Source: an uncultured Gammaproteobacteria bacterium (GTDB lineage: Bacteria; Patescibacteriota; Microgenomatia; JALYQM01). From it: a stretch of DNA of 64,000 nucleotides. The stretch is from contig CAYOFQ010000001.1 of assembly GCA_964403585.1 (NCBI GenBank), forward strand, positions 76,456 through 140,455, read 5' to 3'. How positions within the stretch are numbered: the stretch's first letter is position 1; each line of letters starts with the position of its first letter. Under the pieces are notes generated by a model, which saw only the letters and a program-made list of their open reading frames with translations, had not been told where the DNA came from and ran no database searches. Made by a program: the position numbers and the translations under genes. Positions 1-64,000 of this stretch are shown here, piece after piece.

Positions 1-155
1 GCGTATTTGTTAAAATCGATGACAAGGTTGAAGGATTAATCCATTCATCCAAAATTACCGATCCAAATGAATACACTCCGGGTAAAGAGATCGAAGTGGT
101 TATTGAATCAATGAATGCCGAGTCCAAGAGAATTGCGCTCGCACCAACAGCATAA
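1..155 (+). CDS. S1 RNA-binding domain protein, C-terminal fragment (runs off the window start)
   Basis: Frame 3 reads ...VFVKIDDKVEGLIHSSKITDPNEYTPGKEIEVVIESMNAESKRIALAPTA* with TAA at 153-155. The pattern matches an S1 OB-fold C-terminus. Confidence 0.45.
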   Translation, partial: VFVKIDDKVEGLIHSSKITDPNEYTPGKEIEVVIESMNAESKRIALAPTA

Positions 156-171
156 GAGGTTTATGCAAATC

Positions 172-232
172 ATGACGAAAATCATGAGATTTTCGTCATC
201 ATCAAGAGACAGAGTAATCTGTCTCTTTTGGT
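172..232 (+). terminator. Two consecutive hairpins downstream of the S1-domain gene
   Basis: The first is a 12-bp inverted repeat atgacgaaaatc/gattttcgtcat. The second is an 8-bp stem agagacag...ctgtctct followed by TTT. Confidence 0.5.
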
Positions 233-271
233 ATATCTGCACTTTCGTATTTTATATGGTATAGTATTCAT

Positions 272-1648
272 ATGCCCAGATTAAAAACAGTCTATATCTG
301 TCAAAAATGCGAATACCAGTCACCGCAATGGTTAGGTAAGTGCCCTAACTGTAATGCCTGGAGCTCGTTCATTGAATCGGTCGAGATGGCCAAGTCGTCC
401 ACATCCAGCACTTCTAAGCGCGCTCAGCCGCTGCTCAATCTTGCTGCCACCGATATTGAACCAATCAGTCTGGTCGACGTTGCTAAAAAAGAATTTCACC
501 GGGTGGCTACCACGCTCACCGAGTTTGACCGCGTCTTAGGTGGTGGAGTCGTCCCTGGATCAGTCGTTCTAATCGGCGGCGAGCCCGGTATCGGGAAATC
601 AACCATCTTACTGCAAATCAGCATGATTATGGCCGCGCAGGCAGTCGATAAAGTGTATTATGTCAGTGGCGAAGAGTCGCCGCAGCAAATTAAAATGCGC
701 GCCGAACGGATCGGCGATATCCCTGAAAACCTGATTATTTATCCGCAGACAGATATTGATGGAGTACTGGAATATCTCAATAAAGAAATTATCTCCACTA
801 AAAACGAAAAATCTAAAAATACACACAATTCTTTAGTGATCGTCGATTCGGTACAAACCGTCTCAACAGGAGATTTGGAAAGTCCCCAGGGCTCGGTCAG
901 TCAGGTCAAAGAAGTTGTTTCACGCTTAGTCCGGTTTGCCAAACAAACGCATACCCCGGTATTTATAGTTGGCCACATTACTAAGGACGGGACACTTGCT
1001 GGACCAAAAGTACTGGAGCATCTGGTCGACACGGTTATATACCTGGAAGGTGAACGCTATCACGACTTACGCCTCATGCGTGCCGCAAAGAACCGCTTTG
1101 GCTCTTCAGACGAAATCGGCGTATTTCAAATGACTGAAACCGGACTTAAAGAAATTACTAACCCGTCAGGTATCTTTTTGGAAGAACGAACTACCGCCCC
1201 TGGTGCCGTGGCGTTACCCGCCCTTGAGGGCTCACGTCCGGTAATCCTTGAAGTCCAGGCCCTCGTTACCAAATCATTTCTCGCCATTCCACGCCGCACC
1301 GCCTCCGGCTTCGATATCAACCGCCTGCAAATGCTAATTGCGGTACTCACCAAACGTCTGAATCTCCAGTTATTTGATCAGGATATCTACGTTAATGTAG
1401 TGGGAGGACTAAAATTAACTGAGCCTGCCGCCGATCTCGCTGTTTGCCTGGCTATGATCTCATCTTTTACTAATAAAACACTCTCTCAAACTATGGTTGC
1501 TTTTGGCGAAGTAGGGCTGCAGGGGGAGATACGGAGAGTTACAAAACAAGACAAACGGCTGGAAGAGGCTAAGAAACTGGGGTTCGATCAATTCATATAC
1601 CCGGAAAACGTTAAAAGTATCACCGAAGTAACCAGGATGTTAAAATAG
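272..1648 (+). CDS. radA: DNA repair protein RadA/Sms
   Basis: N-terminal C4 zinc finger (CQKCEYQSPQWLGKCPNCNAW), Walker A GEPGIGKST, and a Lon-like C-terminal domain. An extended -10 (tggtatagt) lies upstream. Confidence 0.95.
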   Translation: MPRLKTVYICQKCEYQSPQWLGKCPNCNAWSSFIESVEMAKSSTSSTSKRAQPLLNLAATDIEPISLVDVAKKEFHRVATTLTEFDRVLGGGVVPGSVVLIGGEPGIGKSTILLQISMIMAAQAVDKVYYVSGEESPQQIKMRAERIGDIPENLIIYPQTDIDGVLEYLNKEIISTKNEKSKNTHNSLVIVDSVQTVSTGDLESPQGSVSQVKEVVSRLVRFAKQTHTPVFIVGHITKDGTLAGPKVLEHLVDTVIYLEGERYHDLRLMRAAKNRFGSSDEIGVFQMTETGLKEITNPSGIFLEERTTAPGAVALPALEGSRPVILEVQALVTKSFLAIPRRTASGFDINRLQMLIAVLTKRLNLQLFDQDIYVNVVGGLKLTEPAADLAVCLAMISSFTNKTLSQTMVAFGEVGLQGEIRRVTKQDKRLEEAKKLGFDQFIYPENVKSITEVTRMLK

Positions 1649-1959
1649 AGTAATTCGAGTACTGCCTCTTCCCATTAATAGCACACCTGTAATATAATAA
1701 TTTTAGGCTTTATCCCGGAGAGAGAAATCTCTTCAAATGAACCATTGCCGGTTCACGTTCTTTTATCTTTACCTTATTAAGAGGTAATCAGGACTTATCC
1801 CATACTGGAGAGAGATATTCCTCTCCAGTATGTATTACAAGTGAAAGTAAGGAAACAGGCATTCTCCTGTTCAATCGACATGCGGTAACCGTATCTGCGG
1901 TGCTACATAAAAGTACAAATAGTTATCCTGCCACCGGGATAATCCTGATTAAATAATAA

Positions 1960-2913
1960 GTGGTTTTTCAATACATTCTTCGGCTCTTTCTTGGAACAAT
2001 GTTTGGTATCCTTGGATATTTCTTATCCTATACCTATCTTCCACACGTTAAAGTATTCTTTGTACCGGATTTCTACCAGTTTCTCATCACACTGAGTTGT
2101 ACCGTCTATGGGTTCTTTGCGTTGCCATTTGCGTTTATTACCTACCAGCGCATGCTCATCGGATGGTTATTTAATTTCGTCCGCTCAATCATCGGTGATA
2201 CACTCCAGGACTTCTACATGCGCTTATCAGAGGAATTTAATAATGATCAGGCCACGGGTCGCCGTCGCCGGGAAGTTAAAGAAAAAAAATCCGAAGCTCT
2301 GGCAAATCCAATGATTTTAGACACCTCCGCTATAATTGACGGCCGTATCGGCGAAATAATCAAAACCGGTTTCCTGACCGGGACATTGGTTATTCCGCAG
2401 TTTGTTGTTCAGGAGCTCCAGTTTATCGCCGATAGTCCTGATGTCCTTAAAAGAGGCCGTGGTCGTAAAGGCCTGGAACTTTTAAATCAAATGAAAAAAT
2501 TGAAACCGCAAAAAGATAAAATTGGAGTTAAAGTTGTGACCAATGATTATGAGAAAATCAAAAAAGTTGACGACAAGCTAATACGGTTAGCCAAAACATT
2601 AAAAGGCGCAATTGTCACCACAGATTTTAATTTAAATAAAGCCGCCGCCTTCCAGAATATCCGCATCCTCAATGTTAACGATCTTACCAATGCGGTAAAA
2701 ACAGTTACGCTTCCTGGTGAAGAAATGGATATCAAAGTAATTCAGGAAGGTAAAGAAAAGAATCAGGGTGTCGGATATCTCGACGACGGTACTATGGTTG
2801 TTGTCGAAAATGCCCAGGGTATGGTCGGGCAAACCGTCAAAGTATCTGTTGCCCGCGTACTGCAAACTGCCGCCGGAAAGATGATCTTCACTGAAGCCAA
2901 AAAAGCAATCTAA
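1960..2913 (+). CDS. PIN/TRAM domain membrane protein (YacL-like)
   Basis: N-terminal TM helices, a PIN-like core (ILDTSAIIDGRI...VIPQFVVQELQ), and a C-terminal TRAM-like beta region. YacL is commonly found next to radA. Confidence 0.7.
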   Translation: MVFQYILRLFLGTMFGILGYFLSYTYLPHVKVFFVPDFYQFLITLSCTVYGFFALPFAFITYQRMLIGWLFNFVRSIIGDTLQDFYMRLSEEFNNDQATGRRRREVKEKKSEALANPMILDTSAIIDGRIGEIIKTGFLTGTLVIPQFVVQELQFIADSPDVLKRGRGRKGLELLNQMKKLKPQKDKIGVKVVTNDYEKIKKVDDKLIRLAKTLKGAIVTTDFNLNKAAAFQNIRILNVNDLTNAVKTVTLPGEEMDIKVIQEGKEKNQGVGYLDDGTMVVVENAQGMVGQTVKVSVARVLQTAAGKMIFTEAKKAI

Positions 2914-2972
2914 TACCCGATCACAATTTGAACTTGTGTTTATTCACTAAAGGGTACTAAAATAGACGGACG

Positions 2973-3929
2973 ATGAATAGTGAATCTGGAAATGGGAAGA
3001 TCTGGCTCGTACTCGTAATCCTAATCATTATTATTCCTGCCGCCATCTGGTATGTCCAGGAAAAAGACAGCCCGTCTGAAACCTTAAATAATCCGCATAT
3101 CGAAACAACCATAGCCTCGCCGCGTATACGCGCCAACAAGGTCGCGCTAAAACAGTTGGATATCACCGCATTGGATCAAAAAATCGACAAGGTCATCGCC
3201 GAACAAACGCCTGAAGGTAATAACTGGATGTTCGGGGTTGCCATAACCGACCCGCTGACAAATCAAAAATACGGCAAAAATGAAACTGAAGTTTTCGATG
3301 CGGCTTCCACAGGTAAAATCCCGATCCTTGCTTCACTGTATGATCAAATTAAATCTAAAAAAATTAACGAAGAGGAAACGATCACCATCACATCCGCAGA
3401 TGTCCAGGATTATGGTACAGGTTCCATCAGATATCAAAAAATGCCCAAGACCTACACAGTAAAGGAACTTGCCGAACTAATGATCAAGCAAAGCGACAAC
3501 ACTGCCGCCTATGTTTTAGCTACTAAAGCGGGAAGAAAAAATATTGCTCAATATGTAAAAGATCTGGGTATGGACACCACTGATACTGCCGAAAATACAA
3601 CCACCCCGTATGACATCAACCTGATGCTCGAACATATATTTAAAATGAAAGAGACTGACCCGACCACCGCCGGAACTTTGGTTAAAATGATGACCGACTC
3701 AATCTTTGAAAACCGCCTGCCGGCACTATTGCCGGAAGAAACAATTGTGGCTCACAAAATCGGGACCGGTACTGCCCAGATTCACGATGTCGGTATAGTA
3801 CTTTTAGACAAAAGACCGTACATCATCTCCGTCTTCACCAAACGCGTCAACGACGAAAAGACAGCTGAGAAAACCATTGCCGAAATCTCTAAAGAAGTGT
3901 ATGAGGAATTCCGGGCCCTTGAGCAGTAA
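2973..3929 (+). CDS. Class A beta-lactamase-like serine hydrolase with N-terminal membrane anchor
   Basis: S-x-x-K (ASTGK), SDN (QSDNTAAY) and KTG (KIGTGT) motifs appear in class-A order. An N-terminal hydrophobic segment is present. Confidence 0.7.
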   Translation: MNSESGNGKIWLVLVILIIIIPAAIWYVQEKDSPSETLNNPHIETTIASPRIRANKVALKQLDITALDQKIDKVIAEQTPEGNNWMFGVAITDPLTNQKYGKNETEVFDAASTGKIPILASLYDQIKSKKINEEETITITSADVQDYGTGSIRYQKMPKTYTVKELAELMIKQSDNTAAYVLATKAGRKNIAQYVKDLGMDTTDTAENTTTPYDINLMLEHIFKMKETDPTTAGTLVKMMTDSIFENRLPALLPEETIVAHKIGTGTAQIHDVGIVLLDKRPYIISVFTKRVNDEKTAEKTIAEISKEVYEEFRALEQ

Positions 3930-4097
3930 TCTAGCCTTTTAATATATCCACAAAAAGTTATCCACAATAGAAATTTACATAAAATTTTAAGTTATCCACA
4001 AAGAAGATTTCAGCTATAAATTAACATAAACAACAAAGTTAGAAACGATAAATAATTATAGGTTATGAAAAATATAAGGGGATAACGCACTATAGGA

Positions 4098-4126
4098 TTG
4101 ACAAATATTGACAAATGATATATAAT
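4098..4126 (+). promoter_or_regulatory. Sigma70-type promoter (TTGACA-17-TATAAT)
   Basis: ttgaca at 4098-4103, a 17-nt spacer, and tataat at 4121-4126. It is preceded by ctatagg, which resembles the motif upstream of the 23.5 kb promoter. Confidence 0.5.
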
Positions 4127-4163
4127 ACTTTCGTTAATTCGAATTAGCTCAATTTGAGGCTAT

Positions 4164-4313
4164 ATGATACGTTTAAAGCAGATATTCGCCAGGTTCGGTA
4201 AAGAAGCAACCAGAGGAGCCAAGAGAACACCGGACGCGGTAACACCGTTTATGCATGAACAAATGAAGCGAGTGTTGCAACAGAACTATCAGAGAATTAT
4301 TACAAATAAGTAA
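4164..4313 (+). CDS. Small basic protein, 49 aa (not in the ORF track)
   Basis: ATG at 4164 with GAGG 5-9 nt upstream. Translation is MIRLKQIFARFGKEATRGAKRTPDAVTPFMHEQMKRVLQQNYQRIITNK*. It lies downstream of the 4098 promoter. Confidence 0.3.
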   Translation: MIRLKQIFARFGKEATRGAKRTPDAVTPFMHEQMKRVLQQNYQRIITNK

Positions 4314-4571
4314 GCATAAAAAAAAGCATTACCACCGCTAGAAAAAATATAAGTCCTACGAGTGGCAATGCCTTTATAATTCCAGTAGTTAACCTCCAGG
4401 CAGCGGAGACTAACTAATGTACGTTTACAATAGTATATAGGAAAAATTGCGTCAACCCGATAGGTGCACCCGAAGTATAACCCAAAGATAGCACCCGAAG
4501 CAATTTCATCTACTTATTCGTGGGCTGGATGTCCGAACACGGAGCGTTTTTTCCTGAGCTGGTTTTTATCA

Positions 4572-4633
4572 GTTTATCTCTTTAATCGAGGGCAGGGGTA
4601 GGGCAGGCCTTTGCTCTCGATTAAAGAGATAAA
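4572..4633. repeat. Perfect 18-bp inverted repeat with a 25-nt G-rich loop
   Basis: gtttatctctttaatcgag at 4572-4590 pairs with ctcgattaaagagataaa at 4616-4633. The loop is ggcaggggtagggcaggcctttgct. Confidence 0.6.
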
Positions 4634-4784
4634 AAAAGATTAAGGACGGGCTCTGGGAAAAACGCTTCATCACGTTCATAGTCTGGCCTACGGACAAGTA
4701 GAGGAACCTGTTACTACTTGTATCTCCCATATATAAATCTTACAGCTCAATAGCAGGAAATTCTTATTACAATAGAATCTTCAT

Positions 4785-4813
4785 TTGACGCCTCTCATAC
4801 AAATAGTTATAAT
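4785..4813 (+). promoter_or_regulatory. Sigma70-type promoter for the LPXTG surface protein gene
   Basis: ttgacg at 4785-4790, a 17-nt spacer, and tataat at 4808-4813. Confidence 0.55.
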
Positions 4814-4874
4814 ACTACTATCACATAAAAATATAAGTAGTATAGAAACGAAAAAATGAAAGGGCAGCTGTACT

Positions 4875-7658
4875 ATGCGCATTACTAAACTTCAGAAGTT
4901 AAAGAATGTTCTCCGTAAATCTTCAGTTATTATTTTAACCTTTGGACTACTGCTCTCATCCTATGGAACCTATCTATCTACCGCATCAAATGTGTATGCG
5001 GACTGGTTCGAACCGGACTGTGCACCACCAAACGGTACCGGCACAACTCTAGATCAAATCGTCAGCGCCGGCGCTCGTCGGGTAGGATTTATGGGAACCG
5101 GATACCGGGTTAAAAACTGCAGCCATACCGATAAACAAATTGGTGCAAAAATAATGTGGGGTATCTGTAAGAATCGTACCGAGTCCTGTGCATTAACCAA
5201 CGTTACAACTGTTAATCCGATCACCTTAAAAGCCGGTGAATACTATACCTTCTATGCGCCCGATGTAAACTTTAGTTGCGGTTCGGGAAGAACGGCTGTT
5301 GTTCCGGATGGAATGCAGGCTGAGGGGTTCTACACTATCGCAGACAAAGATTGCCCTGATGACGGGAATAATCCATCGCCTACGCCAACCGCTACCGCCG
5401 CACCAACCGCGACACCAAATAACGATCCCAATATGTGTCAAAGCTTAAATGTATCTTCCGGATCGATCGCCCCGGGTGGATCGGTAACGTTGACAGCTAC
5501 AGCTAACACCAACCAAATCAAGCGATTCACCTATGGCTTCTATAATCTTAATAACCTCTACGGACCAAACAATCCGAAGCCAATCCAATACCAGCAGGGC
5601 GTTAATTATGCAGTCAATCGCGACGTATCTCCATCCAACACTAATTCAATTACTGTAAACTATGCCGATCTTCATCGTGCAGATTATAACGCCGGTGGTG
5701 CAATTCCAACGCGCGTCCAGGTCAACGCCTTCTTCACCAATACTAATAATGTCTTTTCCAGTCCGGCGGCCGGATGCGTTACATATATTAATGTAGTTGC
5801 GCCAACACCTACGGTAGCTCCAACAACGACACCAACCCCCACACCGGTTCCAACCGTCACACCGACTCCAACACCCGTAGCTACTCCTACCTGCGCACCG
5901 GGTATCGATTGCGGCAATGACGGCTCACCAACGCCTACTGCACAACCTTCTCGCACACCATCACCGACTCCAACACCGACAACGCCACCGATTGGCGGAC
6001 CATCAACAACACCGTCACCAACACCGACTGCAGTTCCAACAGCTGTTCCTTCTGCAACGCCGCCGGTATCAATAACGCCGACCCCAACTCCGAGTGTGAT
6101 CCCGACCACAACGCAGTTAAAGTTCTGCAAATACGAAGACGATAACGCCAACGGTTTAATAGATTCCGGAGAAAATATTATTTCCTGGACCTTTAACTAT
6201 TCAATGAATGGTCAGTCAAACTCTGTGGACAGCCACTGGTGGGAATTCTGGAAGCAGGGATGTGCCATTGTTGACGTTCCCACAGGCACCAGCATCACTG
6301 TCAGTGAAGCAGCTAAATCCGGCTGGAGACCAACCGCAATGTACGCTGATGGCGCGCGCATCGACGGTACAACATATAATTACACATCAGATGCAGACAG
6401 CGTCAAAGTTATGTGGTTCCTCAATACCTTCACACCGGACAACACACCTGTTCCAACACCAAGTATCTTGCCAACCACCACACCGAGTACTTCACCAACA
6501 ACTTCGCCAACCCCAACAGTCACACCGTCAGGCAGCCCAACTGCATCACCTACCAGCGGTCCGACCACAACACCGTCGCCAACACCGACCGTTACACCTA
6601 CTGCCACACCAACAGTAACACCAACGGCCTCGCCGACAGCCAGCCCGTCACCAAGCGGTAGTCCGGGAGCAGTGACGCAGCTAAAAGTATGTAAATACAA
6701 CGACGAAAATAACGACGGAGTAGTGAACAACGGCGAAGGAACCATGGGCTGGAATTTTGAATACACCATAGATAACACTACCACCACCATTAGCCGCAGC
6801 GCCTGGGACATGCTGGTTCACCAGGGATGTGTTATCAGCGACGTACCGGCCAATAAATCCGTTCATGTACGCGAGCAGGGTAGAACCGATTGGTCACAAA
6901 CAGCTCTGTATGCCGATGGTGCTCGAGTCGACGGAACTGAATACACCTATACTTCTTCCACCGACGCAATAAAAGTGCTCTGGTTCTTAAATCACAATAC
7001 ACCGGGTACAACCCCATCACCAAGCCCAACAGCTAGTGTAACACCAACGGCCAGCCCGACTGCCAGCCCAACGGCCTCTCCCACAGTAAGCCCGACAGCC
7101 TCACCAACTGCAACTCCAACAGTTGCCAACTCCAACTACAATATAACGATTGAAAAACGGGTCGACGGCACCAGAGTTGATGGCGACCACGTCGGAATTC
7201 AGTATCGGGTAAAGATTAAGAACAACGGAACCAGCCGGGTAGATAGTCTCGAAGTTCGGGACACCTTACCCCCGGACTTTACCTATGATGCCAATACTAC
7301 CGAGGGTAATATCACCACCAATCCGGATATTCAGGATGTCACCGGCGACGATAACCGGCGCTTAGTCTGGCGCAATATCGCCTTAGATGGGGGACAGGAA
7401 ATCAATTTTGGCTATCGCACTACCGGCAAACGAACTGATACAAATTTCTGTAACGATGCTCAGGTTCGCCGCAACGATAACATTATCTCTACCTCACAAG
7501 CCTGTACACGAATCAACCAGGCAGGACAGACAGCCGTCTTAGCCGCAACCACTACCGCCACACTCCCGGCCACCGGCTCCAGCCCTTGGTTATACGGCGG
7601 AATCCTGCTCATGCTCACCGCCGGCTTAGGTTGGAGATTAAGCCGACACGCGGAGTAA
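4875..7658 (+). CDS. LPXTG-anchored cell-surface protein with Pro/Thr-rich linkers, two tandem ~130-aa beta-sandwich-like repeats and a DUF11-like domain
   Basis: N-terminal signal peptide and long PT linkers. Two homologous repeats each start QLK(F/V)CKY(E/N)D(D/E)N.DG. A DUF11-like segment (NYNITIEKRVDGT...) follows. The C-terminus is LPATG, then a hydrophobic stretch, then RLSRHAE, a classic sortase sorting signal. Confidence 0.85.
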   Translation: MRITKLQKLKNVLRKSSVIILTFGLLLSSYGTYLSTASNVYADWFEPDCAPPNGTGTTLDQIVSAGARRVGFMGTGYRVKNCSHTDKQIGAKIMWGICKNRTESCALTNVTTVNPITLKAGEYYTFYAPDVNFSCGSGRTAVVPDGMQAEGFYTIADKDCPDDGNNPSPTPTATAAPTATPNNDPNMCQSLNVSSGSIAPGGSVTLTATANTNQIKRFTYGFYNLNNLYGPNNPKPIQYQQGVNYAVNRDVSPSNTNSITVNYADLHRADYNAGGAIPTRVQVNAFFTNTNNVFSSPAAGCVTYINVVAPTPTVAPTTTPTPTPVPTVTPTPTPVATPTCAPGIDCGNDGSPTPTAQPSRTPSPTPTPTTPPIGGPSTTPSPTPTAVPTAVPSATPPVSITPTPTPSVIPTTTQLKFCKYEDDNANGLIDSGENIISWTFNYSMNGQSNSVDSHWWEFWKQGCAIVDVPTGTSITVSEAAKSGWRPTAMYADGARIDGTTYNYTSDADSVKVMWFLNTFTPDNTPVPTPSILPTTTPSTSPTTSPTPTVTPSGSPTASPTSGPTTTPSPTPTVTPTATPTVTPTASPTASPSPSGSPGAVTQLKVCKYNDENNDGVVNNGEGTMGWNFEYTIDNTTTTISRSAWDMLVHQGCVISDVPANKSVHVREQGRTDWSQTALYADGARVDGTEYTYTSSTDAIKVLWFLNHNTPGTTPSPSPTASVTPTASPTASPTASPTVSPTASPTATPTVANSNYNITIEKRVDGTRVDGDHVGIQYRVKIKNNGTSRVDSLEVRDTLPPDFTYDANTTEGNITTNPDIQDVTGDDNRRLVWRNIALDGGQEINFGYRTTGKRTDTNFCNDAQVRRNDNIISTSQACTRINQAGQTAVLAATTTATLPATGSSPWLYGGILLMLTAGLGWRLSRHAE

Positions 7659-7685
7659 AAAATATAGTTAGTGCAGATCATATCG

Positions 7686-7717
7686 TAAGGGCATCTGGAA
7701 AGGTGCCCTTTATTTAT
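7686..7717 (+). terminator. Rho-independent terminator
   Basis: aagggca stem, tctggaaagg loop, tgccctt stem, then tatttat. Confidence 0.6.
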
Positions 7718-8125
7718 GATGAACCAAGCAACTACCTGAGCATCCGCAGCGAGTAAAAGATGAGAAGATAAGAGCGAAATTTATTCGGCTTTGTGTAGCC
7801 GAACTTCCGCCCTGGATAGTTGCTAAGATGCCTACACGCTCGAGGTCCGGTAACCATTAAGGAAATTGAAACTGGAGCTTGTGAGGCAAGCAAAACGAAT
7901 AAATGAGCGACACTACCCCAAACTCACTCTTGACACATTCAATTGAATCTGTGAAAATAAAGAGGAAAATAATCATCCATAGATTTTCCCTCACAAAAAC
8001 GTTAATCGCTATTTATGTCACATCTTCGTAAAAATAATCATGACAAACATTCATACTAAAAAGTAATAATTAATAATATAAGTAAATAGAAAGGTCTTCG
8101 CGGCTATACGTCGCATATTACTCCT

Positions 8126-9517
8126 ATGTCAGATGACAGCAAAACATACTTCGAACCAATAATCACTCCAGAAGAAGCCGCCGCCCCAACCCCCGAAACA
8201 GACGGCGCAGAAGTGACCCAAACCACAAACAGAAGAAATTATACCCGCCATTCAGATAAATCTGACCGCGGAGCATCATCCCGGGGAACAGGTAGCCGCA
8301 AAAGATACTCCTCCTATTCCAATCAGAACAACAACGACCAGCAGGGGCAAAACCCGCCGGTAGGTAACCAGGCTCAGGCCGGGGATAATTACTATATACC
8401 GGACATGGCCGGCGAGACCTTACCAATTAAAGGTATTTTAGACATTGCCCAGGAAGGTCACGGATATTTACGTCCAAAGTTCTCACCATCGAACCAGGAT
8501 ATTTACATTTCACAATCACAAATCCGCCGCTTTGGCTTACGCCCGGGAGACATGGTCACCGGCATCGCTCGTCCACCTAAAGAACGTGAACGGTATTATG
8601 GACTCCTTGAAGTCAAAGAAGTAAACGAGCGCCCGGTTGAAGAAAACATGGGCCGCCGCACACGGTTTGAAGATTTAACTGCTATTTACCCCAACACCCG
8701 AATCCAACTTGAACACGGCAAATTCCCGTTGTCCTGCCGCATTATCGACCTCACCGCACCAATTGGTAAGGGACAACGCGGTATGATCGTCTCACCGCCA
8801 AAAGCCGGTAAAACTACCATCATGAAGGATATTGCTTCAGGTATTACTGCCAATCATCCCGAAATTCATCTGATCGCCGCACTCATTGGCGAGCGACCTG
8901 AAGAAGTCACCGACATCTCCCGTTCAGTCAAAGGTGAAGTAATCGCCTCTAATTTTGACGAGCCGGCCGAAGACCAGTGCCGGGTCGCTGAAGTCGCTTT
9001 GGATCGCGCCAAGCGCTTAGTTGAAATGGGGAAGGATGTTGTAATTCTCCTTGATTCCATCACCCGCTTAGCCCGCGCCTACAACCTTTCGGTACCACCA
9101 TCAGGGCGTACATTATCCGGAGGTTTTGACCCGGCTGCGTTATATCCGCCCAAGAAATTCTTTGGTGCTGCTCGTAACTGTGAAGAAGGTGGATCTCTCA
9201 CTATCATCGCTACCGCCCTCATAGATACAGGTTCCCGCATGGACGACCTTATCTATGAAGAATTCAAAGGTACCGGTAACATGGAATTACACCTTGATCG
9301 CAAACTCGCCGAACGCCGCATTTACCCTGCCATCGATCCAGAACGCTCAGGCACCCGCCGCGAAGAATTACTCTTCGACGACGAAACCTACAAGGCTATT
9401 GTTACCTTAGGTCGCATGTTATCCATGCTCAACGATTCTGAACGTACCGAAGTATTGGTAGATCGGCTTATCAAGACCAATTCCAACAAGGAATTCCTTG
9501 AAACCATGAAACAATAA
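8126..9517 (+). CDS. rho: Transcription termination factor Rho, with an N-terminal low-complexity insertion
   Basis: Walker A GKGQRGMIVSPPKAGKTT, a Rho RNA-binding (CSD-like) domain, and a Q/N/S-rich N-terminal extension. Confidence 0.95.
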   Translation: MSDDSKTYFEPIITPEEAAAPTPETDGAEVTQTTNRRNYTRHSDKSDRGASSRGTGSRKRYSSYSNQNNNDQQGQNPPVGNQAQAGDNYYIPDMAGETLPIKGILDIAQEGHGYLRPKFSPSNQDIYISQSQIRRFGLRPGDMVTGIARPPKERERYYGLLEVKEVNERPVEENMGRRTRFEDLTAIYPNTRIQLEHGKFPLSCRIIDLTAPIGKGQRGMIVSPPKAGKTTIMKDIASGITANHPEIHLIAALIGERPEEVTDISRSVKGEVIASNFDEPAEDQCRVAEVALDRAKRLVEMGKDVVILLDSITRLARAYNLSVPPSGRTLSGGFDPAALYPPKKFFGAARNCEEGGSLTIIATALIDTGSRMDDLIYEEFKGTGNMELHLDRKLAERRIYPAIDPERSGTRREELLFDDETYKAIVTLGRMLSMLNDSERTEVLVDRLIKTNSNKEFLETMKQ

Positions 9518-9532
9518 CGGTATCATCCAAAC

Positions 9533-10405
9533 ATGGAAGAACATGATATAGTCCCAACCAGTCCTAAGAGCGAACTTACTAAAGAGGAGCGTCAAGCGGA
9601 TCTCCGATCTCGAATAATGGAGCAAGCCGATACTATATTGGTAGGCCTCGAAAACGCCTTTGCCAAGCACATCGGTTTTGTTGATGACGATGGCACTCCG
9701 CTTAGTTTGCGTGAGTCAATGCGTGAGGTCAAAGAACTAAACGATAGAGATAAACTTCCTCCCAAACTTCAAAAATACTACGATGGCATGGGTCTTAAGC
9801 TAAGAATAAAAAATCCTGATGAATCATTGGAATTAGACATTTTTAGAGGCGGTTTCGCTGTTGGATTTAAATATAGTAATAATGATCAGTCTATTGAATG
9901 GGACATGCACCATTGCCAAAAGCCAGCGTCAGAACGAGATTTGACAATTGTTAATAACAACAAAAAAAATTATACAAAAAAACGAATTCAGTTATTTGAT
10001 ATTCAAGCCCTCAGAAGTGAAGGCGGTTCTCGTCGATTGCCATTATATATGGAAATGATTCAAGGAGAATCGAGAATGTCGGTAAAATACGACGAGCTGG
10101 ACGAAACAGGGAATACCCGATTAATGGGGGGTGCAGAACTAATTCCTCTAAGCATCCAGCATGAGCATTATCAAGGTGAGATTAACCTTTCAGAGGGTAC
10201 TATTAATTTTAAGGTTGTTGGATATCTGGAAACGTACAAGACACCAAAAGCAACACTTGAACCGGATGGCAATACCTTTACCATTGAATCAGGTTTTTCG
10301 GGCAGAAACAAATTCAAGATTAAAATCAACCAAAATATGATTGATGTTATAAGGGATAACGCTTCAGTCATGGTCATGAGTACTGCAGTAAAACAATTGG
10401 AGTAA
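9533..10405 (+). CDS. Hypothetical protein
   Basis: A 290-aa ORF packed tightly after rho. I recognised no motif. Confidence 0.5.
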   Translation: MEEHDIVPTSPKSELTKEERQADLRSRIMEQADTILVGLENAFAKHIGFVDDDGTPLSLRESMREVKELNDRDKLPPKLQKYYDGMGLKLRIKNPDESLELDIFRGGFAVGFKYSNNDQSIEWDMHHCQKPASERDLTIVNNNKKNYTKKRIQLFDIQALRSEGGSRRLPLYMEMIQGESRMSVKYDELDETGNTRLMGGAELIPLSIQHEHYQGEINLSEGTINFKVVGYLETYKTPKATLEPDGNTFTIESGFSGRNKFKIKINQNMIDVIRDNASVMVMSTAVKQLE

Positions 10406-10407
10406 CT

Positions 10408-11067
10408 ATGGACAAACAAAAAATACTTGAACAAACGGAAAAATATATTAAAGATCTCTTAACCGGTGAAGGCTCAGGCCATGACTGGTGGCACATTTAT
10501 CGGGTACGGAACAACGCCTTCTTAATTGCGGAAAATGAAAATGAGGCCGATCTCTTCATTGTTCAGCTCGGTGCCTTACTCCACGACATTGCCGATTGGA
10601 AATTTTATGATGGCGATGAAAATATTGGACCACAGAAAGCCGCAGAATGGCTGGAATCAGTCGGCACGGATGAAGATACTATCGAGAAAGTAAAACACAT
10701 TGTTAAAAATCTCTCCTACAAAGGTGCCGGAGTGCAAAACACGATGGTACTCTTTGAAGGTAAAATAGTCCAGGACGCTGACCGCCTGGATGCTATTGGA
10801 GCCATCGGTATTGCCCGTACATTTGCATACGGCGGTCATAAGAACCGTGAGTTATATGATCCCGATGTTAAGCCGGTTGCACATCAATCAGCCGATGCGT
10901 ATGTAAAGAATACCAGCCCGACCATTAATCATTTCTACGAAAAACTGCTGCTTCTCAAGGACTTAATGAACACCGAGTCCGCCAAAAAAATAGCTCAAGA
11001 GCGTCACGAATTCATGGAATTATATCTCGACCGGTTTTATAAAGAGTGGGAAGGTAAGCAATACTAA
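10408..11067 (+). CDS. HD-domain phosphohydrolase
   Basis: An H...HD...D signature: HDWWHIYRV, LLHDIADWK, QDADRLDAIG. Confidence 0.8.
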   Translation: MDKQKILEQTEKYIKDLLTGEGSGHDWWHIYRVRNNAFLIAENENEADLFIVQLGALLHDIADWKFYDGDENIGPQKAAEWLESVGTDEDTIEKVKHIVKNLSYKGAGVQNTMVLFEGKIVQDADRLDAIGAIGIARTFAYGGHKNRELYDPDVKPVAHQSADAYVKNTSPTINHFYEKLLLLKDLMNTESAKKIAQERHEFMELYLDRFYKEWEGKQY

Positions 11068-11073
11068 GACTAC

Positions 11074-11652
11074 ATGAAGCTTAAAACTATTGTCGTCTCA
11101 ATTCTGTCCGTCATCGTTCTTTTATTAGTAAACACACTTATCCTCATTGCTTTCCTTAGATTTAACCCGTCTCTCCTCATCTACAACCACCAGTACCAGT
11201 CTCATCACCAGGAAATGCTCGCATATTTACTGTCCGGCAACGACCAGAAACTCAATAAAATGTTACCTCAAGATGAGTTCAAGCACATTCAGGACGTCCG
11301 GCGAATTATCGCGAAAATTCCGCTAACAATTTTTCTGATAATTGCAGTAGCAAGTTACTTAACTAAAATGGATCATAAAGTATCAATTAATGAAGTAATC
11401 AACTACTCATTTATAAGTCTTTTGCTACTATTTTTAGTTGGAACATTTCTTTTTATGCCATTCTTTATTGTATTCCACGAGGTGCTTTTCCCGCAGGGAA
11501 ACTGGTCATTTCCTACAAACTCAATTTTGATTCAACTGTATCCGGAGAAATTTTGGCAATATAGCCTGATAATTATTGGTGTAATCACCACCGTGGAACT
11601 TATCTTAGTGAAGTACTTTACGAACCAGCGTCAGCGTAAGCTTGCCGAGTGA
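11074..11652 (+). CDS. Integral membrane protein (DUF1461/TIGR01906-like, tentative)
   Basis: Several predicted TM helices across ~190 aa. The family assignment is from memory only. Confidence 0.45.
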   Translation: MKLKTIVVSILSVIVLLLVNTLILIAFLRFNPSLLIYNHQYQSHHQEMLAYLLSGNDQKLNKMLPQDEFKHIQDVRRIIAKIPLTIFLIIAVASYLTKMDHKVSINEVINYSFISLLLLFLVGTFLFMPFFIVFHEVLFPQGNWSFPTNSILIQLYPEKFWQYSLIIIGVITTVELILVKYFTNQRQRKLAE

Positions 11653-11680
11653 ATCATCCGATGCTGACCTGAGCTCTGTA

Positions 11681-12634
11681 TCAAGTAAGCGAACTACAGC
11701 GTCCCGTCGATGAGCCGCCCTGTTCCGAGCTGAGTAGGGAAGTTGCAAGTCGGGCACCGGCGAGTGCGAGCAGCTCATCATGTTTTGCTTTGTCCCGTAA
11801 GTAAACTTCAGGATAGTTGGGATCATAACGCTTAACAGCTTCCTGTCCCATTCCGGTCTCCCGATCGGCTCGGTCTTTAATCAAAAATCGCAGACCACCT
11901 TTATCTTCAACGTGGTGTCTCCACCTGCGCACAAATGCGGGATCAACCACTTCATAATGGCTGGGCCCGCGGTTCGACTCTGCCCGTTCGTATGTTTCGC
12001 GTAAGGCATATAATCCGCCATGCGCGGCATTATCCCATAAAAAGTCATTAATACTATTTAAACAGTAAGGATTCACATATTCATGTTTAACCCAGTTGCG
12101 AACCACATTCCGCAGACCGGCTGAAAACATCAATTCAGTCTCTTCTTTACCTAACCCGCGCAGCTGCATATAGTCTTGCACAACAATCCAGGCAGCATTT
12201 TGTGAGAGATTACGCTCATAAGAAGTCGAAACACCTAAGTTAGTAGTCGTTTCTAAAATGCCCAGAGCGATCTCTGTTTTCTTATCGGTATCCGGCGCCA
12301 CAACTTTGGTGTATTCATCGATCAGGAATGAAAGCTTAACCGCATCGTGCTCTGTTGCTTCGTTAATAATATGAAGCCCGCGCAATGCCAGAGAAGAAAA
12401 CGCCCGTGTACCGAGGAAGGAATAATGCAGATCTCTGTCCGCGTCAAAAAAGTATTGCTGAACATCCGAAGTAAACCGTTTGTCTTTATAAAAAGTGTAA
12501 TGTTCTTGAGTTTTTGGATAATTCTTTTCGCGCGAATTACCTGCAAGGAGGGTAAGCACAGCAATGGCCTGCTCATGAGCATTCTCCGGCTCAATCGCTT
12601 CGGTAACATACCCCAGGCCTTTAATTTCAAACAC
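11681..12634 (-). CDS. Hypothetical protein, one of the few minus-strand genes
   Basis: A 317-aa ORF on the minus strand. I recognised no catalytic motif. The 3' end at 11690-11800 is locally GC-rich. Confidence 0.5.
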   Translation of the reverse strand: MFEIKGLGYVTEAIEPENAHEQAIAVLTLLAGNSREKNYPKTQEHYTFYKDKRFTSDVQQYFFDADRDLHYSFLGTRAFSSLALRGLHIINEATEHDAVKLSFLIDEYTKVVAPDTDKKTEIALGILETTTNLGVSTSYERNLSQNAAWIVVQDYMQLRGLGKEETELMFSAGLRNVVRNWVKHEYVNPYCLNSINDFLWDNAAHGGLYALRETYERAESNRGPSHYEVVDPAFVRRWRHHVEDKGGLRFLIKDRADRETGMGQEAVKRYDPNYPEVYLRDKAKHDELLALAGARLATSLLSSEQGGSSTGRCSSLT

Positions 12635-12657
12635 ATTGACGGTGTATTCCCAGGTAT

Positions 12658-12948
12658 CTATTTGCCCCGATCCAGAAGATCCTGTAACTCCGCCGTCTTC
12701 TTTTCGGAAAACCGCGCATACTCTTTGGCAATCCGCTCAGTCTTGCCTCGACGGTACAGTTTATCAAAGTGAGCTAAATCACGCGCGCTGATTGAACTTT
12801 TAAATTCCCGTTCCGCTGCAACAAGGGGAGAACGCTCAGGAACATCTTTTTGAGCTAAAGATAAACCAATATCAACGGCTTCGCCTTCAGACATAGTAAA
12901 GAGAGTATATACTACCCGGAGGCCAAACAAAACGGGAAAATAGGGCAA
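12658..12948 (-). CDS. Hypothetical small protein, probably starting at the internal Met at 12894
   Basis: Lies immediately upstream of, and co-directional with, the 317-aa minus-strand gene. The probable start is MSEGEAV.... Confidence 0.4.
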   Translation of the reverse strand: MPYFPVLFGLRVVYTLFTMSEGEAVDIGLSLAQKDVPERSPLVAAEREFKSSISARDLAHFDKLYRRGKTERIAKEYARFSEKKTAELQDLLDRGK

Positions 12949-12999
12949 TAAACCGCTCCTTTACTTCTTTAAAGCATTTCATGGTATAATACTCGAATC

Positions 13000-13677
13000 A
13001 TGCATTTCGATCTTACAGAACTTATTAAGCAAGTCGGCTATATCGGCATTTTTGCTATAGTTTTTGCCGAATCAGGCTTGCTTATCGGATTTTTCCTTCC
13101 GGGTGACAGCTTGTTATTCACTGCCGGCTTTTTAGCCTCACAAATGTTCCAGGGTCAGCCCATTTTGAACGTCGGACTACTCTATATTATCTGTCTTATA
13201 GCAGCTATATCCGGAGACAGCACCGGTTACTATATCGGACGCAAAACCGGCAAAAGAATCTTTAATAAGGAAGACTCGCTGCTGTTCAACAAGAGCCATA
13301 TTTTGAAAGCTGAAGAATTCTACGAAAAGCACGGTGGTAAGACCATTGTCCTTGCACGCTTCATGCCGGTCATCCGCACGTTTGCACCCATCGTTGCCGG
13401 AGCCGGAAATATGAAATACGGGTCTTTCGTATTTTATAACGTGGTAGGCGGATTCATTTGGGTAACCTCCATGGTCTGGGGTGGATATTTTCTGGGTCGG
13501 GTAATACCTGATGTAGATAAATATTTATTACCAATCATCGGCTTGATTGTCTTAGCTTCCGCCGGTCCGGGAGTGTATCACTTCCTCAAAGATGAAAGTA
13601 ACCGCAAGAAGGTAATGGAATTATCCAAGCAGCTCTTAAACAAAAACAAACGGCACCGCAAAACAGAAGACAAATAA
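13000..13677 (+). CDS. DedA family membrane protein
   Basis: DedA/SNARE-associated signature VFAESGLLIGFFLPGDSLLFTAGFLAS...GKTIVLARFMPVIRTFAP. Confidence 0.85.
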   Translation: MHFDLTELIKQVGYIGIFAIVFAESGLLIGFFLPGDSLLFTAGFLASQMFQGQPILNVGLLYIICLIAAISGDSTGYYIGRKTGKRIFNKEDSLLFNKSHILKAEEFYEKHGGKTIVLARFMPVIRTFAPIVAGAGNMKYGSFVFYNVVGGFIWVTSMVWGGYFLGRVIPDVDKYLLPIIGLIVLASAGPGVYHFLKDESNRKKVMELSKQLLNKNKRHRKTEDK

Positions 13678-13797
13678 GCCCTGTAAAAGCACTATTCTCC
13701 ACATATACGTATTTCTTTCGCCTTGACTTTTAACTCGCTGTACTGCAATATACATCAAGCAATAACTATTCAGTAAACGCATATTGCGAATAAAATT

Positions 13798-14943
13798 ATG
13801 TCTCTGCTCGAAGATATACAAGATTTTTCCTCACTCATTTCGCGTTACTCAACTCACAAAGTAACGTTCTGCGCTGAATCATTTGAAGCGCAGAAAAAAG
13901 TCGTCACTAAAAAAATAATTAAACGAAGAGGACAACTATCCCGTCCGACAGTTCACCTGGGCATGGTTGGCATTGTTGCCGGTGTATTAGTCGGTGGCAG
14001 TTTCATGAGTGGAACATCTTCCACTTCACCGCAATATCCGGAAGCCGACGCTGCCACACCCCAGGAAATTCCGCAAGCCGAGTTAGCCGCCTTTGGTGGA
14101 GACTCACTGGATAACATGAACGCGCAAACCCTCATCTCAGATAAGCCCCGGGATCAAATAATTGATTACACCGTCAAGTCGGGCGAGACTCTTTCACAAA
14201 TTGCCGATAATTTTGGCATCGACAGCAACACTATCAAATGGGCCAACGATTTGGAAGATAAAGACGCCATCAAGCCCGGACAGGTTCTTAAAATTCTTCC
14301 GGTTTCCGGTGTCGCGCATCATGTAGTGCGTGGTGACACCGTCTATAGCATTGCGAAAAAATACGATACCAACCCTCAGGCCATTGTGGATTTTCCCTTC
14401 AATGATATCGGCGAAAATCTTAGTTTGCGCATCAGTCAAATCATTATCGTTCCCGACGGCACACCTGAAGAAAAACCGCGCCCCTCCAAAGCACCGGTCA
14501 AAGTTGTCGAAGGCCCGACGGATACCAAGAAACCGGGCGATAAACCAACCAAGCAGGGTAATGGTATTGGTACCGGATCGTTTATGTGGCCGGTCCGCGG
14601 ACTTATCACCCAGGGCTTTAAATCCTATCACCCGGGATTGGATATTGCCGGAAGCTCCGGTGACCCGGTGGTTGCAGCCGACGGTGGAGAAGTTATTGTT
14701 TCAGGGTGGACAGACAATACCGGCTATGGCAACCGTGTCATGATTAAGCACCCCAACGGCTATGTAACACTCTATGGACATTTACTTTCCAATTCCAATC
14801 GCGTCAAGACCGGCGATAAAGTTTCCAAGGGACAGGTAATCGGACTCCGTGGTTCCACCGGCCGGTCCACAGGCCCGCACCTGCACTTTGAAGTACGTAA
14901 GCCGGGCTCCGCCAATCAGAATCCATCCAATTTCTTAAAGTAA
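13798..14943 (+). CDS. LysM-domain M23 family metalloendopeptidase
   Basis: Two LysM repeats (YTVKSGETLSQIADNFGI; HVVRGDTVYSIAKKYD). M23 motifs HPGLDIAG...D and GSTGRSTGPHLHFEV. Confidence 0.85.
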   Translation: MSLLEDIQDFSSLISRYSTHKVTFCAESFEAQKKVVTKKIIKRRGQLSRPTVHLGMVGIVAGVLVGGSFMSGTSSTSPQYPEADAATPQEIPQAELAAFGGDSLDNMNAQTLISDKPRDQIIDYTVKSGETLSQIADNFGIDSNTIKWANDLEDKDAIKPGQVLKILPVSGVAHHVVRGDTVYSIAKKYDTNPQAIVDFPFNDIGENLSLRISQIIIVPDGTPEEKPRPSKAPVKVVEGPTDTKKPGDKPTKQGNGIGTGSFMWPVRGLITQGFKSYHPGLDIAGSSGDPVVAADGGEVIVSGWTDNTGYGNRVMIKHPNGYVTLYGHLLSNSNRVKTGDKVSKGQVIGLRGSTGRSTGPHLHFEVRKPGSANQNPSNFLK

Positions 14944-14958
14944 GGTATAATACCCCTA

Positions 14959-16041
14959 ATGAATGAGATAACAATTAAGGAAAAAGCATTTCCGCTTCCC
15001 ACCTTCTTTCCTGATGCCACCCGTGGTGTCATCAGAACCCTGGATAGCCAGGATTTGCATCAAAGCGGTGTCGAAGGACTAATCGTCAATACCTACCATC
15101 TGATGAGCAAGCCGGGGACAACGGTCTTAAAAGAGGTCGGGGGAATCAAAGCCCTGATGGGGTGGGACGGCTGGATAATTTCCGATTCCGGTGGATTTCA
15201 GTTACTTTCCATGATTTATCAGAACCCTGCCTTTGGAAAAATCAATCGTGATGGCGTAATTTTTTATCGCGACTCCAAAGGCGGCAAGGAAAAATACAAT
15301 TTCACTCCCGAAAAATCCATCCAGGTGCAGTTCGCCTTGGGCGCGGATATTATGATCTGTCTTGACGATTGTCCGCCCCTGGGGGCAACACCGCAGGAAG
15401 AGCAGGAGAGTATTCAGCGCACCATCGAATGGGCGAGGCGCTGCAAGGAAGAATTTGAAACCCAGGTTAAAAATAAAAAAATGACGGGTGCAAATCGTCC
15501 GTTATTGTTTGGCGTAATTCAGGGTGGCAACAGCAAAGAACTCCGCGAACAGTGTGCTCAGGCACTCATTAATATAGGTTTTGACGGATACGGATTTGGC
15601 GGCTGGCCGTTGGATGAAGGCGGTAAGTACAACAACGAAATTCTCCAATTTACTGCCGATCTTATTCCCAAAGAACTGCCTAAATACGCCTTAGGCGTCG
15701 GCAATCCGCAGGCCGTCCATGATTGTTACCAAATGGGCTGGAATATTTTTGATTGTGTCCTGCCAACCAGAGACGCGCGCCACCAGCGGTTATATATTCT
15801 GGAGTCAAACAATACCGGGCAAATCTACTCCTATCTCCACATCTCTCAGGAAAAATATACCCGGGATACCCAGCCAATCGATCCGAACTGTGATTGCCAC
15901 ACCTGTCAAAAATACTCTCGGGCCTATTTAAAACACTTGTTCGAAATTGAAGATGCCACCGCCTCGCGCCTTGCTACCATGCACAATGTACGAACCTATA
16001 CCCGTTTAATTGAAAAATTGCGGGTCAGCGGTACGATATAA
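14959..16041 (+). CDS. tgt: Queuine tRNA-ribosyltransferase
   Basis: TGT signatures include DSGGFQ and LGVGNP. A C-terminal Zn site CDCHTCQKYSRAYLKHL is present. Confidence 0.9.
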   Translation: MNEITIKEKAFPLPTFFPDATRGVIRTLDSQDLHQSGVEGLIVNTYHLMSKPGTTVLKEVGGIKALMGWDGWIISDSGGFQLLSMIYQNPAFGKINRDGVIFYRDSKGGKEKYNFTPEKSIQVQFALGADIMICLDDCPPLGATPQEEQESIQRTIEWARRCKEEFETQVKNKKMTGANRPLLFGVIQGGNSKELREQCAQALINIGFDGYGFGGWPLDEGGKYNNEILQFTADLIPKELPKYALGVGNPQAVHDCYQMGWNIFDCVLPTRDARHQRLYILESNNTGQIYSYLHISQEKYTRDTQPIDPNCDCHTCQKYSRAYLKHLFEIEDATASRLATMHNVRTYTRLIEKLRVSGTI

Positions 16042-16050
16042 TGTCGGCAT

Positions 16051-16848
16051 ATGCCGGACACACATTCCATCATTACTAAAATCAGTCAAACTAAAAAATA
16101 TCGCGCACTTGCACCACAAACTATTCAACGGATTGTCGAAGAAACCGCGCGCAGATATCGCCCCTCTGAAGTAGAGAATGAGTCAAAGAAAAAACTTCAT
16201 CAGATCTGGGGAGCATACTATTCCACTCGACCGAATTTCCAAAAAATACTTTCCAAAATTGACGAAGAAATACATACCGGAAAAACCGTCAAAGAAATAT
16301 TTCATCCACTATTGCAGATTCATGCATCAACCCGAGAACGGATGCCAATTCTGGATGAGTTTTATACAAACATATTTGCCATTACCGGGCATCCTGCGAG
16401 CATCATTGACCATGCAGCAGGTCTGAATGCACTTACACTGCCATGGATGCAATTACCCGCTACAACTAACTACACAGCCCGGGACATAGATGTCGAAGAG
16501 GTTATGTTTATAAACACTGTTTTTAAAAAAATACCCGGCTTTTCAAATAATAAAAGCGAAGTACATGATCTCTTTGAGCATGGAATTCCGTCGGCACAAA
16601 TGCATTTCCTTTTTAAAATCTTGCCACTCCTTGAACAACAGCATAAAGGCGCAGCGCATCACATCTTAAATAAAATAATAGGGAAATGGATTATCGTGAC
16701 CTATCCCACTGCATCACTTTCAGGAATTAATAAAGGCATGCTGCAAACCTATATGTCTCATTGCGAGGAAATTATCAATCAGGAAAACTGGAAACACACC
16801 AAATTGAATTTTCCGGGAGAACTGGTTTATATAATTGAAAAAAACTAA
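16051..16848 (+). CDS. 16S rRNA (guanine1405-N7)-methyltransferase, ArmA/Rmt (FmrO) family homolog
   Basis: Long blocks match my memory of ArmA and RmtB. Examples: SKKKLHQIWGAYYSTRPNFQKIL against ArmA SKKKLHQIWGSYYSAYPNWDKLL; LQIHASTRERM; LDEFYTNIF; IIDHAAGLNALTL against DFGCGFNPLAL; FKILPLLEQQ; TYPTASLSGINKGM; GELVYIIEKN. Confidence 0.7.
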   Translation: MPDTHSIITKISQTKKYRALAPQTIQRIVEETARRYRPSEVENESKKKLHQIWGAYYSTRPNFQKILSKIDEEIHTGKTVKEIFHPLLQIHASTRERMPILDEFYTNIFAITGHPASIIDHAAGLNALTLPWMQLPATTNYTARDIDVEEVMFINTVFKKIPGFSNNKSEVHDLFEHGIPSAQMHFLFKILPLLEQQHKGAAHHILNKIIGKWIIVTYPTASLSGINKGMLQTYMSHCEEIINQENWKHTKLNFPGELVYIIEKN

Positions 16849-17555
16849 AAACGGTCATCAGCCTGATCAATCTCTTCAATCTGTGGTACACCGCTAAAAG
16901 ATTCAAATGCTGCAATATTTTTAACCAGCATCTCTCGGGTAGTAAAGGGATTAGTAATATATTCATGGAGCGAATCAAAATCAACCCACTCGTAAGTACC
17001 TTCATTATTCCCAATCAGTTCACCGGTAGGGTTATTGCACAAACAATAAAACATAAACTTATCTTCTAAAAGCTCATTAGTTTTATTATCATAAATTCGG
17101 TAATGATTGAGTTTCACAATTACAGGTACACCATCCAGATTTGTTTCTTCTTTCATCTCCCGGATACCGGCTTCGACAACGCTTTCTCCGAAACGTATCT
17201 TACCTGAAAAGAACCCCTGGCACCCGTAAAAAGGTTGTTTCTTGCGGGTATAGATTAAATACTGTATCCGTCCGTCAAGTACCCGCCGGCAACAAATAGT
17301 TACCGAGAGTTTGGCCTGCTTTTGTATCGAAACCGTGTCGGTATCCATTCGGTTGGCATACTCTTTCCCCGCAGGGGTCAAAGTATAGCCGTCTTCGGCT
17401 TTAACCACATGGCCGGCTTTAATCAGCTGATCAAGATGGAAATCCAACTGGTTATTCTCAATTTCAGCGCTGGGTTTGAGTTCGGAATATCGCAGGTGCG
17501 TGGCGAACAATAAACGCTTCAGAATCTGTAGTTGGAGGGTATGTAACTGCTTCAT
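16845..17555 (-). CDS. NUDIX hydrolase with N-terminal winged-helix domain
   Basis: Nudix box GKIRFGESVVEAGIREMKEETNL. An N-terminal HTH-like segment is LQLQILKRLLFATHLRYSEL. Confidence 0.75.
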   Translation of the reverse strand: MKQLHTLQLQILKRLLFATHLRYSELKPSAEIENNQLDFHLDQLIKAGHVVKAEDGYTLTPAGKEYANRMDTDTVSIQKQAKLSVTICCRRVLDGRIQYLIYTRKKQPFYGCQGFFSGKIRFGESVVEAGIREMKEETNLDGVPVIVKLNHYRIYDNKTNELLEDKFMFYCLCNNPTGELIGNNEGTYEWVDFDSLHEYITNPFTTREMLVKNIAAFESFSGVPQIEEIDQADDRF

Positions 17556-17659
17556 AAAGCGATTCTAACCAAACAATGAACCAATTACTAGTCAATTCGG
17601 CTTGACTGTAATTTTGCCTAAGGACTATTAACCGAATACATGATAAAATAAACCTAATT

Positions 17660-19063
17660 ATGTTGGATTACGCAAAAGTAAAAATCAAAGCTGGAGATGG
17701 CGGTAAAGGCCTGGTTGGTTTCCACCGGGAGAAATTTGTACCGAAAGGTGGACCTGACGGTGGTGACGGCGGCAAAGGCGGCGACTTCTATATTGAAGCC
17801 TCCAACAGTGTGTCCACACTCCTGGACTTCCAATTCCTTGACCATTTCGATGCTGAAAGCGGTGAACCTGGGGGTACCTCTAATAAGCATGGCAAGGACG
17901 GACACGACTATATTCTCAAAGTTCCGGTCGGCAGCATCATTCGCATCAATAAGTTAACTGTAGATTTACCAACCAATAAACGACGAAAAGGCGATGTTCG
18001 AGAGCCAAACAAGTATGAACAAAAAGTATTCAATTATAAAAAAATAGAAAAATTGAAAAATCGTCACGAAGCCTTGCAGGATGAGGAAGAGATAAGCGTT
18101 GAACAGCCTATAACAATCAACACCTCCGAAGATGTCGAAGATATTTCTAAAGTACATCAAACAATATCACAAAATGATTCCGATGATATCGTTGAAGAAT
18201 ACGAGGATAATAAAGAAAAAACACCATCGGAAGGATATAAAGTCTACGATTTTAGCGAAAAAAGTAAATATAGCGCTAATACTCAACGAACTCAAAAAAG
18301 CATCGGATCCCAATACGAAAAAGACGAACGACCGGTCTTTGATCTTGATCAGGAAAGCAAGAAAATAATGATCGCCCGCGGCGGCGTTGGCGGCAGAGGC
18401 AACACCCGTTTTAAAAATTCCATCGATAAAGCACCTAAGTTTGCTGAGGCCGGACAAAAAGGCGAATATGTTGAAATTGAAATCATCCTGAAGATGGTTG
18501 CCAATGTCGGATTAATCGGACTACCCAATGCCGGGAAATCAACAATTCTTTCCAAACTCACTGCGGCATCACCAAAAATTGCCAATTACGCCTTTACAAC
18601 TCTCGAACCGAATCTCGGTGTTATGACCGAAGGTGATCAGCGAATTATTCTGGCAGATATACCTGGTTTAATTGAAGGAGCGTCGCAAGGTAAAGGATTA
18701 GGCTACAGATTTTTGCAGCATATTGAAAGAACTGAGCTTCTTGTCCATGTAATCGCTATTCCGGATATACAATCAGACACAACACCTGAAGCGCTAAAAG
18801 ACGAAATACTGAATACATACACTACTGTCCGTCAGGAGTTGGAGCAGTATGGGCATGAAATTCCGCAAAAAAAAGAAATCGTTATCATCAATAAAATAGA
18901 CAAGCTCCCGGAGGGACAGAACACCGTATATATACCGCCGATTGAAGAAGCGCTTAAAAAACTCGGCGAACCGTACGGCTTCATTTCAGCTGAACAGGAG
19001 TTGGGATTAAATGGATTGAAGAAAATAATTCACGCTGCGCTTGTGACCGGGCAAGATAAGTGA
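17660..19063 (+). CDS. obg: GTPase Obg/CgtA with a ~150-aa low-complexity insertion
   Basis: Obg fold N-domain with Gly-rich GDGGKG...GGDGGKGGD. G-domain motifs GLIGLPNAGKST and DIPGLIEGA. An acidic/lysine-rich insert at about aa 95-240 separates the two. Confidence 0.9.
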   Translation: MLDYAKVKIKAGDGGKGLVGFHREKFVPKGGPDGGDGGKGGDFYIEASNSVSTLLDFQFLDHFDAESGEPGGTSNKHGKDGHDYILKVPVGSIIRINKLTVDLPTNKRRKGDVREPNKYEQKVFNYKKIEKLKNRHEALQDEEEISVEQPITINTSEDVEDISKVHQTISQNDSDDIVEEYEDNKEKTPSEGYKVYDFSEKSKYSANTQRTQKSIGSQYEKDERPVFDLDQESKKIMIARGGVGGRGNTRFKNSIDKAPKFAEAGQKGEYVEIEIILKMVANVGLIGLPNAGKSTILSKLTAASPKIANYAFTTLEPNLGVMTEGDQRIILADIPGLIEGASQGKGLGYRFLQHIERTELLVHVIAIPDIQSDTTPEALKDEILNTYTTVRQELEQYGHEIPQKKEIVIINKIDKLPEGQNTVYIPPIEEALKKLGEPYGFISAEQELGLNGLKKIIHAALVTGQDK

Positions 19064-19094
19064 TATCATTAGTATAATATTAAAGGAGGAAAAA

Positions 19095-19409
19095 ATGGCA
19101 CGCTATTATGAAGATCGACCAGTAGATAATTCTTTTCAATCCGGTGTATTTGGACTCGTCCTGGGATTCCTTGCCGGAGCCGCTGCCGTAATTCTTTCTG
19201 ATCCGGATAAAAGAGAAAAGGTCAAAGAAAAAACCGCCGAACTAATAGATAAAAGCAAAACCACAGTTATCCCGGCGGTCGTGAGCACTTTAACGGACAC
19301 GGTCAAAGAAAAAGCCGACCAACTGCAGGACACGATCACCGAGAAAGTCAGTCAGGCCGAGAACAAAGTTAACGATGAAATAGATAAAATAAACAACAAA
19401 GAGGTCTAA
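19095..19409 (+). CDS. YtxH-like small membrane/coiled-coil protein
   Basis: N-terminal TM (VFGLVLGFLAGAAAVIL) followed by a K/E-rich coiled coil. RBS AAAGGAGG is 6 nt upstream. Confidence 0.5.
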   Translation: MARYYEDRPVDNSFQSGVFGLVLGFLAGAAAVILSDPDKREKVKEKTAELIDKSKTTVIPAVVSTLTDTVKEKADQLQDTITEKVSQAENKVNDEIDKINNKEV

Positions 19410-19649
19410 ATGCAAATGAGCTCACTGGATTTTCTTTACCTTGCTTTAGCTGCATGTGCCGTAAGTATTACGGTATTTATTAACATTGTGTTGTATCAAA
19501 TAATTGTTACCTTAAAAATGGCCCGAGGTACCCTTGAACACATTCACGATTATACCCGCGATGCCGTAATCGCCAAGGATAAACTAAAGTTACAATTCTT
19601 GCGGGGCGCCCAGAAAATTCTTTCCTTTTTACCCAAAAAAGAAAGATAA
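19410..19649 (+). CDS. Hypothetical small membrane protein
   Basis: 79 aa with one TM. It starts 1 nt after the previous stop. Confidence 0.4.
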   Translation: MQMSSLDFLYLALAACAVSITVFINIVLYQIIVTLKMARGTLEHIHDYTRDAVIAKDKLKLQFLRGAQKILSFLPKKER

Positions 19650-19743
19650 CAAAGTAATAAATAAGAATTCAAAAGAAAACAAAGTACATCAATATTTAAT
19701 ATTTCAGCTTGACTAATGTATATGTTTGTAATATACATAAGAT

Positions 19744-20037
19744 ATGGTGATTCTACCCGAAATGCTCACATTCGATTGGGATGAAGGAAATAGAGAAAAA
19801 AACCAAATAAGTCATGGAATAATGTGGATAGACGCAGAGGAAGTATTCTTTAATAGACCACTAATGATTCATTCTGACGAGGGCCATTCAAAAGTTGAAG
19901 CACGTTACCAGGCACTTGGAAGGACCAATAAAGATCGAAAAGTATTTGTTGTATTTACAATAAGAAAAAACAAAATACGAATAATTTCTATCCGAGACAT
20001 GAATAAAAAAGAAAAGGCGGCCTATGAACAAAATTAA
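19744..20037 (+). CDS. brnT: BrnT-family type II toxin (DUF497 RNase)
   Basis: The stretch FDWDEGNREKNQ.HGI...EEVF...HSKVEARYQALGRT...VFVVFTIRKNKIRIISIRDMNKKE fits the BrnT pattern. The gene overlaps the antitoxin by 14 nt. Confidence 0.8.
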   Translation: MVILPEMLTFDWDEGNREKNQISHGIMWIDAEEVFFNRPLMIHSDEGHSKVEARYQALGRTNKDRKVFVVFTIRKNKIRIISIRDMNKKEKAAYEQN

Positions 20038-20344
20038 AAAGATACCAGCATTCAAATCAGAAGATGAAGAGCGAAAATTCTGGGATACACACGATTCTAC
20101 CGAATATGTGGACTGGAGCCGGGCTGAAGAAACAGTGTTCCCGAATCTACAGCCATCCACCCAAACCATATCTCTCCGACTACCCGAATCATTACTTGCA
20201 CGCATCAAAAACGAGGCAAATAAAAAAGATATTCCATACCAATCCTTAATGAAAATATATTTGAGTAAGGCCGTCGAAGAAGATCAAAGCTTACCACTTG
20301 CATCATACGGTATAATAAGAGACAAGGCGAAAAAGGGCCGCTAG
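20024..20344 (+). CDS. brnA: BrnA-family antitoxin (CopG/RHH-like)
   Basis: KFWDTHDSTEYVDW...ISLRLPESLLARIKNEANKKDIPYQSLMKIYL is the typical BrnA C-terminal RHH. Confidence 0.8.
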   Translation: MNKIKKIPAFKSEDEERKFWDTHDSTEYVDWSRAEETVFPNLQPSTQTISLRLPESLLARIKNEANKKDIPYQSLMKIYLSKAVEEDQSLPLASYGIIRDKAKKGR

Positions 20345-20407
20345 CTCATTTGGTAGAGCGCCTCCATGGCATGGAGGAGGTGAGGGGTTCGAGCCCCCTG
20401 CGGTCCA
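20335..20407 (+). tRNA. tRNA-Ala (anticodon GGC)
   Basis: A cloverleaf with acceptor stem gggccgc/gcggtcc includes the G3:U70 Ala identity pair. D arm gctc...gagc. Anticodon stem cctcc/ggagg with loop atGGCat. T arm agggg-ttcgagc-cccct. Discriminator A; CCA is not encoded. The 5' end overlaps the brnA stop codon. Confidence 0.85.
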
Positions 20408-20423
20408 CTAAACTGCTACAAGT

Positions 20424-22817
20424 TTGATGGCAAAGTTAGAAGTTGAAAAAATACCAATTCGCACCGAACCGGCCAGCGCTGAATATCTTCGGCGTATCCT
20501 CAGCTCGGGATTCGAAGGCCGGCGTGAACGTAAAAGATATGCCGACCAGGTCGTCTCTTACGCTACTACGGAAACAGTCACCGTTCAAGATACGCTCCAG
20601 GGCGTCTATTTAGGATATTATTTTATCGCTAACGGCGAAGCAGATATCGGCAGGCAAATTCTTGACCAAATTGAAGAGTATTTAAATCCCACGCTTCCTC
20701 CCGGAGGCGAAGGAAAGTTACGCGTAGTTCACAAATTTCTCCGGGGATACCACACCACCGCGCAGCAAGCCAGTGAATATATCGATCAATCAATAAAAGC
20801 AATAACTATCCTAGGGAAAAGAGATCGGCGCGAGACCAGTTTTCCGGGAATTGAAGAACTGATTGACCAGGCCTCTAAGGGTGCGTATCAAATGCGGCGG
20901 ATGGAAAATCCTGAAGCCATGCCCTTAACCACCTTGATACCGGAACGAGTTCGGGTCGTTCAAAAATCCGAAGAACCGTTAATCATTTTCAATAAACGTA
21001 TTCTGAGCCTGTCTGCCGATCTTGCCAACTCTGACGAGCTTGCTATTCTTGCCGGTATCCCGGATGAAGCCATGGAAGCAATCAGGAATATTGGACTGCC
21101 AGCAGATACCATTCTGCCAAATGCCTTACACGATAGATATAGCGGACTAACCTTTGCAGAAATAATCAGCCGTACAGATGTCTCTAATCTTGAAATACTA
21201 AAGTACATTGCCGCACTCCCCAAAGGTGATGTCATCTATGAATACATAGCTCAAACTGTTTTCTTTACTAACGTTATGTTTCCTGCCGATCGCAGTGTCG
21301 ACGAAGTCTTGGAGGATACCGAGTTCACGAAAAGAATAGTCAATTTCCAGCAATGGCTCATCAATAAATTATTCCTGCCCGTGTTCGAGCCGGACAAACT
21401 GGATCGCGAATTTGACCAGGCATTTATCGGGTTAATGCAGGGGAAATTTATCGGAACACAGTTTCAGATTGCTAATACGTTATTCGGAGCTGCTCTCTAT
21501 AATACTCAAACCCTGCTCAGACTTTACCCGGAATTAAGCATTGTCGATGTCATCGGCAGGCAGGAACTGCTAGCTGCACTGATGAAGCAAGCCGAAGCCC
21601 AAACCGCTGGAATACCGAGCATTTATACACACCAACTCATGCTCGATTTCTTTGATTCCCACTACCGGGATATCGCTGCAAGCTTTAATTCCAGATTTAA
21701 AAATACCAGATTTGTCCAAACACTATTATTCTCGGTAGCAGCTGCCCAGGAAGATCAATTTAAACAATCTTCCGAAGAATCAGTAGTAGATGAAATTATT
21801 ACCCAACTTGGACCGGAGTTTATTCGAGTCCTTAAAGATAGAGAAGTCCAGTTCCAGGAGACCATTGCAGATATCTGGAACGGCGTCAAAGAAACCGGAG
21901 TTGAAGTGGCATATTATCTGTATCCGGGTTCTTCATACGAAAAAATATTTGATCCGGATTCGGCGCTGGGTATTTTGGGATTTTCCGGAATCGAATTTAT
22001 TGCAGACACTGCCAACAATCGCCATATCCACTTTATCTTAAATTCCAAAAATAATAATCTCGCGCTGGTTGGAATTTTTGATGCCGAAACCGGTCTTGTT
22101 ATTCAATTGGGCGAAGAATTTTTCAAACACACGGAAATCAGTACATTCATACATTTAATTGCGACAACCTATTACAACGACTTTGTTAGCGAACGTCGTG
22201 AAGAACGTCAGGCAGTCATATCTGGACCGCGCAGATCAACTAAGGAACGTCAGAGTGGCACAACAGAAGCGACTGCAACCGATGAAGGTCAGTTGGAAAT
22301 TACGTTGGAAAAAGATTTGCCGCGTACTCATCGACCGCGCTATCGCCGTGAACCGCTTCCGGAAGGAGTAGTTGAACATCCGGCCGAACAGATCCAAGCA
22401 ACCGGACAAACTGAAAGACGCAGAATACTGTATCAGGAGCGCGAACAAAAAAGAGTTCCGCTTGGTCGAGCCGGAGCATACAGGGAAGCACTACAAGCAT
22501 ATTTGTTGGACCAATCGGAAACAAACCGTGAAGCCTTGCGCATTGCGCGGGAGAGGATCTATCAAATCAGCACGGACAAACGCGACAACGCCCCTCCACG
22601 CTTCAACGGCAACCTGGAAGTAGTTATCGATCCGGTAAACGGTGATGAAATATTTTTGGAAACCTGGCGGGTCAAACACACCATTCCCAAACTTACCGAA
22701 GAAGAACAGGCAGATATTCGTATCTTATACCGAAACCGCTTTAAAGGGACCGGGCATACTGCCAAACTGCTCGACGAACTAATAGGCCTGGTAATGGATG
22801 ATACGAAAAGGGAATAG
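20424..22817 (+). CDS. Hypothetical protein, 797 aa
   Basis: A long ORF with host-like codon usage and no motif I recognise. It lies directly downstream of the tRNA-Ala. Confidence 0.55.
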   Translation: MMAKLEVEKIPIRTEPASAEYLRRILSSGFEGRRERKRYADQVVSYATTETVTVQDTLQGVYLGYYFIANGEADIGRQILDQIEEYLNPTLPPGGEGKLRVVHKFLRGYHTTAQQASEYIDQSIKAITILGKRDRRETSFPGIEELIDQASKGAYQMRRMENPEAMPLTTLIPERVRVVQKSEEPLIIFNKRILSLSADLANSDELAILAGIPDEAMEAIRNIGLPADTILPNALHDRYSGLTFAEIISRTDVSNLEILKYIAALPKGDVIYEYIAQTVFFTNVMFPADRSVDEVLEDTEFTKRIVNFQQWLINKLFLPVFEPDKLDREFDQAFIGLMQGKFIGTQFQIANTLFGAALYNTQTLLRLYPELSIVDVIGRQELLAALMKQAEAQTAGIPSIYTHQLMLDFFDSHYRDIAASFNSRFKNTRFVQTLLFSVAAAQEDQFKQSSEESVVDEIITQLGPEFIRVLKDREVQFQETIADIWNGVKETGVEVAYYLYPGSSYEKIFDPDSALGILGFSGIEFIADTANNRHIHFILNSKNNNLALVGIFDAETGLVIQLGEEFFKHTEISTFIHLIATTYYNDFVSERREERQAVISGPRRSTKERQSGTTEATATDEGQLEITLEKDLPRTHRPRYRREPLPEGVVEHPAEQIQATGQTERRRILYQEREQKRVPLGRAGAYREALQAYLLDQSETNREALRIARERIYQISTDKRDNAPPRFNGNLEVVIDPVNGDEIFLETWRVKHTIPKLTEEEQADIRILYRNRFKGTGHTAKLLDELIGLVMDDTKRE

Positions 22818-22940
22818 GAAGGTGCACGAATTGTCCATTTTAAACTGAATAGTATGCTCAACGCATCTAGCAGTATAAAACTTACGAGTGCTATGCACCT
22901 TCCTTAAATGGTACGGGGCGGAGGAGAGGACCTAGTGGAA

Positions 22941-23237
22941 CTAGGTAAGTTGGAAGTAAGCCTGTATTGCACCTAATCCCAAATTCAGTACCAGAAACGC
23001 GAGGAATGACAAGGCGGTGGCGAGAATGAAAACGATGACCTTTAGCGGCCACCGGATAATCCATGTTAACCTTGGCCCTCCGGTCGCTTTGGCAGCCCGA
23101 TATCCGGCATACAGTGACGCCATGAATTCAAGCAGCCAAATCAGAAACCACGGGTCCCGCAGATTCGGTGCGTGTATCACACCATTTCTCCTTGTCCTCA
23201 CTCCGACCCCGATACTTATGCATGTATGTAAATGCAC
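22941..23237 (-). CDS. Putative small membrane protein (start uncertain)
   Basis: A minus-strand ORF of intermediate GC with two hydrophobic segments (WFLIWLLEF; IVFILATALSFLAFLVLNLGLGAI). The real start may be the internal Met (MASLYAGY...). Confidence 0.3.
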   Translation of the reverse strand: MHLHTCISIGVGVRTRRNGVIHAPNLRDPWFLIWLLEFMASLYAGYRAAKATGGPRLTWIIRWPLKVIVFILATALSFLAFLVLNLGLGAIQAYFQLT

Positions 23238-23520
23238 AAATATCAGAGTCTGAAAAAGAACAACACGAACATTTTAAAGATCGGATAAATAAGGAATAGT
23301 ATAAACAATTATACCATCAATAATTAAACAAAATTATATATTTTAAAAAGGAGATTTGGACAACAAGAGAGACAACAGCAAGGCAGTATACCAGAAAAGC
23401 AGAGAATATTCAACCTATAGTAACAGAAGAATAACAATATGGATAGAATAATTAAGAATTCTAGAAGGATTAAATAAGCTTAAATTTATAGATATTTCAA
23501 AAAATAAATAACCTATAGTA

Positions 23521-23549
23521 TTGACAAATAAGACAAAATATGGTATAGT
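23521..23549 (+). promoter_or_regulatory. Sigma70-type promoter with extended -10 (island unit 1)
   Basis: ttgaca at 23521-23526, a 17-nt spacer ending in tgg, and tatagt at 23544-23549. It is preceded by aaataacctatagtatt. Confidence 0.55.
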
Positions 23550-23952
23550 AGGCCCACTCTCCAACTCATTTTGAGCTCATTAACATCACAGTAGGGAGTC
23601 TACTGATCGGGAAAAGGTCACAAAATGAGGTTAAAATTAGCGCTCTGCGTTAGCTTTTGACACCATTCCAGCCCTTTATCGCGGTTAGTTTCTCCCTGCT
23701 AATACTCACAATTATGTGAGAGACAAATATGAATACCTTTGCCAACTTTATCTGGATGCAGACAAAGTGAGCTTGGACGGTTACTATTGTTGTTCTAATC
23801 ATTTAGAACCCTCTAAAGTTATCGCCTGAGCTCAACTTGTCTGCATTCAGAATGTAAGAAGGGGATGGTGTTTCGAACACCCGTATGCAGAATCCCTATC
23901 CGCCGCCCTCAACCGTTGTTGTTCAAACCGCTAAGTTGAAAGGAAACCGACA

Positions 23953-25011
23953 ATGGCACGCCAAATCATCATCGAGCTCTGGAATGGGACGAAAATCAAG
24001 CTGGAGCCAAAGGGCGATTTGAAGATGGAGGTGCAGTTTCCCTCGCCGATGTACCAATTGCTCCGGCCACTGGCCGAGATCACGATCATCGACGAGATCG
24101 ATCTGACCCCGCCCGTCACGCCCGAGAAGCCCGCGCCGACCCCCACCGCGACCAACACGCCGGACGAGACCGACACCGCGCTTCGCCGAAACTCGCGGCT
24201 GCAGGCCATTGCGACCCACGCCATCGGCGTGCTGGTCGGCTTGATCATCGGCCTGTTGCTCGCCGGTTTCATCTACCGCGACCACATCCACCCCGAGACC
24301 TTCCTGCAGCATGTGCATATGGAGCAGTGGCTTGCCACTCGCTACAGCGCCACGCTGCATGCCGTTTCGGACAAGCAGGTCGAGGTCGACAACGCCAACA
24401 TCCGCGCCGGCGCTCTCGAGACCGACAAGTTGTGGCTGCAGCAGCAGCTCGACGCCGAGCAGACCGCCAACATGAAGCTGATCGACGCGCTCACTATCGC
24501 TGCCGCCGGCACGGGCAACACCTACAACACCTACAACAACCTGCCCGGCTACCAGCAGCAGTATGACCCCACCAGCGGCCAGCTGACCTACAACGGGCCG
24601 AACAACGACTCGTTGCGTATTCTTGGTGACATGCTGGACTCGCTGAACCTCAACGGCAATGGCGCCAACTCCCAGAACTCGGCCGCGGCCATCAACAACT
24701 CGATCTGGCTGGGGAGCTACGACAGTGGTGCCTGGAACTACGCCGGCATTGGCGAGATCCGCGTGCTGAGCACACCCGCCAACGGCGCGCCCGGCTATTT
24801 CACCTACGAGTTGCCCGTCGCCAGCGACAGCCAGGCGGTTCACTATCTCAACCCTAACGCGCTCCGCGACGCGCAGACCAACCAGCCCGTCACGGTGCCC
24901 GGCCGCTACAAGGTCGTCAACCGCAGCCTCTACACCGGCGCGGCCACTGATGGCGAAGCCACGCAATTGGACAACGTCAGCCAGCTGTGGCTCGAGTACA
25001 TCGGCCAGTAG
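23953..25011 (+). CDS. GC-rich island ORF a: bitopic membrane protein with PT-rich linker and Q/N/G-rich C-terminal domain
   Basis: ATG with AAGGAAA 8 nt upstream. Third codon positions are strongly G/C-biased, which fits + strand coding. One TM (AIGVLVGLIIGLLLAGFIY). The long minus-strand ORF 23923-25164 is the usual GC-rich antisense artefact. Confidence 0.6.
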   Translation: MARQIIIELWNGTKIKLEPKGDLKMEVQFPSPMYQLLRPLAEITIIDEIDLTPPVTPEKPAPTPTATNTPDETDTALRRNSRLQAIATHAIGVLVGLIIGLLLAGFIYRDHIHPETFLQHVHMEQWLATRYSATLHAVSDKQVEVDNANIRAGALETDKLWLQQQLDAEQTANMKLIDALTIAAAGTGNTYNTYNNLPGYQQQYDPTSGQLTYNGPNNDSLRILGDMLDSLNLNGNGANSQNSAAAINNSIWLGSYDSGAWNYAGIGEIRVLSTPANGAPGYFTYELPVASDSQAVHYLNPNALRDAQTNQPVTVPGRYKVVNRSLYTGAATDGEATQLDNVSQLWLEYIGQ

Positions 25012-25253
25012 GCCTTTCTTTTTTCTCTCACAACGCCATGCCTTAGTGCATGTCGCCGCCTGTGCCTTAGGGTACGGCGTTGTGAGTTTGACATATACCG
25101 TCGAGCAGAGAGAATTTGGCCGACGGGGGTCAGAGGAGTGCCGAAGGCACGAAGCGGTGCGCATGCATCATTTCGTTCACCTACAGCACTCCTCGTCAAC
25201 CACCCCCGCCGGCCTTTTCTCGTTTTAAAGGTAAAAATTAATATCCTATAATA

Positions 25254-25282
25254 TTGCCAAATAGTACAAAAAGTGATACAAT
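25254..25282 (+). promoter_or_regulatory. Sigma70-type promoter (island unit 2)
   Basis: ttgcca at 25254-25259, a 17-nt spacer, and tacaat at 25277-25282. It is preceded by atcctataatatt. Confidence 0.5.
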
Positions 25283-25606
25283 TCCCCCGCAAACGCGTCA
25301 ACGATCCAAGTTCCTTAAAATCGGGTAGTGGAGAAGCGTGAGGATTGGATTCTTCGGCTAAAGTCCGTGCTTAAGCATGGATAGAATCTGAAACAATCGA
25401 ATCTCTCTAAATTCTCTACTACCGCCAATAGTAATTTCCAATCCTGACTTCCATTATCCCTATCAGAAGATACAGATAGTTATTTATAGATATCTTTTGA
25501 TACGGATAATGGAATACAAAGGAAAACTAATGAAACAAGCTCAGGCACCGTAGACGGCCGTTTGTTTAGATCGCTGAAACTGAAAGAAAGCAAAGGAGAA
25601 ACAACT

Positions 25607-26365
25607 GTGAATGATCCAACTCCAATCGAGCAGGCCCGACAACTAATCGGCGAACAACGCTACGACGAGGCACTGCAAATCCTGCGTGAACTAACCGAGG
25701 CCGAGCCTACCAACGTGGAGGCCTGGCTGCTTTCGGCTCAAGTTCTCGCCGAACCATCGACGAAGAAGTACTGCTACAAGAAAGTGCTCGAGATCGACCC
25801 GACCAACGAGACCGCGCTCAAAGGCCTGCAGGCCCTGCCTCCGGACGAAGCCGAGGTCGTATTCGATGGCCAACCGGCCCTTGATTCAAGAGGCCGCGTC
25901 CCCGGCCGTGTTGGTGAGACTGATCAGGTTCTGAGCGATGTGTACGCCGATGCTGGTGTCGCCACAGGGCAAGGTGCTCCAAGGCGCCGTCGGCTTCGCT
26001 GGCTTATCCCAGCAGTTCTTGTGCTGCTCCTGCTAGTAGTTCTGGCGCTCGCCCTTGGCAGCCGCTCCGGCACACCGCCTGCAGCGTCACCTACGCCACC
26101 ACCCGCCACCGCCCAGCCGCAGGCAACCGCGCCCGCACAACCGACCGCCGCGACCGAATCGACGGCTGCACCAGAGCCGACGGCCCCGCCGCCGACCAAC
26201 GCACCGCAGCCTACCGCTGTGCCGACTTCCGCCCCGACCACCGCGCCGACTAGCCCGCCACCCACCGCCGCGCCCACAAACTCCGGCGCCCTGCGCCCGG
26301 GCGACACGGTCATTTCGACCGCGACGCCAGCTACCAGGCCAGGCGTTCTGCGCCCCGGCGGCTAG
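25607..26365 (+). CDS. GC-rich island ORF b: TPR-like N-domain, TM helix, Pro/Ala/Thr-rich region ending in LRPG repeats
   Basis: The probable start is GTG at 25607, with AAAGGAG 7 nt upstream; the ORF track extends it to 25562. One TM (WLIPAVLVLLLLVVLALALG). The C-terminus is ...GALRPGDTVISTATPATRPGVLRPGG*. Confidence 0.55.
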   Translation: MNDPTPIEQARQLIGEQRYDEALQILRELTEAEPTNVEAWLLSAQVLAEPSTKKYCYKKVLEIDPTNETALKGLQALPPDEAEVVFDGQPALDSRGRVPGRVGETDQVLSDVYADAGVATGQGAPRRRRLRWLIPAVLVLLLLVVLALALGSRSGTPPAASPTPPPATAQPQATAPAQPTAATESTAAPEPTAPPPTNAPQPTAVPTSAPTTAPTSPPPTAAPTNSGALRPGDTVISTATPATRPGVLRPGG

Positions 26366-26593
26366 CGCTTCGGACACTCATGGTGTGATCACACCATCTG
26401 CCAGGAGTGGTTTTGGATCCTCCAAGATAAACCCGGTGTGGGGTTTGTCTTTAGTGGAAATTACTACGAACCGTACGCCTCTATGGCGGCATCATCAGCA
26501 AGCACGCCTTCAGCAATGAGGGAAAGTGAGTGTAAAAGATGTAGGTTCAGGCGGTAGTAGTTTTCAGTAAATAACCTATAATATTTATTTAAA

Positions 26594-26621
26594 GGTTGAT
26601 AATTACTTAAAATCTGGTATA
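26594..26621 (+). promoter_or_regulatory. Sigma70-type promoter with extended -10 (island unit 3)
   Basis: ttgata at 26594-26599, a 16-nt spacer ending in tgg, and tataat at 26616-26621. It is preceded by aaataacctataatatt. Confidence 0.5.
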
Positions 26622-27094
26622 ATTGCAGGGCAATATTTAGTCCTATAGTACTGTTACTACAAATGTGAATATGAACTATTCGTATTCAGACTTGTACTAA
26701 TAAGTACGGCACTTTAAAAACTGCATAGACAGTAGTGGGAAACGATGGGGATTGGACACGACCTCAGTCAACCATGCATAATTGTGTGCATTCGCGCCTG
26801 ATGAAACGGTCAAGTCTCCGTGTTTTTCCCACTACCCTTAATTGAAAAAGAAGTTCTTCCAAATAAACTATCCAATAATCCTATGAGGTGTTAAGCATAA
26901 ATTTAGCACTTGATAGGATTATTGTGATAGCAAAGCAAGGAGGATTATCTGATCACCTGCACGAGCCGCAAGGCGACGATGCAGAAAGCGGAGAGAGACC
27001 GCCCGAAGAACTGTGAGCGCAAGCTTACAGAGATGGTGGAAACCCATCACGAAACATACGTCGATCATCAGTTGTACAACTAGGAGAAGTAACA

Positions 27095-28171
27095 GTGAAA
27101 CGCTTACCAAACCTGCGGTACCTTTTGAGCATCGCGATGCTCGTGCTGGCCGCCCTCGCCGCCGCCCCGGCCGCCGCCGCGCCCGCCACCTGTGCCAAAC
27201 CGATCAACGGCAAGGGCGAAATTCACGGCAAGACCTATCAGTCGGACTGCATCAACGACACCACCGACCCGTTCGACCTAGCGGTCAGCGGCAATTTCGG
27301 CAAGGCCGATACTGTGTTGCTCCAGCTCCGCTCACCAAGCCAGCTGAGCTTCCAGCTCGACCCCAAAGACCCGGCAGCCATTGCCGTAGTGCCGAACGCC
27401 TGGTCGGATCCCATCATGTGGGACAAGTCGTATAACGACCACGCCATCCGCATCCTGCCGTACGGCGCCGTCGAGATTTCGGCGACGTCGACGCTGGCTC
27501 TGTGGTACATCACCCGCCAACCCGCTCAGGTCGTCGCACAGCCGACACCCACCAACACCGCCGGCCAGCTCGTGGCCCAGTCGCAGGTAGAGAACCAAAC
27601 CATCGATATCGCCGACGCGACCGCGCTGGCGAAGATCAAGCTGCACGATGGAGATGAGCTGGAGTGGAGCTTCGCAAAGTCGGCTACGCCGATCACGCTG
27701 ACGCTCTCGTCGGACAAGCCCTCGTACCCATTCTCGCTGATCCACGCCTCGAGCGGCACCGCCCAGTTTCAGTCGAAGATCTGGAGCAAGTCGAAAGGCC
27801 ACGAGATTCGCACGCAGGTGCCATCTGACCACGGCACTTTGAACAGCGGCCCTGCTGTGATCTCGATTTCCGTGGAGGCACCCGCCGGCACCACCGACCA
27901 GCTGAATCTGAAGATCACCCGCGCCGCGCAGCCCGCTACCTCCGCTGGCTCGAACGCCACGGTGCCAAACGGCGACTTGCCAAACACCGGCTGGGCCGAC
28001 TTGGGCGGCTTGATGCAGCTCGGCGACTCCGCTACCAACCAGACCACCGGCATGAACGCTTTCATCACCTTCCCCCTCAGCGCTACCCAGCGCTGGGTCG
28101 TCGGTGGCCTCGCCGCCTTGCTCGCCATCGGCCTCTTGGCCCGCCGCCGGCGCGCCTCCAAGGCACGCTAG
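27095..28171 (+). CDS. GC-rich island ORF c: secreted surface protein with LPNTG motif and C-terminal TM plus Arg-rich tail
   Basis: GTG start with AGGAG 8 nt upstream. Signal peptide. The C-terminal region has DLPNTG, then about 38 aa, then the hydrophobic stretch VVGGLAALLAIGLLA and RRRRASKAR. This is a sortase-signal-like layout with an atypically long gap. Confidence 0.6.
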   Translation: MKRLPNLRYLLSIAMLVLAALAAAPAAAAPATCAKPINGKGEIHGKTYQSDCINDTTDPFDLAVSGNFGKADTVLLQLRSPSQLSFQLDPKDPAAIAVVPNAWSDPIMWDKSYNDHAIRILPYGAVEISATSTLALWYITRQPAQVVAQPTPTNTAGQLVAQSQVENQTIDIADATALAKIKLHDGDELEWSFAKSATPITLTLSSDKPSYPFSLIHASSGTAQFQSKIWSKSKGHEIRTQVPSDHGTLNSGPAVISISVEAPAGTTDQLNLKITRAAQPATSAGSNATVPNGDLPNTGWADLGGLMQLGDSATNQTTGMNAFITFPLSATQRWVVGGLAALLAIGLLARRRRASKAR

Positions 28172-28185
28172 CACATCGGCCCTTC

Positions 28186-28260
28186 GGGGGAGAGCGCGCA
28201 TCATGCGCCGCGCGCTCTCCTCTCGGAGAACAGGACTTTCTTTTTCTATTTTTGTTTTTG
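28186..28260 (+). terminator. Strong GC-rich rho-independent terminator closing the GC-rich block
   Basis: ggagagcgcgc...gcgcgctctcc hairpin followed by a T-rich run (ctttctttttctatttttgtttttg). Confidence 0.6.
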
Positions 28261-28386
28261 TCTCGCTTCGCCTAGCCGGTGAAGAAATTGCCAGTGATGG
28301 TGATGTGAGATGAAGATAAAGAAAGAAAAGGGTAGTGGGTTCTGTTGAAAATCGGAGTAATGTACTCGGGTTTTGAATAGAATCTT

Positions 28387-31300
28387 ATGAACGAATCAGC
28401 AATGCACTTCCGGGGAATGGAATTTAATAATCCCTTCCCAAACCGCGATCTCGAACAACTCACCAAAAAGATGGAGGAGTTGCGCGAACGTGCCGGTCAC
28501 TTCTCGCTGTCAGTTGGCGAAAGATTAGCAAACGTCAGAGAGCAATTGCAAACATATTCGCAAATCGCCCAGGAAAAAATTATCCAAACCGACCATAACT
28601 TAACCATGCTTGCGCATATCCACCGCGAAAAAATTATTGACGGTGCCGAATTTGCAGCCGCCCATCCGGTTGAAGCCGGAAAAATAGTTATCAAAAAAGG
28701 CTGGATTTATGCCGCCGGCGCCGGAGCGCGCTATGCACTAATTGCTACGGGCACTGCCATGGGCTACATGCTCTATCCGGTTGCTGCATTTGGTACCGCA
28801 CTTTCATCAATGGTTGTAGGAGGGTACAAAGATTGGCAAACCATGCACAGTAAAAACGGTGCCCGCGAGCTATACAACAAATACGTTGGCAAAGACGCGC
28901 TCCGTGCCGAAACCTATGACGATGATCAAAAGACCGGTTGGTGGAACGCCGTTAAAAAATTTACCGGCAGATATTCCATGTCTGTCAAAGAAGGCTATCG
29001 CCGCGCCTATGGCGCCTATACGTACAAAGAAGTTATCAACCAAATGGTTGAAGATACCTCAGAAGAAAATTTTAGCAAATATGCTGAAAGAATTGCTAAT
29101 GCCACACACGGTGAAATAGATTACCGTGCTTTGCACAGATTACAGGCAGAATTAAGAGATAAACTTATTGACGCCAGTTACGGTGTTGCCGTTGCCATGA
29201 ACAACCACACACGCAAAGATGGTCAGGCAGTTATTAAAAAATATTTTTCAGTCCTGCAACAAACAGCTGAATATACCAAAGTCGACACAGCGGAATTCAT
29301 GAGTCAAGTTGCCGAACAGAAAAACAAAAGACTGGAGTCCTCAGCTAAAAAAGGTTTTGCCGCAACATTATTATCCCGCGGCAGCTGGTCAATGGCCCGC
29401 TTCGCTTCCGGGGGCGCACTACTCGGACGTTTCACCCCCAAGGCCGAAGCCCACGACGCCATCTTTGGGAATCAACACCAACCGGAAACACCAAAGGTGC
29501 AAATTGGTCACGCTGTTCGTGAAGACCAATACGTACCTAAAACAGAAACCGCTCCACAACCAAAACCATCATTTAAGACATCATCTGTACGAACAGATAT
29601 CCGGTCTGAACTACGAGCAGAAAATGCTGCATTTGTGCATACAGTTCCAGAACCAAAAGTAGCCGCTGTACCAAGGATAGAAATGAAACCGATTGAAATA
29701 TCTGTTGAGCAAAACCACGGTCTGTTCATATCTCTTAAAAACAGTGGTTGGGGAGATATAAGTGATAGTGACAGTGGTGCACGTTTTATGGCTGAAGTGG
29801 CACCTCTCTTTCGTGGACATGGATTATCTGAAGAACAATACCAAGACCTAATGCGAGTAGTCTATGAAAATAAAGATATCACCGCTGAGGATTTATGGAA
29901 AAAATTCAAATGGTTTGATAAAGCTTTCATGGTCCATGCAGGAAAATTCAATATTAATATTCCTCAAGTGGTTGATGACCCAACCATTAAAGTAAATTAT
30001 GATTTCACGGCTCAAACAGTTCGTCGAGAAGGAGTTCCTAAAGTATTATTCAGCGTACTACTTAAGGACGATCCACCTCCTAAACCTGAAGGAGGAGTAT
30101 TGCACCCGGGCGGATCTGGTTTGGGAACGAATCATGCCGAAGGTACAGTATTACGTCCAGGAGGACGGCCAAATATTCCAACAACCGAGAATGTACCCGT
30201 GCGACCATTGCCAGACGCGAGTGATCGTCTGATGGATAATTCTCCGAATACTACAGTGCCAGAACGCAAACCTAACGTTCTACACCCAGGTGGAGGGCAG
30301 CCAACTACACCTGCGCAAAGTGAAGCATTACGACCAGGTCAATCAACTATCAATCAAGAGGATGGAGCTGCTAATACCGAAACATTAAAGCCGGGATCAA
30401 CAGTAATAAATACTCCTACCGAAGCTCGAATGCATCCGGGTAGTACAATCTTTAAGGATAAACCCACATCATCAGCTACTGTCACATTGCGGCCTGGAGC
30501 TACTACTATTAACGATCAAGTCGAACAACAAGCCGCAGCCCAACCACTTCCCGCAGCTGAAATTCCCAGAGCTAAAGAATTCAACTTCAACCAGGAATTC
30601 TTTGTCAGCTCCGCCAATAAAATAATTGAAATCACCAAAGAAAACGTAAAGCGCTGGTTGCACTTACCACTCTCCATTAATGAACTTCCTGCAGATCCAA
30701 ACTGGGATGAAACAATTGTTTCAGAATACATGGGCCGCACAATTATATTTGTACACTCCGCCCGCAAAGATGGTATGGATTTACCTGGCAACTTCTTCCG
30801 TGAAGCAGCCGAGCTTGGACAGAGTTCCTTCGGATATGGGCAGGACCAGGTCCAGGAGTACTTAAAACAAGCGATCAGTGAAAATCGAACAGCTTTATTT
30901 ACCGGCCAAGACGGTTCTCAACAGACGTTCCGCTTAACGAATGCCTTCTACCAGCCGTATCGCGAAGTGGTGCAAGAAGATCTCTGGGGAAATAAGTACG
31001 ATAACAACCTTTCCGATTTAGCCCAATACGTCAGCCAGACAAATAAAGACGACGTGATCATAGTTTTCTGTGGACGTTCACATGTTGAAGCAATCCGCAA
31101 AGGAATCGAAATCATGCAGGAAGTAAAAAGTACCTTACCAGCAGAACAAAAGGATGTCGCGGAAACAGTAATAATCACACTGCAAAATAGTAAAGCAACT
31201 GGCCAATCCTACACTAATGCGGTGCAAAACATGTTCAGCATATTAAAAGCAAGCAACCCTAAAGAATATGAAAAGCTCTTACTGCTTTATACCGGTGAAC

Positions 31301-31392
31301 CTTACAATAAAGATCCAGAAGCATTAAAGCAAGCCAATCCCTACATGTTCTCCGGAGCCCGTTACGTCCTCGGCTTATCTCCGGTAAAATAA
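28387..31392 (+). CDS. Hypothetical large protein (1001 aa) with central L(R/H)PG repeat region
   Basis: Host-like AT-rich codon usage. An N-terminal region carries a hydrophobic patch. A central repeat at aa ~560-700 runs VLHPGGSG...VLRPGGRP...VLHPGGGQ...ALRPGQSTIN...LKPGSTVIN...MHPGSTIF...LRPGATTIN. Confidence 0.6.
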   Translation: MNESAMHFRGMEFNNPFPNRDLEQLTKKMEELRERAGHFSLSVGERLANVREQLQTYSQIAQEKIIQTDHNLTMLAHIHREKIIDGAEFAAAHPVEAGKIVIKKGWIYAAGAGARYALIATGTAMGYMLYPVAAFGTALSSMVVGGYKDWQTMHSKNGARELYNKYVGKDALRAETYDDDQKTGWWNAVKKFTGRYSMSVKEGYRRAYGAYTYKEVINQMVEDTSEENFSKYAERIANATHGEIDYRALHRLQAELRDKLIDASYGVAVAMNNHTRKDGQAVIKKYFSVLQQTAEYTKVDTAEFMSQVAEQKNKRLESSAKKGFAATLLSRGSWSMARFASGGALLGRFTPKAEAHDAIFGNQHQPETPKVQIGHAVREDQYVPKTETAPQPKPSFKTSSVRTDIRSELRAENAAFVHTVPEPKVAAVPRIEMKPIEISVEQNHGLFISLKNSGWGDISDSDSGARFMAEVAPLFRGHGLSEEQYQDLMRVVYENKDITAEDLWKKFKWFDKAFMVHAGKFNINIPQVVDDPTIKVNYDFTAQTVRREGVPKVLFSVLLKDDPPPKPEGGVLHPGGSGLGTNHAEGTVLRPGGRPNIPTTENVPVRPLPDASDRLMDNSPNTTVPERKPNVLHPGGGQPTTPAQSEALRPGQSTINQEDGAANTETLKPGSTVINTPTEARMHPGSTIFKDKPTSSATVTLRPGATTINDQVEQQAAAQPLPAAEIPRAKEFNFNQEFFVSSANKIIEITKENVKRWLHLPLSINELPADPNWDETIVSEYMGRTIIFVHSARKDGMDLPGNFFREAAELGQSSFGYGQDQVQEYLKQAISENRTALFTGQDGSQQTFRLTNAFYQPYREVVQEDLWGNKYDNNLSDLAQYVSQTNKDDVIIVFCGRSHVEAIRKGIEIMQEVKSTLPAEQKDVAETVIITLQNSKATGQSYTNAVQNMFSILKASNPKEYEKLLLLYTGEPYNKDPEALKQANPYMFSGARYVLGLSPVK

Positions 31393-31438
31393 GCACTACC
31401 ACCTTGCCAAGTGCTTTCAAGTACGAGATAACAGGAGA

Positions 31439-32704
31439 ATGGAACTCATTGTCGATCTGCATCTGCATTCTCACTATTCCCGCGCCACCAGTAAAGAATC
31501 CAATTTAGAAGGATTGTATAAATGGGGAAAAATCAAAGGCATTAATATAATTGGCACCGGAGATTTTACGCATCCGTTGTGGTTTGCCGAATTAATCAAC
31601 AAACTTGAACCGGCCGAAGACGGCCTCTATGCCCTCCGCGAAGAGTACGCCAAACCAATAGACATGATATTGCCGGAGGTACTAAGAAATAATGTGATAC
31701 GATTTGTAGCAACTGTTGAAATCAGTAATATCTATTCCAAACAGGGTAAAGTGCGCAAATTACACAACCTTCTAATAGTACCAAATTTAGAAGTTGCCGC
31801 CTCTATCAATAAACAATTGGATCGCCTTGGAAATCTAAAAGCCGATGGTCGACCTATCCTGGGATTGGATAGCAAGTTACTGTTAAAAATAACCCTGGAG
31901 TCACATCCCGAATCACTTTTCGTCCCCGCGCATATTTGGACGCCGTGGTTTGGCATGTTTGGCTCTAAGTCAGGATTCGACAAAATAACCGATGCCTTCG
32001 AAGAATTAACACCGCACATCCACGCCATTGAAACCGGCCTCTCATCCGACCCGCATATGAACTGGCAGGTGTCTCAACTGGATACCTTGACAGTTATTTC
32101 TAACTCCGATGCTCATTCGCCGCAAAAGCTGGGCAGAGAAGCCAATGTGATTAATACCGCCCTGTCTTACACAGACATTATCGGCGGGATACGCACCAAC
32201 GACCAACGATTCATCGGTACTATCGAATTCTTTCCTGAAGAAGGGAAGTATCATTACGACGGACACCGCGCTTGTAAAGTTGTCTTTACACCCGAACAAA
32301 CCAAAGCTCATCACGGAATGTGCCCTGTTTGTCATAAACCAGTGACGGTGGGTGTAGAGTATCGCGTTATGGAACTCAGCGATCGCACTCACGGATATGT
32401 ACCTGCTAGTAATAAGCAAGTCGAATATATCATTCCACTTATTGAGATTATCGCTGAATTAAACAATGTTAAAAGTACCGCTTCCAAAAAAGTACAGGAT
32501 CAGTATCAACAGGTATATTCAACTCTCGGCGATGAATTTAGTATCCTTCGTTCGCTGCCGGTAACTTCAATCGATCAGGCCGGATTTACTAAACTCGCCG
32601 AGGTAATAAAAAAAATGCGCCGGCGCGAGGTACGTATCGCCCCGGGGTATGACGGAGTATACGGCACGGTAAAACTAATGCCATCACTACCGGTGCAAAA
32701 ATAG
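31439..32704 (+). CDS. PHP-domain nuclease, endonuclease Q-like
   Basis: An N-terminal PHP motif (DLHLHSHYSRATS) and a zinc-finger-like CPVCHK in the C-terminal half, at ~420 aa, match the EndoQ architecture. The assignment is from memory. Confidence 0.55.
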   Translation: MELIVDLHLHSHYSRATSKESNLEGLYKWGKIKGINIIGTGDFTHPLWFAELINKLEPAEDGLYALREEYAKPIDMILPEVLRNNVIRFVATVEISNIYSKQGKVRKLHNLLIVPNLEVAASINKQLDRLGNLKADGRPILGLDSKLLLKITLESHPESLFVPAHIWTPWFGMFGSKSGFDKITDAFEELTPHIHAIETGLSSDPHMNWQVSQLDTLTVISNSDAHSPQKLGREANVINTALSYTDIIGGIRTNDQRFIGTIEFFPEEGKYHYDGHRACKVVFTPEQTKAHHGMCPVCHKPVTVGVEYRVMELSDRTHGYVPASNKQVEYIIPLIEIIAELNNVKSTASKKVQDQYQQVYSTLGDEFSILRSLPVTSIDQAGFTKLAEVIKKMRRREVRIAPGYDGVYGTVKLMPSLPVQK

Positions 32705-32962
32705 CTACTGAGTCTGAAAAGCATTGGCACAATTAAGGAGACTTCGCTAATTATCCAATGAAAACTTCTCCAATATAACAATAATAGTAATTATAAAACT
32801 GGTTGACATTCAACAATGATAGCAAAGTATATAAAAAATAATACAGTGTTAATAGTAATAGAACCATTGTGATATATTTATAAATACCTAAAATAATACA
32901 AAATGCATCAAAAAATTCTACTTGACAATCACCCATAGCGTGATCTACTGTTAACAGTACCT

Positions 32963-33715
32963 ATGAAGTATCCAAAAGCCACGACCGCTTTTATGTTTGC
33001 TGCCGCGATGTTTGCCACCGGAGCATCGGTAACGTTTGTTAATGCCGAGAGTGGTCCCGGTGGTGGGAAACGAAGCCCTGATTCAAGTGGTTCGGTTAGA
33101 CCATCAAAGAGTCCCTCCTTTAAACCATTTGATAAACACTCATCTCCTTCCGGAGAATCAAATAAAGGACGTGGTGGTCATAGTCAGCGCATCGCTACTG
33201 ATTCGGATAAAATAAAGGATAAACTCGCAACCCGGTCAGGTGAACGTAAGGCCAAACTTACAAATTTGAGCAATAACCTGATCAGAAGATTTACCAACGT
33301 AACTGAGCGCCAGGAAAATATTTTGAATCGCGCTAACACCCGTATTGCTTCGATGTCGGCTACAGGCTCCAACGTTGCCGATCTGAAAGCAAGATCAGCC
33401 AGTATTTCAGCTATGATCGCCAAACAAAAGACCTCCATAGCGGCACTAAAAACAACATTAGCAGCAATTTCTACATCAAATTCTTCTGGAGATTCCATTG
33501 GTAAGGCCATATCCGATGTAGTTAAACAGGTCACAGCAACCCATAAAGCCTTGCACGATCTTGTTAAGGCTATGGGCGGCAAGGGCAATTCCTCCCACTC
33601 TCCGGCAGTTCGACCAACAAAAAGCCCGAAAGCTTCCGCCAGCGTTAAACCTTCTACGACTCCGGTAAGTTCCGCTGAACCGTCCGACGAGCCGCTTTCC
33701 GAAGATGAGGAATAA
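32963..33715 (+). CDS. Secreted Ser/Lys-rich coiled-coil protein
   Basis: Signal peptide (MKYPKATTAFMFAAAMFATGASVTFVNA). The rest is low-complexity, and the C-terminus is acidic. Confidence 0.5.
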   Translation: MKYPKATTAFMFAAAMFATGASVTFVNAESGPGGGKRSPDSSGSVRPSKSPSFKPFDKHSSPSGESNKGRGGHSQRIATDSDKIKDKLATRSGERKAKLTNLSNNLIRRFTNVTERQENILNRANTRIASMSATGSNVADLKARSASISAMIAKQKTSIAALKTTLAAISTSNSSGDSIGKAISDVVKQVTATHKALHDLVKAMGGKGNSSHSPAVRPTKSPKASASVKPSTTPVSSAEPSDEPLSEDEE

Positions 33716-33754
33716 CACCCGGGGTTTTAAAAGCACTGTGATATAATTAATACC

Positions 33755-36508
33755 ATGAAACCCTATAATCATAAAGAAATCGAACCAAAATGGTCACAAG
33801 TCTGGAAGGAAAACAAAACCTACCGCACTCCGGATACCAGTGACAAACCCAAAGATTACACGATTGTCATGTTCCCGTACCCGTCCGGGGATCTCCACAT
33901 CGGGCACTGGTATAATTTCGCTCCCACCGACGTCTACGCTCGTTTTAAACGCATGTCCGGTAAAAATGTAATGACCACTATTGGTTTTGATGCTTTTGGT
34001 CTGCCGGCCGAAGGTGCAGCCATCAAACGGGGAATTCATCCGTCCGACTGGACACATTCCAATATCCAGTCAATGTTAAAACAGCTGGAAAAAATGGGAC
34101 CGTCGTATGATTGGGAACGAACCGTTGTTACCTGCGATCCCGATTATTATAAATGGACACAGTGGTGTTTCTTAAAGCTGTACGAAAAAGGGTTAGCCTA
34201 CAAAACCAAAGCCGCAGTTAACTGGTGTCCGGTAGATAAATCCGTTCTGGCGAACGAACAGGCTGAAGGCGGAGTCTGCTGGCGTTGTGGCTCACAAGTC
34301 GAACAAAAAATGATCGAACAGTGGTTCTTCAAAATCACCGAGTATGCCGAGCGCTTACTCGAGGGCTTGGAAACCCTGGACTGGCCGGAACGAATTAAAT
34401 TAATGCAATATAATTGGATTGGCAAAAGTGAAGGCGCTGAAATTACCTTTAAAATTGTTACCGAAGGACAGGATACCCCCAAGCCTTTAACAGTATTCAC
34501 CACCCGTCCTGATACATTATTTGGTGCAACCTTCTTGGTAGTTGCACCGGAGCATCCGCAGCTGGATGATCTCACAACAGAAGAACATAAACGCGAAGTG
34601 CATAGTTATCGCGAACAAACTGTCCATAAGTCTGAATTAGAGCGCATTGCGGATAATAAAAAGAAGACGGGTACCTTTACCGGATCATATGCAATCCATC
34701 CGTTTACCAATCGCAAGTTGCCGGTTTGGACCGCCGATTTTATCTTAGCTAATTACGGCACCGGAGCTATTATGGCCGTACCGGGACACGACCAGCGCGA
34801 CTATGACTTTGCCAAGCAGTACGATTTACCTATCAAATTTATTCTCCAGCCGGCCGAAGTTTCCGCAGTTATTGTTGAAAAAAGCGTGGATAAACAGCTG
34901 TTCGATGATTTGACCCAACTGGGAGGATTCACCGTCTCGGATTTTAGTTTGTGGGGCAAGATGGTCAATTTCGGCAGAGACAAAATTGAGACTTTCCGTA
35001 AATTGGTCCAAACACATCTCCAGGAAGGACCGCACGTCGTACATACTGACGGAGTTATTCGCATGGCCATATTTAAAGATAAAGTGGTGGCCTACAATAC
35101 CGAATCCCGATCCTGGGAAGAAGCTATTGCCTATGGCAAAGAAAAGAAAATCATCCCGGAAAATCTCGACTTCACCTTTCCGGAAGAAGGCTTCACTAAA
35201 CCGTTTACCGATACAGAGAATGCCTACTTGATCGATTCTGAAAATTTCTCCGGACTTTCCAGTGCTGACGCTAAAAAATTAATCGTCAAAGTATTGGAAA
35301 AAGAAAATCAGGGTACCAGAACCATAAAATATAAATTACGGGACTGGTTAGTATCCAGACAGCGCTATTGGGGCGCTCCAATTCCAATTATTTATTGCGA
35401 ACACTGTGGCACTGTACCGGTGCCGGAAAAAGATCTCCCGGTAGTCTTGCCATACGAGGTGGATTACACTCCGCAGGAAGTATCACCACTCGGATCGGCT
35501 CCGGATTTCGTGAATGTTAAGTGTCCAAAATGTGGCGCAGATGCGAAACGTGACACCGATACTATGGACACCTTCGTAGACAGCTCCTGGTACTTCTTGC
35601 GCTATCCCACACCCCATGATGATACTCGGCCGTTTGGTTCTGCTAAATTGGGCGGATCGGACACCGTAAACCAGTGGGCACCGGTAGATAAATACGTTGG
35701 TGGAGCGGAACACGCGGTATTACACTTGCTCTATTCCCGTTTCTTCACCAAAGTCTTTGCGGATGAAGGGTATTTGAATTTTCAGGAACCATTCCAGAGC
35801 TTGTTTAATCAGGGAATTATCCTGGGGCCGGATCATCAGAAAATGTCCAAGTCCAAAGGTAATGTCATTAATCCTGACGAGTTAGTCGAGCATTATGGAT
35901 GCGATGCTGTGCGTATGTATCTCTGTTTCCTGGGCCCATACGATCAGGGAGGACCATGGAACCCTGCCGGTATTGAGGGGGTTTCCCGCTTTATGCGTAA
36001 ATTCTACGGTGTTTTAACTGGAGATCACGCGACAACTGCGGACAATAATCTTGACGTCGCTATCAATAAATTAATTAAGAAGGTTACCAATGATCTCCCG
36101 CAAATGAAATTTAATACGTCGGTAGCGGCCTTCATGGAATTCATTAATACCGTTGGCGAGCAAAAACTAACCATCGAACAGAAGAAGTCAGTGATCAAGC
36201 TCATTGCACCATTTGCGCCATTCTTGTCTGAAGAACTGTGGAATGAATATGCTCCGGGACAGGGAAGTGTCCACCATCAATCCTGGCCAACCTTTGACCC
36301 GGCAATGCTCATCGAATCTGATGTTGAAATTGTCATTCAGGTAAATGGCAAAGTCCGGGACAGATTTGTCGTGCCTTTAAATACCGACAAGGATACCGTC
36401 GTCAGCCAGGCCTTGAGTCGTGAGATAGTGGTAAAGTTTACAGAGGGCAAACAACCCGATTCACTCATCTTTGTGCCGAACAAATTACTTAACATTGTCA
36501 TCAAATAA
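33755..36508 (+). CDS. leuS: Leucine--tRNA ligase
   Basis: HIGH motif (PYPSGDLHIGHWYNF), KMSKS motif (KMSKSKGN), and a CP1 editing domain. Confidence 0.95.
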   Translation: MKPYNHKEIEPKWSQVWKENKTYRTPDTSDKPKDYTIVMFPYPSGDLHIGHWYNFAPTDVYARFKRMSGKNVMTTIGFDAFGLPAEGAAIKRGIHPSDWTHSNIQSMLKQLEKMGPSYDWERTVVTCDPDYYKWTQWCFLKLYEKGLAYKTKAAVNWCPVDKSVLANEQAEGGVCWRCGSQVEQKMIEQWFFKITEYAERLLEGLETLDWPERIKLMQYNWIGKSEGAEITFKIVTEGQDTPKPLTVFTTRPDTLFGATFLVVAPEHPQLDDLTTEEHKREVHSYREQTVHKSELERIADNKKKTGTFTGSYAIHPFTNRKLPVWTADFILANYGTGAIMAVPGHDQRDYDFAKQYDLPIKFILQPAEVSAVIVEKSVDKQLFDDLTQLGGFTVSDFSLWGKMVNFGRDKIETFRKLVQTHLQEGPHVVHTDGVIRMAIFKDKVVAYNTESRSWEEAIAYGKEKKIIPENLDFTFPEEGFTKPFTDTENAYLIDSENFSGLSSADAKKLIVKVLEKENQGTRTIKYKLRDWLVSRQRYWGAPIPIIYCEHCGTVPVPEKDLPVVLPYEVDYTPQEVSPLGSAPDFVNVKCPKCGADAKRDTDTMDTFVDSSWYFLRYPTPHDDTRPFGSAKLGGSDTVNQWAPVDKYVGGAEHAVLHLLYSRFFTKVFADEGYLNFQEPFQSLFNQGIILGPDHQKMSKSKGNVINPDELVEHYGCDAVRMYLCFLGPYDQGGPWNPAGIEGVSRFMRKFYGVLTGDHATTADNNLDVAINKLIKKVTNDLPQMKFNTSVAAFMEFINTVGEQKLTIEQKKSVIKLIAPFAPFLSEELWNEYAPGQGSVHHQSWPTFDPAMLIESDVEIVIQVNGKVRDRFVVPLNTDKDTVVSQALSREIVVKFTEGKQPDSLIFVPNKLLNIVIK

Positions 36509-36514
36509 TCGGTC

Positions 36515-37315
36515 TTGCCAAGATACTGCCTTCAGATAAATAATGGAAGTATGCCGCTACTCTTCCAACGCCACAGGCTAGCCTCGCTCTTCCTTCTTGG
36601 TGGAGTAATCTCCCTCGTCATCGGTTGTATCCAATTATACCCACTTATTACTTCAACCACAGATCCGGTTGTTGTAGTAAAAAGCAATGAAAAACAAATA
36701 TATCAAAATATAAATAAAGAAAGCGAAATAGCACATACTATATCTAAAGTCGCTTCCGAATCAGCCACAATTGTTGTAGATGTCGCGGGCGCGGTTAACT
36801 GGCCGGGAGTCTACACATTGCCAAAATACTCACGCATTAATGACGCGCTTGTGTCAGCGGGAGGTATTTCCAAAAAAGGCGACACCGGCTGGGTTGGTAA
36901 AAATCTTAATCTTGCGACCAGGTTGGAAGATGGCGATAAAATATTTATCCCGGCTATCGGTGAAGCCAAAACCGGAAGTGCTCCAACACCACTTCCGGTC
37001 GTGCCGGCTGCAACAGCTACAGCATCACAGGAAAGTTCCCCTGTGCACGTCGCCGGAATAAGCACCGATCAGCCGGGGCATCAAAAAGCATCCCCGGGGG
37101 CGGGAGCAGCTGCTCCATCGGCAACCCCGTTCGACGGAAAAATAAATATTAATACCGGCACTGCAACTGAACTTGACGTACTACCGGGAGTAGGCGCTAT
37201 CACCGCGCAAAAGATAATCGATAACCGACCGTACACTACTATCGAAGAACTCAAAGAAAAAAAGGCCGTCAATAAAAGTACCTTTGAAAAGATCAAGGAC
37301 AAAATTAAATTATAA
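36515..37315 (+). CDS. comEA: Competence protein ComEA (SLBB + helix-hairpin-helix)
   Basis: SLBB-like segment IVVDVAGAVNWPGVYTLPKYSRINDALVSAGG. C-terminal HhH2 is INTGTATELDVLPGVGAITAQKIIDNRPYTTIEEL. The true start may be the Met at 36551. Confidence 0.8.
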   Translation: MPRYCLQINNGSMPLLFQRHRLASLFLLGGVISLVIGCIQLYPLITSTTDPVVVVKSNEKQIYQNINKESEIAHTISKVASESATIVVDVAGAVNWPGVYTLPKYSRINDALVSAGGISKKGDTGWVGKNLNLATRLEDGDKIFIPAIGEAKTGSAPTPLPVVPAATATASQESSPVHVAGISTDQPGHQKASPGAGAAAPSATPFDGKININTGTATELDVLPGVGAITAQKIIDNRPYTTIEELKEKKAVNKSTFEKIKDKIKL

Positions 37316-37321
37316 TCCTTA

Positions 37322-38194
37322 TTGACCGGCTCACTGCAAATCTTTTACGCTATGTATATGCCGTCTAAATCCAAACTAAGTTATTATGCGCTCGACATAT
37401 TTTTCTTATTCCTCGGAATGTGGTGGCTCACTATCCAGGCACGGGGGCTTACCACCGGTGCTGAAAACTACCACTTCAATACTGCGTACGCAATTATGAC
37501 CGCCTTAGGTGGTGTCATTGCCATCCGCAACGCCAAAGAATGGGGTGGTATAAAAAGTTTATACGGCCGGACACTGATCGGTGTCGGATTAGCACTCATC
37601 AGCTTCGCCATTGGCGGCATCATCTGGGCATACTACAATTATGGAGGATTAACACTTAGTAATGTTCTCGCGCCGCAACCCATAAGTGACGTACCGTATC
37701 CCGGTTGGCCCGACATCGGTTTCGGCGGTTTCTTTCCATTCTGCTTGTTCGGGTTGTGGAGCCTGGTAACGGCCGTTGGATTCAAATACGTTTGGCAAAC
37801 CAACAGGGGAAAATTATTTTTGATAGTTACCCCGGTCGTGGCTACAGTAGTAACCTTTTTAATCTTCAAAGATCTTCGTCCGTTGAGCTTTGACGGTGGC
37901 GAAGCCCTTGCCGTCGGACTTAATTATTATTACACCGTCGGCGATGCCATCATGATCGGCATTAGTATTGCGCTGCTATTCCTCTCTAATAAATTTGGAG
38001 GAGGTAAACTGCGCCCGGCAGTTACCTTTATTACTCTTGGCTTAATTGTTCAGTACTTGGCTGACCTTATCTTTAACTACCGCACCAGTCAGGAAACATA
38101 TTACAATGCCGATATCAGCGACATGCTCTATGCTACTGCGCTCTACCTGATTGCTGTTGGGGGCAGTATGTTTACCTTAAGAGGAAAGAGATAA
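37322..38194 (+). CDS. Hypothetical polytopic membrane protein
   Basis: Six or more hydrophobic helices and no recognised motif. Confidence 0.45.
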   Translation: MTGSLQIFYAMYMPSKSKLSYYALDIFFLFLGMWWLTIQARGLTTGAENYHFNTAYAIMTALGGVIAIRNAKEWGGIKSLYGRTLIGVGLALISFAIGGIIWAYYNYGGLTLSNVLAPQPISDVPYPGWPDIGFGGFFPFCLFGLWSLVTAVGFKYVWQTNRGKLFLIVTPVVATVVTFLIFKDLRPLSFDGGEALAVGLNYYYTVGDAIMIGISIALLFLSNKFGGGKLRPAVTFITLGLIVQYLADLIFNYRTSQETYYNADISDMLYATALYLIAVGGSMFTLRGKR

Positions 38195-38196
38195 AT

Positions 38197-38484
38197 ATGG
38201 ACACGTATTTGGAAATTATCCGGTCAATAATCAAATCCCAAATGGCCATTATTGGACCGATGGCTATCGATGAGGCCAATAAAATCGACGGACTTTCAGT
38301 GGATAATAAAGTTGAAAAAGTCACATTGATCTCCAACAGTCCTGATGAGACTATCAAGAGACTGGTCGAGCAATACGCTTCTTTGTTTGGCGCAATTTCA
38401 ATAGAAGTGAGTAAGGAAGCAGTCGGAGCGGTGGTAAAAAACACGGATAAAAAAGACATCAAACTCCCCGTACTCCTGCAGTAA
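38197..38484 (+). CDS. Hypothetical small protein
   Basis: A 95-aa ORF lying between the membrane protein and the histidine kinase. Confidence 0.4.
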   Translation: MDTYLEIIRSIIKSQMAIIGPMAIDEANKIDGLSVDNKVEKVTLISNSPDETIKRLVEQYASLFGAISIEVSKEAVGAVVKNTDKKDIKLPVLLQ

Positions 38485-38493
38485 GGTTTACCT

Positions 38494-39696
38494 ATGAGTG
38501 ATCAATCCAGAGTGATGACAACAGACGAGCATAGCAGAATTTCCGCTGAGCTATACAAGAAAAATCGCGAGCTCATTCAAGCACTTGAACAATCCAAACA
38601 GTTAACCCAATTACTCCAGGAAGAAAAAAATAAGGTCGAAAGCATTCTGGAAAATATTGTCGATAGCGTAATTTTTCTCGGGCATAGCGGTAAAATAATC
38701 ACTATCAACAAGGCCGGAGAGCAAGCTCTTGGCATCAAAAAGGAAGATGTCTTCAAAAAGCCCTTCAGTGAAGTTATAAAGATTTATGAGGGAACTACCG
38801 AGATTCCCTTGAATGCGCTGTTTAAATCTGAGGAAAAAGATAAAACGAATATCAGTAAAGTACTTAGAATCGTCGGTACCCGGGAAATTTACGGTTCAAT
38901 CGGCATAGCATATGTTTTTTACGAAGCGGATCGGAAAAGAACTATTATCACAATTCACGATAAAACCAAGGAACATGAGCTCGAGGATATGAAATTGGAC
39001 TTCGTCTCTATGGCTGCGCACGAATTACGAACGCCGCTCACTTCGATAAGAGGGTACGCCAGCTTAATGAGTGAGGAGATTGAAGAAGAGGGAAAATTGC
39101 CGTTGGAAGACTGGAAAACCTTACTCTCACGCATCGCCGTCAGTTCCGACCAGTTACTGGCCCTTGTCGAGAATATCTTAAATGTAACAAAAATCGAGCG
39201 CGGAGTCCTGTCTTTGGCCTGTAAGGATTTACATTGGAAAGATTGTGTGCACGAAGTTGTCGAAACATTCCTGGATAGAGCCAAAAGCAAAGGGATCACA
39301 CTTCAGTATCCGGAGATCGACGAAAACATATTAGTCTATGCCGACAAGCTACGCATTGAGGAGGTGTTGGCGAATCTTCTTTCCAATGCCATCAATTACA
39401 CACAAAATAACGGTGAAGTCCAAATTTCGGTCAAAATCAGCGACGATCAGGACTGGATTGTAACATCTGTTAAAGATAACGGACCGGGAATTCCTAAAAA
39501 ATCCCAGCACCATTTATTTGAAAAATTCTTCCGGGTTTCAGGTCCGCTAGAGCAGGGATCAAAGGGGAATGGACTCGGATTATATATCTCGAAGTCTATT
39601 GTCCAAATGCACGGCGGTAAAATTTGGGTTGATTCCGATGAAGGAAAAGGCGCTTGTTTCAGTTTCACTGTCCCGAGAGTTGAAACCAAGAAGTAA
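38494..39696 (+). CDS. Sensor histidine kinase (PAS + HisKA + HATPase_c)
   Basis: H-box HELRTPLTSIRGY. N box NLLSNAINYT. G boxes DNGPGIP and GLGLYISKSIVQMHGG. Confidence 0.85.
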   Translation: MSDQSRVMTTDEHSRISAELYKKNRELIQALEQSKQLTQLLQEEKNKVESILENIVDSVIFLGHSGKIITINKAGEQALGIKKEDVFKKPFSEVIKIYEGTTEIPLNALFKSEEKDKTNISKVLRIVGTREIYGSIGIAYVFYEADRKRTIITIHDKTKEHELEDMKLDFVSMAAHELRTPLTSIRGYASLMSEEIEEEGKLPLEDWKTLLSRIAVSSDQLLALVENILNVTKIERGVLSLACKDLHWKDCVHEVVETFLDRAKSKGITLQYPEIDENILVYADKLRIEEVLANLLSNAINYTQNNGEVQISVKISDDQDWIVTSVKDNGPGIPKKSQHHLFEKFFRVSGPLEQGSKGNGLGLYISKSIVQMHGGKIWVDSDEGKGACFSFTVPRVETKK

Positions 39697-39737
39697 TTAT
39701 TGACAATGTAACTCAAAAAAAGAATAATACCCTTAAT

Positions 39738-40127
39738 ATGGATAAACCCAAACGCATTCTATTAGTTGAAGATGAATTCTTCATTCGTGACCTGTATGAA
39801 CGATATCTCAAAAAAAACGGATACGAAATTATTAGTGCGGTTGATGGTCAGGACGGTTTAGATAAAGCACTAAATAATCAGGTTGATCTCATTTTACTGG
39901 ATATCATGATGCCTAAAATGACCGGCATCGAAGTATTGGAGAAAATTAAGGCCGAGTCTTCGCCGGCAAAGGCAACTCCGGTATATCTGTTAACCAATCA
40001 GGTGCAGGAATCAATTATCAAAGAGGCCTTTAAACTTGGTGCTGAAGGATACTTAATTAAAGCACAGTTATTGCCAAAGCAAATTGTTGAAGAAATCGAG
40101 AATATCTTCAAAAACCGCAAGGGCTAA
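39738..40127 (+). CDS. Single-domain response regulator (CheY-like receiver)
   Basis: ILLVEDE...DLILLDIMMPKMTGIEVL...K marks a receiver domain with a phospho-acceptor Asp. There is no output domain. Confidence 0.85.
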   Translation: MDKPKRILLVEDEFFIRDLYERYLKKNGYEIISAVDGQDGLDKALNNQVDLILLDIMMPKMTGIEVLEKIKAESSPAKATPVYLLTNQVQESIIKEAFKLGAEGYLIKAQLLPKQIVEEIENIFKNRKG

Positions 40128-40169
40128 GCCGATCTTTACATCCGAAAATAAATAAACTACGCTTAATTA

Positions 40170-41456
40170 ATGAGCGTTACACTCCGACACACGCTGCTCA
40201 GTCTCTGTGTTCTGGCATTCTTAATAGTAAGATATTATCAGACTATTCCTGCTGAAATCCCGCAACCGACTTCAATTCACGCCGGTGGTCAGATAGTCGG
40301 GCTCCCATATTCTAAAAATACCAGTCAGTTTCTTGAGCTAAAGGTAACGTCTAGTTCAGCAAGCAGTATCCGGGTCGGTGAGCACATAAAACTTGTTACT
40401 GCTACGTATCCGCAATATCAGTATGGAGACATTCTCAATGTCGAGGGCATCTTTAACGAACGGCGAACACTGATATACCCCAAGATACATAAAATAGATT
40501 ACCGTCCTAATTTCTTCTTAAATCTGTTATTCAAATTTAGACATCGTTTCGAAAAGTCTCTTCAATCATACTTGCCCCGCGATGACGCCGCCTTAGCCCA
40601 GGGCATGGTCCTTGGTACCAACCAGGAGTTCTCTGAGGAAATTGAAGCGGCTTTCAAGCGTACCGGTACTATGCACATGATCGTTGTCTCGGGCTTTAAT
40701 ATCACTCTGGTCGCGGGAAGTATCTTACGTCTAGCCGGATTGCTTCACCGCCGCATAGTCATCATCCTTGCAATTGTAGGGAGCTCCGTCTTCGTGTTAC
40801 TTACCGGTGCCCAGCCACCGGCTGTCAGAGCCGGCATCATGGCTGTAATTTTACTTATCGGGCAATTTACCGGGCGACCTGCGCATGCCGTACGCGTGTT
40901 AACTGTCACAATCATCATCATGCTTGCCATACATCCGCAGTTGGTCAATTCGGTTTCCTTTCAGCTTTCCTCGCTTGCCACCATAGGATTACTCTGTATA
41001 GCTCAACCGCTAAGTAAAAAACTAAAGCAGCCTAAATCTTCTGTACTGCGCTATCTACAGGGCGAGCTCGTTGTCACACTCTCCGCTCAGGTAATGGTTG
41101 CGCCGGTACTGATGCATACCTTTGCATCAGTATCACTCATCTCTCCGCCTGCTAATCTGGCAGTGTCCTGGCTAATACCCTACATCATGGTATCAGCATT
41201 GATCCTCTGTCTGGCAGACATGGTAATCCCAATGATAGCCCACGTAATTGCCTTTGAGCTCGGGTCAATTACCGCATTTTTCCTGCAGATAATCAGTATT
41301 TTTTCCGAAGTACCGGGAGGGGATATAAACAATATCAAAATCAACTCTGCGATTATTATAGGTATCTACAGTATTCTAGTCTATTTGATAATAAAAATAT
41401 CCGATCAAAAAATATATTCAAAAGAAGGAGAAAGTGAAGAGGAGGAAAATGAATAA
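40170..41456 (+). CDS. comEC: ComEC/Rec2 competence channel, N-terminal OB + membrane domain
   Basis: The competence domain is GMVLGTNQEFSEEIEAAFKRTGTMHMIVVSGFNITLV, followed by many TM helices. Confidence 0.75.
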   Translation: MSVTLRHTLLSLCVLAFLIVRYYQTIPAEIPQPTSIHAGGQIVGLPYSKNTSQFLELKVTSSSASSIRVGEHIKLVTATYPQYQYGDILNVEGIFNERRTLIYPKIHKIDYRPNFFLNLLFKFRHRFEKSLQSYLPRDDAALAQGMVLGTNQEFSEEIEAAFKRTGTMHMIVVSGFNITLVAGSILRLAGLLHRRIVIILAIVGSSVFVLLTGAQPPAVRAGIMAVILLIGQFTGRPAHAVRVLTVTIIIMLAIHPQLVNSVSFQLSSLATIGLLCIAQPLSKKLKQPKSSVLRYLQGELVVTLSAQVMVAPVLMHTFASVSLISPPANLAVSWLIPYIMVSALILCLADMVIPMIAHVIAFELGSITAFFLQIISIFSEVPGGDINNIKINSAIIIGIYSILVYLIIKISDQKIYSKEGESEEEENE

Positions 41457-42351
41457 AATTACAGTAACAACAATAAGTATGATAATAATAATCTCCGTCG
41501 GAATCAATAGTGCAAAATTCGGCAGGGATCGTAATCTCCATATCGTAATGTGTGACGTTGGACAAGGCGACGGAATTTTCATTACGACCCCACTACATAA
41601 GCAACTCCTTATTGATGGCGGGCCGGACACTAAGATCCAGAAGTGCATTGCTAAGCACTCGGCCTTTTATGACCGGTCACTAACTGCCATATTTATTTCT
41701 CACTTTCATGCCGACCACATCACGGGGTTCATTGAGCTCCTGAATGGTTACTCGGTACAGACGATCTTCAAGAACGAGTTGAATTATGCCACACCCGAAA
41801 AGACCGAGTTCGAAAAACGTGCCTTGGATGAAACAGCAGACATTCAGGAGCTCTGGCAGCTGGACAGTATTGCCATCGAGCCGGAAGTTAATATAACAGT
41901 CCTGTGGCCGCAGGAAAACACCTGGAACCGACAGAACGGCAACTGGGAGGCATATATAGATGACTTAAACGATTCCTCACTGGTATTACTGATGAGATTC
42001 AAAAACCTTGCCATACTTTTTACCGGCGATGCTGGTACGGATGTTCTCGACCGTGTTGCCGAACTGCCTATTTGGGACACTGTCCGTAAGGATGCCAAAA
42101 CAAGAATATATAAAGTAGCCCATCATGGCTCCCGCGACGCAGTGTCTGCTAAGCTGCTTGCTCAGTTTCAGCCGGGAGTCAGCTTAATTTCGGCAGGAAA
42201 TAATAATAAGTTCAACCATCCGCATCGGGAATCCATCGATGCACTTACTAACAGTAACATAGCAATCTATCGAACCGACCGTCAGGGGAGTATCGAGCTT
42301 ACTACTGACGGTGATAAACTCTGGGTTAAAACTGAGCGTCATAATCCCTAA
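41434..42351 (+). CDS. ComEC C-terminal metallo-beta-lactamase domain encoded as a separate ORF
   Basis: MBL motif HFHADHITG with ...D...H. The ORF overlaps the comEC membrane-domain ORF by 23 nt in another frame. Confidence 0.7.
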   Translation: MKRRKMNKITVTTISMIIIISVGINSAKFGRDRNLHIVMCDVGQGDGIFITTPLHKQLLIDGGPDTKIQKCIAKHSAFYDRSLTAIFISHFHADHITGFIELLNGYSVQTIFKNELNYATPEKTEFEKRALDETADIQELWQLDSIAIEPEVNITVLWPQENTWNRQNGNWEAYIDDLNDSSLVLLMRFKNLAILFTGDAGTDVLDRVAELPIWDTVRKDAKTRIYKVAHHGSRDAVSAKLLAQFQPGVSLISAGNNNKFNHPHRESIDALTNSNIAIYRTDRQGSIELTTDGDKLWVKTERHNP

Positions 42352-42394
42352 TCATTGACAATAACCCGCAATCAATGCTATAAATAAACCAATA

Positions 42395-42660
42395 TCTGCC
42401 TGCCATACGAATAGGTATAAAGCCGTGAGTTGGTTAGAAACAACCCACAAGTAAGAGTCGCGCCTTACTGGCTGAGCGCCAAATACGCTACGGAAATATT
42501 CGATCCGTATAAAACGAAGCATCGCCTACGCGGTCACGAGTGCCCTGATGGGAATACTATTAGGGAATCAAGGTGGTACCACGAGTAACTCCCATCCTGT
42601 CAGGAAGAGATCTCGTCCTTGGAAATAACTTTTGTTGTTTTCAATGACGGGATTTTTTAG
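42395..42660 (+). promoter_or_regulatory. T-box leader upstream of argS
   Basis: The conserved T-box sequence aatcaaggtggtaccacg sits at 42566-42583. The leader follows a promoter (ttgaca at 42354, 18-nt spacer, tataaa). Confidence 0.6.
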
Positions 42661-42674
42661 TAAGGTGGTTATAT

Positions 42675-44585
42675 ATGGTAAAGACAGTTATTCAAAAAAA
42701 TCTGGCCGATGCGGTCAAAGAGGTATGGGAAATTGAACTCATCCCAAACGATATCAACGTTGATTTTCCTTCGGCAGAAGGGTTTGGCGACTACACCACT
42801 AATTGCGCTATGGTCATGGTAAAGCTCTTGCCTAAAGAATCCAAGCAACCACCACTTGAAATTGCTAAAAAATTGGCGGAAAAATTAATAGAAAAAGACA
42901 ATCGTCAGATATTCAGCAAGATAGAAGCTGTTGCTCCGGGATTTATAAATCTTACATTGTCGCTATCATATTTGCACAACTATATTCATACACCCGTAGC
43001 AGCCCATCTGGACGTGCTGAAACAAACCTATCATGATGATCGGAAAGTATTGATCGAGTACGTTGGACCCAATACCAATAAGCCCCTGCATATCGGGCAC
43101 TTACGCAACGCTAGTCTCGGGCTGGCTCTTTTGAACCTTAACAAGGCCAGTGGCAAGAATGTTGTTGCCGCCAACATTAACAACGATCGGGGAATCCATA
43201 TTATTAAATCCATGTACGGGTACCTTATGTACGGAAAGAAAGATCAGAACCGTCCACTGGAGGCGTTTAAAGATTACCGTGAAGCACTGAGTGAATGGAA
43301 GGAACATCCTGAACACTGGCAAACGCCGGCTGAGCAGGAACTGAAGCCTGATCATTTTGTCGGATATTATTACATTCTTGGCAATACCGACTATGAGATT
43401 GCTGAAAAACAAGTTGAAGAAAGCCAACTGGATAACCCGCAGGCTGCCCATAACCAGATGCAGAATATGCTCGAGGCATGGGAGAATGACGATACGGATA
43501 TCCGGGCACTCTGGAAGCAAAACAATGACTGGTTCTATGAGGGCATGCACGAGACCTTACGAACCTTTAATATCTATTCACCGTCCGATCCTACCAAGTT
43601 CTTTGATATTGAATGGTATGAGAGTCAGATTTACAAAAACGGTAAAGACGCGATTTTGGAAAAAATCGGCAACGGAGTTATTACTGAATGCGAAGACGGA
43701 CATGTTGAAGCCGTACTCGAAAAATATAACCTTCCCAACATCGTTTTACTGAGAAAGAACAAAACATCTCTATATATAGTACAAGATATCGAAATGTTAC
43801 GCCAACGACTCAAAGAGTATCACATGGATCGGGTGCTCTATTTAACAGCCGCGGAACAGAATCTGCGCTTTCAGCAATTGTTTGCCATTTGCGAATCACT
43901 CGGCTTTGGAAAATTGGAACAGATGGCCCACTTAGGCTACGGCATGGTTCGAACGCCGGAAGGGAAGATGTCGTCCCGCAAAGGCACAGTAATCTTGGCT
44001 GACGAATTAATTGCCGAAGTTGAAGAAAAAGCCATCGAAAAAATAAACAGCGAGCATGCCGATTATACACAAGAAGATAAGGAAAAAATTAGCAGACAAG
44101 TGGCTATAGCTGCTATTAAGTACGGTATTCTTAAATACAATGCACTCAGTAATATTATCTTTGATAGCGAGTCAAGCATCGCTTTTGAAGGGGACACCGG
44201 TCCGTATCTGCAATATACCTATGCTCGCACAGCCTCAATCCGAAGAAAATTTAAAGAAAAATTCCCGGGAGTTGAAATCTCTCCGGAGCATATTAATCAG
44301 GTTACTCTCGACCAGCTTGCTCCCGAAGAGCTTGACCTTATGAAATATCTCTTCCGTTTTCCGGAAACCATAGCCAAAGCTGCTCATACCGCCAGCCCAA
44401 ACTATATCTGTGAATATTTATTCAATCTCTGCCAGAAGTTCAATTTTTTCTACACTACCAAGCCAATAATGAACGAAAAAAACACCAGCACTCGAGATTT
44501 CCGATTGCAAATTACACTCAAAACATCTGAGACATTAAAAACAGGGCTGGCACTAATAGGCATAGAAGCACCGGAAAAAATGTAA
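42675..44585 (+). CDS. argS: Arginine--tRNA ligase
   Basis: HIGH motif PNTNKPLHIGHLRNA and a class I ArgRS anticodon-binding C-terminus. Confidence 0.95.
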   Translation: MVKTVIQKNLADAVKEVWEIELIPNDINVDFPSAEGFGDYTTNCAMVMVKLLPKESKQPPLEIAKKLAEKLIEKDNRQIFSKIEAVAPGFINLTLSLSYLHNYIHTPVAAHLDVLKQTYHDDRKVLIEYVGPNTNKPLHIGHLRNASLGLALLNLNKASGKNVVAANINNDRGIHIIKSMYGYLMYGKKDQNRPLEAFKDYREALSEWKEHPEHWQTPAEQELKPDHFVGYYYILGNTDYEIAEKQVEESQLDNPQAAHNQMQNMLEAWENDDTDIRALWKQNNDWFYEGMHETLRTFNIYSPSDPTKFFDIEWYESQIYKNGKDAILEKIGNGVITECEDGHVEAVLEKYNLPNIVLLRKNKTSLYIVQDIEMLRQRLKEYHMDRVLYLTAAEQNLRFQQLFAICESLGFGKLEQMAHLGYGMVRTPEGKMSSRKGTVILADELIAEVEEKAIEKINSEHADYTQEDKEKISRQVAIAAIKYGILKYNALSNIIFDSESSIAFEGDTGPYLQYTYARTASIRRKFKEKFPGVEISPEHINQVTLDQLAPEELDLMKYLFRFPETIAKAAHTASPNYICEYLFNLCQKFNFFYTTKPIMNEKNTSTRDFRLQITLKTSETLKTGLALIGIEAPEKM

Positions 44586-44631
44586 ATGCCTTTCTGATGC
44601 TAATATAAGTCCATTATGGTACAATAGAACA

Positions 44632-45540
44632 ATGAAAAAAAGAACAATTGGCATTGTTCTCCTGGTTATTCTTTTCGTCCCGCTCATCTTAATACTGAGT
44701 AATTGGAGTACAGTCCAGGCTACTATCATCCAACGATTAAAAAATCAGATTAGGCAAGATTTTCTCGCTCAGGATACAGCGGTAAACCGTACTATTAATA
44801 CCCCCCGTACAGAAGATGCCTTCTCTTTTGCCTTAGTCACAGATATCCATAATAATACAAAAGGGCTCACATCCGCAGTCCAAGAGATCAATAGTTCTTC
44901 AGCAGAGTTCACAATTGGTTTGGGAGACTATACCGATGTCGGGACCAAGCAGGAGTTCGACAAAATAAAACAACAGCTCAATAAATTAAATAAACCATAC
45001 TGGTTGCTTCCCGGTGACCACGACCTCTGGAATGGGCGCGACAAAACTGATGATCCTAAAATATATTTCTCGCAAAGCTTTCCTAATTCGCCCCAAAATC
45101 AGGTTAAGCACGGAGTCCAATTTCTGTTCCTCGACAATGCCGATTTGTACCAGGGTGTAAACACCGATGATTTAGCAGAATTTAAAGAAGTATTGCTAAA
45201 TTCTCAATCCTCAACCACCCTGGTTTTTTCGCATAAAGCAATCACACATCCGTTGACCATCCATCGCATGGGGTATATAAACGATACTAAAAACGAGGAA
45301 GTCGCCCAACAGGCTGCCGAGATTCTCGAAGCAATACAAAACAAAAAGAATACCAGAATCATTTTATTCAGTGGCGACCTGCATACATTTAGCAAATACA
45401 CCTTCCCTGGTGATAAATTTGAAGGATACACAATTGGGGCGTTGACGGAAACTAAAAATTTCCAGACACCCCGCTTCGCTATCGTTCACATCGGCAAAGA
45501 TAATAGTGTGACGGTCGAAGATAAGCCAATCAATAAGTAA
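44632..45540 (+). CDS. Calcineurin-like metallophosphoesterase with N-terminal TM
   Basis: Motifs DIHNN, GDYTD and GDHDLW. Confidence 0.75.
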   Translation: MKKRTIGIVLLVILFVPLILILSNWSTVQATIIQRLKNQIRQDFLAQDTAVNRTINTPRTEDAFSFALVTDIHNNTKGLTSAVQEINSSSAEFTIGLGDYTDVGTKQEFDKIKQQLNKLNKPYWLLPGDHDLWNGRDKTDDPKIYFSQSFPNSPQNQVKHGVQFLFLDNADLYQGVNTDDLAEFKEVLLNSQSSTTLVFSHKAITHPLTIHRMGYINDTKNEEVAQQAAEILEAIQNKKNTRIILFSGDLHTFSKYTFPGDKFEGYTIGALTETKNFQTPRFAIVHIGKDNSVTVEDKPINK

Positions 45541-45589
45541 AATCCACCATATTGCCGGGTAAGGGAGAAAAGTTGTATCATCTAAAGAT

Positions 45590-46858
45590 ATGGAATACAA
45601 AAAGACAGTACTAAAAAACGGTTTGAAATTAATCACCATCCCCATGAAGGACCTGAAGTCCGCTACAGTGCTTGTTTTAGTGGGTACCGGTTCCCGTTAC
45701 GAGAACGAAAAAAATAACGGTATCGCTCATTTTCTTGAGCACATGTTCTTTAAAGGAACTGAGAAACGCCCCAATACAACCGACATCAGCGGCGAAATTG
45801 ATTCCTTGGGAGCTGACTACAACGCTTTCACCGGTAAAGAATATACCGGTTACTACATTAAGTCTGCCAGTACTCATTTAAAAACCTCCGTCGATATTCT
45901 TTCCGACATGTTAATTAACTCAAAATTCGACACAGAAGAAATTGAACGCGAAAAAGGAGTTATTTGCGAAGAAATAAACATGTACGAAGATACTCCTATG
46001 CGTCATGTCGGCGACATCTATGAAGCGTTAGCCTACCAGGGGAACCCGCTCGGTTTTGATACCGCCGGCACCAAGGAAGTAGTCCGTTCATTAAACAGAG
46101 ACATCTTTTTGGACTATCTCCATCATTTTTATACACCTAACAATATGGTTGTAGTTATCTCCGGCGATATTGAGCGCTATGATGTCGAGAAACTCGTCAC
46201 CAATTCATTTGGTGAAATGAAAGCCGGGGATAAACCTGACTTTATTAAGTTTTTCGATACCCAGGATCGGCCGTGGATAACTGTCTCTCATAAACGCACC
46301 GACCAGGCGCACTTTTGCCTGGGCGTGCGTTCTTATCAGATCGGACACCCTGACCGCTATGCGACTACAGTATTCAACACGGTGATGGGTGGTAACATGA
46401 GCTCGAGACTTTTTATTGAAGTCCGTGAGCGACGGGGACTGTGTTACTATATTTCCTCAGATAACGAAGCCCATCTGGATACCGGTTCATGGGTTATTCA
46501 GGCCGGCGTCGATGTGAACCGCATTGAAGAAGCTATTAAAGTATCTCTTGAAGAGCTGAATAAAATCCGTAACGAAGAAGTCACGGATAAAGAATTAACC
46601 AAGGCAAAAGAATACCTTAAAGGTAAGCTCGCGCTCGGACTCGAAGATAGTAAGGGCGTTGCCAACCTCTACGGAGCAGGGGAGCTGTTGGAAGATCGTA
46701 TACGCACTCCTGACGAGATTATTGCCGGTATCGATGCGGTCACTAAGGACGATGTTAAACGCATTGCCAACAACCTTATTCGGAAAAATAAGCTCACTTT
46801 TGCCGTTATCGGACCATATGAAGACCAGGCCCGGTTTAATGAAATAATAACCCTGTGA
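45590..46858 (+). CDS. M16 family zinc peptidase (pitrilysin-like)
   Basis: Inverted zinc motif HFLEHMFFKGT...E. Confidence 0.85.
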   Translation: MEYKKTVLKNGLKLITIPMKDLKSATVLVLVGTGSRYENEKNNGIAHFLEHMFFKGTEKRPNTTDISGEIDSLGADYNAFTGKEYTGYYIKSASTHLKTSVDILSDMLINSKFDTEEIEREKGVICEEINMYEDTPMRHVGDIYEALAYQGNPLGFDTAGTKEVVRSLNRDIFLDYLHHFYTPNNMVVVISGDIERYDVEKLVTNSFGEMKAGDKPDFIKFFDTQDRPWITVSHKRTDQAHFCLGVRSYQIGHPDRYATTVFNTVMGGNMSSRLFIEVRERRGLCYYISSDNEAHLDTGSWVIQAGVDVNRIEEAIKVSLEELNKIRNEEVTDKELTKAKEYLKGKLALGLEDSKGVANLYGAGELLEDRIRTPDEIIAGIDAVTKDDVKRIANNLIRKNKLTFAVIGPYEDQARFNEIITL

Positions 46859-46906
46859 CGCCCATTCTTGACGCCTGCGGTATTGGACAAGTATAATCGT
46901 TAGGAT

Positions 46907-47506
46907 ATGTCCAATGTGCTCAAAGAACGTACTCTTATTGTCATAAAACCTGATGCTGTCAAACGTGCCCTGACAGGCACAATTATTAAGAAGTTTGAAG
47001 ACGTCGGATTGAAGCTGGTCGCCTGCAAAATGATCGTAGCCTCAAAGGAACAAGTTGAAGGGCACTATCCGATCAAAGATCCCAACTGGGTACGCATGCT
47101 CGGCGAAAAAACCTTAAAAACTTTTTCCGATCTGAAACTTGATGTAAAATCCAAATTAGGCACCGATGACCCAATGGAACTGGGACACGACGTTGTTAAC
47201 AAGCTGGTTCAGCATTGGTCCGAAGGACCGGTCATTGTTATGATCTGGGAAGGTCCACACGCCATTGAAGTTGCCCGTAAACTGCGGGGTGTCACGACAC
47301 CATTACAAGCCGAACCCGGATCCATTCTGGGTGATCTTTCTTTTGATTCACAACTGATCTCAAATACGTTAGGCAGAGCCATGAAGACGTTTGTCCATGC
47401 CTCCGGCGAAACCAGTGAAGCAGATCGGGAGATTAAGCACTGGTTTGGTGAAGAGGCCACGCTCTACGACTATTACAACCGCACCGATCACTCTGCCATG
47501 TTATAA
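46907..47506 (+). CDS. ndk: Nucleoside diphosphate kinase-like protein 1
   Basis: NDK fold with LIVIKPDAV and the active-site His in TFVHASGE. It is extended relative to the canonical form. Confidence 0.75.
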   Translation: MSNVLKERTLIVIKPDAVKRALTGTIIKKFEDVGLKLVACKMIVASKEQVEGHYPIKDPNWVRMLGEKTLKTFSDLKLDVKSKLGTDDPMELGHDVVNKLVQHWSEGPVIVMIWEGPHAIEVARKLRGVTTPLQAEPGSILGDLSFDSQLISNTLGRAMKTFVHASGETSEADREIKHWFGEEATLYDYYNRTDHSAML

Positions 47507-47537
47507 ACATATTTTACTAAAGAAAGGCCTCCAGGCT

Positions 47538-48161
47538 ATGGAAAAACCGCAAAAAGAAAAAACCTTAATTGTTATCAAGCACGACGGAGTAGCTCGTGGA
47601 ATCATTGGCGAAATTATCCATCGCTATGAAAAAGCCGGCTTAAAAGTTGTCGCCATGAAGATGTTGCACCCTACCAAGGAAATGGCCGATAAACACTACC
47701 AGGCAACCCCGGAAGACCTTGAGAGAATGGGCAATAATACCCTCCGTGATGCCGCCGAAAAAGGCGTCGATGTCAAAATCAAATTCGGTACAGATAATGC
47801 TCAGGAGATTGGCAAGTTTATCAAGAAGTGGTTAATCGACTATCTAAACGAAGGTCCGGTGATCGCTTTTGTACTGGAAGGATATAATGCAATTAAAATT
47901 GGCCGAAAAATAACCGGGGCAACACTTCCTTCTGAAGCACTCCCGGGAACTATCCGTGGTGATTTAACTCACGACAATCCTGAATTGGCCAACTTCTATG
48001 ACCGCCCGATGCGCAATTTGGTACACGCTTCAGGTAAGCCAAGCGAAGCTGAATTTGAAATCAACTTATGGTTCTCTTCCGACGAAGTCTTTTCTTATGA
48101 TCGTGTTGATGAAGAGGCCATGTTCGGTCCAATCAAACCTGTCCAGCCCAAGCAAAATTAA
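47538..48161 (+). CDS. Nucleoside diphosphate kinase-like protein 2 (tandem paralog)
   Basis: Start at the ATG at 47538 (MEKPQKEKTLIVIKHDGV...). Active-site His in NLVHASGK. The ORF-track start at 47391 would overlap the upstream gene. Confidence 0.75.
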   Translation: MEKPQKEKTLIVIKHDGVARGIIGEIIHRYEKAGLKVVAMKMLHPTKEMADKHYQATPEDLERMGNNTLRDAAEKGVDVKIKFGTDNAQEIGKFIKKWLIDYLNEGPVIAFVLEGYNAIKIGRKITGATLPSEALPGTIRGDLTHDNPELANFYDRPMRNLVHASGKPSEAEFEINLWFSSDEVFSYDRVDEEAMFGPIKPVQPKQN

Positions 48162-48191
48162 TATACTTGTAAGGAATAGAGAGAATATCAG

Positions 48192-49301
48192 ATGTCTAAT
48201 TATGTTGTTTCCCGCTTGCCTAAATCTAAAGTTAAAGTAGAGATGCATATCTCCAAAGATCAAATTGAATCAGCTTACAAAAAAGCCTTGGCCCGCATTG
48301 CCGAGGAAACACATCTACGCGGGTTTAGAAAAGGTAAGGCTCCCCAAGAAATGGTTGAGTCCGCTGTAGGTCAGGAAAAAATCTACGAAGAAGCTCTTAA
48401 TAGACTCCTGCCTAATGAACTCGAAGCAGCACTGAAAGAAGAAGCCGAGAAAAATAAGGACGAGCGATTTATCGTACTCGACTACCCTAATTTCAATTTA
48501 ACTAATCAGTGGAAACCCGGTGACGACTTGGATGTCACTGCTGAATGTACTCTTTATCCTAAAGTTAACATCGAAAAGTTAGCCAGTCAGCTCAAAGTTA
48601 CCAAAGAGCTGCCACCGGAAGTTACCGATGAGCAGGTTAATGAATCAGTAGGTAAAATCTTTGAGCAGTACAAGCGAATTAAAGAGGAAGAACAAAAGAA
48701 AGCAGCGGAAAATGTTGTAGCAAATAACGCCGCGCTTGTTGATGCTAAAGGAGATACTTTGATACAAAATACACAGGACGATGTAGCCATGGACGATACC
48801 TTTGCACAGGCTGCCGGCGCTAAAGACCTGGAAGATCTCAGGAAGATGGTCAAGTCTGAACTACAATATGAAAGTTCTACCACTGTCGAACGGGACTTCG
48901 AAGATAAAGTTATCAAGAAAATGCTCGAGCTTGTCGATATTGATGTGCCGGATATGCTGGTTCATGAGGAACTGCACCGAATCGAAGACCGCTTCAAGGA
49001 ACAACTATCTCGCATTGGAACTACTCTGGAAAACTATCTGAGCATTGAAAATAAAACTGAAGAAGACATCCGCCAAGAATGGAACGACCGGGCTTTGGAA
49101 AATACTAAGGTTGCCCTTATCTTAAATGAAATTAAGGTTGAAAAAGATTTACCGGTAACGGATGAAGAAATCAAGTTCCTGGCCATGCAAAACGGTGTGA
49201 AAAATAACATGACTGAGCAACAGTATACTTCAATTAAGTACTTACTGGGTCAATCTAAAGCACTTCAGGAAGCTAAGAAAATGGCTGAAGAGAAGCAATA
49301 G
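48192..49301 (+). CDS. tig: Trigger factor (short form)
   Basis: Ribosome-binding N-domain with a GFRKGKAP loop. C-terminal helical arms are present, and the PPIase domain appears absent or reduced. Confidence 0.75.
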   Translation: MSNYVVSRLPKSKVKVEMHISKDQIESAYKKALARIAEETHLRGFRKGKAPQEMVESAVGQEKIYEEALNRLLPNELEAALKEEAEKNKDERFIVLDYPNFNLTNQWKPGDDLDVTAECTLYPKVNIEKLASQLKVTKELPPEVTDEQVNESVGKIFEQYKRIKEEEQKKAAENVVANNAALVDAKGDTLIQNTQDDVAMDDTFAQAAGAKDLEDLRKMVKSELQYESSTTVERDFEDKVIKKMLELVDIDVPDMLVHEELHRIEDRFKEQLSRIGTTLENYLSIENKTEEDIRQEWNDRALENTKVALILNEIKVEKDLPVTDEEIKFLAMQNGVKNNMTEQQYTSIKYLLGQSKALQEAKKMAEEKQ

Positions 49302-49341
49302 GTTTACCAAAGATTCTGCCCTAAGTTCCGTATAATAAAAC

Positions 49342-50253
49342 CTAATCAATGACCGGATTCAAAGGAGCGCCGCTCACTGATGATGAGCTAAAAGCAAACC
49401 AGGCTACCAGTGAAATTATTACTATCGCCAGGAACAACGACACAAATAGGAAGATTGGTTTAACCCAACCGGCGGATCTCTTTTTCTCCTGATTCCGTGG
49501 TACCGCTGCTTCCCGTGGACTATAGGTGTACGTTGAGGAGCGTGGCTCGTCGCTGACATATGCCGCATCGGTATCATATTCTTCTAATTCCACCTCATCA
49601 TTAGTGTCTTGCAAATCAAAAATGTGATTAAATTTTTCCTGCTCAATGGTTGAGAAGTTATCTGAAGCAACTTGTTTGATTGGACGCGGCTCTTCAGTTA
49701 CCGGTGTTGGCACAGCTGTTTGAACAGGCTCTGGAGCATGGTAAACCGGTTCTTCGACTTTCTTTTCAGTATGTGAAGAGTACTCCAAAGGGGTGTAAGC
49801 ATGTTCAATGTTCATGCTGGTATATGAAGAAGGCCGGATCTCAAGCTGAGAGTCTATCGAATGTTGCACTAATTCATCTTGGACACCCGGCTCAATAACC
49901 TGAATATATTCATCTACCGAGTCTTCTTCAGGTTCAGGTACGTGCACGGCTGTCTGTGCTGTAAGGTCACTTGGTGTAACTAAGGGTTCCGAAGGTAACT
50001 GCACTGCGGCTGGATCTATCGTTGTCGCTACTGGGGTTACCGGCGTGACTGAAGGTTTTTCATACGCGGGGGTTTGTATAACATCATCTAATTGCTTCTT
50101 AGTGTATCTTCGTATACCTGTCGGAGTGCGTTCTGGCACCAGGAAACCTTTTTTCTCCCATCGTCGTAGTGTAGATGCCGATACACGGAGATAGTCGGCT
50201 GCTTCGGTAATGCCTAGATATTCTGATTCGGAGGTTTGAGTAACGGTATCCAT
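49342..50253 (-). CDS. MerR/excisionase-type HTH protein with disordered linker and C-terminal TM anchor
   Basis: The N-terminal HTH is LGITEAADYLRVSASTLRRWEKKGFL, and the C-terminal TM is IFLFVSLFLAIVIISLVAWFAF. It is transcribed divergently from the giant gene. Confidence 0.6.
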   Translation of the reverse strand: MDTVTQTSESEYLGITEAADYLRVSASTLRRWEKKGFLVPERTPTGIRRYTKKQLDDVIQTPAYEKPSVTPVTPVATTIDPAAVQLPSEPLVTPSDLTAQTAVHVPEPEEDSVDEYIQVIEPGVQDELVQHSIDSQLEIRPSSYTSMNIEHAYTPLEYSSHTEKKVEEPVYHAPEPVQTAVPTPVTEEPRPIKQVASDNFSTIEQEKFNHIFDLQDTNDEVELEEYDTDAAYVSDEPRSSTYTYSPREAAVPRNQEKKRSAGWVKPIFLFVSLFLAIVIISLVAWFAFSSSSVSGAPLNPVID

Positions 50254-50718
50254 AGGCTATCTAAAATTAACTAAATGAATACTAACTGATAATATCTCTC
50301 AGGTCAATACCAAATAAATCACCGTCCGGTATAAAAATTTCTGAAAATAAGTAATTACACTACCTGCATGCAGCCCTATAATACTAAAAAATGAAAGTCG
50401 TGAAAACAATTTTTTATATACAAGAGGAAAATGTATTAAATTAAAGTATATAAGGTACACAATATATTCTAGCATTGCAATAATTTAATACTAAAATATC
50501 AAAGTAAAATAAGTATCACAAAATTAACTAAGTAAATTATATAACAATATATACAATAATTTTAGAAAAAAATTTAGACCAAAATCCCTAATTTTCATAA
50601 AAGTTTGAAAATAAATAGAGTAATACTCGTTCTCAATCAGTTCGCCTGGTTAAATATATTCAAGAGGAGATATCGCCATGCTATTGACACAATATCCTAA
50701 ATAGGTAACACTAGATTA

Positions 50719-53700
50719 ATGGCTGCCCACCAAAAACATACATCTTCGTTTCGAGCTCAATTTCTCCAGGCTGAGCAAGAGGGGAGAACCATCGTAGATA
50801 TATGTAATGAGTTCAATATTTCCAGAAAAACCTATTACAAATGGAAAAACCTTTTTGAGAAGAATAATTCGGTTGAAAACCGCCAAAGAGGACGCAAAAA
50901 GACAGTCGACCCACGCATCGAAAAGATCGTTATCGACTTAATCAAATTAAATCCAGGCTGGAGTGTCGATAAGCTGTACCTCTTCTTAATGGAGAACAAT
51001 AACAATCAGCAGTTGGTCAGCCGTCACTGGATCCAATTGCTTCTCCAAAAAAATAAATTAAGCACACTTGAGAGCCGGATGAAATACAGTTATATGCATT
51101 CACCCCAACCGGCTCCTGCACAGGAAGTACCTGCAGTCGAAGTCATTCCCGCAATTGAACAGCAGGCCGTCTTGCACGCGGGAGACGCCTCTCCGCCGCG
51201 AATTACCCCGTCACTCAATCTCTCCTTTGATACCATCCCTTCTTTTGCTGCATCATTATTCAATAAACAGACCGTTACCTGGTTGTTTAAATCAGACAAA
51301 CTATATCTATCTGGTACAGTTATCGTTTCAATAATTAACGCCCTCCTCGTTTCCCGCATTATCGGAGCAGTCGCGGCCGCTGAAGAGATAAGTGGTAAGA
51401 TCGGCACGTTCTTATCGGCAATCGCACTATTCTGTGGAATATTCTTCTTCCTGTATTCAATCAAATACTATATAACCATCGCCGCTGTTATTCTGAAGAG
51501 CCGTTCAGATAAGAAGAAAAGTACTTCACCTGGTCTGGTCGAAAAAGTAACCGGGGAAATTCCATACATCGGACCGGTTATTCAGTCCCTATATAAAAGA
51601 GTTACACGCACTGAATTGGATCCGGTCAGCCTGCATAAAGAAGTGCAGAATACCGAACTGACCGAATATCCGTTCTTCAGTGTGCAGATACCATTATATA
51701 ACGAAAAGAAAGTCGCCAACCGCGTTACAGCGGCCGCCGCCGCCATGGACTATCCGAACTTCGAAGTCCTGGTCTGCGATGATTCCACCGATGAAACTAC
51801 CCAATTACTCTATGACAAGTGGAACGGCCACGATAAAGTTAAGATTCTCCACCGAACCATCCGCAGTGGTTTCAAGGGTGCAGCCTTAGACAATGCGCTT
51901 AAGTACATGGATGAGCGCACCGAGTACGTCGTAATCTTTGATGCCGACTTTGTCCCGTATCCGGACACCTTACAGTTATTCGCTAAATACTTCAAAGTAA
52001 TCGGCGATCATGAGCGTAATAACACTATCAATCCAAGCATGGCTGCTGCTAATCAGGTAGTCAAAGATATTCAGGCAGCCCAGTATCAGGGTAAAACAGT
52101 TGCTGTCCAGGGGTATCAGTGGCATGTACTCAATAAATCCGAGAACTGGATCACCCGTGCGGTTCGTTCCGAGTTTGCCGGCTCATATATTATTGAGCGC
52201 TCCGGTGGCCAGGTATTCGGGCTCTTAAAACAGATCGCCGGATCAGTCTACGCCATCAATGCCAAAGTCTTGCGTGAAGTAGGCTGGGGGACATCCATTA
52301 CTGAAGACTTCCAGTTAACCTTAAAGCTGTATCAGCAGGGCTACAAGGTTGCGTATACACCATATATACAGGCACCGTCAGAATGTGTATCCACACTCAA
52401 ACGCTTAATTCGTCAGCGCCAGCGCTGGGCAGAAGGGCATTCTTTCAATATTAAGAAACAACTGTTCGCCATGTTGAAATCACCCGGCATGACGCCGAAG
52501 GAAAAATGGGAAGCTATCTATTTAACTCCTTATTACTTACAGGCATTTATCTTCATTTTAGGTTCAATCTGCTGGATCATTGCTGAAACAGTTTTGCGCG
52601 TACAACTGCCATTCTGGACTGCTGCGCTCGGCTGGTCATTAGTCTTGACCAACCTCTTCTCGTTACCGCTCATGAACACGGTGGGACTCTTCCTTGAAGA
52701 AGGTGAGGAGCGCGACTATCTCGGCATATTCTCGTTCATCACGCTCTGCTACATTCTGGCCCCGTTCATTGGTTTCGCAGCAGTCAAAGGCTTTTTGGAA
52801 AAAGAGGAAGGCCCGTGGTTCCGAACGCCTAAATCCGGACATATCACCGATAAAGTTAACCGGACTAAGGAAGGCAAGCGGGAAACAATTATCAAATATC
52901 TGCCATGGATTAAACCGGCTATCAACGTTTTTAATTCAATCATTCCTGAAAGAGCCTCATCAGCAGTCTCTCCATACTTAGCGTATGAAACTGCCGGTAA
53001 CGATTTCAACAATCCAAGACAGGAGCGAAACCGGTCGATACTCAAGAAGCGTCTGACACATTTAAGTATCTTAGTGGTACTAAGTATTACAGTTTTAGCG
53101 AACATCGCCCAAACCACCGTGCCTCAATCCTTCGCGGTAGCCAGCACGCAATACGCCCGCACGACCGACGCCGATAACCTCACGAATACCGCCACAGCTG
53201 CCCGCAAGGTATTAAGCTCTACTATTGGTGCCAGCACAACATCCAGAACCCTCGACGCTACCAACACAACCTTCTATATCCTTACCGACAACATGAACAA
53301 AAACTGGACCAACGATACTGAGATCAACGACTCCAACACCACCGGAGAACGACGCAATGTTGCCATCAGCACTGATTCAAGCGGAAATACGGTCGCTGTA
53401 TGGGAAGACTCCCGAACCACTTTAACTACTGTACAAAACCGTTTCGATAACACCCAGGGAGCTATGGGCACCGGTAGATATGCTGCGCCGGTAATCCCAC
53501 TTCTTGACGGAAGAGTCCTGATAGCTGGTGGTCAAACCAGTGGCCCCACAAACTTATCCAGCGGCGAAATCTTTGATCCGATCACCGGGACATTCTCAGC
53601 AATCGCTACCAACATGGCCAATGCTCGTTATATGGGTAATGGCACCGTCTTGAATGATGGCCGCGCCTTTTTGGTAAGTGGTGGGAGTGGCACGACCGCA

Positions 53701-56700
53701 TATTCAACTACATCATTCTTTGACCCCAACACCAATAGTTTCTCAGCAGGACCTAACATGACCACCGCACGATACTCCGCACCAATCGAAAAATTAAATA
53801 ACGGTAAGATTCTCATCATGGGTGGCTGCACCGCAGTCGATGCTGTATCGGGTACTTGTTCAAGTGGCTATCTAAGCACAGCTGAATTATACGACCCGGC
53901 TACCAATACCTGGACGCTTACAGGAACTATGAAGGACATGCGCTCCTTCCATCAGTCAACATTACTACCGAATGGTGAAGTACTGGTTGTTGGAGGATCC
54001 AACGGTTCGGCACTATCCACGAGTGAAATATACAATACGGTAACCGGAACCTGGAGGGCGGGTGCAAACATGGTCACTGCTCGCTTATTCCCGGCCTTAG
54101 CGATGGTTACCGATACCAAAGCAATGGTTGTCGGTGGTATGACCACCAGTACGGATCTCTCCAGCACCGAGTTATATGATTATGTTGCCAACACCTGGAA
54201 CAGTAATGGAAATATTAACAGTGCTAATGTTGGTGGCTTCATGCGCAATGGTTTTATGAAATTAGCTAACGGTAAATTCCTGTTGGCTGGGTCATATAAA
54301 TCTACCGATGCCGGCAATCCAAGCAGCACGGCGCTCTTATACGATCCATCTATTAATACATGGTCAACCGTCAGCAATAACATATCCACACCTAAGTCGC
54401 TCTTCAATATGGCCTTATTGCCCAACGGCGATATATTACTTCCAGGCGGTGTAACAACAGGTACCAGCTCTACAACTAACTCCAATCTCTACACACCAGT
54501 CACCTATGATATCTACGCTCAGAAATACGATAAAACCGGAGCCAAGCTCTGGAACTCCGGCTCAGATATTCGCGTAAACTCCGACGATGGAAACCGCCTC
54601 TCAGCCTCCGGACCACCAAACTACAACCATTTATTCCCAACTGTCGGGATTGATGGTTCGGGTAACGCGGTCGTAGCATGGGCCGAGCAACGCGACGGAG
54701 TCTACTCACCAAGCATCTGGGCACAGAAACTGCAATCTTCAGACGGTAGCAAACTATGGCCAAGTGGTACAAAAAATGCGTTTGCCGCGACCGGCAACAA
54801 TCTTTCTCAGATCAGAGGAGGAGACAACACTTCGGCCACAACCATGGTCACTCCCGATGGAAGATTATTCGTTGTTGGCTCAGAATTAACCGGTGCTCCT
54901 CGTACTTCATCAGATATCTACAACCCAACCACCAATACCTTCTCGGCCGGACCTAATACTGCAGTACAGCGTTCCAACGCCACTACCGTTCCGCTCATGA
55001 ACGGGAAAATACTCGTGATTGGCGGTAACACTGGTACTCTGGCCAGTACCGCTGCTCAATTATATGATCCCGTCACCGGTACCTATGCCACCACCACCGG
55101 CGGTAACATTCATGTCCGCAGCGGACCTCAGGCAACTTTGCTTAAGAATGGCAAGGTATTCATCACCGGTACCAACCTCGATCCTGGTGCGGGTCAGTCT
55201 GTATCGGAAATTTATGACCCGGTCACTAATACCTTTGCACTTGGCCCGACTCTCAATTTTAACCGTCGTTTGCATGCACAGGCACTCTTACCAAATGGTA
55301 AAGTCATTATTATTGGAGGCATTGGCTCAGGTGCTGCACCAACGGTACCTGAAATTTACGATCCGGTCACAAATACCATAACTATATCAAACGCACGCAA
55401 TGCCAATAAAGCACGTTCAACTGCAGTAACGCTTAACAACGGAAAAATACTCCATATTGGATCAGCCAGCTCTCGCAGTATCGCTGAACTATATGATCCG
55501 TTAACTGACGACTTTACTGACGCCGGATGGACGAGCAAGTTCATTGACCGAGTTCACGATGCTGCAGTTGTTCTGCCAAATGGAAAGGTACTTCTAGCTG
55601 GTGGCACAGATAGTGCTGGTACAACAGATTTCTCTTCAACCGAAATCTACGATCCGGCGACCAATACCTGGTCTCCGGGACCGAACATGGCCGCTTCCAG
55701 AAGGCAGGCGAATTTGACCTTTATACCGAAATCACACAAAGTGCTGACGTACGGAGGCAGTACCACTTCGGTGACCTCATCCTCAGCGGAAGTCTATACT
55801 CCGGTAACCGACATGCAGGTCAGCCAGTTTGACTACAAAACTAATATCATGCTGCAGGGCGCCGTTGCCGGAAATATCACAGGCATCTTCTATAAGAAGC
55901 CGAAGATAACGATCAATAGCACCGGGGATGCCGTGATCGCCTGGCAGGAAAACAAAGACACTCGAACAGCCTTCCAGGGATTGAGTCATGCCTTTGATGC
56001 CAATGCGCGCTACGATTATGGCCGAAACCCCGCGGTAGTAGGTAACTGTCAAAACGGAACTGGTTGTGGAGCGATCCCGTCAATAATATCTCCACCGATA
56101 CAAATTGCCGCACAACGTATCTGTAACCAAGCGTCCTGTACCGATGCCGGCACCACTTCCGGCGAACGAACCTGGGGAGATACACAAAGTCTCTACAACC
56201 AGAATATGCCCGAAAATATTTACGTATCGAATGTACGTAACGCCCGCAATGTAAATGTTACCAGCGATGGCACCAGCACTGCTCTCATTTACGAGTCGGA
56301 TTCAGGTTTGTCACAAGATCTCTCCACAACCAGTAAGACCGATCCGAAAACCAGCAAAATATACATGCAAAAACTTGATGCCGATGGTAAAACTCTATGG
56401 ACGGGTGGTTGGACAGCTCCATCCGGCGGCATGGTCTCCAACCGCAGAACACAAACCACCACCTTGCTACCAAACGGCTCAGTTCTCCTGGCCGGAGGAC
56501 AAAATGGTTCAGCGCTATCTTCAGCAGAAGTACACAACCCTGAAACATTAACCAGCGTCGCTGCCACTAATAATATGCCGGTGGCTCGAATCAATCATTC
56601 CGCGACGTTACTTAATAACGGCAAAGTTCTCATCTCCGGAGGCGGTACCACCAGCTCTACCTCCAGCTCAACCGCGGATTTGTTTACGCCCAGCGGCACC

Positions 56701-59592
56701 AGCGGATCGTTCGCTGCTACGGTTGGGGCTATGAAGGTATCCCGAGCTGACCACTCTAGCGTACTATTACGTAACGGAAAGGTTTTGTTGGCCGGCGGAC
56801 GTAATGCTACTACGGCGACCTCCACTGCCGAACTGTATGACAGCACCACTGCGGTTGCCGCCAGCGCCTTCACATCTACCACCAATAACATGACTGCCGG
56901 TATTAGATACGGTCACCGCGCATCATTATTGCCAAATGGCAACGTTGTCGTTGCCGGTGGAACTAACGGAACCGGGCCATTATCCAGTGCCGAAATTTAT
57001 GATGACGCAAGCGGAACCTGGGGGAATGCCAGTATCATGGTTCAAAAACGCAGCCAGTTTAGTTTGACATTACTCCCTAATGGTAAGATCTTAGCAGTAG
57101 GCGGATGTATTGCTGGCAACTGTACTGCAGGGGCTGCTAACCGTACCTCAACTGCCGAACTCTTTGATCCATTAAAGAATGCCTGGACCAGTACCGGATC
57201 CTTAGTAATTGGTGTCCGCTCCGAACACAGCGCATCATTACTACCTTCAGGTAAGGTTGTTATCTATGGTGGAACAACCGACGGTACAACCTTCCTGTCC
57301 ACAACCGAGATCTATGATCCGGCAACGGGTACCTTTACCGCAGGGAGCACTGCACAGACAGGGCGACGCGATCACGACGCCATAGCGTTAACAAATGGTA
57401 AGGTCATGACCTTTGACGGATGGAACGGTACTACTACATTCTCAAGCTCCGAATTACTCTCGTTCGATCAGCAGATTTCCACCGGAAATGCAACCCAATC
57501 CCAGAATCCGGATGTTGTAAAAGACAGCTCCGGTAATCTGCAGGCCGTTTGGCAAGCGTGGAGGGCAGAAGGCCTTGGTTTGGGCAGCGGTGGTGGTTCT
57601 TGGAAAGTAATGACTCAGGAAATAAATAATCCAGCTTCAGGAGCAGTAACCAAACAATATCCTTCGGGAACAGTTAATAGTTGGGCAACTTCTGCAAATA
57701 TGTCTACAGCCCGCCGGGATCACGCCTCGGTGCTTCTGCCAAACGGCAAAATTATAGCTGGAGGAGGAATTGATCAATCATCCGGTCAGTTGAGCTCTAC
57801 GGAAATATATGATCCACAAACAGGAACATGGTCTGCTGGAGCTACTATGGTTAATCACCACGCCGGATTCGCCATGTTTACACTCAGTTCCGGAAAAGTT
57901 ATAGCTTTTGCCGGATACAATGCCGGCTCCAATAAGACTGACATTTATGACCCGGCAGCTAATACCTGGACCGCGCCCACATCAGCAAACCTGGTATTAG
58001 CACACTCAGAATATGCAGTGACAGCGTTGAACGACGGAAAGATTATGCTTGTCGGAGGACAGGACGGCAATAGTACTGCGATGCGTACAACCTCTGAACT
58101 ATTCGACCCAGCAACGCAAACCTGGACCAATACAACTGGCGGATTAACAACCGGTAGGCAATATTTTAGTGTGACCAAAACCAATGACGGAAAAGTGTAT
58201 GCCATTGGTGGGTGTACTAATGCCTCGACCTGTTCAGGCGCGAACATCGTTAACACCATTGAAGTATACAATCCAAGTACCTCTACCTGGTCATCGGTAT
58301 CGGCTACTTTAGGGACCGCACGATTCCGTCACAACGCTACACTCTTACCCAACGGTAAGATCTTGATTAATGGAGGTCAGAATAGTTCCGGTACCAACTT
58401 ATCTTCAAGTGAAATCTTCGATCCGAACTCCTTAACCATTACGACAGCCGCCACTGCACCGTTCTCAAGTTCCAGAGGGAATAATCCATTACCTTACAGT
58501 GCGACACTTTCAAATGGCAAGGTCTTCTTAACAAGAGGCATTGCATCAAACTCGACTGCAACGCAAACAATGTTATACGACCCGACGTCAGATACCTGGG
58601 CTTCAACAACCGGAGGCTTATCCAAAGGCTATTACGCTGCAAGTATTATTGGAATGAAAAACGGTAAAGTACTCATCATGGGCGGATCGGATAGCTCTAC
58701 AAACTACTACTCCAGTTCAGAATTATATACTCCGGAGTTGAGCGAACAACCCGTATCCAGTGACGATTCATCAGTCAACTATGATCAGACCGAGCCGAAG
58801 ATTGGTGCAGATACTGCCAATGCGTACAGCTACGTAGCCTGGAATGACGATCGGGTAACATCTCCATCAGACACCACAGGGGAAATGAATATCTACATGC
58901 AAAAACTTGATGGAGGGGGAAATCCGGTTTGGCCAAACGGACTTGGTGAAAACGGCTCATATAACGTTCGCGATACCCGCGTTGACACGACCCGCGGCAG
59001 CTTAAATACGTCTGTACAGACAGGTGTAGCCATCGCTAAGAGCGTCTTTACCAATACCGCAACTGATGTTCCAATCCAATTGGCCTGGACAGATACTCGT
59101 GACGGTACCCCAACATCCAGTATTTATGGTCAGTCATATAACACACGAAATTACAGTATGAGTTCAACTACGTGGACGGCGTACTATTACATTACCGGCA
59201 GTCCGACTAACGCCAACTCAATTAAAGTACAGGTAGGTACTACTGAATCCGATGGCGAGACAGTCAGCTACACGAGCGCTGAGTCTACGTACACAGGCGA
59301 CGGAACCAATGGGCAGAAGTCGACAGTCTTCTCGAACTTACCACCGACCAACGACACCTCACTAACACATCGTCGCTTAATTCTTAAGTTCACACGCAGT
59401 ACCGGAAGCATGACAATTTCATATAACGGCGGGGCCGGCGTAGCAGACACCAGATTAGAGGTAGGAACAATCGTGCCTGAGCGCTCGCTCATGCTGGTGC
59501 TCATTATCCCGGCTCTCCCGGCCCTTGCGCTCGGACATAAGAGATATCGCGTCCACCTCATCCGCCAGCACAATAGTAAGACTAAAGTATAG
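50719..59592 (+). CDS. Giant multidomain protein: IS3-like transposase HTH N-terminus + processive GT2 glycosyltransferase with TM helices + very large Kelch/beta-propeller repeat ectodomain
   Basis: N-terminal OrfA-like HTH (SSFRAQFLQ...ISRKTYYKWKNLFE) and HTH_21-like segment (DPRIEKIVIDLIKLNPGWSVDKLY). No DDE domain. GT2 motifs DDSTD, DAD, TED, QRQRW with flanking TM helices. More than 30 repeats of LLPNGKVL..GG...S.EIYDP.TNTW type, plus the interspersed motif IY.QK.D..G..LW. C-terminal TM plus HKRYR tail. Confidence 0.8.
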   Translation: MAAHQKHTSSFRAQFLQAEQEGRTIVDICNEFNISRKTYYKWKNLFEKNNSVENRQRGRKKTVDPRIEKIVIDLIKLNPGWSVDKLYLFLMENNNNQQLVSRHWIQLLLQKNKLSTLESRMKYSYMHSPQPAPAQEVPAVEVIPAIEQQAVLHAGDASPPRITPSLNLSFDTIPSFAASLFNKQTVTWLFKSDKLYLSGTVIVSIINALLVSRIIGAVAAAEEISGKIGTFLSAIALFCGIFFFLYSIKYYITIAAVILKSRSDKKKSTSPGLVEKVTGEIPYIGPVIQSLYKRVTRTELDPVSLHKEVQNTELTEYPFFSVQIPLYNEKKVANRVTAAAAAMDYPNFEVLVCDDSTDETTQLLYDKWNGHDKVKILHRTIRSGFKGAALDNALKYMDERTEYVVIFDADFVPYPDTLQLFAKYFKVIGDHERNNTINPSMAAANQVVKDIQAAQYQGKTVAVQGYQWHVLNKSENWITRAVRSEFAGSYIIERSGGQVFGLLKQIAGSVYAINAKVLREVGWGTSITEDFQLTLKLYQQGYKVAYTPYIQAPSECVSTLKRLIRQRQRWAEGHSFNIKKQLFAMLKSPGMTPKEKWEAIYLTPYYLQAFIFILGSICWIIAETVLRVQLPFWTAALGWSLVLTNLFSLPLMNTVGLFLEEGEERDYLGIFSFITLCYILAPFIGFAAVKGFLEKEEGPWFRTPKSGHITDKVNRTKEGKRETIIKYLPWIKPAINVFNSIIPERASSAVSPYLAYETAGNDFNNPRQERNRSILKKRLTHLSILVVLSITVLANIAQTTVPQSFAVASTQYARTTDADNLTNTATAARKVLSSTIGASTTSRTLDATNTTFYILTDNMNKNWTNDTEINDSNTTGERRNVAISTDSSGNTVAVWEDSRTTLTTVQNRFDNTQGAMGTGRYAAPVIPLLDGRVLIAGGQTSGPTNLSSGEIFDPITGTFSAIATNMANARYMGNGTVLNDGRAFLVSGGSGTTAYSTTSFFDPNTNSFSAGPNMTTARYSAPIEKLNNGKILIMGGCTAVDAVSGTCSSGYLSTAELYDPATNTWTLTGTMKDMRSFHQSTLLPNGEVLVVGGSNGSALSTSEIYNTVTGTWRAGANMVTARLFPALAMVTDTKAMVVGGMTTSTDLSSTELYDYVANTWNSNGNINSANVGGFMRNGFMKLANGKFLLAGSYKSTDAGNPSSTALLYDPSINTWSTVSNNISTPKSLFNMALLPNGDILLPGGVTTGTSSTTNSNLYTPVTYDIYAQKYDKTGAKLWNSGSDIRVNSDDGNRLSASGPPNYNHLFPTVGIDGSGNAVVAWAEQRDGVYSPSIWAQKLQSSDGSKLWPSGTKNAFAATGNNLSQIRGGDNTSATTMVTPDGRLFVVGSELTGAPRTSSDIYNPTTNTFSAGPNTAVQRSNATTVPLMNGKILVIGGNTGTLASTAAQLYDPVTGTYATTTGGNIHVRSGPQATLLKNGKVFITGTNLDPGAGQSVSEIYDPVTNTFALGPTLNFNRRLHAQALLPNGKVIIIGGIGSGAAPTVPEIYDPVTNTITISNARNANKARSTAVTLNNGKILHIGSASSRSIAELYDPLTDDFTDAGWTSKFIDRVHDAAVVLPNGKVLLAGGTDSAGTTDFSSTEIYDPATNTWSPGPNMAASRRQANLTFIPKSHKVLTYGGSTTSVTSSSAEVYTPVTDMQVSQFDYKTNIMLQGAVAGNITGIFYKKPKITINSTGDAVIAWQENKDTRTAFQGLSHAFDANARYDYGRNPAVVGNCQNGTGCGAIPSIISPPIQIAAQRICNQASCTDAGTTSGERTWGDTQSLYNQNMPENIYVSNVRNARNVNVTSDGTSTALIYESDSGLSQDLSTTSKTDPKTSKIYMQKLDADGKTLWTGGWTAPSGGMVSNRRTQTTTLLPNGSVLLAGGQNGSALSSAEVHNPETLTSVAATNNMPVARINHSATLLNNGKVLISGGGTTSSTSSSTADLFTPSGTSGSFAATVGAMKVSRADHSSVLLRNGKVLLAGGRNATTATSTAELYDSTTAVAASAFTSTTNNMTAGIRYGHRASLLPNGNVVVAGGTNGTGPLSSAEIYDDASGTWGNASIMVQKRSQFSLTLLPNGKILAVGGCIAGNCTAGAANRTSTAELFDPLKNAWTSTGSLVIGVRSEHSASLLPSGKVVIYGGTTDGTTFLSTTEIYDPATGTFTAGSTAQTGRRDHDAIALTNGKVMTFDGWNGTTTFSSSELLSFDQQISTGNATQSQNPDVVKDSSGNLQAVWQAWRAEGLGLGSGGGSWKVMTQEINNPASGAVTKQYPSGTVNSWATSANMSTARRDHASVLLPNGKIIAGGGIDQSSGQLSSTEIYDPQTGTWSAGATMVNHHAGFAMFTLSSGKVIAFAGYNAGSNKTDIYDPAANTWTAPTSANLVLAHSEYAVTALNDGKIMLVGGQDGNSTAMRTTSELFDPATQTWTNTTGGLTTGRQYFSVTKTNDGKVYAIGGCTNASTCSGANIVNTIEVYNPSTSTWSSVSATLGTARFRHNATLLPNGKILINGGQNSSGTNLSSSEIFDPNSLTITTAATAPFSSSRGNNPLPYSATLSNGKVFLTRGIASNSTATQTMLYDPTSDTWASTTGGLSKGYYAASIIGMKNGKVLIMGGSDSSTNYYSSSELYTPELSEQPVSSDDSSVNYDQTEPKIGADTANAYSYVAWNDDRVTSPSDTTGEMNIYMQKLDGGGNPVWPNGLGENGSYNVRDTRVDTTRGSLNTSVQTGVAIAKSVFTNTATDVPIQLAWTDTRDGTPTSSIYGQSYNTRNYSMSSTTWTAYYYITGSPTNANSIKVQVGTTESDGETVSYTSAESTYTGDGTNGQKSTVFSNLPPTNDTSLTHRRLILKFTRSTGSMTISYNGGAGVADTRLEVGTIVPERSLMLVLIIPALPALALGHKRYRVHLIRQHNSKTKV

Positions 59593-59765
59593 AGTGTATA
59601 AAAACTAATTCACCCATACAGTAAGTATTTTGCCATTCAGCTTCTGATTAGTATCCTCAACCCAATTTGTATTCCCTAAACTAACGTAGTTCTGAACGCA
59701 GTCCAGGGAAAACCGTAGCACAACACGCCATAAATCAAACTTCTCATGGCAGGCAAGTGGATCAG

Positions 59766-59806
59766 GTAATTTTCACACTTTATAGCAATAATAGTAGGTG
59801 TGAAAA
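59766..59806. repeat. 11-bp perfect inverted repeat between the giant paralogs
   Basis: aattttcacac...gtgtgaaaatt with a 19-nt loop. Confidence 0.5.
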
Positions 59807-59955
59807 TTATCACAACACAAGACCTGTAGCATTATTAAAAAGAATATCAAGACTCTACTAATATGAGAGAGTACCCAAGCATAAACCAGAAATAAAATAG
59901 AAAGTTTTACTCATACTATTGACATAATATGCTAATTATCCAACAGTAGATAAAG

Positions 59956-62900
59956 ATGAAAAAAGCAGTCAGATATTCCATCGGGTTTAAACAAAAAGTG
60001 CTGCAGGATCCTGAACAGAATATCGTCAAGTTGTGCCATAAATATAAAATCGACCGGACTACATATTATGAATGGCAGAAAAAATTATCCGGAAAGGTAA
60101 GTAAGACGGCTGATCAGGTAGTTTCCAAACCATCTAAACCGATTCTCAGAATCCAGGCCAGAAAGCATAGTATTGAATTTAGACATAAACTTCTTGAACT
60201 GGTCAGCGAAGGTCATTCTATTTCGGCTGTCTGCCGGGCATTAAAGATCAATCGGAGTACCTACTATAAATGGCATCACCGTTTGAATGGAAATCTGGGT
60301 TTAAGCAATAACAAACCGGGCAGTCGTGAAAGAATCGATCAACGAGTCATTAAGATAATCTTTGATATAGTAAGGGTATATCCACAGTGGAGCATTGATC
60401 AGATATATCAGTATATTCACCAGGAATCACCTGAACAGTTAATAAGCAGAGGTGCTATTCAAAAAATCTTAAAAAGAAATAACTTAAGCACAGTTAACAG
60501 ACGCCTCGCCTTTAGTTACCTGCACACACCTTCTGTCACCACAACAGTACCGGATATAACCACTACTGAAAATATCGTTCCGGTTGATCAGCAAATTATT
60601 CGATCGCGTGGAGACCCTTCACCACCTGTCTATAGTGCATCAAACCTATTCAACAAGCGCCATCAATCTGGTTCATTATATATAGCTGCAATCATCGTTA
60701 GCGCTATAGCCAATGCATATCTCCTCAGTAAGGTAATCCTTTCTATTAGTCAGACATCTGGTATATTGAATAAAATCGGCATGGGGCTTGCCTCAATCGC
60801 TCTGTTCTGTGGAATATTCTTCTTCCTGTACTCACTTAAATATTACATCACTATCGCAACTGTCATTTATAAATCTCAGAATAAAGTACGGAATAAAGGA
60901 ATACTGTCGACACTCCTCAATAAATTCTCTTCATCTCGTCAAAATATTGACCCTGTTACATTACAAAAACAGGTCATGGCAGCCGAGCTAACGGAGTATC
61001 CGTTCTTCAGCGTGCAGATACCGTTATATAACGAGAAGAAAGTCGCCAACCGCGTTACAGCGGCCGCCGCCGCCATGGACTATCCGAACTTCGAAGTCCT
61101 GGTCTGCGATGATTCCACCGATGAAACGACTCAATTACTTTATGGTCGCTGGTCAGGTAGTGATAAAGTCAAAATTCTCCATCGCGTTAATCGTACAGGA
61201 TTCAAGGGTGCCGCTTTGGATAACGCACTTAAGTATATGGATCCACGCACCGAGTACGTCGTAATCTTTGATGCCGATTTCGTACCATATCCGGACACCT
61301 TACAGCTATTTGCCAAATACTTTAAAGTAATCGCAGAAAATGAGCGTAATAATACTATCAATCCTGGCATGGCTGCTGCTAACCAGGTAGTCAAAGATAT
61401 CCAGGCAGCGCAGTATCAAGGTAAAACAGTTGCTGTCCAAGGGTACCAGTGGCATGTACTCAATAAATCCGAGAACTGGATCACTCGTGCGGTTCGCTCC
61501 GAATTCGCCGGCTCATATATTATTGAGCGCTCCGGTGGCCAGGTATTTGGACTCTTAAAACAGATCGCCGGATCGGTGTACGCGATCAATGCCAAAGTCT
61601 TGCGTGAGGTTGGGTGGGGAACATCCATTACTGAAGACTTCCAGTTAACCTTAAAGTTGTACCAGCAGGGCTACAAGGTTGCGTATACCCCATATATACA
61701 AGCCCCGTCAGAATGTGTATCCACACTCAAGCGATTAATCCGCCAGCGCCAACGCTGGGCAGAAGGACATTCATATAACATCAAAAGGCAAATCATTGCA
61801 CTTATAACCTCACCAAACATGTCTCTCCGCGAAAAATGGGAAGCAATCTATCTCACACCTTACTATCTGCAGGCCTTCATATTTATTCTTGGCACTTTCT
61901 GCTGGGTTATTGCCGAAACCGTATTGCAGGTAAGACTCCCATTCTGGGGCTCTGCACTCGGCTGGTCATTAGTCTTGACCAACCTCTTCTCGTTACCGCT
62001 CATGAACACGGTGGGACTCTTCCTGGAAGAAGGAGAGGAGCGGGATTATCTTGGATTATTCTCTTTCATAACCTTATGTTATGTCCTTGCTCCGTTCATT
62101 GGCTTCGCCGCGCTTAAGGGTTTTCTCGAGAAAGAAGAAGGCCCATGGTTCCGAACGCCTAAATCCGGACATATTACCGATAAAATCAATCGCACAGACA
62201 ATAATTCATCACGTATTCTCAAGTATCTCCCGTGGATTAAACCGGCGATGGACACATTCAACAGACGTATAACTGCAAAAATCTCTCCGGCCGTATCACC
62301 GTATCTCAACTATGCTACTGCCGGCAATAGTTTCTCAAATTTCAGTGTTCCAAACAAGCGCAGCCGGATCATGAAACGGGGAATGCATACCATCATAGTC
62401 CTCGCCTTTATGGTTACTATCGCAGCTAACATCGCCCAGACTACTATTCCACAGGCATTTGCCAATCCGGACACATTCTACATTCGAACAACCACTGCCG
62501 ACAACCTGGATGATACAACGAATAACAAAAGACTGCAGGGAAGTGTCTCAATCGGATCATCAACCACAACACAAACCCTCTCTGCTACCAATCCAACATT
62601 ATACATAATTACAGATAATTTCAATAAACGCTGGACCAACGATATTCAAGTCCCTGATACTTCAAACCAGGAGCGTAGAAATGTGCAGATAGCGACAGAT
62701 TCAGATGGATCAACAGTTGCAGTCTGGGAAGATCTGCGCAACAACAGCAGCACTCATCAAAATCGCTTTGACACGACCGGAGCCATGTCTACAGGACGCT
62801 ATGCTGCGCCGGTAGTGCCATTATTGGATGGAAGAGTAGTGATAGCAGGTGGACAAACAAGTGGGCCGTCTAACCTTTCTGGTGGCGAAATTTTTGACCC

Positions 62901-64000
62901 AGTAAGTCAAACATTTACAACCGTTTCCAATAATATGGTTAACACACGATACATGGGAGTAGGTTCACTATTGGATGACGGCCGCGCTATGTTTATCAGT
63001 GGGGCTAATGGTGCTACAGCATATTCAACCACCACTATTTTTGATCCGAATACCAATACTTTTTCCGCGGGACCAAACATGTCAGCAGCAAAATATTCCG
63101 CTCCAGTTGAAAAGTTATATAACGGCAAACTTTTGGTAATGGGAGGATGTACAGCGGTAGACGCTGCCTCAGGTGCTTGCTCAAGTGGCTATCTAAGTTC
63201 GGTGGAGCTATTTGACCCTGCCACGAGTACCTGGACGTCAACCGGAAATATGTCCGTTGCGCGCTCCTTCGCGCAATCAACACTATTACCAAATGGTGAA
63301 GTGTTAATTGCAGGCGGTTCGAACGGATCAACATACCATTCATCAACAGAAATATACAATCCCGTTACAGGAACATGGAGAAAAGTACCGGGGATGGTAC
63401 AAGGTAGATACTTAGCCGCAATGGCGCAAATTTCCGACACTGAAGTAATGGTTGTTGGGGGTGCAGATGGTACTTCAGATTTTTCCTCAACTGAAATCTT
63501 CGATATTGTTGCAAATACATGGAGGAGCAATGGCAATATTAATAGCACCAACAGAGGAGGATTTTTAGCAGATTCATTTATTAAATTGCCAAACGGTAAA
63601 ATATTACTTGCTGGTGCATATAGAACACAAGACGCGTCCAATCCAGTCAGTACAGCCTTACTCTATGATCCAATTGCCAATACCTGGGCTAGTACAGGAA
63701 ATAATCTAACACTCAGCAACGCGCTCTTTAATATGGCACTGCTCCCCGATGGAAAAGTAGTAATTCCAGGAGGAATGACTACCGGCACTTCTGCGACTAC
63801 CGCTTCGCATATTTATACGCCCAACAGCTATGATATTTACGCACAAAAAATAGACAGAAATGGAAATAAGCTTTGGGGTAGTGGAACAGATATTCGGGTC
63901 AACTCGGATGATGGGAATAGATACTCCTCGGGAGGACCGTTATATAATCACCTCAATCCGCATGTGGCGCTAGATTCATCCGGAAATGCCATCGTAGCCT
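59956..64000 (+). CDS. Second giant HTH-GT2-Kelch paralog (5' partial; runs off the window end)
   Basis: Begins MKKAVRYSIGFKQKVL...IDRTTYYEWQKKL. This paralog has two OrfA-like HTH repeats. The GT2 region is near-identical in nucleotide sequence to 51650-52900. Kelch-like repeats continue to position 64000 with no stop, so the gene is absent from the ORF track. Confidence 0.75.
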   Translation, partial: MKKAVRYSIGFKQKVLQDPEQNIVKLCHKYKIDRTTYYEWQKKLSGKVSKTADQVVSKPSKPILRIQARKHSIEFRHKLLELVSEGHSISAVCRALKINRSTYYKWHHRLNGNLGLSNNKPGSRERIDQRVIKIIFDIVRVYPQWSIDQIYQYIHQESPEQLISRGAIQKILKRNNLSTVNRRLAFSYLHTPSVTTTVPDITTTENIVPVDQQIIRSRGDPSPPVYSASNLFNKRHQSGSLYIAAIIVSAIANAYLLSKVILSISQTSGILNKIGMGLASIALFCGIFFFLYSLKYYITIATVIYKSQNKVRNKGILSTLLNKFSSSRQNIDPVTLQKQVMAAELTEYPFFSVQIPLYNEKKVANRVTAAAAAMDYPNFEVLVCDDSTDETTQLLYGRWSGSDKVKILHRVNRTGFKGAALDNALKYMDPRTEYVVIFDADFVPYPDTLQLFAKYFKVIAENERNNTINPGMAAANQVVKDIQAAQYQGKTVAVQGYQWHVLNKSENWITRAVRSEFAGSYIIERSGGQVFGLLKQIAGSVYAINAKVLREVGWGTSITEDFQLTLKLYQQGYKVAYTPYIQAPSECVSTLKRLIRQRQRWAEGHSYNIKRQIIALITSPNMSLREKWEAIYLTPYYLQAFIFILGTFCWVIAETVLQVRLPFWGSALGWSLVLTNLFSLPLMNTVGLFLEEGEERDYLGLFSFITLCYVLAPFIGFAALKGFLEKEEGPWFRTPKSGHITDKINRTDNNSSRILKYLPWIKPAMDTFNRRITAKISPAVSPYLNYATAGNSFSNFSVPNKRSRIMKRGMHTIIVLAFMVTIAANIAQTTIPQAFANPDTFYIRTTTADNLDDTTNNKRLQGSVSIGSSTTTQTLSATNPTLYIITDNFNKRWTNDIQVPDTSNQERRNVQIATDSDGSTVAVWEDLRNNSSTHQNRFDTTGAMSTGRYAAPVVPLLDGRVVIAGGQTSGPSNLSGGEIFDPVSQTFTTVSNNMVNTRYMGVGSLLDDGRAMFISGANGATAYSTTTIFDPNTNTFSAGPNMSAAKYSAPVEKLYNGKLLVMGGCTAVDAASGACSSGYLSSVELFDPATSTWTSTGNMSVARSFAQSTLLPNGEVLIAGGSNGSTYHSSTEIYNPVTGTWRKVPGMVQGRYLAAMAQISDTEVMVVGGADGTSDFSSTEIFDIVANTWRSNGNINSTNRGGFLADSFIKLPNGKILLAGAYRTQDASNPVSTALLYDPIANTWASTGNNLTLSNALFNMALLPDGKVVIPGGMTTGTSATTASHIYTPNSYDIYAQKIDRNGNKLWGSGTDIRVNSDDGNRYSSGGPLYNHLNPHVALDSSGNAIVA

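Follow-up and report, generated by a model that had tools for sequence, protein, structure and literature searches.

The closest described relatives of the gene analysed here encode 16S rRNA (guanine1405-N7) methyltransferases of antibiotic-producing actinomycetes and of clinical bacteria. Sgm, Grm, and Kgm of Micromonospora and Streptomyces (PDB 3lcu) share the PF07091 family with it. ArmA, a clinical enzyme borne on Tn1548, and RmtC, for which a 30S-bound structure is available (PDB 8ghu), belong to the acquired enzymes. In RmtC, the residues K20, Y21, R39, H54, Y60, K204, and M245 are each essential in MIC assays, and charge reversal at K236 or R241 abolishes function. No identification of the progenitors and native function of acquired ArmA and RmtA-H was found in the literature surveyed.

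Several acquired genes are carried on plasmids in units that include tgt, the gene of tRNA-guanine transglycosylase: rsmH-tgt-rmtG, tgt-rmtD2, tgt-metallophosphoesterase-rmtB2, and a truncated tgt followed by rmtE2. The adjacency of tgt and rmtD2 was confirmed directly. The original descriptions of rmtA and rmtD reportedly place a tRNA ribosyltransferase gene upstream. A review places rmtG in one operon together with rsmH, tgt, and rsmL. A full-text search found no literature that pairs a tRNA ribosyltransferase with a 16S rRNA methylase.

Proteins annotated as 16S rRNA m7G1405 methyltransferases have also been listed in CPR bacteria, according to the available text of Maatouk et al. 2021 and of the preprint by Razzouk et al. 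2026. The text available from these surveys gives BLAST/CDD counts and mentions neither gene context nor linkage to tgt; it also includes Microgenomates class A beta-lactamase-like genes. When one CPR protein with an m7G1405 methyltransferase annotation was expressed in E. coli BL21, the MIC did not change, as reported in the preprint, the available part of which mentions no expression check and has muddled sequence labels. For CPR methyltransferases generally, the same part of the preprint prefers a role in restriction-modification or in the scavenging of nucleotides.

The window, which is the whole 64,000-nucleotide stretch of DNA analysed here, contains a homolog of these enzymes that is encoded directly downstream of tgt. 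Like the CPR surveys, the window contains both a protein that can be annotated as an m7G1405 methyltransferase and a counterpart of the beta-lactamase-like genes.

Family assignment and predicted structure of FmrO

The gene, called FmrO below, is a full-length FmrO/Arm-family 16S rRNA (guanine1405-N7) methyltransferase homolog. Its 265-aa open reading frame starts with ATG and spans exactly positions 16051-16848 of the plus strand. The protein matches PF07091 with E=4e-48 and 164.5 bits, compared with the 27-bit cutoff, over positions 2-255 of the 255 in the profile. Its sole strong matches in the PDB are Sgm (E=7e-41), RmtC (5e-26), RmtF (2e-25), RmtB (4e-23), and ArmA, which aligns with 35% identity over 237 aa (BLASTP, E=1e-45). 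The homology to the ArmA/Rmt/FmrO family proposed in the preliminary description is borne out by these significant matches, together with the intact SAM-binding and catalytic residues.

The overall identity of FmrO is 33.6% to ArmA, 33% to Sgm, 30.4% to RmtB, and 28% to RmtC; RmtB, RmtC, RmtF, and RmtG are in the range of 28-31%, and the closest plasmid gene has at most 36%. Sgm is the best PDB sequence match and is as close to FmrO as ArmA, which is the closest acquired enzyme. The generic Rmt equivalog model of NCBIfam, NF000466, which is used for AMR naming, gives 218.3 bits, below its 250-bit cutoff. The lineage-specific models of RmtB-H give 81.6-106.8 bits, compared with lineage cutoffs of 500-550. 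RmtB, RmtC, RmtD, RmtE, RmtF, RmtG, and RmtH were assessed by NCBIfam exception models and ArmA by pairwise identity, since the output of the lineage scan included no RmtA or ArmA model. By these measures, FmrO lies outside every named clinical lineage, and its identity of at most 34% indicates that it is not the progenitor of any clinical gene. FmrO ranks 17th of 91 among the relatives of ArmA in the dataset. The node joining ArmA to the clade of the window has a bootstrap of 5% and the deep branching of the neighbor-joining tree has bootstraps of 5-18%; therefore, a sister relation of the clade to ArmA is not claimed.

The sequence motifs by which the gene had been recognised are all present, but the description of them as long near-identical blocks shared with ArmA and RmtB was overstated, because the overall identity to the two enzymes is just 33.6% and 30.4%. 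A single block is nearly identical, and to ArmA only: SKKKLHQIWGAYYS in the window and SKKKLHQIWGSYYS in ArmA agree in 13 of 14 positions; the nearly identical block has the pattern EVENxSKKKLHQIWGxYYS. The remaining motifs are family-wide and similar rather than near-identical, for example HASTRERM and FKILPLLEQQ, which correspond to HSSTNERV and LKMLPVLKQQ in ArmA.

The AF2 model of FmrO has a pLDDT of 94.9 and a two-domain architecture with an N-terminal helical N1/N2 domain and a C-terminal class I Rossmann methyltransferase domain. It is the two-domain fold of Sgm, to which it aligns in Foldseek with a TM-score of 0.88-0.90 across the full Sgm length and an rmsd of 2.1 Å (3lcu). RmtC, RmtF, and RmtB follow with TM-scores of 0.76-0.88, and the next fold is below 0.52. 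The restriction-modification or nucleotide-scavenging role favoured in the preprint is not supported for the FmrO family by fold, residues, or context. Restriction-modification was rejected as a role of the gene: in fold and residues, FmrO resembles rRNA m7G methyltransferases and nothing else, and it has no neighbouring restriction gene.

The predicted 30S-docking domain comprises residues 1-90 (16051..16320, plus strand), with model helices at residues 4-12, 22-33, 38-54, 63-75, and 80-88. In a MAFFT alignment onto the tested residues of RmtC, K16, Y17, R35, Y36, K46, H50, and Y56 of FmrO correspond to RmtC K20, Y21, R39, Y40, R50, H54, and Y60. FmrO retains RmtC K20, Y21, R39, Y40, H54, Y60, K204, S239, and M245, a set that includes the seven residues named above as essential in MIC assays, whereas K43, K47, R211, K236, and R241 are not conserved. 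K43 and K47 are replaced by S39 and N43. N43 and Q196, the latter at the R211 position, match the residues of ArmA.

The C-terminal domain contains the elements expected for SAM binding, all on the plus strand. The HASTRER motif (16321..16341; H91, S93, T94, E96, and R97) is equivalent to H102, S104, T105, E107, and R108 of Sgm, residues that bind the carboxypropyl group of SAM and contribute to guanine binding. All 92 aligned family members have its S, E, and R. Motif I (16408..16422) has the sequence D120-H-A122-A-G124 and corresponds to Sgm D131, A133, and G135. D145 of motif II (16483..16485; D in 91 of 92 members) corresponds to Sgm D156, which binds the ribose hydroxyls of SAM, and D173 of motif III (16567..16569; D in 87 of 92) to Sgm D182, which binds adenine. 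All the cofactor-binding residues of Sgm are thus kept (H102, S104, T105, R108, D131, A133, G135, D156, D182, L183, and Q207), as H91, S93, T94, R97, D120, A122, G124, D145, D173, L174, and Q197 of FmrO; Sgm L198 is conservatively replaced by F188. The proposed G-binding residues of Sgm F64, E107, K199, and P229 are represented by Y56, E96, K189, and P219, the first with a change from F to Y. K189 (16615..16617) is the universal lysine, present in 92 of 92 members and equivalent to RmtC K204 and Sgm K199, which contacts N7 of the flipped G1405. FmrO keeps 12 of 12 near-invariant family columns.

The loop A221-M230 (16711..16740, plus strand) is equivalent to K236 plus Loop237-246 of RmtC, the element that distorts h44. 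The loop keeps S224 and M230, the latter at the position of RmtC M245, but has A221 in place of K236 and I226 in place of the near-universal R241. In contrast, Sgm has R at the R241 position, and ArmA has K at both positions. The block 221-230 is the sole low-confidence stretch of the model (pLDDT 67), as would be the case for a loop that becomes ordered only in contact with the 30S subunit.

The loss of the K236 and R241 equivalents, which in RmtC contact G1405 and U1495, could mean that FmrO kept the fold and SAM chemistry and methylates a target other than G1405 of mature 30S. This could be a different nucleotide of h44/h45, an assembly intermediate, or an RNA related to the linked Tgt. The faster divergence of FmrO than of its neighbour genes and the tandem FmrO paralogs in Chloroflexi and other loci, which suggest sub-functionalisation in the family, are in line with such a change, as is the null result for the CPR homolog in E. 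coli in the available preprint text. However, K189, Y56, E96, P219, H50, and M230, which have a part in positioning the flipped G1405, are all conserved. Ala occupies the K236 position in 32 of 92 family members, the R241 position is variable throughout the clade of the window, and the clade retains K228, two residues past I226, a lysine that Sgm and ArmA also have. Moreover, every family member with a determined target modifies G1405, according to the available part of PMC2760815. A shifted target is therefore considered quite improbable, and the conserved residues and modelled fold suggest that FmrO is a catalytically competent enzyme of the m7G1405 type.

Chromosomal neighbourhood and inheritance

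FmrO is flanked by tgt and a Nudix gene, as had been described: the stop codon of tgt is at 16039-16041, nine nucleotides before FmrO, and the convergent gene with wHTH (DUF7347) and Nudix domains (16845..17555, minus strand) has a stop codon that overlaps that of FmrO. Downstream of it is obg, encoding a GTPase (17660..19063, plus strand), which is a conserved anchor and is 73-76% identical in relatives. The conserved upstream block (11074..14943, plus strand), the order of which is common to relatives, contains the Pfam-assigned genes of Lit (11074-11652), VTT/DedA (13000-13677), and a LysM-M23 peptidase (13798-14943). The VTT and M23 proteins are 80-89% identical in relatives. Two unannotated minus-strand open reading frames lie within the block, between Lit and VTT/DedA.

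The order Lit-VTT-LysM/M23-tgt-[FmrO]-Obg-YtxH is kept in four related genomes (GCA_030154765.1, GCA_964535655.1, GCA_964462765.1, and JGI 3300071358), the FmrO proteins of which are 51-60% identical to that of the window. The Nudix gene does not belong to this conserved arrangement: three relatives (loci L005, L006, and L008) lack it between FmrO and Obg, and the JGI 3300071358 contig has it farther downstream. The clade of the window has a bootstrap of 97% in the neighbor-joining tree. Between genomes with flanking genes that are 73-89% identical, FmrO is only 56-59% identical; therefore, FmrO is under weaker or different constraint. The best named relatives of the window Tgt are from Ca. 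Daviesbacteria, a Patescibacteria group bacterium, and WWE3, from which the lineage is judged to be Patescibacteria-like (CPR).

FmrO is an old, vertically inherited chromosomal gene, in agreement with the earlier view of a native gene and not a recent acquisition. The composition, which had been called host-like, is inside the range of the window but at its low end: the gene has 39.3% GC and 36.8% GC3, compared with gene means of 44.7 ± 3.0% and 45.1 ± 4.4% in the window, and z is about -1.8 to -1.9 for GC, GC3, and codon usage. Composition was set aside as a test of nativeness, since a z of about -1.8 is indecisive, and synteny was used instead.

The GC content of FmrO, 5 points under the window mean, and the fact that the best-known family members come from plasmids and producers would fit a recently acquired mobile resistance gene or the self-protection gene of an aminoglycoside producer. 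However, the synteny holds across genomes in which FmrO differs by 40-49%, which effectively refutes recent acquisition, and the identity to any plasmid gene is at most 36%. The low GC relative to tgt is a trait of the gene in several low-GC lineages, and over a range of 37% to 64% between lineages, FmrO GC follows that of the host. Pfam scans of the larger open reading frames of the window found no transposase, integrase, or other mobile-element genes. Self-resistance of a producer was rejected because there are no biosynthetic genes, and hence no aminoglycoside biosynthetic cluster, among the scanned window ORFs; in contrast to the actinomycetes with Sgm-type enzymes, the host has low GC and is of the CPR type. 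Recent acquisition, in either form, is accordingly given hardly any weight. A contig search with the single FmrO protein returned three loci, one of which is armA in Providencia, and the phage collection contained armA only, on two Acinetobacter phage-labelled contigs.

The tgt partner and the mobilised rmt units

The tgt gene (14959..16041, plus strand) encodes a tRNA-guanine transglycosylase of a non-canonical 'GGW' type (Pfam TGT, E=1e-96), which scores 331.7 bits on TIGR00430, compared with the 306.75-bit cutoff. The pocket motifs and the catalytic Asp and Zn-site residues were read from an alignment with E. coli Tgt, in which GFGGWPL replaces GGLAVGE and FFPDAT replaces FMPVGT. The 9-nt spacer between tgt and FmrO, TGTCGGCAT (16042..16050, plus strand), lacks both a terminator and an obvious Shine-Dalgarno sequence, which implies co-transcription and possibly translational coupling. 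From this spacing, the two genes are predicted to be transcribed as an operon. A scan around the putative operon found no terminator-like or promoter-like site between tgt and FmrO; its 19 promoter-like sites, with 13 ± 3.9 expected, are uninformative. The sole Rfam match at gathering thresholds is tRNA-Ala(GGC), and no preQ1 or other riboswitch was found near tgt at these thresholds.

Of 35 informative metagenomic loci in a non-redundant set, 21 (~60%) have tgt directly upstream of FmrO on the same strand. Among 21 other linked loci, 19 have a gap of at most 41 nt. The adjacency is also found in Chloroflexi, where the pair sits with genes of RsmF- and RsmE-type h44 methyltransferases and where, as in other loci, FmrO paralogs occur in tandem. 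One TGT+FmrO fusion protein is predicted. All FmrO-linked Tgts carry the GGW pocket motif, and the distances of Tgt and FmrO are correlated (Mantel r=0.84, 26 pairs), a value that none of 2000 permutations reaches. The pair in the window thus appears to be one instance of an ancient, widespread tgt-FmrO gene pair. The FmrO gene is not universal in CPR; one Daviesbacteria tgt has no adjoining FmrO.

The mobilised tgt-rmt units resemble that of the window in that tgt is immediately upstream, with a metallophosphoesterase gene between in the case of rmtB2, the order and strand are the same, and Tgt is of the GGW type. Their Tgts are 44-46% identical to the window Tgt, compared with 36-40% to E. 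coli Tgt, and form a group of their own with 66-77% identity. However, the mobilised units have 56-60% GC and are on plasmids, flanked by IS91/ISCR-type and IS26 elements, whereas the window unit is chromosomal, low-GC, and among housekeeping genes. ArmA also has a low-GC gene (30.4%, compared with 39.3% in the window), and no tgt is annotated in about 400 bases on either side of armA. The value of the gene as evidence on the reservoir of acquired resistance, which had been raised in the preliminary description, is thus limited, as FmrO is no progenitor; what it does share with the rmtB2, rmtD2, rmtE2, and rmtG units is the tgt-rmt arrangement.

It is possible, although we put it forward tentatively, that a GGW-pocket Tgt and FmrO form an ancient co-evolving module that modifies both sides of decoding, the tRNA wobble base G34 and 16S rRNA G1405. 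In that case, m7G1405 would be a housekeeping modification in Patescibacteria, Chloroflexi, and others, resistance would be an exaptation, and clinical rmtB, rmtD, rmtE, and rmtG would have been captured together with pieces of tgt from the modules of high-GC relatives. The linked tgt would then be a second marker for tracing the progenitors of the clinical genes.

The ancient, tight link to tgt, and elsewhere to rsmH and to rsmF- and rsmE-type genes, also bears on whether the gene is kept mainly to protect the cell, or an epibiont-host pair, from 4,6-DOS aminoglycosides of neighbouring actinomycetes, the ecological reading raised in the preliminary description. Such a dedicated defence would fit the established finding that all characterised family members give high-level resistance through m7G1405, an apparently intact catalytic apparatus, and the patchy CPR distribution and fast evolution of FmrO, which are typical of accessory defence genes. 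The class A beta-lactamase-family protein encoded in the window (Pfam) is likewise consistent with reported resistance-like genes in CPR genomes. However, besides its link to tgt, FmrO has no link to transporters, aminoglycoside-modifying enzymes, or mobile elements, there are no aminoglycoside-related genes among the Pfam-scanned window ORFs, and two RmtC-critical residues are lost, which argues against defence as the primary role. The available preprint text further argues that fermentative CPR cells take up aminoglycosides poorly, in addition to the absence of an MIC shift with the CPR homolog. We consider dedicated defence unlikely.

Proposed function and implications

Taken jointly, the evidence makes it probable that FmrO is a catalytically competent m7G1405-type enzyme, encoded by a native CPR chromosomal gene that is co-transcribed with tgt, and that it has a constitutive housekeeping role. 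Its most likely activity is constitutive methylation of the ribosomes of its own host. A mechanism can be outlined on the model of Sgm, RmtB, and RmtC. The N-terminal domain, which is helical and basic, would dock on the mature 30S subunit at the h24/h27/h44/h45 surface. In the region of M230, the C-terminal loop would distort h44 and flip G1405 into the active site of the Rossmann fold, where K189 and Y56 would position the base and SAM would give the methyl group to N7. The modification is probably constitutive and within the normal set of decoding-centre modifications of the host. As a consequence of this mechanism, the host ribosomes would be insensitive to 4,6-disubstituted deoxystreptamine aminoglycosides.

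The window presents an ArmA/Rmt-type enzyme in its natural state: chromosomal, inherited vertically, and tied to tgt among translation genes. The occurrence of the tgt-methyltransferase pair in ~60% of the sampled loci and in the DNA of rmtB2, rmtD2, rmtE2, and rmtG supports an origin of these enzymes as ordinary decoding-centre modification enzymes. The linked, slower-evolving tgt provides a practical handle on the source of clinical rmt genes. For surveillance, metagenomic FmrO homologs should not be counted as resistance genes without functional data. m7G1405 as a native rRNA modification in uncultivated bacteria becomes testable.

The window FmrO gene and its genomic setting

The window FmrO gene (16051-16848, + strand, ATG start, TAA stop) encodes a protein of 265 residues. 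The stop codon of tgt (14959-16041, + strand) lies 9 nt before its start, and its own TAA overlaps the stop codon of a convergent wHTH-Nudix gene (16845-17555, - strand). The protein matches positions 2-255 of 255 of the Pfam FmrO profile (PF07091) with 164.5 bits (cutoff 27) and E=4e-48, and this full-length match bears out the preliminary description of an ArmA/Rmt-family homolog. The only matches with E<0.5 among solved structures are m7G1405 enzymes: Sgm (7e-41), RmtC (5e-26), RmtF (2e-25), RmtB (4e-23), and a truncated ArmA chain (3e-17). In a 92-sequence MAFFT alignment, the window FmrO is 33.6% identical to ArmA, 32.7% to Sgm, 30.8% to RmtG, 30.4% to RmtB, 28.2% to RmtF, and 27.9% to RmtC. 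The motifs quoted in the preliminary description are all present. However, its "long near-identical blocks with ArmA/RmtB" are overstated, because the overall identities to the two enzymes are so low: a single block is almost the same, in ArmA only (SKKKLHQIWGAYYS in the window, SKKKLHQIWGSYYS in ArmA), and the rest are merely similar and family-wide. The protein scores 218.3 bits against the NCBI generic Rmt equivalog model (cutoff 250) and 82-107 bits against the RmtB-H models (cutoffs 500-550), and is therefore none of the named Rmt members.

A protein identical to it is encoded by a 1.57 Mb contig at NCBI and by a Logan contig of 7.8 kb, the latter with the gene order of the window. Homologs 51-60% identical to it occur in GCA_030154765.1, GCA_964535655.1, GCA_964462765.1, and JGI 3300071358, and all four relatives keep the order Lit - VTT/DedA - LysM-M23 peptidase - tgt - [FmrO] - Obg - YtxH. 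Their tgt-FmrO intervals carry small lineage-specific inserts (PIN/PhD toxin-antitoxin pairs, a cytidylyltransferase-like gene, and hypotheticals). The gene had been placed between tgt and a Nudix gene; tgt belongs to the conserved frame, but the Nudix gene does not: three relatives lack it in the FmrO-Obg interval, and the fourth has it further downstream. In three relatives the flanking proteins are 73-89% identical to those of the window, whereas FmrO is only 56-59% identical, indicating that it was inherited with its neighbors and evolves faster than they do. The GC content of the gene, 39.3%, is 1.8 sd under the window gene mean. Across lineages FmrO GC follows that of the host (36.7-64.4%), and in low-GC genomes it is usually a few points under that of the adjacent tgt; the low GC is therefore a property of the gene and no sign of recent transfer. 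Pfam scans of the larger ORFs of the window detected no transposase or integrase. Together with the order kept in four relatives, this agrees with the earlier view of the gene as native rather than recently acquired, and the core interpretation of a native FmrO-family homolog is supported.

Ca. Daviesbacteria, a "Patescibacteria group bacterium", and candidate division WWE3 supply the best named relatives of the window Tgt (55-57% identity); judged by them, the lineage of the window is Patescibacteria-like (CPR). In our reading, the content of the window fits CPR: the genes are nearly all on one strand, many large proteins are unannotated, and ComEC is in two ORFs. The ComEC "Competence" and metallo-beta-lactamase domains occupy overlapping ORFs (40170-41456 and 41434-42351, + strand) downstream of ComEA (36515-37315). 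Very large ORFs are 50719-59592 (+ strand, 2957 aa), 4875-7658 (927 aa, weak DUF11 match only), and 28387-31392 (1001 aa, without DUF11 or other match).

Several other features of the window were recorded. Obg (17660-19063, + strand) has 467 aa, similar to the 472-475 aa in relatives. Its Obg fold and GTPase domain are separated by a long insertion that is acidic and of low complexity, and its GTP1_OBG match is split in two stretches. A class A beta-lactamase-family protein of 318 aa is encoded at 2973-3929 (+ strand, Beta-lactamase2 E=3e-50), and locus L088 has a similar gene (3083-4003) close to its TGT-FmrO pair. Maatouk et al. 2021 reported beta-lactamase-like genes of classes A and D from CPR genomes of the Microgenomates group. 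At ~23900-28200, GC rises up to 51-64% over a 45% background, ORFs without Pfam match contain long Pro/Ala/Thr-rich low-complexity stretches, and the opposite strand holds long shadow ORFs. ORF 25562-26365 has a weak sub-threshold TPR match and a PT-rich tail, and ORF 27095-28171 a signal-peptide-like N-terminus. The stretch could encode surface-protein linkers or be a foreign island. ORFs 46907-47506 and 47391-48161 (+ strand) overlap by 116 nt in different frames and both match the nucleoside diphosphate kinase domain, each match being divided into two stretches; they may represent a tandem or interrupted ndk, or a frameshift.

Conserved residues, fold and phylogeny

Functional residues of Sgm (Husain et al. 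2010, PMC2896518) and RmtC (Srinivas et al. 2023, PMC10054953) were mapped onto the alignment. The cofactor-binding residues H102, S104, T105, R108, D131, A133, G135, D156, D182, L183, and Q207 of Sgm correspond to H91, S93, T94, R97, D120, A122, G124, D145, D173, L174, and Q197 of the window FmrO, and L198 is conservatively changed to F188. The proposed guanine-binding residues F64, E107, K199, and P229 of Sgm align with Y56, E96, K189, and P219 and are counted as conserved. SAM-binding and catalytic residues have thus not been lost, and all 12 family columns that are at least 93% invariant are retained. Substitution of K20, Y21, R39, R50, H54, Y60, K204, or M245 in RmtC abolishes resistance (PMC10054953). 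R50 is conservatively replaced by K46, as in ArmA and Sgm, and the others are present as K16, Y17, R35, H50, Y56, K189, and M230. The window protein departs from RmtC at S39 (K43), N43 (K47), Q196 (R211), A221 (K236), and I226 (R241); ArmA likewise has N at the K47 position and Q at the R211 position. The R241 position has been described as near-universal; throughout the window clade, the window FmrO and its closest metagenomic relatives, it is variable (R, Q, K, A, K, S, Q, T, N). Two residues after I226 is a conserved lysine, K228, common to Sgm and ArmA.

The AlphaFold2 model of the window FmrO, built with 49 homologs, has a mean pLDDT of 94.9 and low confidence only at residues 221-230, equivalent to the RmtC loop that becomes ordered only upon 30S subunit binding (PMC10054953). 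Foldseek aligned the model to Sgm over the full length (TM 0.88-0.90, rmsd 2.1 A), followed by RmtC, RmtF, RmtB, and ArmA; the next fold has TM<0.52.

In a neighbor-joining tree of the family (100 bootstraps), support is 97% for a group of the window FmrO and six metagenomic proteins, and 67% for a wider group that takes in three more. The clade is on the ArmA/RmtC side of the tree, apart from RmtB/F/G, Sgm, and a large Chloroflexi-rich group; deeper nodes have 5-18% support. When 1.84 billion representatives of 50%-identity clusters were searched exhaustively with phmmer, the FmrO family yielded 1,388 clusters at E<=1e-3, of which 228 reached E<=1e-30; only two representatives were at least 50% identical to the window FmrO. 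The FmrO family is small and the window clade is rare.

The tgt-FmrO pair and its non-canonical Tgt

A metagenome scan for FmrO found 62 loci, which were reduced to 35 by dropping near-duplicates and loci with less than 300 nt of upstream sequence. A tgt gene is directly upstream on the same strand in 21 of the 35, a sample skewed to relatives of the window FmrO because the search patterns were drawn from its alignment, and the gap between alignments is at most 41 nt in 19 of these. Distance matrices of Tgt and FmrO from 26 non-redundant pairs are strongly correlated (Mantel r=0.84, reached in 0 of 2000 permutations; r=0.85 without the three closest relatives of the window), with mean distances of 0.50 for Tgt and 0.62 for FmrO. 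Distant environmental homologs have the orders TGT-PAP2-FmrO and TGT-FmrO, and one FmrO homolog adjoins IleRS, not tgt. The 628-aa library representative P0310 is predicted to join TGT (9-356) and FmrO (376-621) in a single polypeptide; this single case could be a real fusion, which would support functional coupling, or an artefact of gene calling or of a frameshift.

Two tandem FmrO paralogs follow tgt in several environmental loci (L019; L020, 4201-5825; L064, L071, L072, L074), among them Chloroflexi HGW-Chloroflexi-10. The Chloroflexi order is TGT-FmrO-FmrO-RsmF-type methyltransferase; in L019 and L020 the paralogs precede an RsmF/RsmB-type m5C methyltransferase gene, with RsmE-type and Vut_1 (YhhQ-family) genes near. 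These loci look like clusters of decoding-centre modification genes.

The pair also occurs on plasmids. In K. pneumoniae plasmid NZ_CP089428.1, a full-length tgt overlaps the start of rmtG, with rsmH upstream and an IS91-family element downstream. A plasmid search with its Tgt recovered tgt-rmtD2 (Tgt 76.7% identical) and tgt-metallophosphoesterase-rmtB2 in Providencia (64.6%); a 5'-truncated tgt abuts rmtE2 beside an IS91-family transposase. The plasmid side of the linkage was already known, since a review notes rmtG as "part of an operon" with rsmH, tgt, and rsmL (PMC9311965). A native, non-plasmid counterpart was not found in the searchable literature.

The substrate pocket of the window Tgt reads GFGGWPL in place of the canonical GGLAVGE, and its N-terminal motif is FFPDAT instead of FMPVGT. 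Among FmrO-linked Tgts, GGW(P/T) replaces the bacterial GGLAVGE and (F/Y)xPDAT the E. coli FMPVGT in 34 of 36 scorable sequences, and the catalytic aspartates and the CxCxxC...H zinc site are retained. Both motifs are shared by the Tgts of the rmtG, rmtD2, and rmtB2 plasmids, and GGW is common among the 120 closest database homologs of the window Tgt. Judging by these motifs, FmrO-adjacent Tgts form a distinct subfamily, exemplified by the window (14959-16041, + strand) and loci L015 (4905-5996), L020 (3095-4204), L022 (3501-4586), and L023 (3507-4580). Their base specificity may differ from that of preQ1-type Tgts. No solved structure of a GGW-type Tgt was found, the closest being the canonical Z. 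mobilis Tgt.

Resistance, reservoir and predicted role

The preliminary description proposed that the gene could provide intrinsic aminoglycoside resistance, possibly as a defense against actinomycete products, and inform on the reservoir of clinical genes. The loss of the RmtC K236 and R241 equivalents, the score below the NCBI Rmt cutoff (218.3 versus 250 bits), the fast evolution relative to neighbors, and the patchy distribution, including a Daviesbacteria tgt without adjoining FmrO, weaken the case for resistance. The authors of a preprint of July 2026 searched 12,552 CPR genomes for methyltransferases of resistance-like type; one CPR protein annotated as an m7G1405 methyltransferase, expressed in E. 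coli BL21, did not change MICs (10.64898/2026.07.13.738296). This negative result is weak, because the available text mentions no expression check and its sequence labels are muddled. The same authors suggest that CPR methyltransferases serve restriction-modification; for the FmrO family, fold, residues, and context do not fit such a role.

The ecological and reservoir proposals are weakly supported at most. The window FmrO is at most 36% identical to clinical genes and ranks 17th of 91 ArmA relatives in the set compared, so it is not a progenitor of any of them. The armA gene has 30.4% GC, and no tgt is annotated within ~400 bases on either side of it. The rmtG, rmtD2, and rmtB2 units have 56-60% GC and Tgts 66-77% identical to one another, which indicates related high-GC progenitors, not the window lineage. 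The window contributes a native template of the tgt-FmrO arrangement. In L023 (NZ_CP118864.1, Providencia rettgeri p12100-NDM), the order is corA ... tgt - metallophosphoesterase - rmtB2 - truncated cation:proton antiporter, enclosed between an IS91-family element and IS26. More of the presumed original surroundings is preserved there than around rmtB1, which could help to trace the rmtB progenitor.

By homology, the N-terminal helical domain would dock on the h24/h27/h44/h45 surface of the mature 30S subunit, and the C-terminal loop around M230 would wedge into h44 and flip out G1405. K189 and Y56 would position the flipped base for SAM-dependent methylation of N7. The 9-nt tgt-FmrO spacer contains no terminator and no obvious ribosome-binding site, and gaps elsewhere are similarly short; co-transcription is therefore implied, perhaps with translational coupling. 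The pair is ancient and co-diverging, and in some lineages is joined to rsmH, rsmF, and rsmE-type genes, whose products modify the adjacent h44 nucleotides C1402, C1407, and U1498 (PMC12406665). In E. coli, m7G1405 enzymes measurably alter translational fidelity and interfere with RsmF (PMC12406665), which makes it plausible that m7G1405 has a physiological role in tuning decoding. On the simplest interpretation, these organisms would carry m7G1405 as a constitutive decoding-centre modification. Their ribosomes would then, on mechanistic grounds, be insensitive to 4,6-DOS aminoglycosides, but this may not be the trait under selection. As a lead, the wider linkage of tgt and FmrO, with its non-canonical Tgt, is more interesting than the window gene itself.

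Follow-up and report, generated by a model that had tools for sequence, protein, structure and literature searches.

Three adjacent orphan cell-envelope genes (ORF1, ORF2 and ORF3) in the chromosome of a Saccharibacteria episymbiont are far richer in GC than the DNA around them, and each lies behind an AT-rich promoter and leader. Was this composition imported, or has it been kept by the lineage itself? We analysed the locus, together with the following gene ORF4, in a window of 64 kb, i.e., the whole stretch of DNA under study. A sequence-only reading had proposed high-GC coding sequences, perhaps from an actinobacterial partner, placed repeatedly behind a host-type promoter and leader cassette. 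Our analysis favors another explanation, to which we assign a probability of about one half: ORF1–4 form a Saccharimonadia-specific, fast-evolving envelope-gene cluster, in which the high GC of the GC-rich ORFs is maintained and not recently imported.

Composition and Products of the GC-Rich Genes

The genes and their 3′ ends are located as follows:

23953–25011, + strand: ORF1, 352 aa, GC 0.63, GC3 0.88, orphan
25028–25228, + strand: ORF1 3′ UTR, GC-rich, predicted fold z = −9.2
25607–26365, + strand: ORF2, 252 aa, GC 0.66, GC3 0.66, GTG start 8 nt past AAGGAG
26366–26570, + strand: ORF2 3′ UTR, predicted fold z = −5.6; hairpins ~26366–26409, 26426–26449 and 26454–26566
27095–28171, + strand: ORF3, 358 aa, GC 0.64, GC3 0.84
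28182–28260, + strand: ORF3 terminator, GC-rich hairpin 28182–28228 and T-rich tract
28387–31392, + strand: ORF4, 1001 aa, normal GC, GC3 0.39, conserved partner gene of ORF3

The GC content of ORF1, ORF2 and ORF3 is 0.63–0.66, vs. 0.454 for the whole window, and outside the block every 1-kb window stays at or below 0.516. Measured in 200-nt windows, GC rises from 0.25–0.40 (23200–23900) to 0.61–0.69 in ORF1, from 0.37–0.43 (25200–25600) to 0.61–0.78 in ORF2, and from 0.33–0.42 (26500–27000) to 0.59–0.70 in ORF3, and is 0.43 from 28200 on; the AT/GC alternation at sub-kilobase scale that had been proposed by eye is thus real. High GC is limited to each ORF and its terminator, while the promoters and leaders are as AT-rich as the rest of the genome. 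GC1/GC2/GC3 values are 0.586/0.416/0.884 in ORF1, 0.731/0.593/0.664 in ORF2 and 0.579/0.507/0.844 in ORF3, and GC3 is about 0.35–0.53 in the 33 remaining ORFs of the window. With GC1 above GC2 and GC3 highest, and with GC1 below GC2 in the antisense frames, the third-position bias fits coding on the + strand, as had been claimed.

Codon usage in the block is of the generic kind found in high-GC genomes (GGC 0.81, CGC 0.66, AAG 0.77, GAG 0.82), the preference for Lys and Glu codons is the reverse of that in the surrounding genome, and the amino-acid composition of the proteins leans to G, A, R and P. Such generic high-GC usage is what import would look like, and in this respect it is counter-evidence to a maintained property. 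The coding strand carries more C than G. As GC3 is normal in other envelope genes of the window (a DUF11 surface-protein gene at 4875, ORF4 and a Kelch giant), an envelope role alone cannot explain the composition.

All three products have the envelope features that had been read from them. ORF1 consists of an N-terminal segment, a PT linker, one TM helix, a coiled coil and a beta-rich C-terminal domain, and ORF2 of a TPR, RRRR followed by a TM helix, and a PA/PT-rich tail ending ALRPGDTVI...VLRPGG. ORF3 alone resembles sortase-anchored LPXTG proteins, with an N-terminal signal peptide, two beta-sandwich domains, a C-terminal LPNTG sorting signal, a hydrophobic stretch (TM helix) and the basic tail RRRRASKAR. 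Pfam returned no recognised adhesin, pilin or Ig-fold domain for ORF3, a fold search gave generic beta-sandwich matches only (TM < 0.2), and no sortase gene was identified within the window. ORF4 has repeated h-[RHK]-P-G motifs and membrane segments close to its N-terminus; it shares the ALRPGxxxI / VLRPGG motif with ORF2 of the same genome, in place of which distant ORF4 homologues have the variant VRVxPxG. Downstream of ORF1, two strong hairpins (25028–25085 and 25118–25215) precede a U tract, an arrangement that looks terminator-like. The strong GC-rich terminator noted after ORF3 was recovered as well, and its hairpin core is identical in a related contig from a different sample (L082, see below).

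Predicted Promoters and Structured Leaders

Each of the three genes is preceded by a predicted sigma70-type promoter and a long leader; ORF4 has a short leader:

23414–23422: extra copy of CCTATAGTA near Promoter 1
23512–23549, + strand: predicted Promoter 1, CCTATAGTATT fused to TTGACA-17-(TG)-TATAGT (−35/−10 at 23521–23549)
23556–23952, + strand: Leader 1, ~400 nt, AT-rich, predicted fold z = −7.0; domain-A-like hairpin 23590–23700, long hairpin B (inverted repeat I1) 23751–23851
25245–25282, + strand: predicted Promoter 2, CCTATAATATT fused to TTGCCA-17-(TG)-TACAAT (25254–25282)
25289–25606, + strand: Leader 2, ~320 nt, predicted fold z = −6.8, covariance model 113 bits; domain A 25322–25425, hairpin B 25449–25514
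26575–26652, + strand: predicted Promoter 3, CCTATAATATT at 26575 and TTGATA-16-(TG)-TATAAT at 26596–26623; a second CCTATAGTACT at 26642, just within the predicted transcript
26630–27094, + strand: Leader 3, ~465 nt, predicted fold z = −10.2, covariance model 117 bits; domain A 26730–26836, hairpin B 26873–26924, proximal hairpins 26988–27052 (kept in L082)
28236–28385, + strand: leader of ORF4, short; long hairpin 28236–28335, second hairpin 28337–28385 with its 3′ arm abutting the ATG

A promoter scan returned precisely the three sites that had been picked out before, and all three have a TG-extended −10 box. The shared upstream motif also held up: CCTATARTAYT occurs in 5 copies vs. 0.2 expected, four of them within the block and the fifth at 50375. 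The context CTATAR-N-ATTG-N-CAAATA (4 matches vs. 0.12 expected, one being an intragenic 2-mismatch site at 14343) is found at Promoters 1 and 2 and at 4090, upstream of the normal-GC DUF11 gene, whose leader of ~740 nt (predicted fold z = −12.5) is longer than those of the block. One promoter and leader per gene, of host type, was thus read correctly, and these elements look native to the genome. Their placement in front of foreign genes as a cassette is doubtful, since a gene of normal GC shares the promoter context and follows a longer structured leader, and since ORF2 shares its LRPG-type motif with its normal-GC neighbour ORF4. No convincing promoter for ORF4 itself could be recognised by eye.

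Predicted folding of all leaders and 3′ UTRs is far stronger than that of shuffled sequence. Leaders 2 and 3 share a ~100-nt hairpin (domain A) with the closing stem GUAGUGGrrAA...UUyyCyACUAC, and 6 of the 26 domain-A pairs are changed on both sides; these compensatory changes back the proposed conserved long-range stem, to which a hairpin in Leader 1 is analogous. With a covariance model for domain A, leaders 1 and 4 gave no score; clear sharing is limited to leaders 2 and 3. Leaders 2, 3 and 4 contain the only three copies of the motif GTAGTGG-N7-TG-RRR-AT-Y-GGA within the 64 kb; the copy of leader 4 (28332–28356) is carried by its second hairpin. In the MFE fold of Leader 2 the Shine-Dalgarno sequence AAGGAG (25593–25598) is paired with UUCCUU (25311–25316), and in Leader 3 the segment 27088–27096, which overlaps the start codon, is perfectly complementary to the 5′ end of the predicted transcript (26650–26658).

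ORF1, ORF2 and ORF3 would accordingly read as separate transcription units, each with a strong TG-extended promoter, a structured leader of 320–465 nt, the ORF and GC-rich hairpin terminators, while ORF4 may be read through from ORF3 over a short structured spacer. The leaders are probably cis-acting mRNA elements: stem-loops close to the 5′ end, together with the strong hairpins at the 3′ end, would make the message more stable, and translation from leaders 2 and 3 could be gated by their 5′-to-3′ closing helix, which lies over the Shine-Dalgarno or start region. What we show is the composition, the promoter matches, the predicted folds, the conserved flanks, the narrow distribution of the family and its synteny; expression level, a stabilising or regulatory role for the leaders, and the force behind the high GC3 are what we infer.

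Genes of the S-layer type (e.g., Lactobacillus slpA) combine a strong promoter, a long structured mRNA-stabilising 5′ UTR and a strong terminator. The block resembles this format in its single-gene units with near-consensus promoters, long stem-loop leaders and strong predicted 3′ hairpins, and the distal promoter and structured region upstream of the DUF11 gene are comparable. However, the block leaders are 3–4 times longer and carry a paralogous hairpin module, the shift in ORF composition is absent from the classic cases, and a domain search found no S-layer domains. Tandem unrelated ORFs separated by structured, partly conserved repeats also recall an integron array; integron cassettes, however, are normally promoterless with attC beside intI, whereas each unit here has its own promoter and the repeats are transcribed leaders. 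No integrase was found in the 64 kb.

Assembly Continuity and Relatives of the Locus

The abrupt composition changes, and nothing else, would suggest an assembly chimera, with high-GC reads of another organism stitched into a Saccharibacteria contig. Logan contigs from two separate runs (SRR16481186 and SRR16481187) are 100% identical to the window across all six junctions, and an NCBI contig of 1,573,555 bp has the same sequence there. Moreover, each of the three GC-rich segments matches one ORF exactly, with ribosome-binding site, start codon and terminator, and the AT/GC/AT layout recurs around an ORF3 orthologue on the contig L082 (1.4 kb, sample ERR8482628). The chimera is effectively refuted, in agreement with the sequence-only reading.

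Compared with 5.8 billion protein clusters, ORF1 and ORF3 matched only themselves. HMMER against 1.84 billion representatives found two distant homologues of ORF3 only, with 37 and 31% identity, in which the LPNTG-type signal is kept as LPRTG and LPNTA. Synteny is seen as well: on a JGI contig (3300071358), 239 nt separate the ORF3 relative P0004 from an ORF4 homologue directly downstream and 595 nt separate it from the gene before it, a spacing that resembles the one in this window.

The orthologue on L082 (P0003, 37% amino-acid identity to ORF3) has a GC of 0.67 and a GC3 of 0.85 between flanks of 0.39–0.48. These flanks match the window at about 75–80% identity and contain a block of 28 nt without any difference, while the coding part was not alignable by blastn. 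For the residues that ORF3 and P0003 have in common, 59% of the codons are identical, vs. 47% expected at saturation, and third positions differ by C↔G at 19 of 121 sites and between strong and weak bases at ~24. GC3 is nevertheless 0.84–0.85 in both genes, at nearly saturated synonymous sites, which speaks against an import that has not yet ameliorated. The same mosaic at this single related locus argues for an old, maintained property over recent import from the host bacterium. The result is unusual, and the comparison at DNA level is with one related locus, L082, of 1.4 kb; the other relative (P0004/P0006) is more distant.

Origin of the High GC Content

Horizontal transfer would have brought the three coding sequences and their terminators from one or more high-GC donors, by replacement or by insertion behind native promoter-leader units, and without time to drift; candidate donors are a host among the Actinobacteria, a Saccharimonadia relative of high GC, or a phage. 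The GC3 of 0.84–0.88, the generic codon usage with its reversed Lys/Glu preference and the amino-acid shift speak for it, as do a tRNA-Ala gene 3.5 kb upstream and the existence of high-GC relatives, some Saccharimonadia MAGs reaching 0.55–0.60 GC. Codon usage and GC sharply atypical of the surrounding chromosome near a tRNA gene are likewise marks of a genomic island; here, however, native AT-rich regulatory DNA breaks up the atypical stretch at three places, and the composition is stable over deep divergence. The GC boundaries match three separate ORFs with native paralogous leaders in between, and ORF2 contains a motif specific to the ORF4 of this lineage. The window has no integrase, recombinase, reverse transcriptase or other mobility gene, and no att-like repeat of the tRNA end. 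No donor-side homologue appeared in either protein collection, in tblastn of ORF1 against phage records or in blastn of the 5.2-kb block against plasmid records, and the sole relatives of ORF3 occupy contexts like that of the window; an actinobacterial partner as donor is thus not borne out. Together with the unchanged GC3, this makes transfer unlikely.

Recombination could also have raised GC3 as a by-product, if diversifying surface proteins frequently exchanged alleles under GC-biased gene conversion. ORF3, hyper-divergent inside conserved flanks, shows the pattern of allele replacement. For GC-biased conversion in bacteria, the reported effects are shifts of a few GC3 points rather than ~40. 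The closest parallel is vls of Lyme-disease Borrelia, where cassettes of ~49% GC lie in a genome of ~28.6% GC, i.e., surface-protein DNA ~20 GC points over the genome with marked strand skew, conserved across strains despite divergence; its authors invoke strong selective pressure and read it as selectively maintained (PMC11499132). In contrast to vls, the window has no expression site with an array of silent or paralogous cassettes, the skew has the opposite sign (C > G on the coding strand), and G runs are not enriched, with one G4-type motif only. The three block genes are mutually unrelated and individually equipped with promoter and leader, and the expected sites of crossover resolution, the flanks, are still AT-rich. 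We regard this origin as quite improbable. Far less probable still is that the ORFs are tuned to translation in a high-GC host, via delivered mRNA or DNA or envelope mimicry. Actinobacteria-like codon usage is confined to envelope-protein ORFs, one with an LPXTG-type signal, and Saccharibacteria are said to live as epibionts on Actinobacteria (10.1101/2023.03.20.533568). Yet there is no sign of transfer machinery or a transfer signal, promoters as well as ribosome-binding sites are native to this genome, the export signals are ordinary ones for the producing cell, and the lack of host homologues speaks against mimicry by acquisition.

For a high GC maintained within the Saccharimonadia cluster, we know of no precedent in which mRNA-level selection raised GC3 40 points over the genome value. 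Selection on mRNA or codon choice is most likely its cause, with GC-biased gene conversion as the main alternative.

Composition and coding strand of the block

The GC content of the window is 0.454, and no 1-kb window beyond 24-28 kb exceeds 0.516. Between 23.2 and 28.3 kb, analysis in 200-nt windows revealed three switches between a GC of 0.25-0.43 and one of 0.59-0.78. The GC-rich stretches are exactly the three ORFs picked out in the earlier sequence-only reading, each together with its downstream hairpins.

GC-rich ORFs of the block, with GC at codon positions 1/2/3
23953-25011, + strand, ORF1, GC1/GC2/GC3 0.586/0.416/0.884
25607-26365, + strand, ORF2, GC1/GC2/GC3 0.731/0.593/0.664
27095-28171, + strand, ORF3, GC1/GC2/GC3 0.579/0.507/0.844

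For the remaining ORFs of the window (n = 33) GC3 lies at 0.35-0.53. Sliding-window GC and codon-position GC therefore bear out both the alternation in composition and the coding strand proposed earlier. Coding on the + strand fits the order of GC1, GC2 and GC3 and agrees with the ribosome-binding sites, the signals for export and anchoring and the ORF3 homologues. The antisense ORFs of 413 and 290 aa are by-products of the high GC. In one Logan contig, L083, they were annotated in place of ORF1 and ORF3 (L083 1235-2476 and 4644-5516, corresponding to window 23923-25164 and 27332-28204, minus strand), while in the second Logan assembly the gene caller picked the sense ORFs. High-GC ORFs within a low-GC genome are thus an annotation hazard.

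The codon usage of ORF1-3 was compared with that of the host and proved to be of a generic high-GC type (GGC 0.81, CGC 0.66, ATC 0.82, AAG 0.77, GAG 0.82), with the preference for lysine and glutamate codons opposite to the host's. Alanine accounts for 10-15% of residues in the GC-rich ORFs. The sole tRNA gene of the window, tRNA-Ala(GGC) at 20335-20408, lies 3.5 kb upstream of the block; the codon it reads, GCC, is the most frequent codon of these ORFs and makes up 55% of their alanine codons.

Predicted envelope proteins

ORF1 is predicted to encode a protein that spans the membrane once and combines a PT linker and a coiled coil with a beta-rich C-terminal part. In the ORF2 product a TPR segment is joined by a TM helix that has a basic patch before it, and the tail is PA-rich; the product of ORF3 is predicted to be secreted and comprises two beta-sandwich domains as well as LPNTG as its sorting signal. 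The earlier assignment of the products to the envelope holds. The ORF3 protein begins with MKRLPNLRYLLSIAMLVLAALAAAPAAAAPA and ends in LPNTG ... VVGGLAALLAIGLLARRRRASKAR; it has the signal peptide, C-terminal LPXTG, hydrophobic segment and positively charged tail of a sortase substrate, and this arrangement is kept in its distant homologues P0003 and P0004. Scanning of window ORFs turned up no sortase domain.

Searches of Pfam, PHROGs and NCBIfam returned the TPR in ORF2 and low-complexity matches and nothing else, and none of ORF1, ORF2 and ORF3 could be assigned to a described family. PDB sequence searches gave no meaningful match for ORF1, the ORF3 family or the family of ORF4, the neighbouring gene of normal GC. 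Two beta-sandwich domains are seen in the AlphaFold model of ORF3 (pLDDT 59), for which the Foldseek matches in the PDB had TM values of just 0.12-0.20; the ORF1 model (pLDDT 38) was unusable.

The C-terminus of ORF2 (ALRPGDTVI...VLRPGG) contains a short motif that is repeated in ORF4 of the same genome. In the form h-[RHK]-P-G-(x)-T-x-I or VL[RH]PGG it occurs in at least 7 copies in ORF4 (30050-30500) and in 2 at the ORF2 C-terminus (26270-26362), and distant ORF4 homologues have a VRVxPxG variant at the corresponding place. It may be a common binding or processing motif, and its sharing favours residence of the block genes over import.

Promoters, leaders and terminators

A promoter scan returned the three sites proposed earlier (P1-P3) as the best matches of the region, each with a TG-extended -10 box. 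All three are preceded by CCTATARTAYT, which is present in 5 copies in the window against 0.2 expected. The predicted leaders 1, 2 and 3, of about 400, 320 and 465 nt, fold with z values of -7.0, -6.8 and -10.2 relative to shuffled sequence. The native promoter and leader modules of the sequence-only reading are real.

The predicted leaders follow a common plan, in which a hairpin of about 100 nt (domain A) is followed by a long hairpin (hairpin B) and then by smaller proximal hairpins. Between leaders 2 and 3, domain A is 76% identical and has 26 pairs, 6 of them changed on both sides; judged by sequence and predicted pairing, the two copies are clearly homologous. A covariance model built from them scores these copies at 113 and 117 bits and gave no other match across the window; the domain A module is therefore strictly common to leaders 2 and 3 and only loosely to leaders 1 and 4. 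Leader 1 has an analogous hairpin that has diverged from domain A, and ORF4 is preceded by the 5' half of the motif (GTAGTGG-N7-TG-RRR-AT-Y-GGA), which has 3 matches in the 64 kb and no others even at three mismatches. Leader 3 has perfect complementarity between 26650-26658, nine bases close to the 5' end of the transcript, and 27088-27096, which overlaps the GTG start codon, and in the minimum free energy fold of leader 2 UUCCUU is paired with the Shine-Dalgarno sequence AAGGAG. Pairing of the 5' region with the start region is thus predicted for two leaders. Strong GC-rich hairpins lie 3' of each of the three ORFs. ORF1-3 are laid out as three consecutive single-gene units, each with a predicted near-consensus promoter, long structured leader and strong terminator, and ORF4 follows after a short structured spacer (leader 4).

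At the gathering threshold of Rfam 15 one tRNA alone passes in the window and the leaders match no family; with permissive E-values, 23000-28500 gave just sub-threshold matches to miRNA and snoRNA models. A metagenome scan with a 24-nt leader-4 pattern gave no match. In viral contigs the degenerate domain-A motif matched 8 times, and these matches were rejected as chance because the closing arm was absent from all of them.

S-layer-type genes combine a long 5' UTR carrying a stabilising stem-loop with a strong promoter and a strong terminator. The predicted layout of the block units resembles theirs, whereas the leaders here are much longer and are paralogous.

The DUF11 gene and the fifth copy of the upstream motif

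A DUF11 surface-protein gene of normal GC (4875-7658) is preceded, within 4090-4875, by CTATAGGATTGACAAATA, the promoter context common to P1 and P2 (CTATAR-N-ATTG-N-CAAATA). The approximately 740 nt that follow this context fold at z = -12.5, with a near-perfect long hairpin at about 4577-4632, and may form a leader. A second near-consensus promoter (TTGACG-17-TATAAT, at about 4786-4814) lies close to the DUF11 ORF, so that the transcript from the distal promoter could be a non-coding RNA in its own right. This promoter context followed by a long structured region seems to be the way in which the organism usually arranges its envelope genes, which favours residence of the block genes over their import.

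In the stretch 50375-59592, a fifth copy of CCTATAATACT, at 50375, lies upstream of a 2957-aa ORF with an odd set of domains, in which a transposase-like HTH at the N-terminus (HTH_Tnp_1, HTH_28) is found together with a GT2 glycosyltransferase domain and numerous Kelch repeats.

Homologues and conservation of the mosaic

Against 5.8 billion protein clusters, ORF1 and ORF3 yielded self-matches only. ORF3 was also run with HMMER against all of 1.84 billion representatives, which identified two homologues, of 37% and 31% identity, both in Saccharibacteria-like contexts. P0004, on a 121-kb JGI contig (3300071358), lies 595 nt downstream of the preceding gene and 239 nt upstream of a 1017-aa homologue of ORF4; a distant relative has therefore kept ORF3 and ORF4 as a pair, wide spacing included. 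A metagenome scan with the ORF4 family profile gave no match, and a scan of viral contigs found no member of the ORF3 family.

P0003 is encoded on a 1.4-kb Logan contig (L082, sample ERR8482628). Its ORF has a GC of 0.67 and a GC3 of 0.85, between flanks of 0.39-0.48 that are 75-79% identical to the window. Both contain the terminator core, a 28-nt identical block with the domain-A motif and the inner stem of a long hairpin, the last with two compensatory and seven one-sided changes. While these non-coding parts are conserved, the coding part of ORF3 is hyper-divergent, and its DNA cannot be aligned with that of P0003. At conserved residues 59% of codons are identical, against 47% expected at synonymous saturation, and third positions differ by C<->G at 19 of 121 sites and between strong and weak bases at about 24; third positions have therefore turned over extensively. 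Despite these near-saturated synonymous sites, GC3 is 0.84-0.85 in both genes. A simple two-state model, in which GC3 has its equilibrium at 0.45 and each lineage has undergone about 0.5 substitutions per site, predicts that roughly 60% of the GC3 excess would by now have disappeared. As this loss is absent, we infer from the model, and from the single short related contig compared, that the composition is probably being maintained.

The best relatives of the conserved PHP-domain gene adjoining the block are in Saccharibacteria/Saccharimonadia MAGs (62-68% identity), which identifies the phylum, and the MAG loci matched through this gene showed neither synteny with the block nor a comparable GC jump. 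We found no description of the locus or of its SRA runs in the literature. A contig from a third, unrelated run (L084, Logan SRR8893623, 2935 bp) encodes a PHP-domain protein in the 90%-identity cluster of the window 31439-32704 product, and therefore a close relative of the organism exists in other samples; this contig stops short of the block.

Origin of the mosaic

The abrupt changes in composition could in principle stem from a chimeric assembly. Logan contigs from two runs (SRR16481186 and SRR16481187) span window 20352-35011 and 22689-36159 at 100% identity and cross every junction, which makes such an artefact extremely improbable, in line with the earlier judgement; the window's proteins are also present in an NCBI record with a 1,573,555-bp contig. 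An import of ORF1-3 from an unsampled high-GC donor would account for their atypical GC3 (0.88, 0.66 and 0.84 versus 0.35-0.53), the one of four hallmarks of a horizontally acquired island that the block displays. The searches of the 5.8 billion clusters (ORF1, ORF3) and 1.84 billion representatives (ORF3) gave no donor homologue, the window contains no mobility genes or tRNA direct repeats, AT-rich native promoter and leader DNA separates the ORFs so that the foreign composition would be discontinuous, and GC3 has not decayed in either ORF3 orthologue; import is therefore rather unlikely. Among all window ORFs of at least 150 aa, Pfam detected no integrase, recombinase or reverse transcriptase. 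Phage records queried with the ORF1 protein and plasmid records queried with the block DNA gave no match, and a plasmid origin was dropped accordingly. The 3' end of the tRNA-Ala has no repeat elsewhere in the window, and an island integrated at the tRNA was likewise discarded for want of an att-like repeat. Of the interpretation in the sequence-only reading, the native promoter and leader modules thus stand; the actinobacterial cargo behind them is not supported, as no donor-lineage homologues were found with ORF1 or ORF3 and both relatives of ORF3 sit in Saccharibacteria-like contexts.

In composition the nearest parallel is Borrelia vls, where the cassettes maintain a GC of about 49% against a genome value of about 28.6% (PMC11499132); elevated local GC is common to both systems. 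GC-biased conversion accompanying frequent allele exchange is nevertheless improbable as the main driver here. A vls locus has an expression site and silent cassettes about 90% identical to it, whereas blastn and tblastx of ORF1-3 in the 64-kb window gave self or low-complexity matches, and silent-cassette gene conversion was dropped because copies were absent from the window searched. The vls coding strand is G-rich, while the skew in the block is negative (-0.05 to -0.37). In place of the G-run/G4 motifs of vls, the block has one G4-type motif, on the minus strand, and G runs at 4.1/kb versus 7.0 window-wide; a G-quadruplex role was discarded for lack of enrichment. Nor does the block have the make-up of an integron cassette array, in which intI, attI and attC accompany promoterless cassettes; each ORF here has its own near-consensus promoter, and the window contains no integrase.

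We therefore consider a native, ORF-confined and maintained high GC with regulatory leaders the best reading, at a probability of about one half (0.5), the comparison consisting of one short contig.

A possible mechanism and its implications

In a native, maintained mosaic, the ORFs would encode abundant, fast-evolving envelope proteins, and the leaders would be cis-acting elements of the mRNA, able to gate its translation as well as to stabilise it. The GC richness would then be kept up by a force on the coding sequence and terminator of each transcript, which could be selection on mRNA or on codon choice. Rho prefers C-rich, G-poor untranslated RNA, and the C-rich, G-poor coding strand makes it one candidate force. 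AU-rich RNase sites are fewer in GC-rich RNA, and avoidance of RNases might be another. Composition could be part of the control logic, for example through Rho- and translation-dependent transcription or through an RNase-resistant mRNA, or else could reflect tuning to a high-GC host; a codon match to such a host is very unlikely. The far-reaching version, that selection on the message and not on the protein keeps envelope genes of an episymbiont about 40 GC3 points above the genome, driven by previously undescribed long paralogous 5' leader riboregulators, is doubtful.

As a rule, base composition is taken to characterise a genome as a whole, and regions that deviate from it are interpreted as imports. 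The present locus seems to run counter to this rule, with high GC that starts and stops at ORF boundaries three times in 5 kb, lies between regulatory RNAs native to the genome and is retained in an orthologue whose synonymous sites have turned over. It is an unusual compositional mosaic in lineage-specific envelope genes and apparently a maintained one, as judged from one short related contig. If so, methods that recognise horizontal transfer by composition would misclassify such genes, whose antisense ORFs have already been called in one assembly, and a gene-specific force on composition would operate in a reduced CPR genome. The surface proteins and leader RNAs would then be candidates for the way Saccharibacteria present themselves to hosts.

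Other features of the window

The window is a segment of a bacterial chromosome, with ordinary housekeeping genes for RadA, Rho, TGT, Obg, LeuRS, ArgRS, ComEC and trigger factor. The approximately 4.4 kb 3' of the giant 2957-aa ORF (59600-64000) lack any long ORF and have just fragments of 50-150 aa, on either strand, and no RNA gene was found there with Rfam; this stretch may consist of coding sequence that has decayed. The nucleoside diphosphate kinase domain is matched by each of two ORFs that overlap (46907-47506 and 47391-48161), which could stem from a duplication or from a frameshift within one gene. At 19746-20310, just upstream of the tRNA, two small adjacent ORFs resemble a toxin-antitoxin pair, as judged by eye from their translation.

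Follow-up and report, generated by a model that had tools for sequence, protein, structure and literature searches.

Three cell-envelope genes of odd GC richness (ORF1, ORF2 and ORF3) were found in the window (the whole stretch of 64,000 nucleotides that was analysed), each with its own predicted promoter and a long untranslated leader that carries two long hairpins (hpA and hpB). Overall, these are well-supported structured leaders of a familiar general kind, and not a new riboswitch. The promoter-hpA-hpB module is tentatively read as a 5'-UTR processing or stabilising element for envelope-protein mRNAs, which is the most likely reading (probability about 45%), rather than as a riboswitch. 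We infer the start sites, the cleavage and the effects on mRNA stability or translation that this reading involves.

All features described here lie on the + strand, and units 1, 2 and 3 are numbered after their genes. ORF1 (23953-25011) encodes a 352 aa membrane protein (GC 0.63, GC3 0.88) that is an orphan in a word-based protein search and has a single, weak domain match (DUF4407). ORF2 (25607-26365; 252 aa from a GTG, GC 0.66) combines a TPR region, a transmembrane (TM) segment and a Pro/Thr/Ala-rich tail. ORF3 (27095-28171; 358 aa, GC3 0.84) encodes a signal peptide, two beta-sandwich domains, an LPNTG motif and a C-terminal TM anchor, and has only two homologues, both remote, among 1.84e9 representative proteins. 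The GC3 of the GC-rich genes is ~0.85, versus ~0.45 in the other genes of the genome. Most proteins neighbouring these units are without homologues among billions of sequences.

A separate strong promoter of the sigma-70 type is predicted for each of the three genes: these near-consensus promoters are the best sigma-70 matches of the region, and no alternative promoter for ORF1-3 was found when the region was scanned. The unit 1 promoter (23505-23549) matches 11/12 sigma-70 consensus positions and consists of the box CCTATAGTA (23512-23520), a -35 element TTGACA (23521-23526), a 17-nt spacer and a TG-extended -10 element TATAGT (23544-23549). The other two were recognised by the box, the sigma-70 match and homology to unit 1 (z=8.5 for unit 2 and z=5.0 for unit 3). 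The unit 2 promoter (25238-25282) carries the box CCTATAATA (25245-25253), TTGCCA (25254-25259), a 17-nt spacer and a TG-extended TACAAT (25277-25282). The unit 3 promoter region (26568-26650) carries the box at 26575-26583, TTGATA (26596-26601), a 16-nt spacer and TATAAT (26618-26623), with a second copy of the box (26642-26650) at the head of a degenerate promoter copy. In the window, 7 copies of the box are present, versus 0.93 expected. The predicted leaders are 330-470 nt long and untranslated, and hpA starts 34, 35 and 102 nt past the predicted transcription start in units 1, 2 and 3, respectively.

The first-pass annotation had described a paired stem in each leader. The pairing was reproduced in unit 1 (23590-23598 with 23692-23700, 9 bp, one G-U pair) and in unit 2 (25324-25335 with 25412-25423, 12 bp, one G-U pair). 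In unit 3 the 11 bp are perfect and the 3' arm is at 26825-26835 as described, but the 5' arm is at 26732-26742 and not at 26733-26743. The internal block said to be common to units 2 and 3 (GTAGTGG..GAA.CG.TG.GGATTGGA) was also confirmed. These stems are just the bases of imperfect hairpins of 100-111 nt and 36-43 bp, designated hpA, with minimum free energies (MFE) of about -42.3 to -49 kcal/mol and z scores of -4.2 to -7.3 against dinucleotide shuffles, which places them among the strongest of ~12,800 sliding 120-nt windows across the 64 kb. The hpA of unit 1 (23590-23700; 111 nt, 43 bp, z=-7.3), of which the arms first noted are the 9 basal pairs, has an MFE of -47.8 on the + strand versus -26.0 on the - strand, and 6 G-U pairs. 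The corresponding values are -45.5 versus -30.0 for unit 2 (25324-25423; 100 nt, 36 bp, z=-6.6) and -42.3 versus -36.2 for unit 3 (26732-26835; 104 nt, 37 bp, z=-4.2, covariance-model score 120.8 bits), each with 4 G-U pairs. The conserved blocks of hpA sit in the stems; the apical parts are not alignable even between units 2 and 3, which are paralogous.

Every hpA is followed by a second long hairpin, hpB, of 22-38 bp. In unit 1, hpB (23751-23851, inverted repeat I1; 101 nt, 38 bp, z=-4.9 in the window scan) has an MFE of -49.1 on the + strand versus -42.4 on the - strand, and the purine tract AAGAAGGGG (23856-23864) lies 3' of it. In unit 2, hpB with an outer helix spans 25435-25525 (inverted repeat I2; core 25449-25514, 26 bp); in the outer helix, UUUCC (25435-25439) pairs with a Shine-Dalgarno (SD)-like GGAAA (25521-25525) with a predicted probability of ~0.8. 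In unit 3 the equivalent element spans 26856-26944 (inverted repeat I5; core 26873-26924, 22 bp; MFE -25.9 on the + strand versus -15.2 on the - strand), and CUUCC pairs with the SD-like GGAGG (26939-26943), also with a predicted probability of ~0.8. Each of the three units thus has an SD-like tract 3' of its hpB, 85-150 nt ahead of the real start codon (AAAGGAAAA at ~25519-25527 in unit 2, AAGGAGG at 26937-26943 in unit 3). In units 2 and 3 the predicted pairing partner of this tract is a pyrimidine stretch lying 5' of it, and ribosomes would gain access only once the leader is processed or the pairing melts. Downstream of the tract, units 1 and 2 have possible short upstream ORFs. Unit 3 alone has an extra hairpin (26648-26707, 60 nt) between promoter and hpA. 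The spacers between the leader hairpins stay unstructured.

The six hairpins (hpA and hpB of the three units) all fold far better than shuffled sequences, and in 6/6 cases the + strand folds better than the - strand, by 0.6 to 21.8 kcal/mol; together they contain 23 G-U pairs versus one A.C 1x1 mismatch. Since folding is specific to the sense strand, it indicates RNA structure and not a DNA palindrome. The leaders of units 2 and 3 are homologous over their full length (Smith-Waterman z=6.4). Although their hpA copies are ~42% divergent, 24/24 consensus pairs are kept, with 4 double and 5 one-sided changes, and in hpB 19/19 pairs are kept, with 6 double compensatory changes; slid controls for these hairpins gave 34-50% pairing. 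In a neutral-divergence simulation the observed fold energy was kept in 0/500 descendants. A shuffle control of the hpA covariation gave 40/500, to be read against a floor of ~1/16 with two sequences. The pairing of hpA and hpB has been kept by selection in the paralogues of units 2 and 3, on the basis of this single pair, and the folding and the kept pairs together bear out the earlier proposal of selected sense-strand RNA structures in predicted 5' leaders.

That proposal had extended the covariation to all three units. It holds between units 2 and 3 and fails for unit 1, whose hairpins have no detectable homology to the others: its hpA showed no alignable similarity to those of units 2 and 3 (Smith-Waterman z -1.5 and 1.0), and a search with the covariance model of units 2 and 3 did not recover it even at E<=10. 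As unit 1 cannot be aligned, the observation that its arms differ from the others yet stay complementary merely restates its own hairpin. As judged by alignment, the apparent family of three is made up of two paralogues (units 2 and 3) and of unit 1, which resembles them in architecture, and for this reason a common function of the three units is argued from architecture alone.

Comparison across organisms was made with one relative, through locus L008, in which the flanks of ORF3 are kept: the non-coding flanks have 75-78% identity, whereas for the coding sequence the identity is 53% at the nucleotide and 38% at the amino acid level. Three small hairpins (26988-27048: 26988-27002, 27011-27030 and 27032-27048) lie in the GC-rich proximal leader of ORF3, and all of them are conserved in L008 (~78% identity), with pairs kept via G-U changes and by one A-U to U-A swap in an alignment read by eye. 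The upstream ORF that overlaps these hairpins in unit 3 is not kept open in L008. A structured intergenic domain (28183-28356, z=-4.9) lies between ORF3 and a gene for a 1001-aa protein, and comprises a GC-rich stem (28188-28221) and a long hairpin (28229-28346, 15 G-U pairs). Its 58 pairs all form in L008 as they do in the window, and 6 of them carry double changes (slid controls 46-52% paired).

In the proposed mechanism, the module would consist of the shared promoter box, an imperfect hpA of ~100 nt and a near-perfect hpB of 50-100 nt (the AT-rich first part of the leader), with the purine-rich SD-like tract 3' of hpB and far from the real start codon, and it would act post-transcriptionally at the level of the mRNA. 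Its long double-stranded hairpins would be sites of processing (with RNase III as the most plausible enzyme), would protect the transcript, or would do both; jointly with the SD-like tract, they would determine the 5' terminus and the half-life of the mRNA, and hence its output. The double-stranded stem of at least ~20 bp in the transcript that such a site or stabiliser calls for is present in the form of stems of 22-43 bp below the predicted promoters. Stems of this length are long enough for RNase III-type enzymes. The start of hpA at 34-102 nt inside the predicted transcript is a point against a simple 5'-terminal protective stem-loop. The predicted pairing of the SD-like tract in units 2 and 3 also weighs against this mechanism.

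Several known systems resemble this arrangement. The slpA gene of Lactobacillus has a stabilising 5'-UTR stem-loop, with a proposed effect, as here, on mRNA half-life and ribosome access (PMC10221546). Stabilisers of the slpA/ompA type likewise combine a long leader, a stable stem-loop, an envelope gene and a strong promoter; here, in contrast, two much longer hairpins (22-43 bp) are present, the first is not 5'-terminal but 34-102 nt past the predicted start, there is no sequence relation, and abundance of the proteins is assumed. The cry3Aa leader of Bacillus thuringiensis is reportedly processed upstream of a STAB-SD tract. The likeness to STAB-SD, as this element is cited in PMC8309801 (reference 16: Agaisse and Lereclus, 1996), is an SD-like purine tract within a long 5' UTR and remote from the real start codon; the present case differs in that the tract has a predicted pairing partner in units 2 and 3, that possible short ORFs follow it in units 1 and 2, and that processing and 30S binding are putative. 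The Correia (CREE) elements of Neisseria (~100-150 bp) carry inverted ends, are able to provide promoters and are either bound or cleaved by RNase III (PMC2649163). Along with the RNase III sites of phage T7 early mRNA, they share with the present hairpins an imperfect double-stranded RNA of several helical turns in leaders or intercistronic regions. The present hairpins differ in that they are not a dispersed repeat in the window, are without target-site duplication and have no sequence similarity to these sites, and their cleavage is hypothetical.

A signal-responsive cis-regulator (riboswitch, RNA thermometer or protein-binding leader), in which hpB with the outer helix that hides the SD-like tract, or hpA, would switch with ligand, temperature or protein, is unlikely. 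Long leaders with selectively conserved structures, the pairing of the SD-like tract in units 2 and 3 and the short upstream ORFs behind it in units 1 and 2 would suit such control, as would the block GGAUUGGA that is conserved between the two paralogous hpA copies (units 2 and 3). However, the leader elements are all single hairpins that do not branch: they lack a multi-helix junction, and neither junction nor loop nucleotides are conserved. The apical parts differ even between paralogues, and L008 has not kept the upstream ORF of unit 3. No pairing of hpA or hpB with the SD or start codon of the main ORF is predicted in units 1-3, so that both are left unsequestered. Neither the sequence nor a terminator scan of the leaders revealed a U-tract or terminator after any hairpin, or the GC-rich stem and U-run of an intrinsic-terminator attenuator, and no alternative terminator/antiterminator fold is evident. 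In Rfam, no family matched at the gathering threshold, in keeping with the previously undescribed RNA proposed in the first-pass annotation, and at E<=10 only miRNA-precursor and snoRNA hairpin models appeared, far below their thresholds and within noise. No curated aptamer model, junction with conserved unpaired nucleotides or expression platform was found, and the riboswitch or attenuator first suggested is not upheld. Riboswitch and T-box leaders likewise are long and structured and lie upstream of a gene, but the hairpins described here are unbranched and lack a conserved junction, an expression platform and an Rfam match. The window also holds a divergent T-box upstream of the ArgRS gene.

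Readings that involve no regulatory signal are less probable still. The leader structure could be a passive insulator that shields untranslated RNA from Rho-dependent termination or endonucleases with no specific partner, which is rather improbable: the window includes a Rho gene (8126-9517), the leaders leave 330-470 nt untranslated, other long leaders in the window bear unrelated long hairpins (e.g. 4551-4660), and the unit 1 hairpins stand at the same positions though unrelated in sequence, but insulation leaves unexplained the sequence blocks kept besides pairing between units 2 and 3 and the 75-78% flank identity between organisms, and the spacers are unstructured. Improbable but conceivable are independent small RNAs driven by these promoters, or stable trans-acting small RNAs excised from the hairpins, with an incidental position upstream of the ORFs. 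Strong promoters do lie immediately 5' of very stable hairpins and the sole Rfam matches are weak, hairpin-shaped miRNA-precursor models, yet the scan found no terminator between hairpins and ORFs, the ORFs are without another promoter, and the hairpins lack an accessible conserved single-stranded seed. Equally improbable is the absence of any function, the hairpins being by-products of duplication and local palindrome-generating mutation (e.g. template switching): DNA-level processes can maintain palindromes and the evidence of selection comes from only one paralogous pair, against which stand the sense-strand G-U bias (23 to 1), the loss of the fold in all 500 simulated neutral descendants, and flanking structures that are conserved between organisms with compensatory changes. 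Very improbable, finally, is that hpA is palindromic mobile DNA (MITE, Correia or ERIC-like) that landed in the leaders or was co-opted by them. It is ~100 nt long with 11-12-bp terminal inverted repeats, has two related copies (units 2 and 3), and its model weakly matches the reverse strands (39 and 24 bits); Correia elements also carry promoters and bind RNase III (PMC2649163). Against this, the covariance-model search of the window recovered only the known units 2 and 3, with no further copy on either strand with filters off (64 kb of the 1.57-Mb genome), and hpA is dissimilar to every other long hairpin in the window. Both copies have the same orientation and the same place in a larger duplicated promoter-hpA-hpB module, and their ~42% divergence comes with compensatory change and a strong G-U strand asymmetry. 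The flanks are not direct repeats (..AATCG|/|GCCAA.. in unit 2, ..AGACA|/|CCTTA.. in unit 3), so the target-site duplication of MITE, Correia and ERIC elements is missing despite the inverted ends. The first-pass annotation had named a known mobile repeat as the alternative to an RNA fold; phage and plasmid collections gave no match, and a pattern scan of 185,579 genomes gave chance matches only, none of which folds. Integron attC sites were also considered and do not fit: their cores are RYYYAAC ... GTTRRRY and the hairpin ends are GGTAGTGG...CTACTACC; attC sites form the 3' end of promoterless cassettes by an integrase, the present hairpins lie 5' of ORFs and below promoters, and no integrase is among the window proteins scanned.

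If the module does control mRNA fate, as the processing and stabilising reading holds, it would amount to a compact, naturally occurring "promoter plus leader" cassette for the expression of envelope proteins, and would offer a handle on flanks that are conserved better than the genes and on the GC3 of ~0.85. A wider idea, which is unlikely, is that the AT-rich structured flanks (promoter box, hpA, hpB, proximal hairpins and the ~170-nt 3' intergenic domain) form a lineage-specific "expression socket", conserved above the fast-evolving, GC3-rich envelope genes that they frame. Such a socket would represent a kind of cis-acting RNA module not described before, one that dictates how the mRNAs of variable surface proteins are processed, how stable they are or how their translation is regulated, and it might double as homology arms for gene swapping by recombination in a naturally competent small-genome bacterium. 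The host belongs to a small-genome, deeply branching and almost unstudied lineage.

The three GC-rich envelope-protein genes are encoded on the + strand at 23953-25011 (ORF1, GC3 0.88), 25607-26365 (ORF2, GC3 0.66) and 27095-28171 (ORF3, GC3 0.84), and are flanked by a tRNA gene on one side and by an orphan gene of 1001 aa on the other. Their GC content is 0.63-0.66, and all 32 other genes of the window have GC3 values of 0.35-0.53. Each of the three products is a membrane or secreted protein: ORF1 contains a TM segment, ORF2 combines a TM segment with TPR repeats and a Pro/Thr-rich tail, and ORF3 carries a signal peptide and a C-terminal anchor as well as two beta-sandwich domains and an LPNTG motif.

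Each gene is preceded by a unit consisting of a promoter and a long leader (units 1, 2 and 3). The paired leader arms reported in the first-pass annotation are present and complementary, with a one-nucleotide correction for unit 3, where the 5' arm lies at 26732-26742. These arms are the basal 9-12 pairs of far longer imperfect hairpins, here called hpA (23590-23700 in unit 1, 25324-25423 in unit 2 and 26732-26835 in unit 3, all +), which contain 36-43 pairs, with minimum free energies of -42 to -48 kcal/mol and z scores of -7.3, -6.6 and -4.2 against dinucleotide shuffles (units 1, 2 and 3, respectively). Every hpA is followed by a second long hairpin, hpB (23751-23851, 25449-25514 and 26873-26924, all +). 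The + strand folded better in all six hairpins (by 21.8, 15.5, 6.1, 6.7, 0.6 and 10.7 kcal/mol), which together hold 23 G-U pairs versus one A.C 1x1 mismatch. Because a DNA palindrome would be symmetric, this strand asymmetry rules out a DNA-palindrome reading and places the constraint on the sense transcript. Two further long GC-rich hairpins were observed after ORF1 (25027-25086 and 25105-25228), neither with a U-tract; the second (~115 nt) folds strongly on both strands.

All the hpA and hpB hairpins lie downstream of predicted sigma-70-type promoters, the three best matches in the region: TTGACA-17-TATAGT (unit 1), TTGCCA-17-TACAAT (unit 2) and TTGATA-16-TATAAT (unit 3), each with a TG extension. 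The unit 1 promoter is homologous to those of unit 2 (z=8.5) and unit 3 (z=5.0). The hpA hairpins begin 34, 35 and 102 nt past the predicted transcription start of units 1, 2 and 3, respectively; between the unit 3 promoter and hpA lie an additional hairpin of 60 nt and a second, degenerate copy of the promoter. The box CCTATARTA precedes each of the three promoters, usually abutting the -35 hexamer. It occurs seven times in the window (23414, 23512, 25245, 26575, 26642 and 50375 on +; 41354 on -) versus 0.93 expected, five of the seven within the island of GC-rich genes, and may be a UP-like element or a regulator-binding site common to these promoters.

A related box is present at 4090-4110, at the start of a region (4090-4875, +) where a similar strong promoter (CTATAGGATTGACAAATA...TATAAT) is followed by a ~745-nt leader and then by the gene for a DUF11 surface protein of 927 aa. 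Within this leader are a small ORF and a hairpin (4551-4660, 27-bp perfect stem) that is the strongest of the window and unrelated in sequence to hpA and hpB. On the opposite strand, at 22941-23413, a small membrane-protein ORF is preceded by a long hairpin (~23186-23269, -) and a divergent promoter (23413-23385); this arrangement may represent a fourth unit built in the same way.

Covariation across all three units had been claimed for the stem, and it was recovered for units 2 and 3. Their leaders are homologous throughout (z=6.4 for hpA, 3.0 for hpB and 6.4 for the whole leader). When pairs were counted on a structure-blind MAFFT alignment of the two, 24/24 consensus pairs of hpA were formed in both copies (38-50% in slid controls), with four double changes (A-U/G-C twice in the originally reported stem, plus two higher up) and five one-sided changes via G-U. 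For hpB, 19/19 pairs were kept with six double changes. Shuffle controls gave 40/500 (~1/16) and 8/500 (~1/64), the ceiling attainable with two sequences. In a neutral simulation, one paralogue was diverged neutrally to the observed 35-42% difference (500 trials), and 0/500 retained the fold energy of the real partner, whichever hairpin or direction was simulated. In hpA, the apical thirds cannot be aligned between units 2 and 3, yet each copy has its own apical stem.

The unit 1 hairpins showed no significant similarity to their counterparts in units 2 and 3 (z from -1.5 to 1.0), apart from a weakly similar 24-nt segment that extends into the 5' arm (z=3.0). When the 64 kb were searched, with filters off, using a covariance model of the unit 2 and unit 3 hpA, only these two copies and, weakly, their reverse strands were returned; neither unit 1 nor any further copy was found, and no other long hairpin in the window is similar to hpA or hpB. 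Units 2 and 3 are thus a paralogous pair with unit 1 as an analogous third, not a three-member covarying family.

The hairpins are real, selected, sense-strand RNA structures and match no described family, in line with the original proposal: comparison with Rfam, at the gathering threshold for the whole window and at E<=10 for the region, gave only hairpin-shaped noise. No match was obtained in phage and plasmid collections by blastn with the 5.2-kb region or by tblastn with ORF1. A leader pattern scan of a genome collection that does not include the source genome gave five matches, about the chance expectation, none of which folds. Readings as an attC site or a defence system were likewise rejected.

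A purine-rich, SD-like tract directly follows hpB in every unit (AAGAAGGGG, AAAGGAAAA, AAGGAGG). In units 2 and 3 its predicted pairing partner (p ~0.8) is a conserved tract of pyrimidines immediately 5' of hpB, so that hpB would top a longer helix hiding the SD-like sequence. Short upstream ORFs are found between hpB and the main ORF, at 23865-23939 (24 codons), 25530-25553 (7 codons) and 26949/26979-27083 (34-44 codons); those of units 1 and 3 finish 11-13 nt before the main start, beside the main SD.

The most unusual aspects of the locus lie outside the stem originally claimed: flanks conserved above the genes, and an extreme GC3 held in those genes. Two homologues of ORF3, both remote, were all that an exhaustive HMMER search found: one on a 1.4-kb Logan contig (L008, from the ERR8482628 reads) and one (P0005) on JGI contigs of metagenomes 3300071358 and 3300071325. 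L008 stops 110 nt upstream of its gene, so that the comparison covers the proximal leader, the CDS and the 3' side, with hpA and hpB outside. Its ORF (111-1220) is GC-rich with AT-rich flanks, and is 38% identical to ORF3 in protein and 53% in CDS nucleotides. The flanks are 75-78% identical (26986-27054 vs L008 1-80; 28175-28356 vs L008 1225-1405), and by sequence identity the non-coding surroundings of ORF3 are better conserved than the gene they frame. Since this ORF3 orthologue in another organism also has a GC3 of 0.85 at only 38% amino-acid identity, the GC3 bias is maintained and not the product of recent transfer; no donor homologues were found.

Three small leader hairpins (26988-27048) are kept in L008. 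The frame of the unit 3 upstream ORF is broken there while the hairpins persist, so this ORF is probably untranslated as such, and a leader-peptide reading of unit 3 was ruled out. On the 3' side, a structured intergenic domain (28183-28356, +) separates ORF3 from the 1001-aa gene; all of its 58 pairs are kept in L008, along with compensatory changes, six of them double and nine single. The domain contains a GC-rich stem plus a ~118-nt hairpin, one arm of which is pyrimidine and the other purine; the window copy of this hairpin has 15 G-U pairs. No promoter was found ahead of the 1001-aa gene, which may therefore be co-transcribed with ORF3.

We consider that the leaders are best explained as a post-transcriptional processing and stability module for envelope-protein mRNAs, at a probability of about 0.45; the start sites, cleavage and any effect on stability are inferred. 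Strong promoters would produce long leaders, in which the double-stranded hairpins (22-43 bp) would have a processing and/or protective role; once freed, the SD-like tract downstream of hpB may serve as a ribosome-binding 5' stabiliser, and the structured 3' domain would protect or separate the downstream cistron. Precedents are the stem-loop stabilisers of slpA leaders (PMC10221546), the STAB-SD of cry3Aa for the SD-like tract (as cited in PMC8309801, ref. 16) and the inverted-repeat hairpins of Neisseria transcripts, bound by RNase III (PMC2649163).

The riboswitch or attenuator suggested in the first-pass annotation was not borne out: no U-run follows the hairpins, the real SDs and start codons lie 85-170 nt downstream with no predicted pairing to hpA or hpB, and both elements are unbranched and conserved in their stems. 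The usual riboswitch and attenuator architectures are thereby ruled out, and the hairpin architecture is of the processing/stability type; that the leaders are nevertheless a signal-responsive switch is unlikely. Passive shielding from Rho or nucleases is slightly less probable still, and excised small RNAs and hairpins devoid of function are both improbable, which we rank equally low. A MITE-like origin comes last and is also unlikely: beyond the lack of phage or plasmid similarity, flanking direct repeats are absent, the copies occur in one orientation only within the 64-kb window, the duplicated unit is the entire module of promoter, hpA and hpB, and the copies are highly diverged with compensation.

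For ORF3, the AlphaFold model (pLDDT 59) shows two beta-sandwich domains, and Foldseek gave only generic beta-sandwich matches (TM<0.2) with no informative PDB match. Across the ORF3 family (ORF3, P0004 and P0005), an LPxT[GA] motif is conserved ~55-65 residues from the C-terminal end, with a TM helix and a basic tail behind it; this is a sortase-like sorting signal whose spacer is unusually long. The family alignment and P0005 found no match as queries in two metagenome scans, nor was any match found in two viral scans. Word-based protein searches with ORF3, ORF1 and their 797-aa neighbour returned only these proteins themselves, and for most lineage-specific proteins of the window no homologue was found in 5.8e9 sequences.

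The window is bacterial chromosome (~43% GC) with nearly every gene on the + strand, including those for RadA, Rho, Tgt, FmrO, Obg, LeuRS, ComEA, ComEC, ArgRS and trigger factor; its sequence is also present on a 1,573,555-bp NCBI contig and in Logan assemblies of SRR16481186/7, two runs from the source community. A BrnT/BrnA-type toxin-antitoxin pair and a tRNA gene (19744-20407, +) immediately precede the orphan gene of 797 aa and the GC-rich island, a setting usual for a genomic island. A giant protein of 2957 aa with HTH, GT2 and Kelch-repeat domains (50719-59592, +) is preceded by a very AT-rich region of 466 nt, and a second ORF with a similar HTH and GT2 beginning runs from 59957 (+) past the window end (64000). 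The overlapping ORFs 46907-47506 and 47391-48161 (+) both match nucleoside diphosphate kinase and may be a tandem gene or the result of a frameshift. The ArgRS gene (42675-44585) is preceded by a divergent T-box leader (42371-42602, +), which carries the GGUGGUACC box and matches RF00230 over its full length (E=0.0017, 361-nt search); with a score of just 23.9 bits, where the gathering score is 93, it was missed by the gathering-threshold scan.
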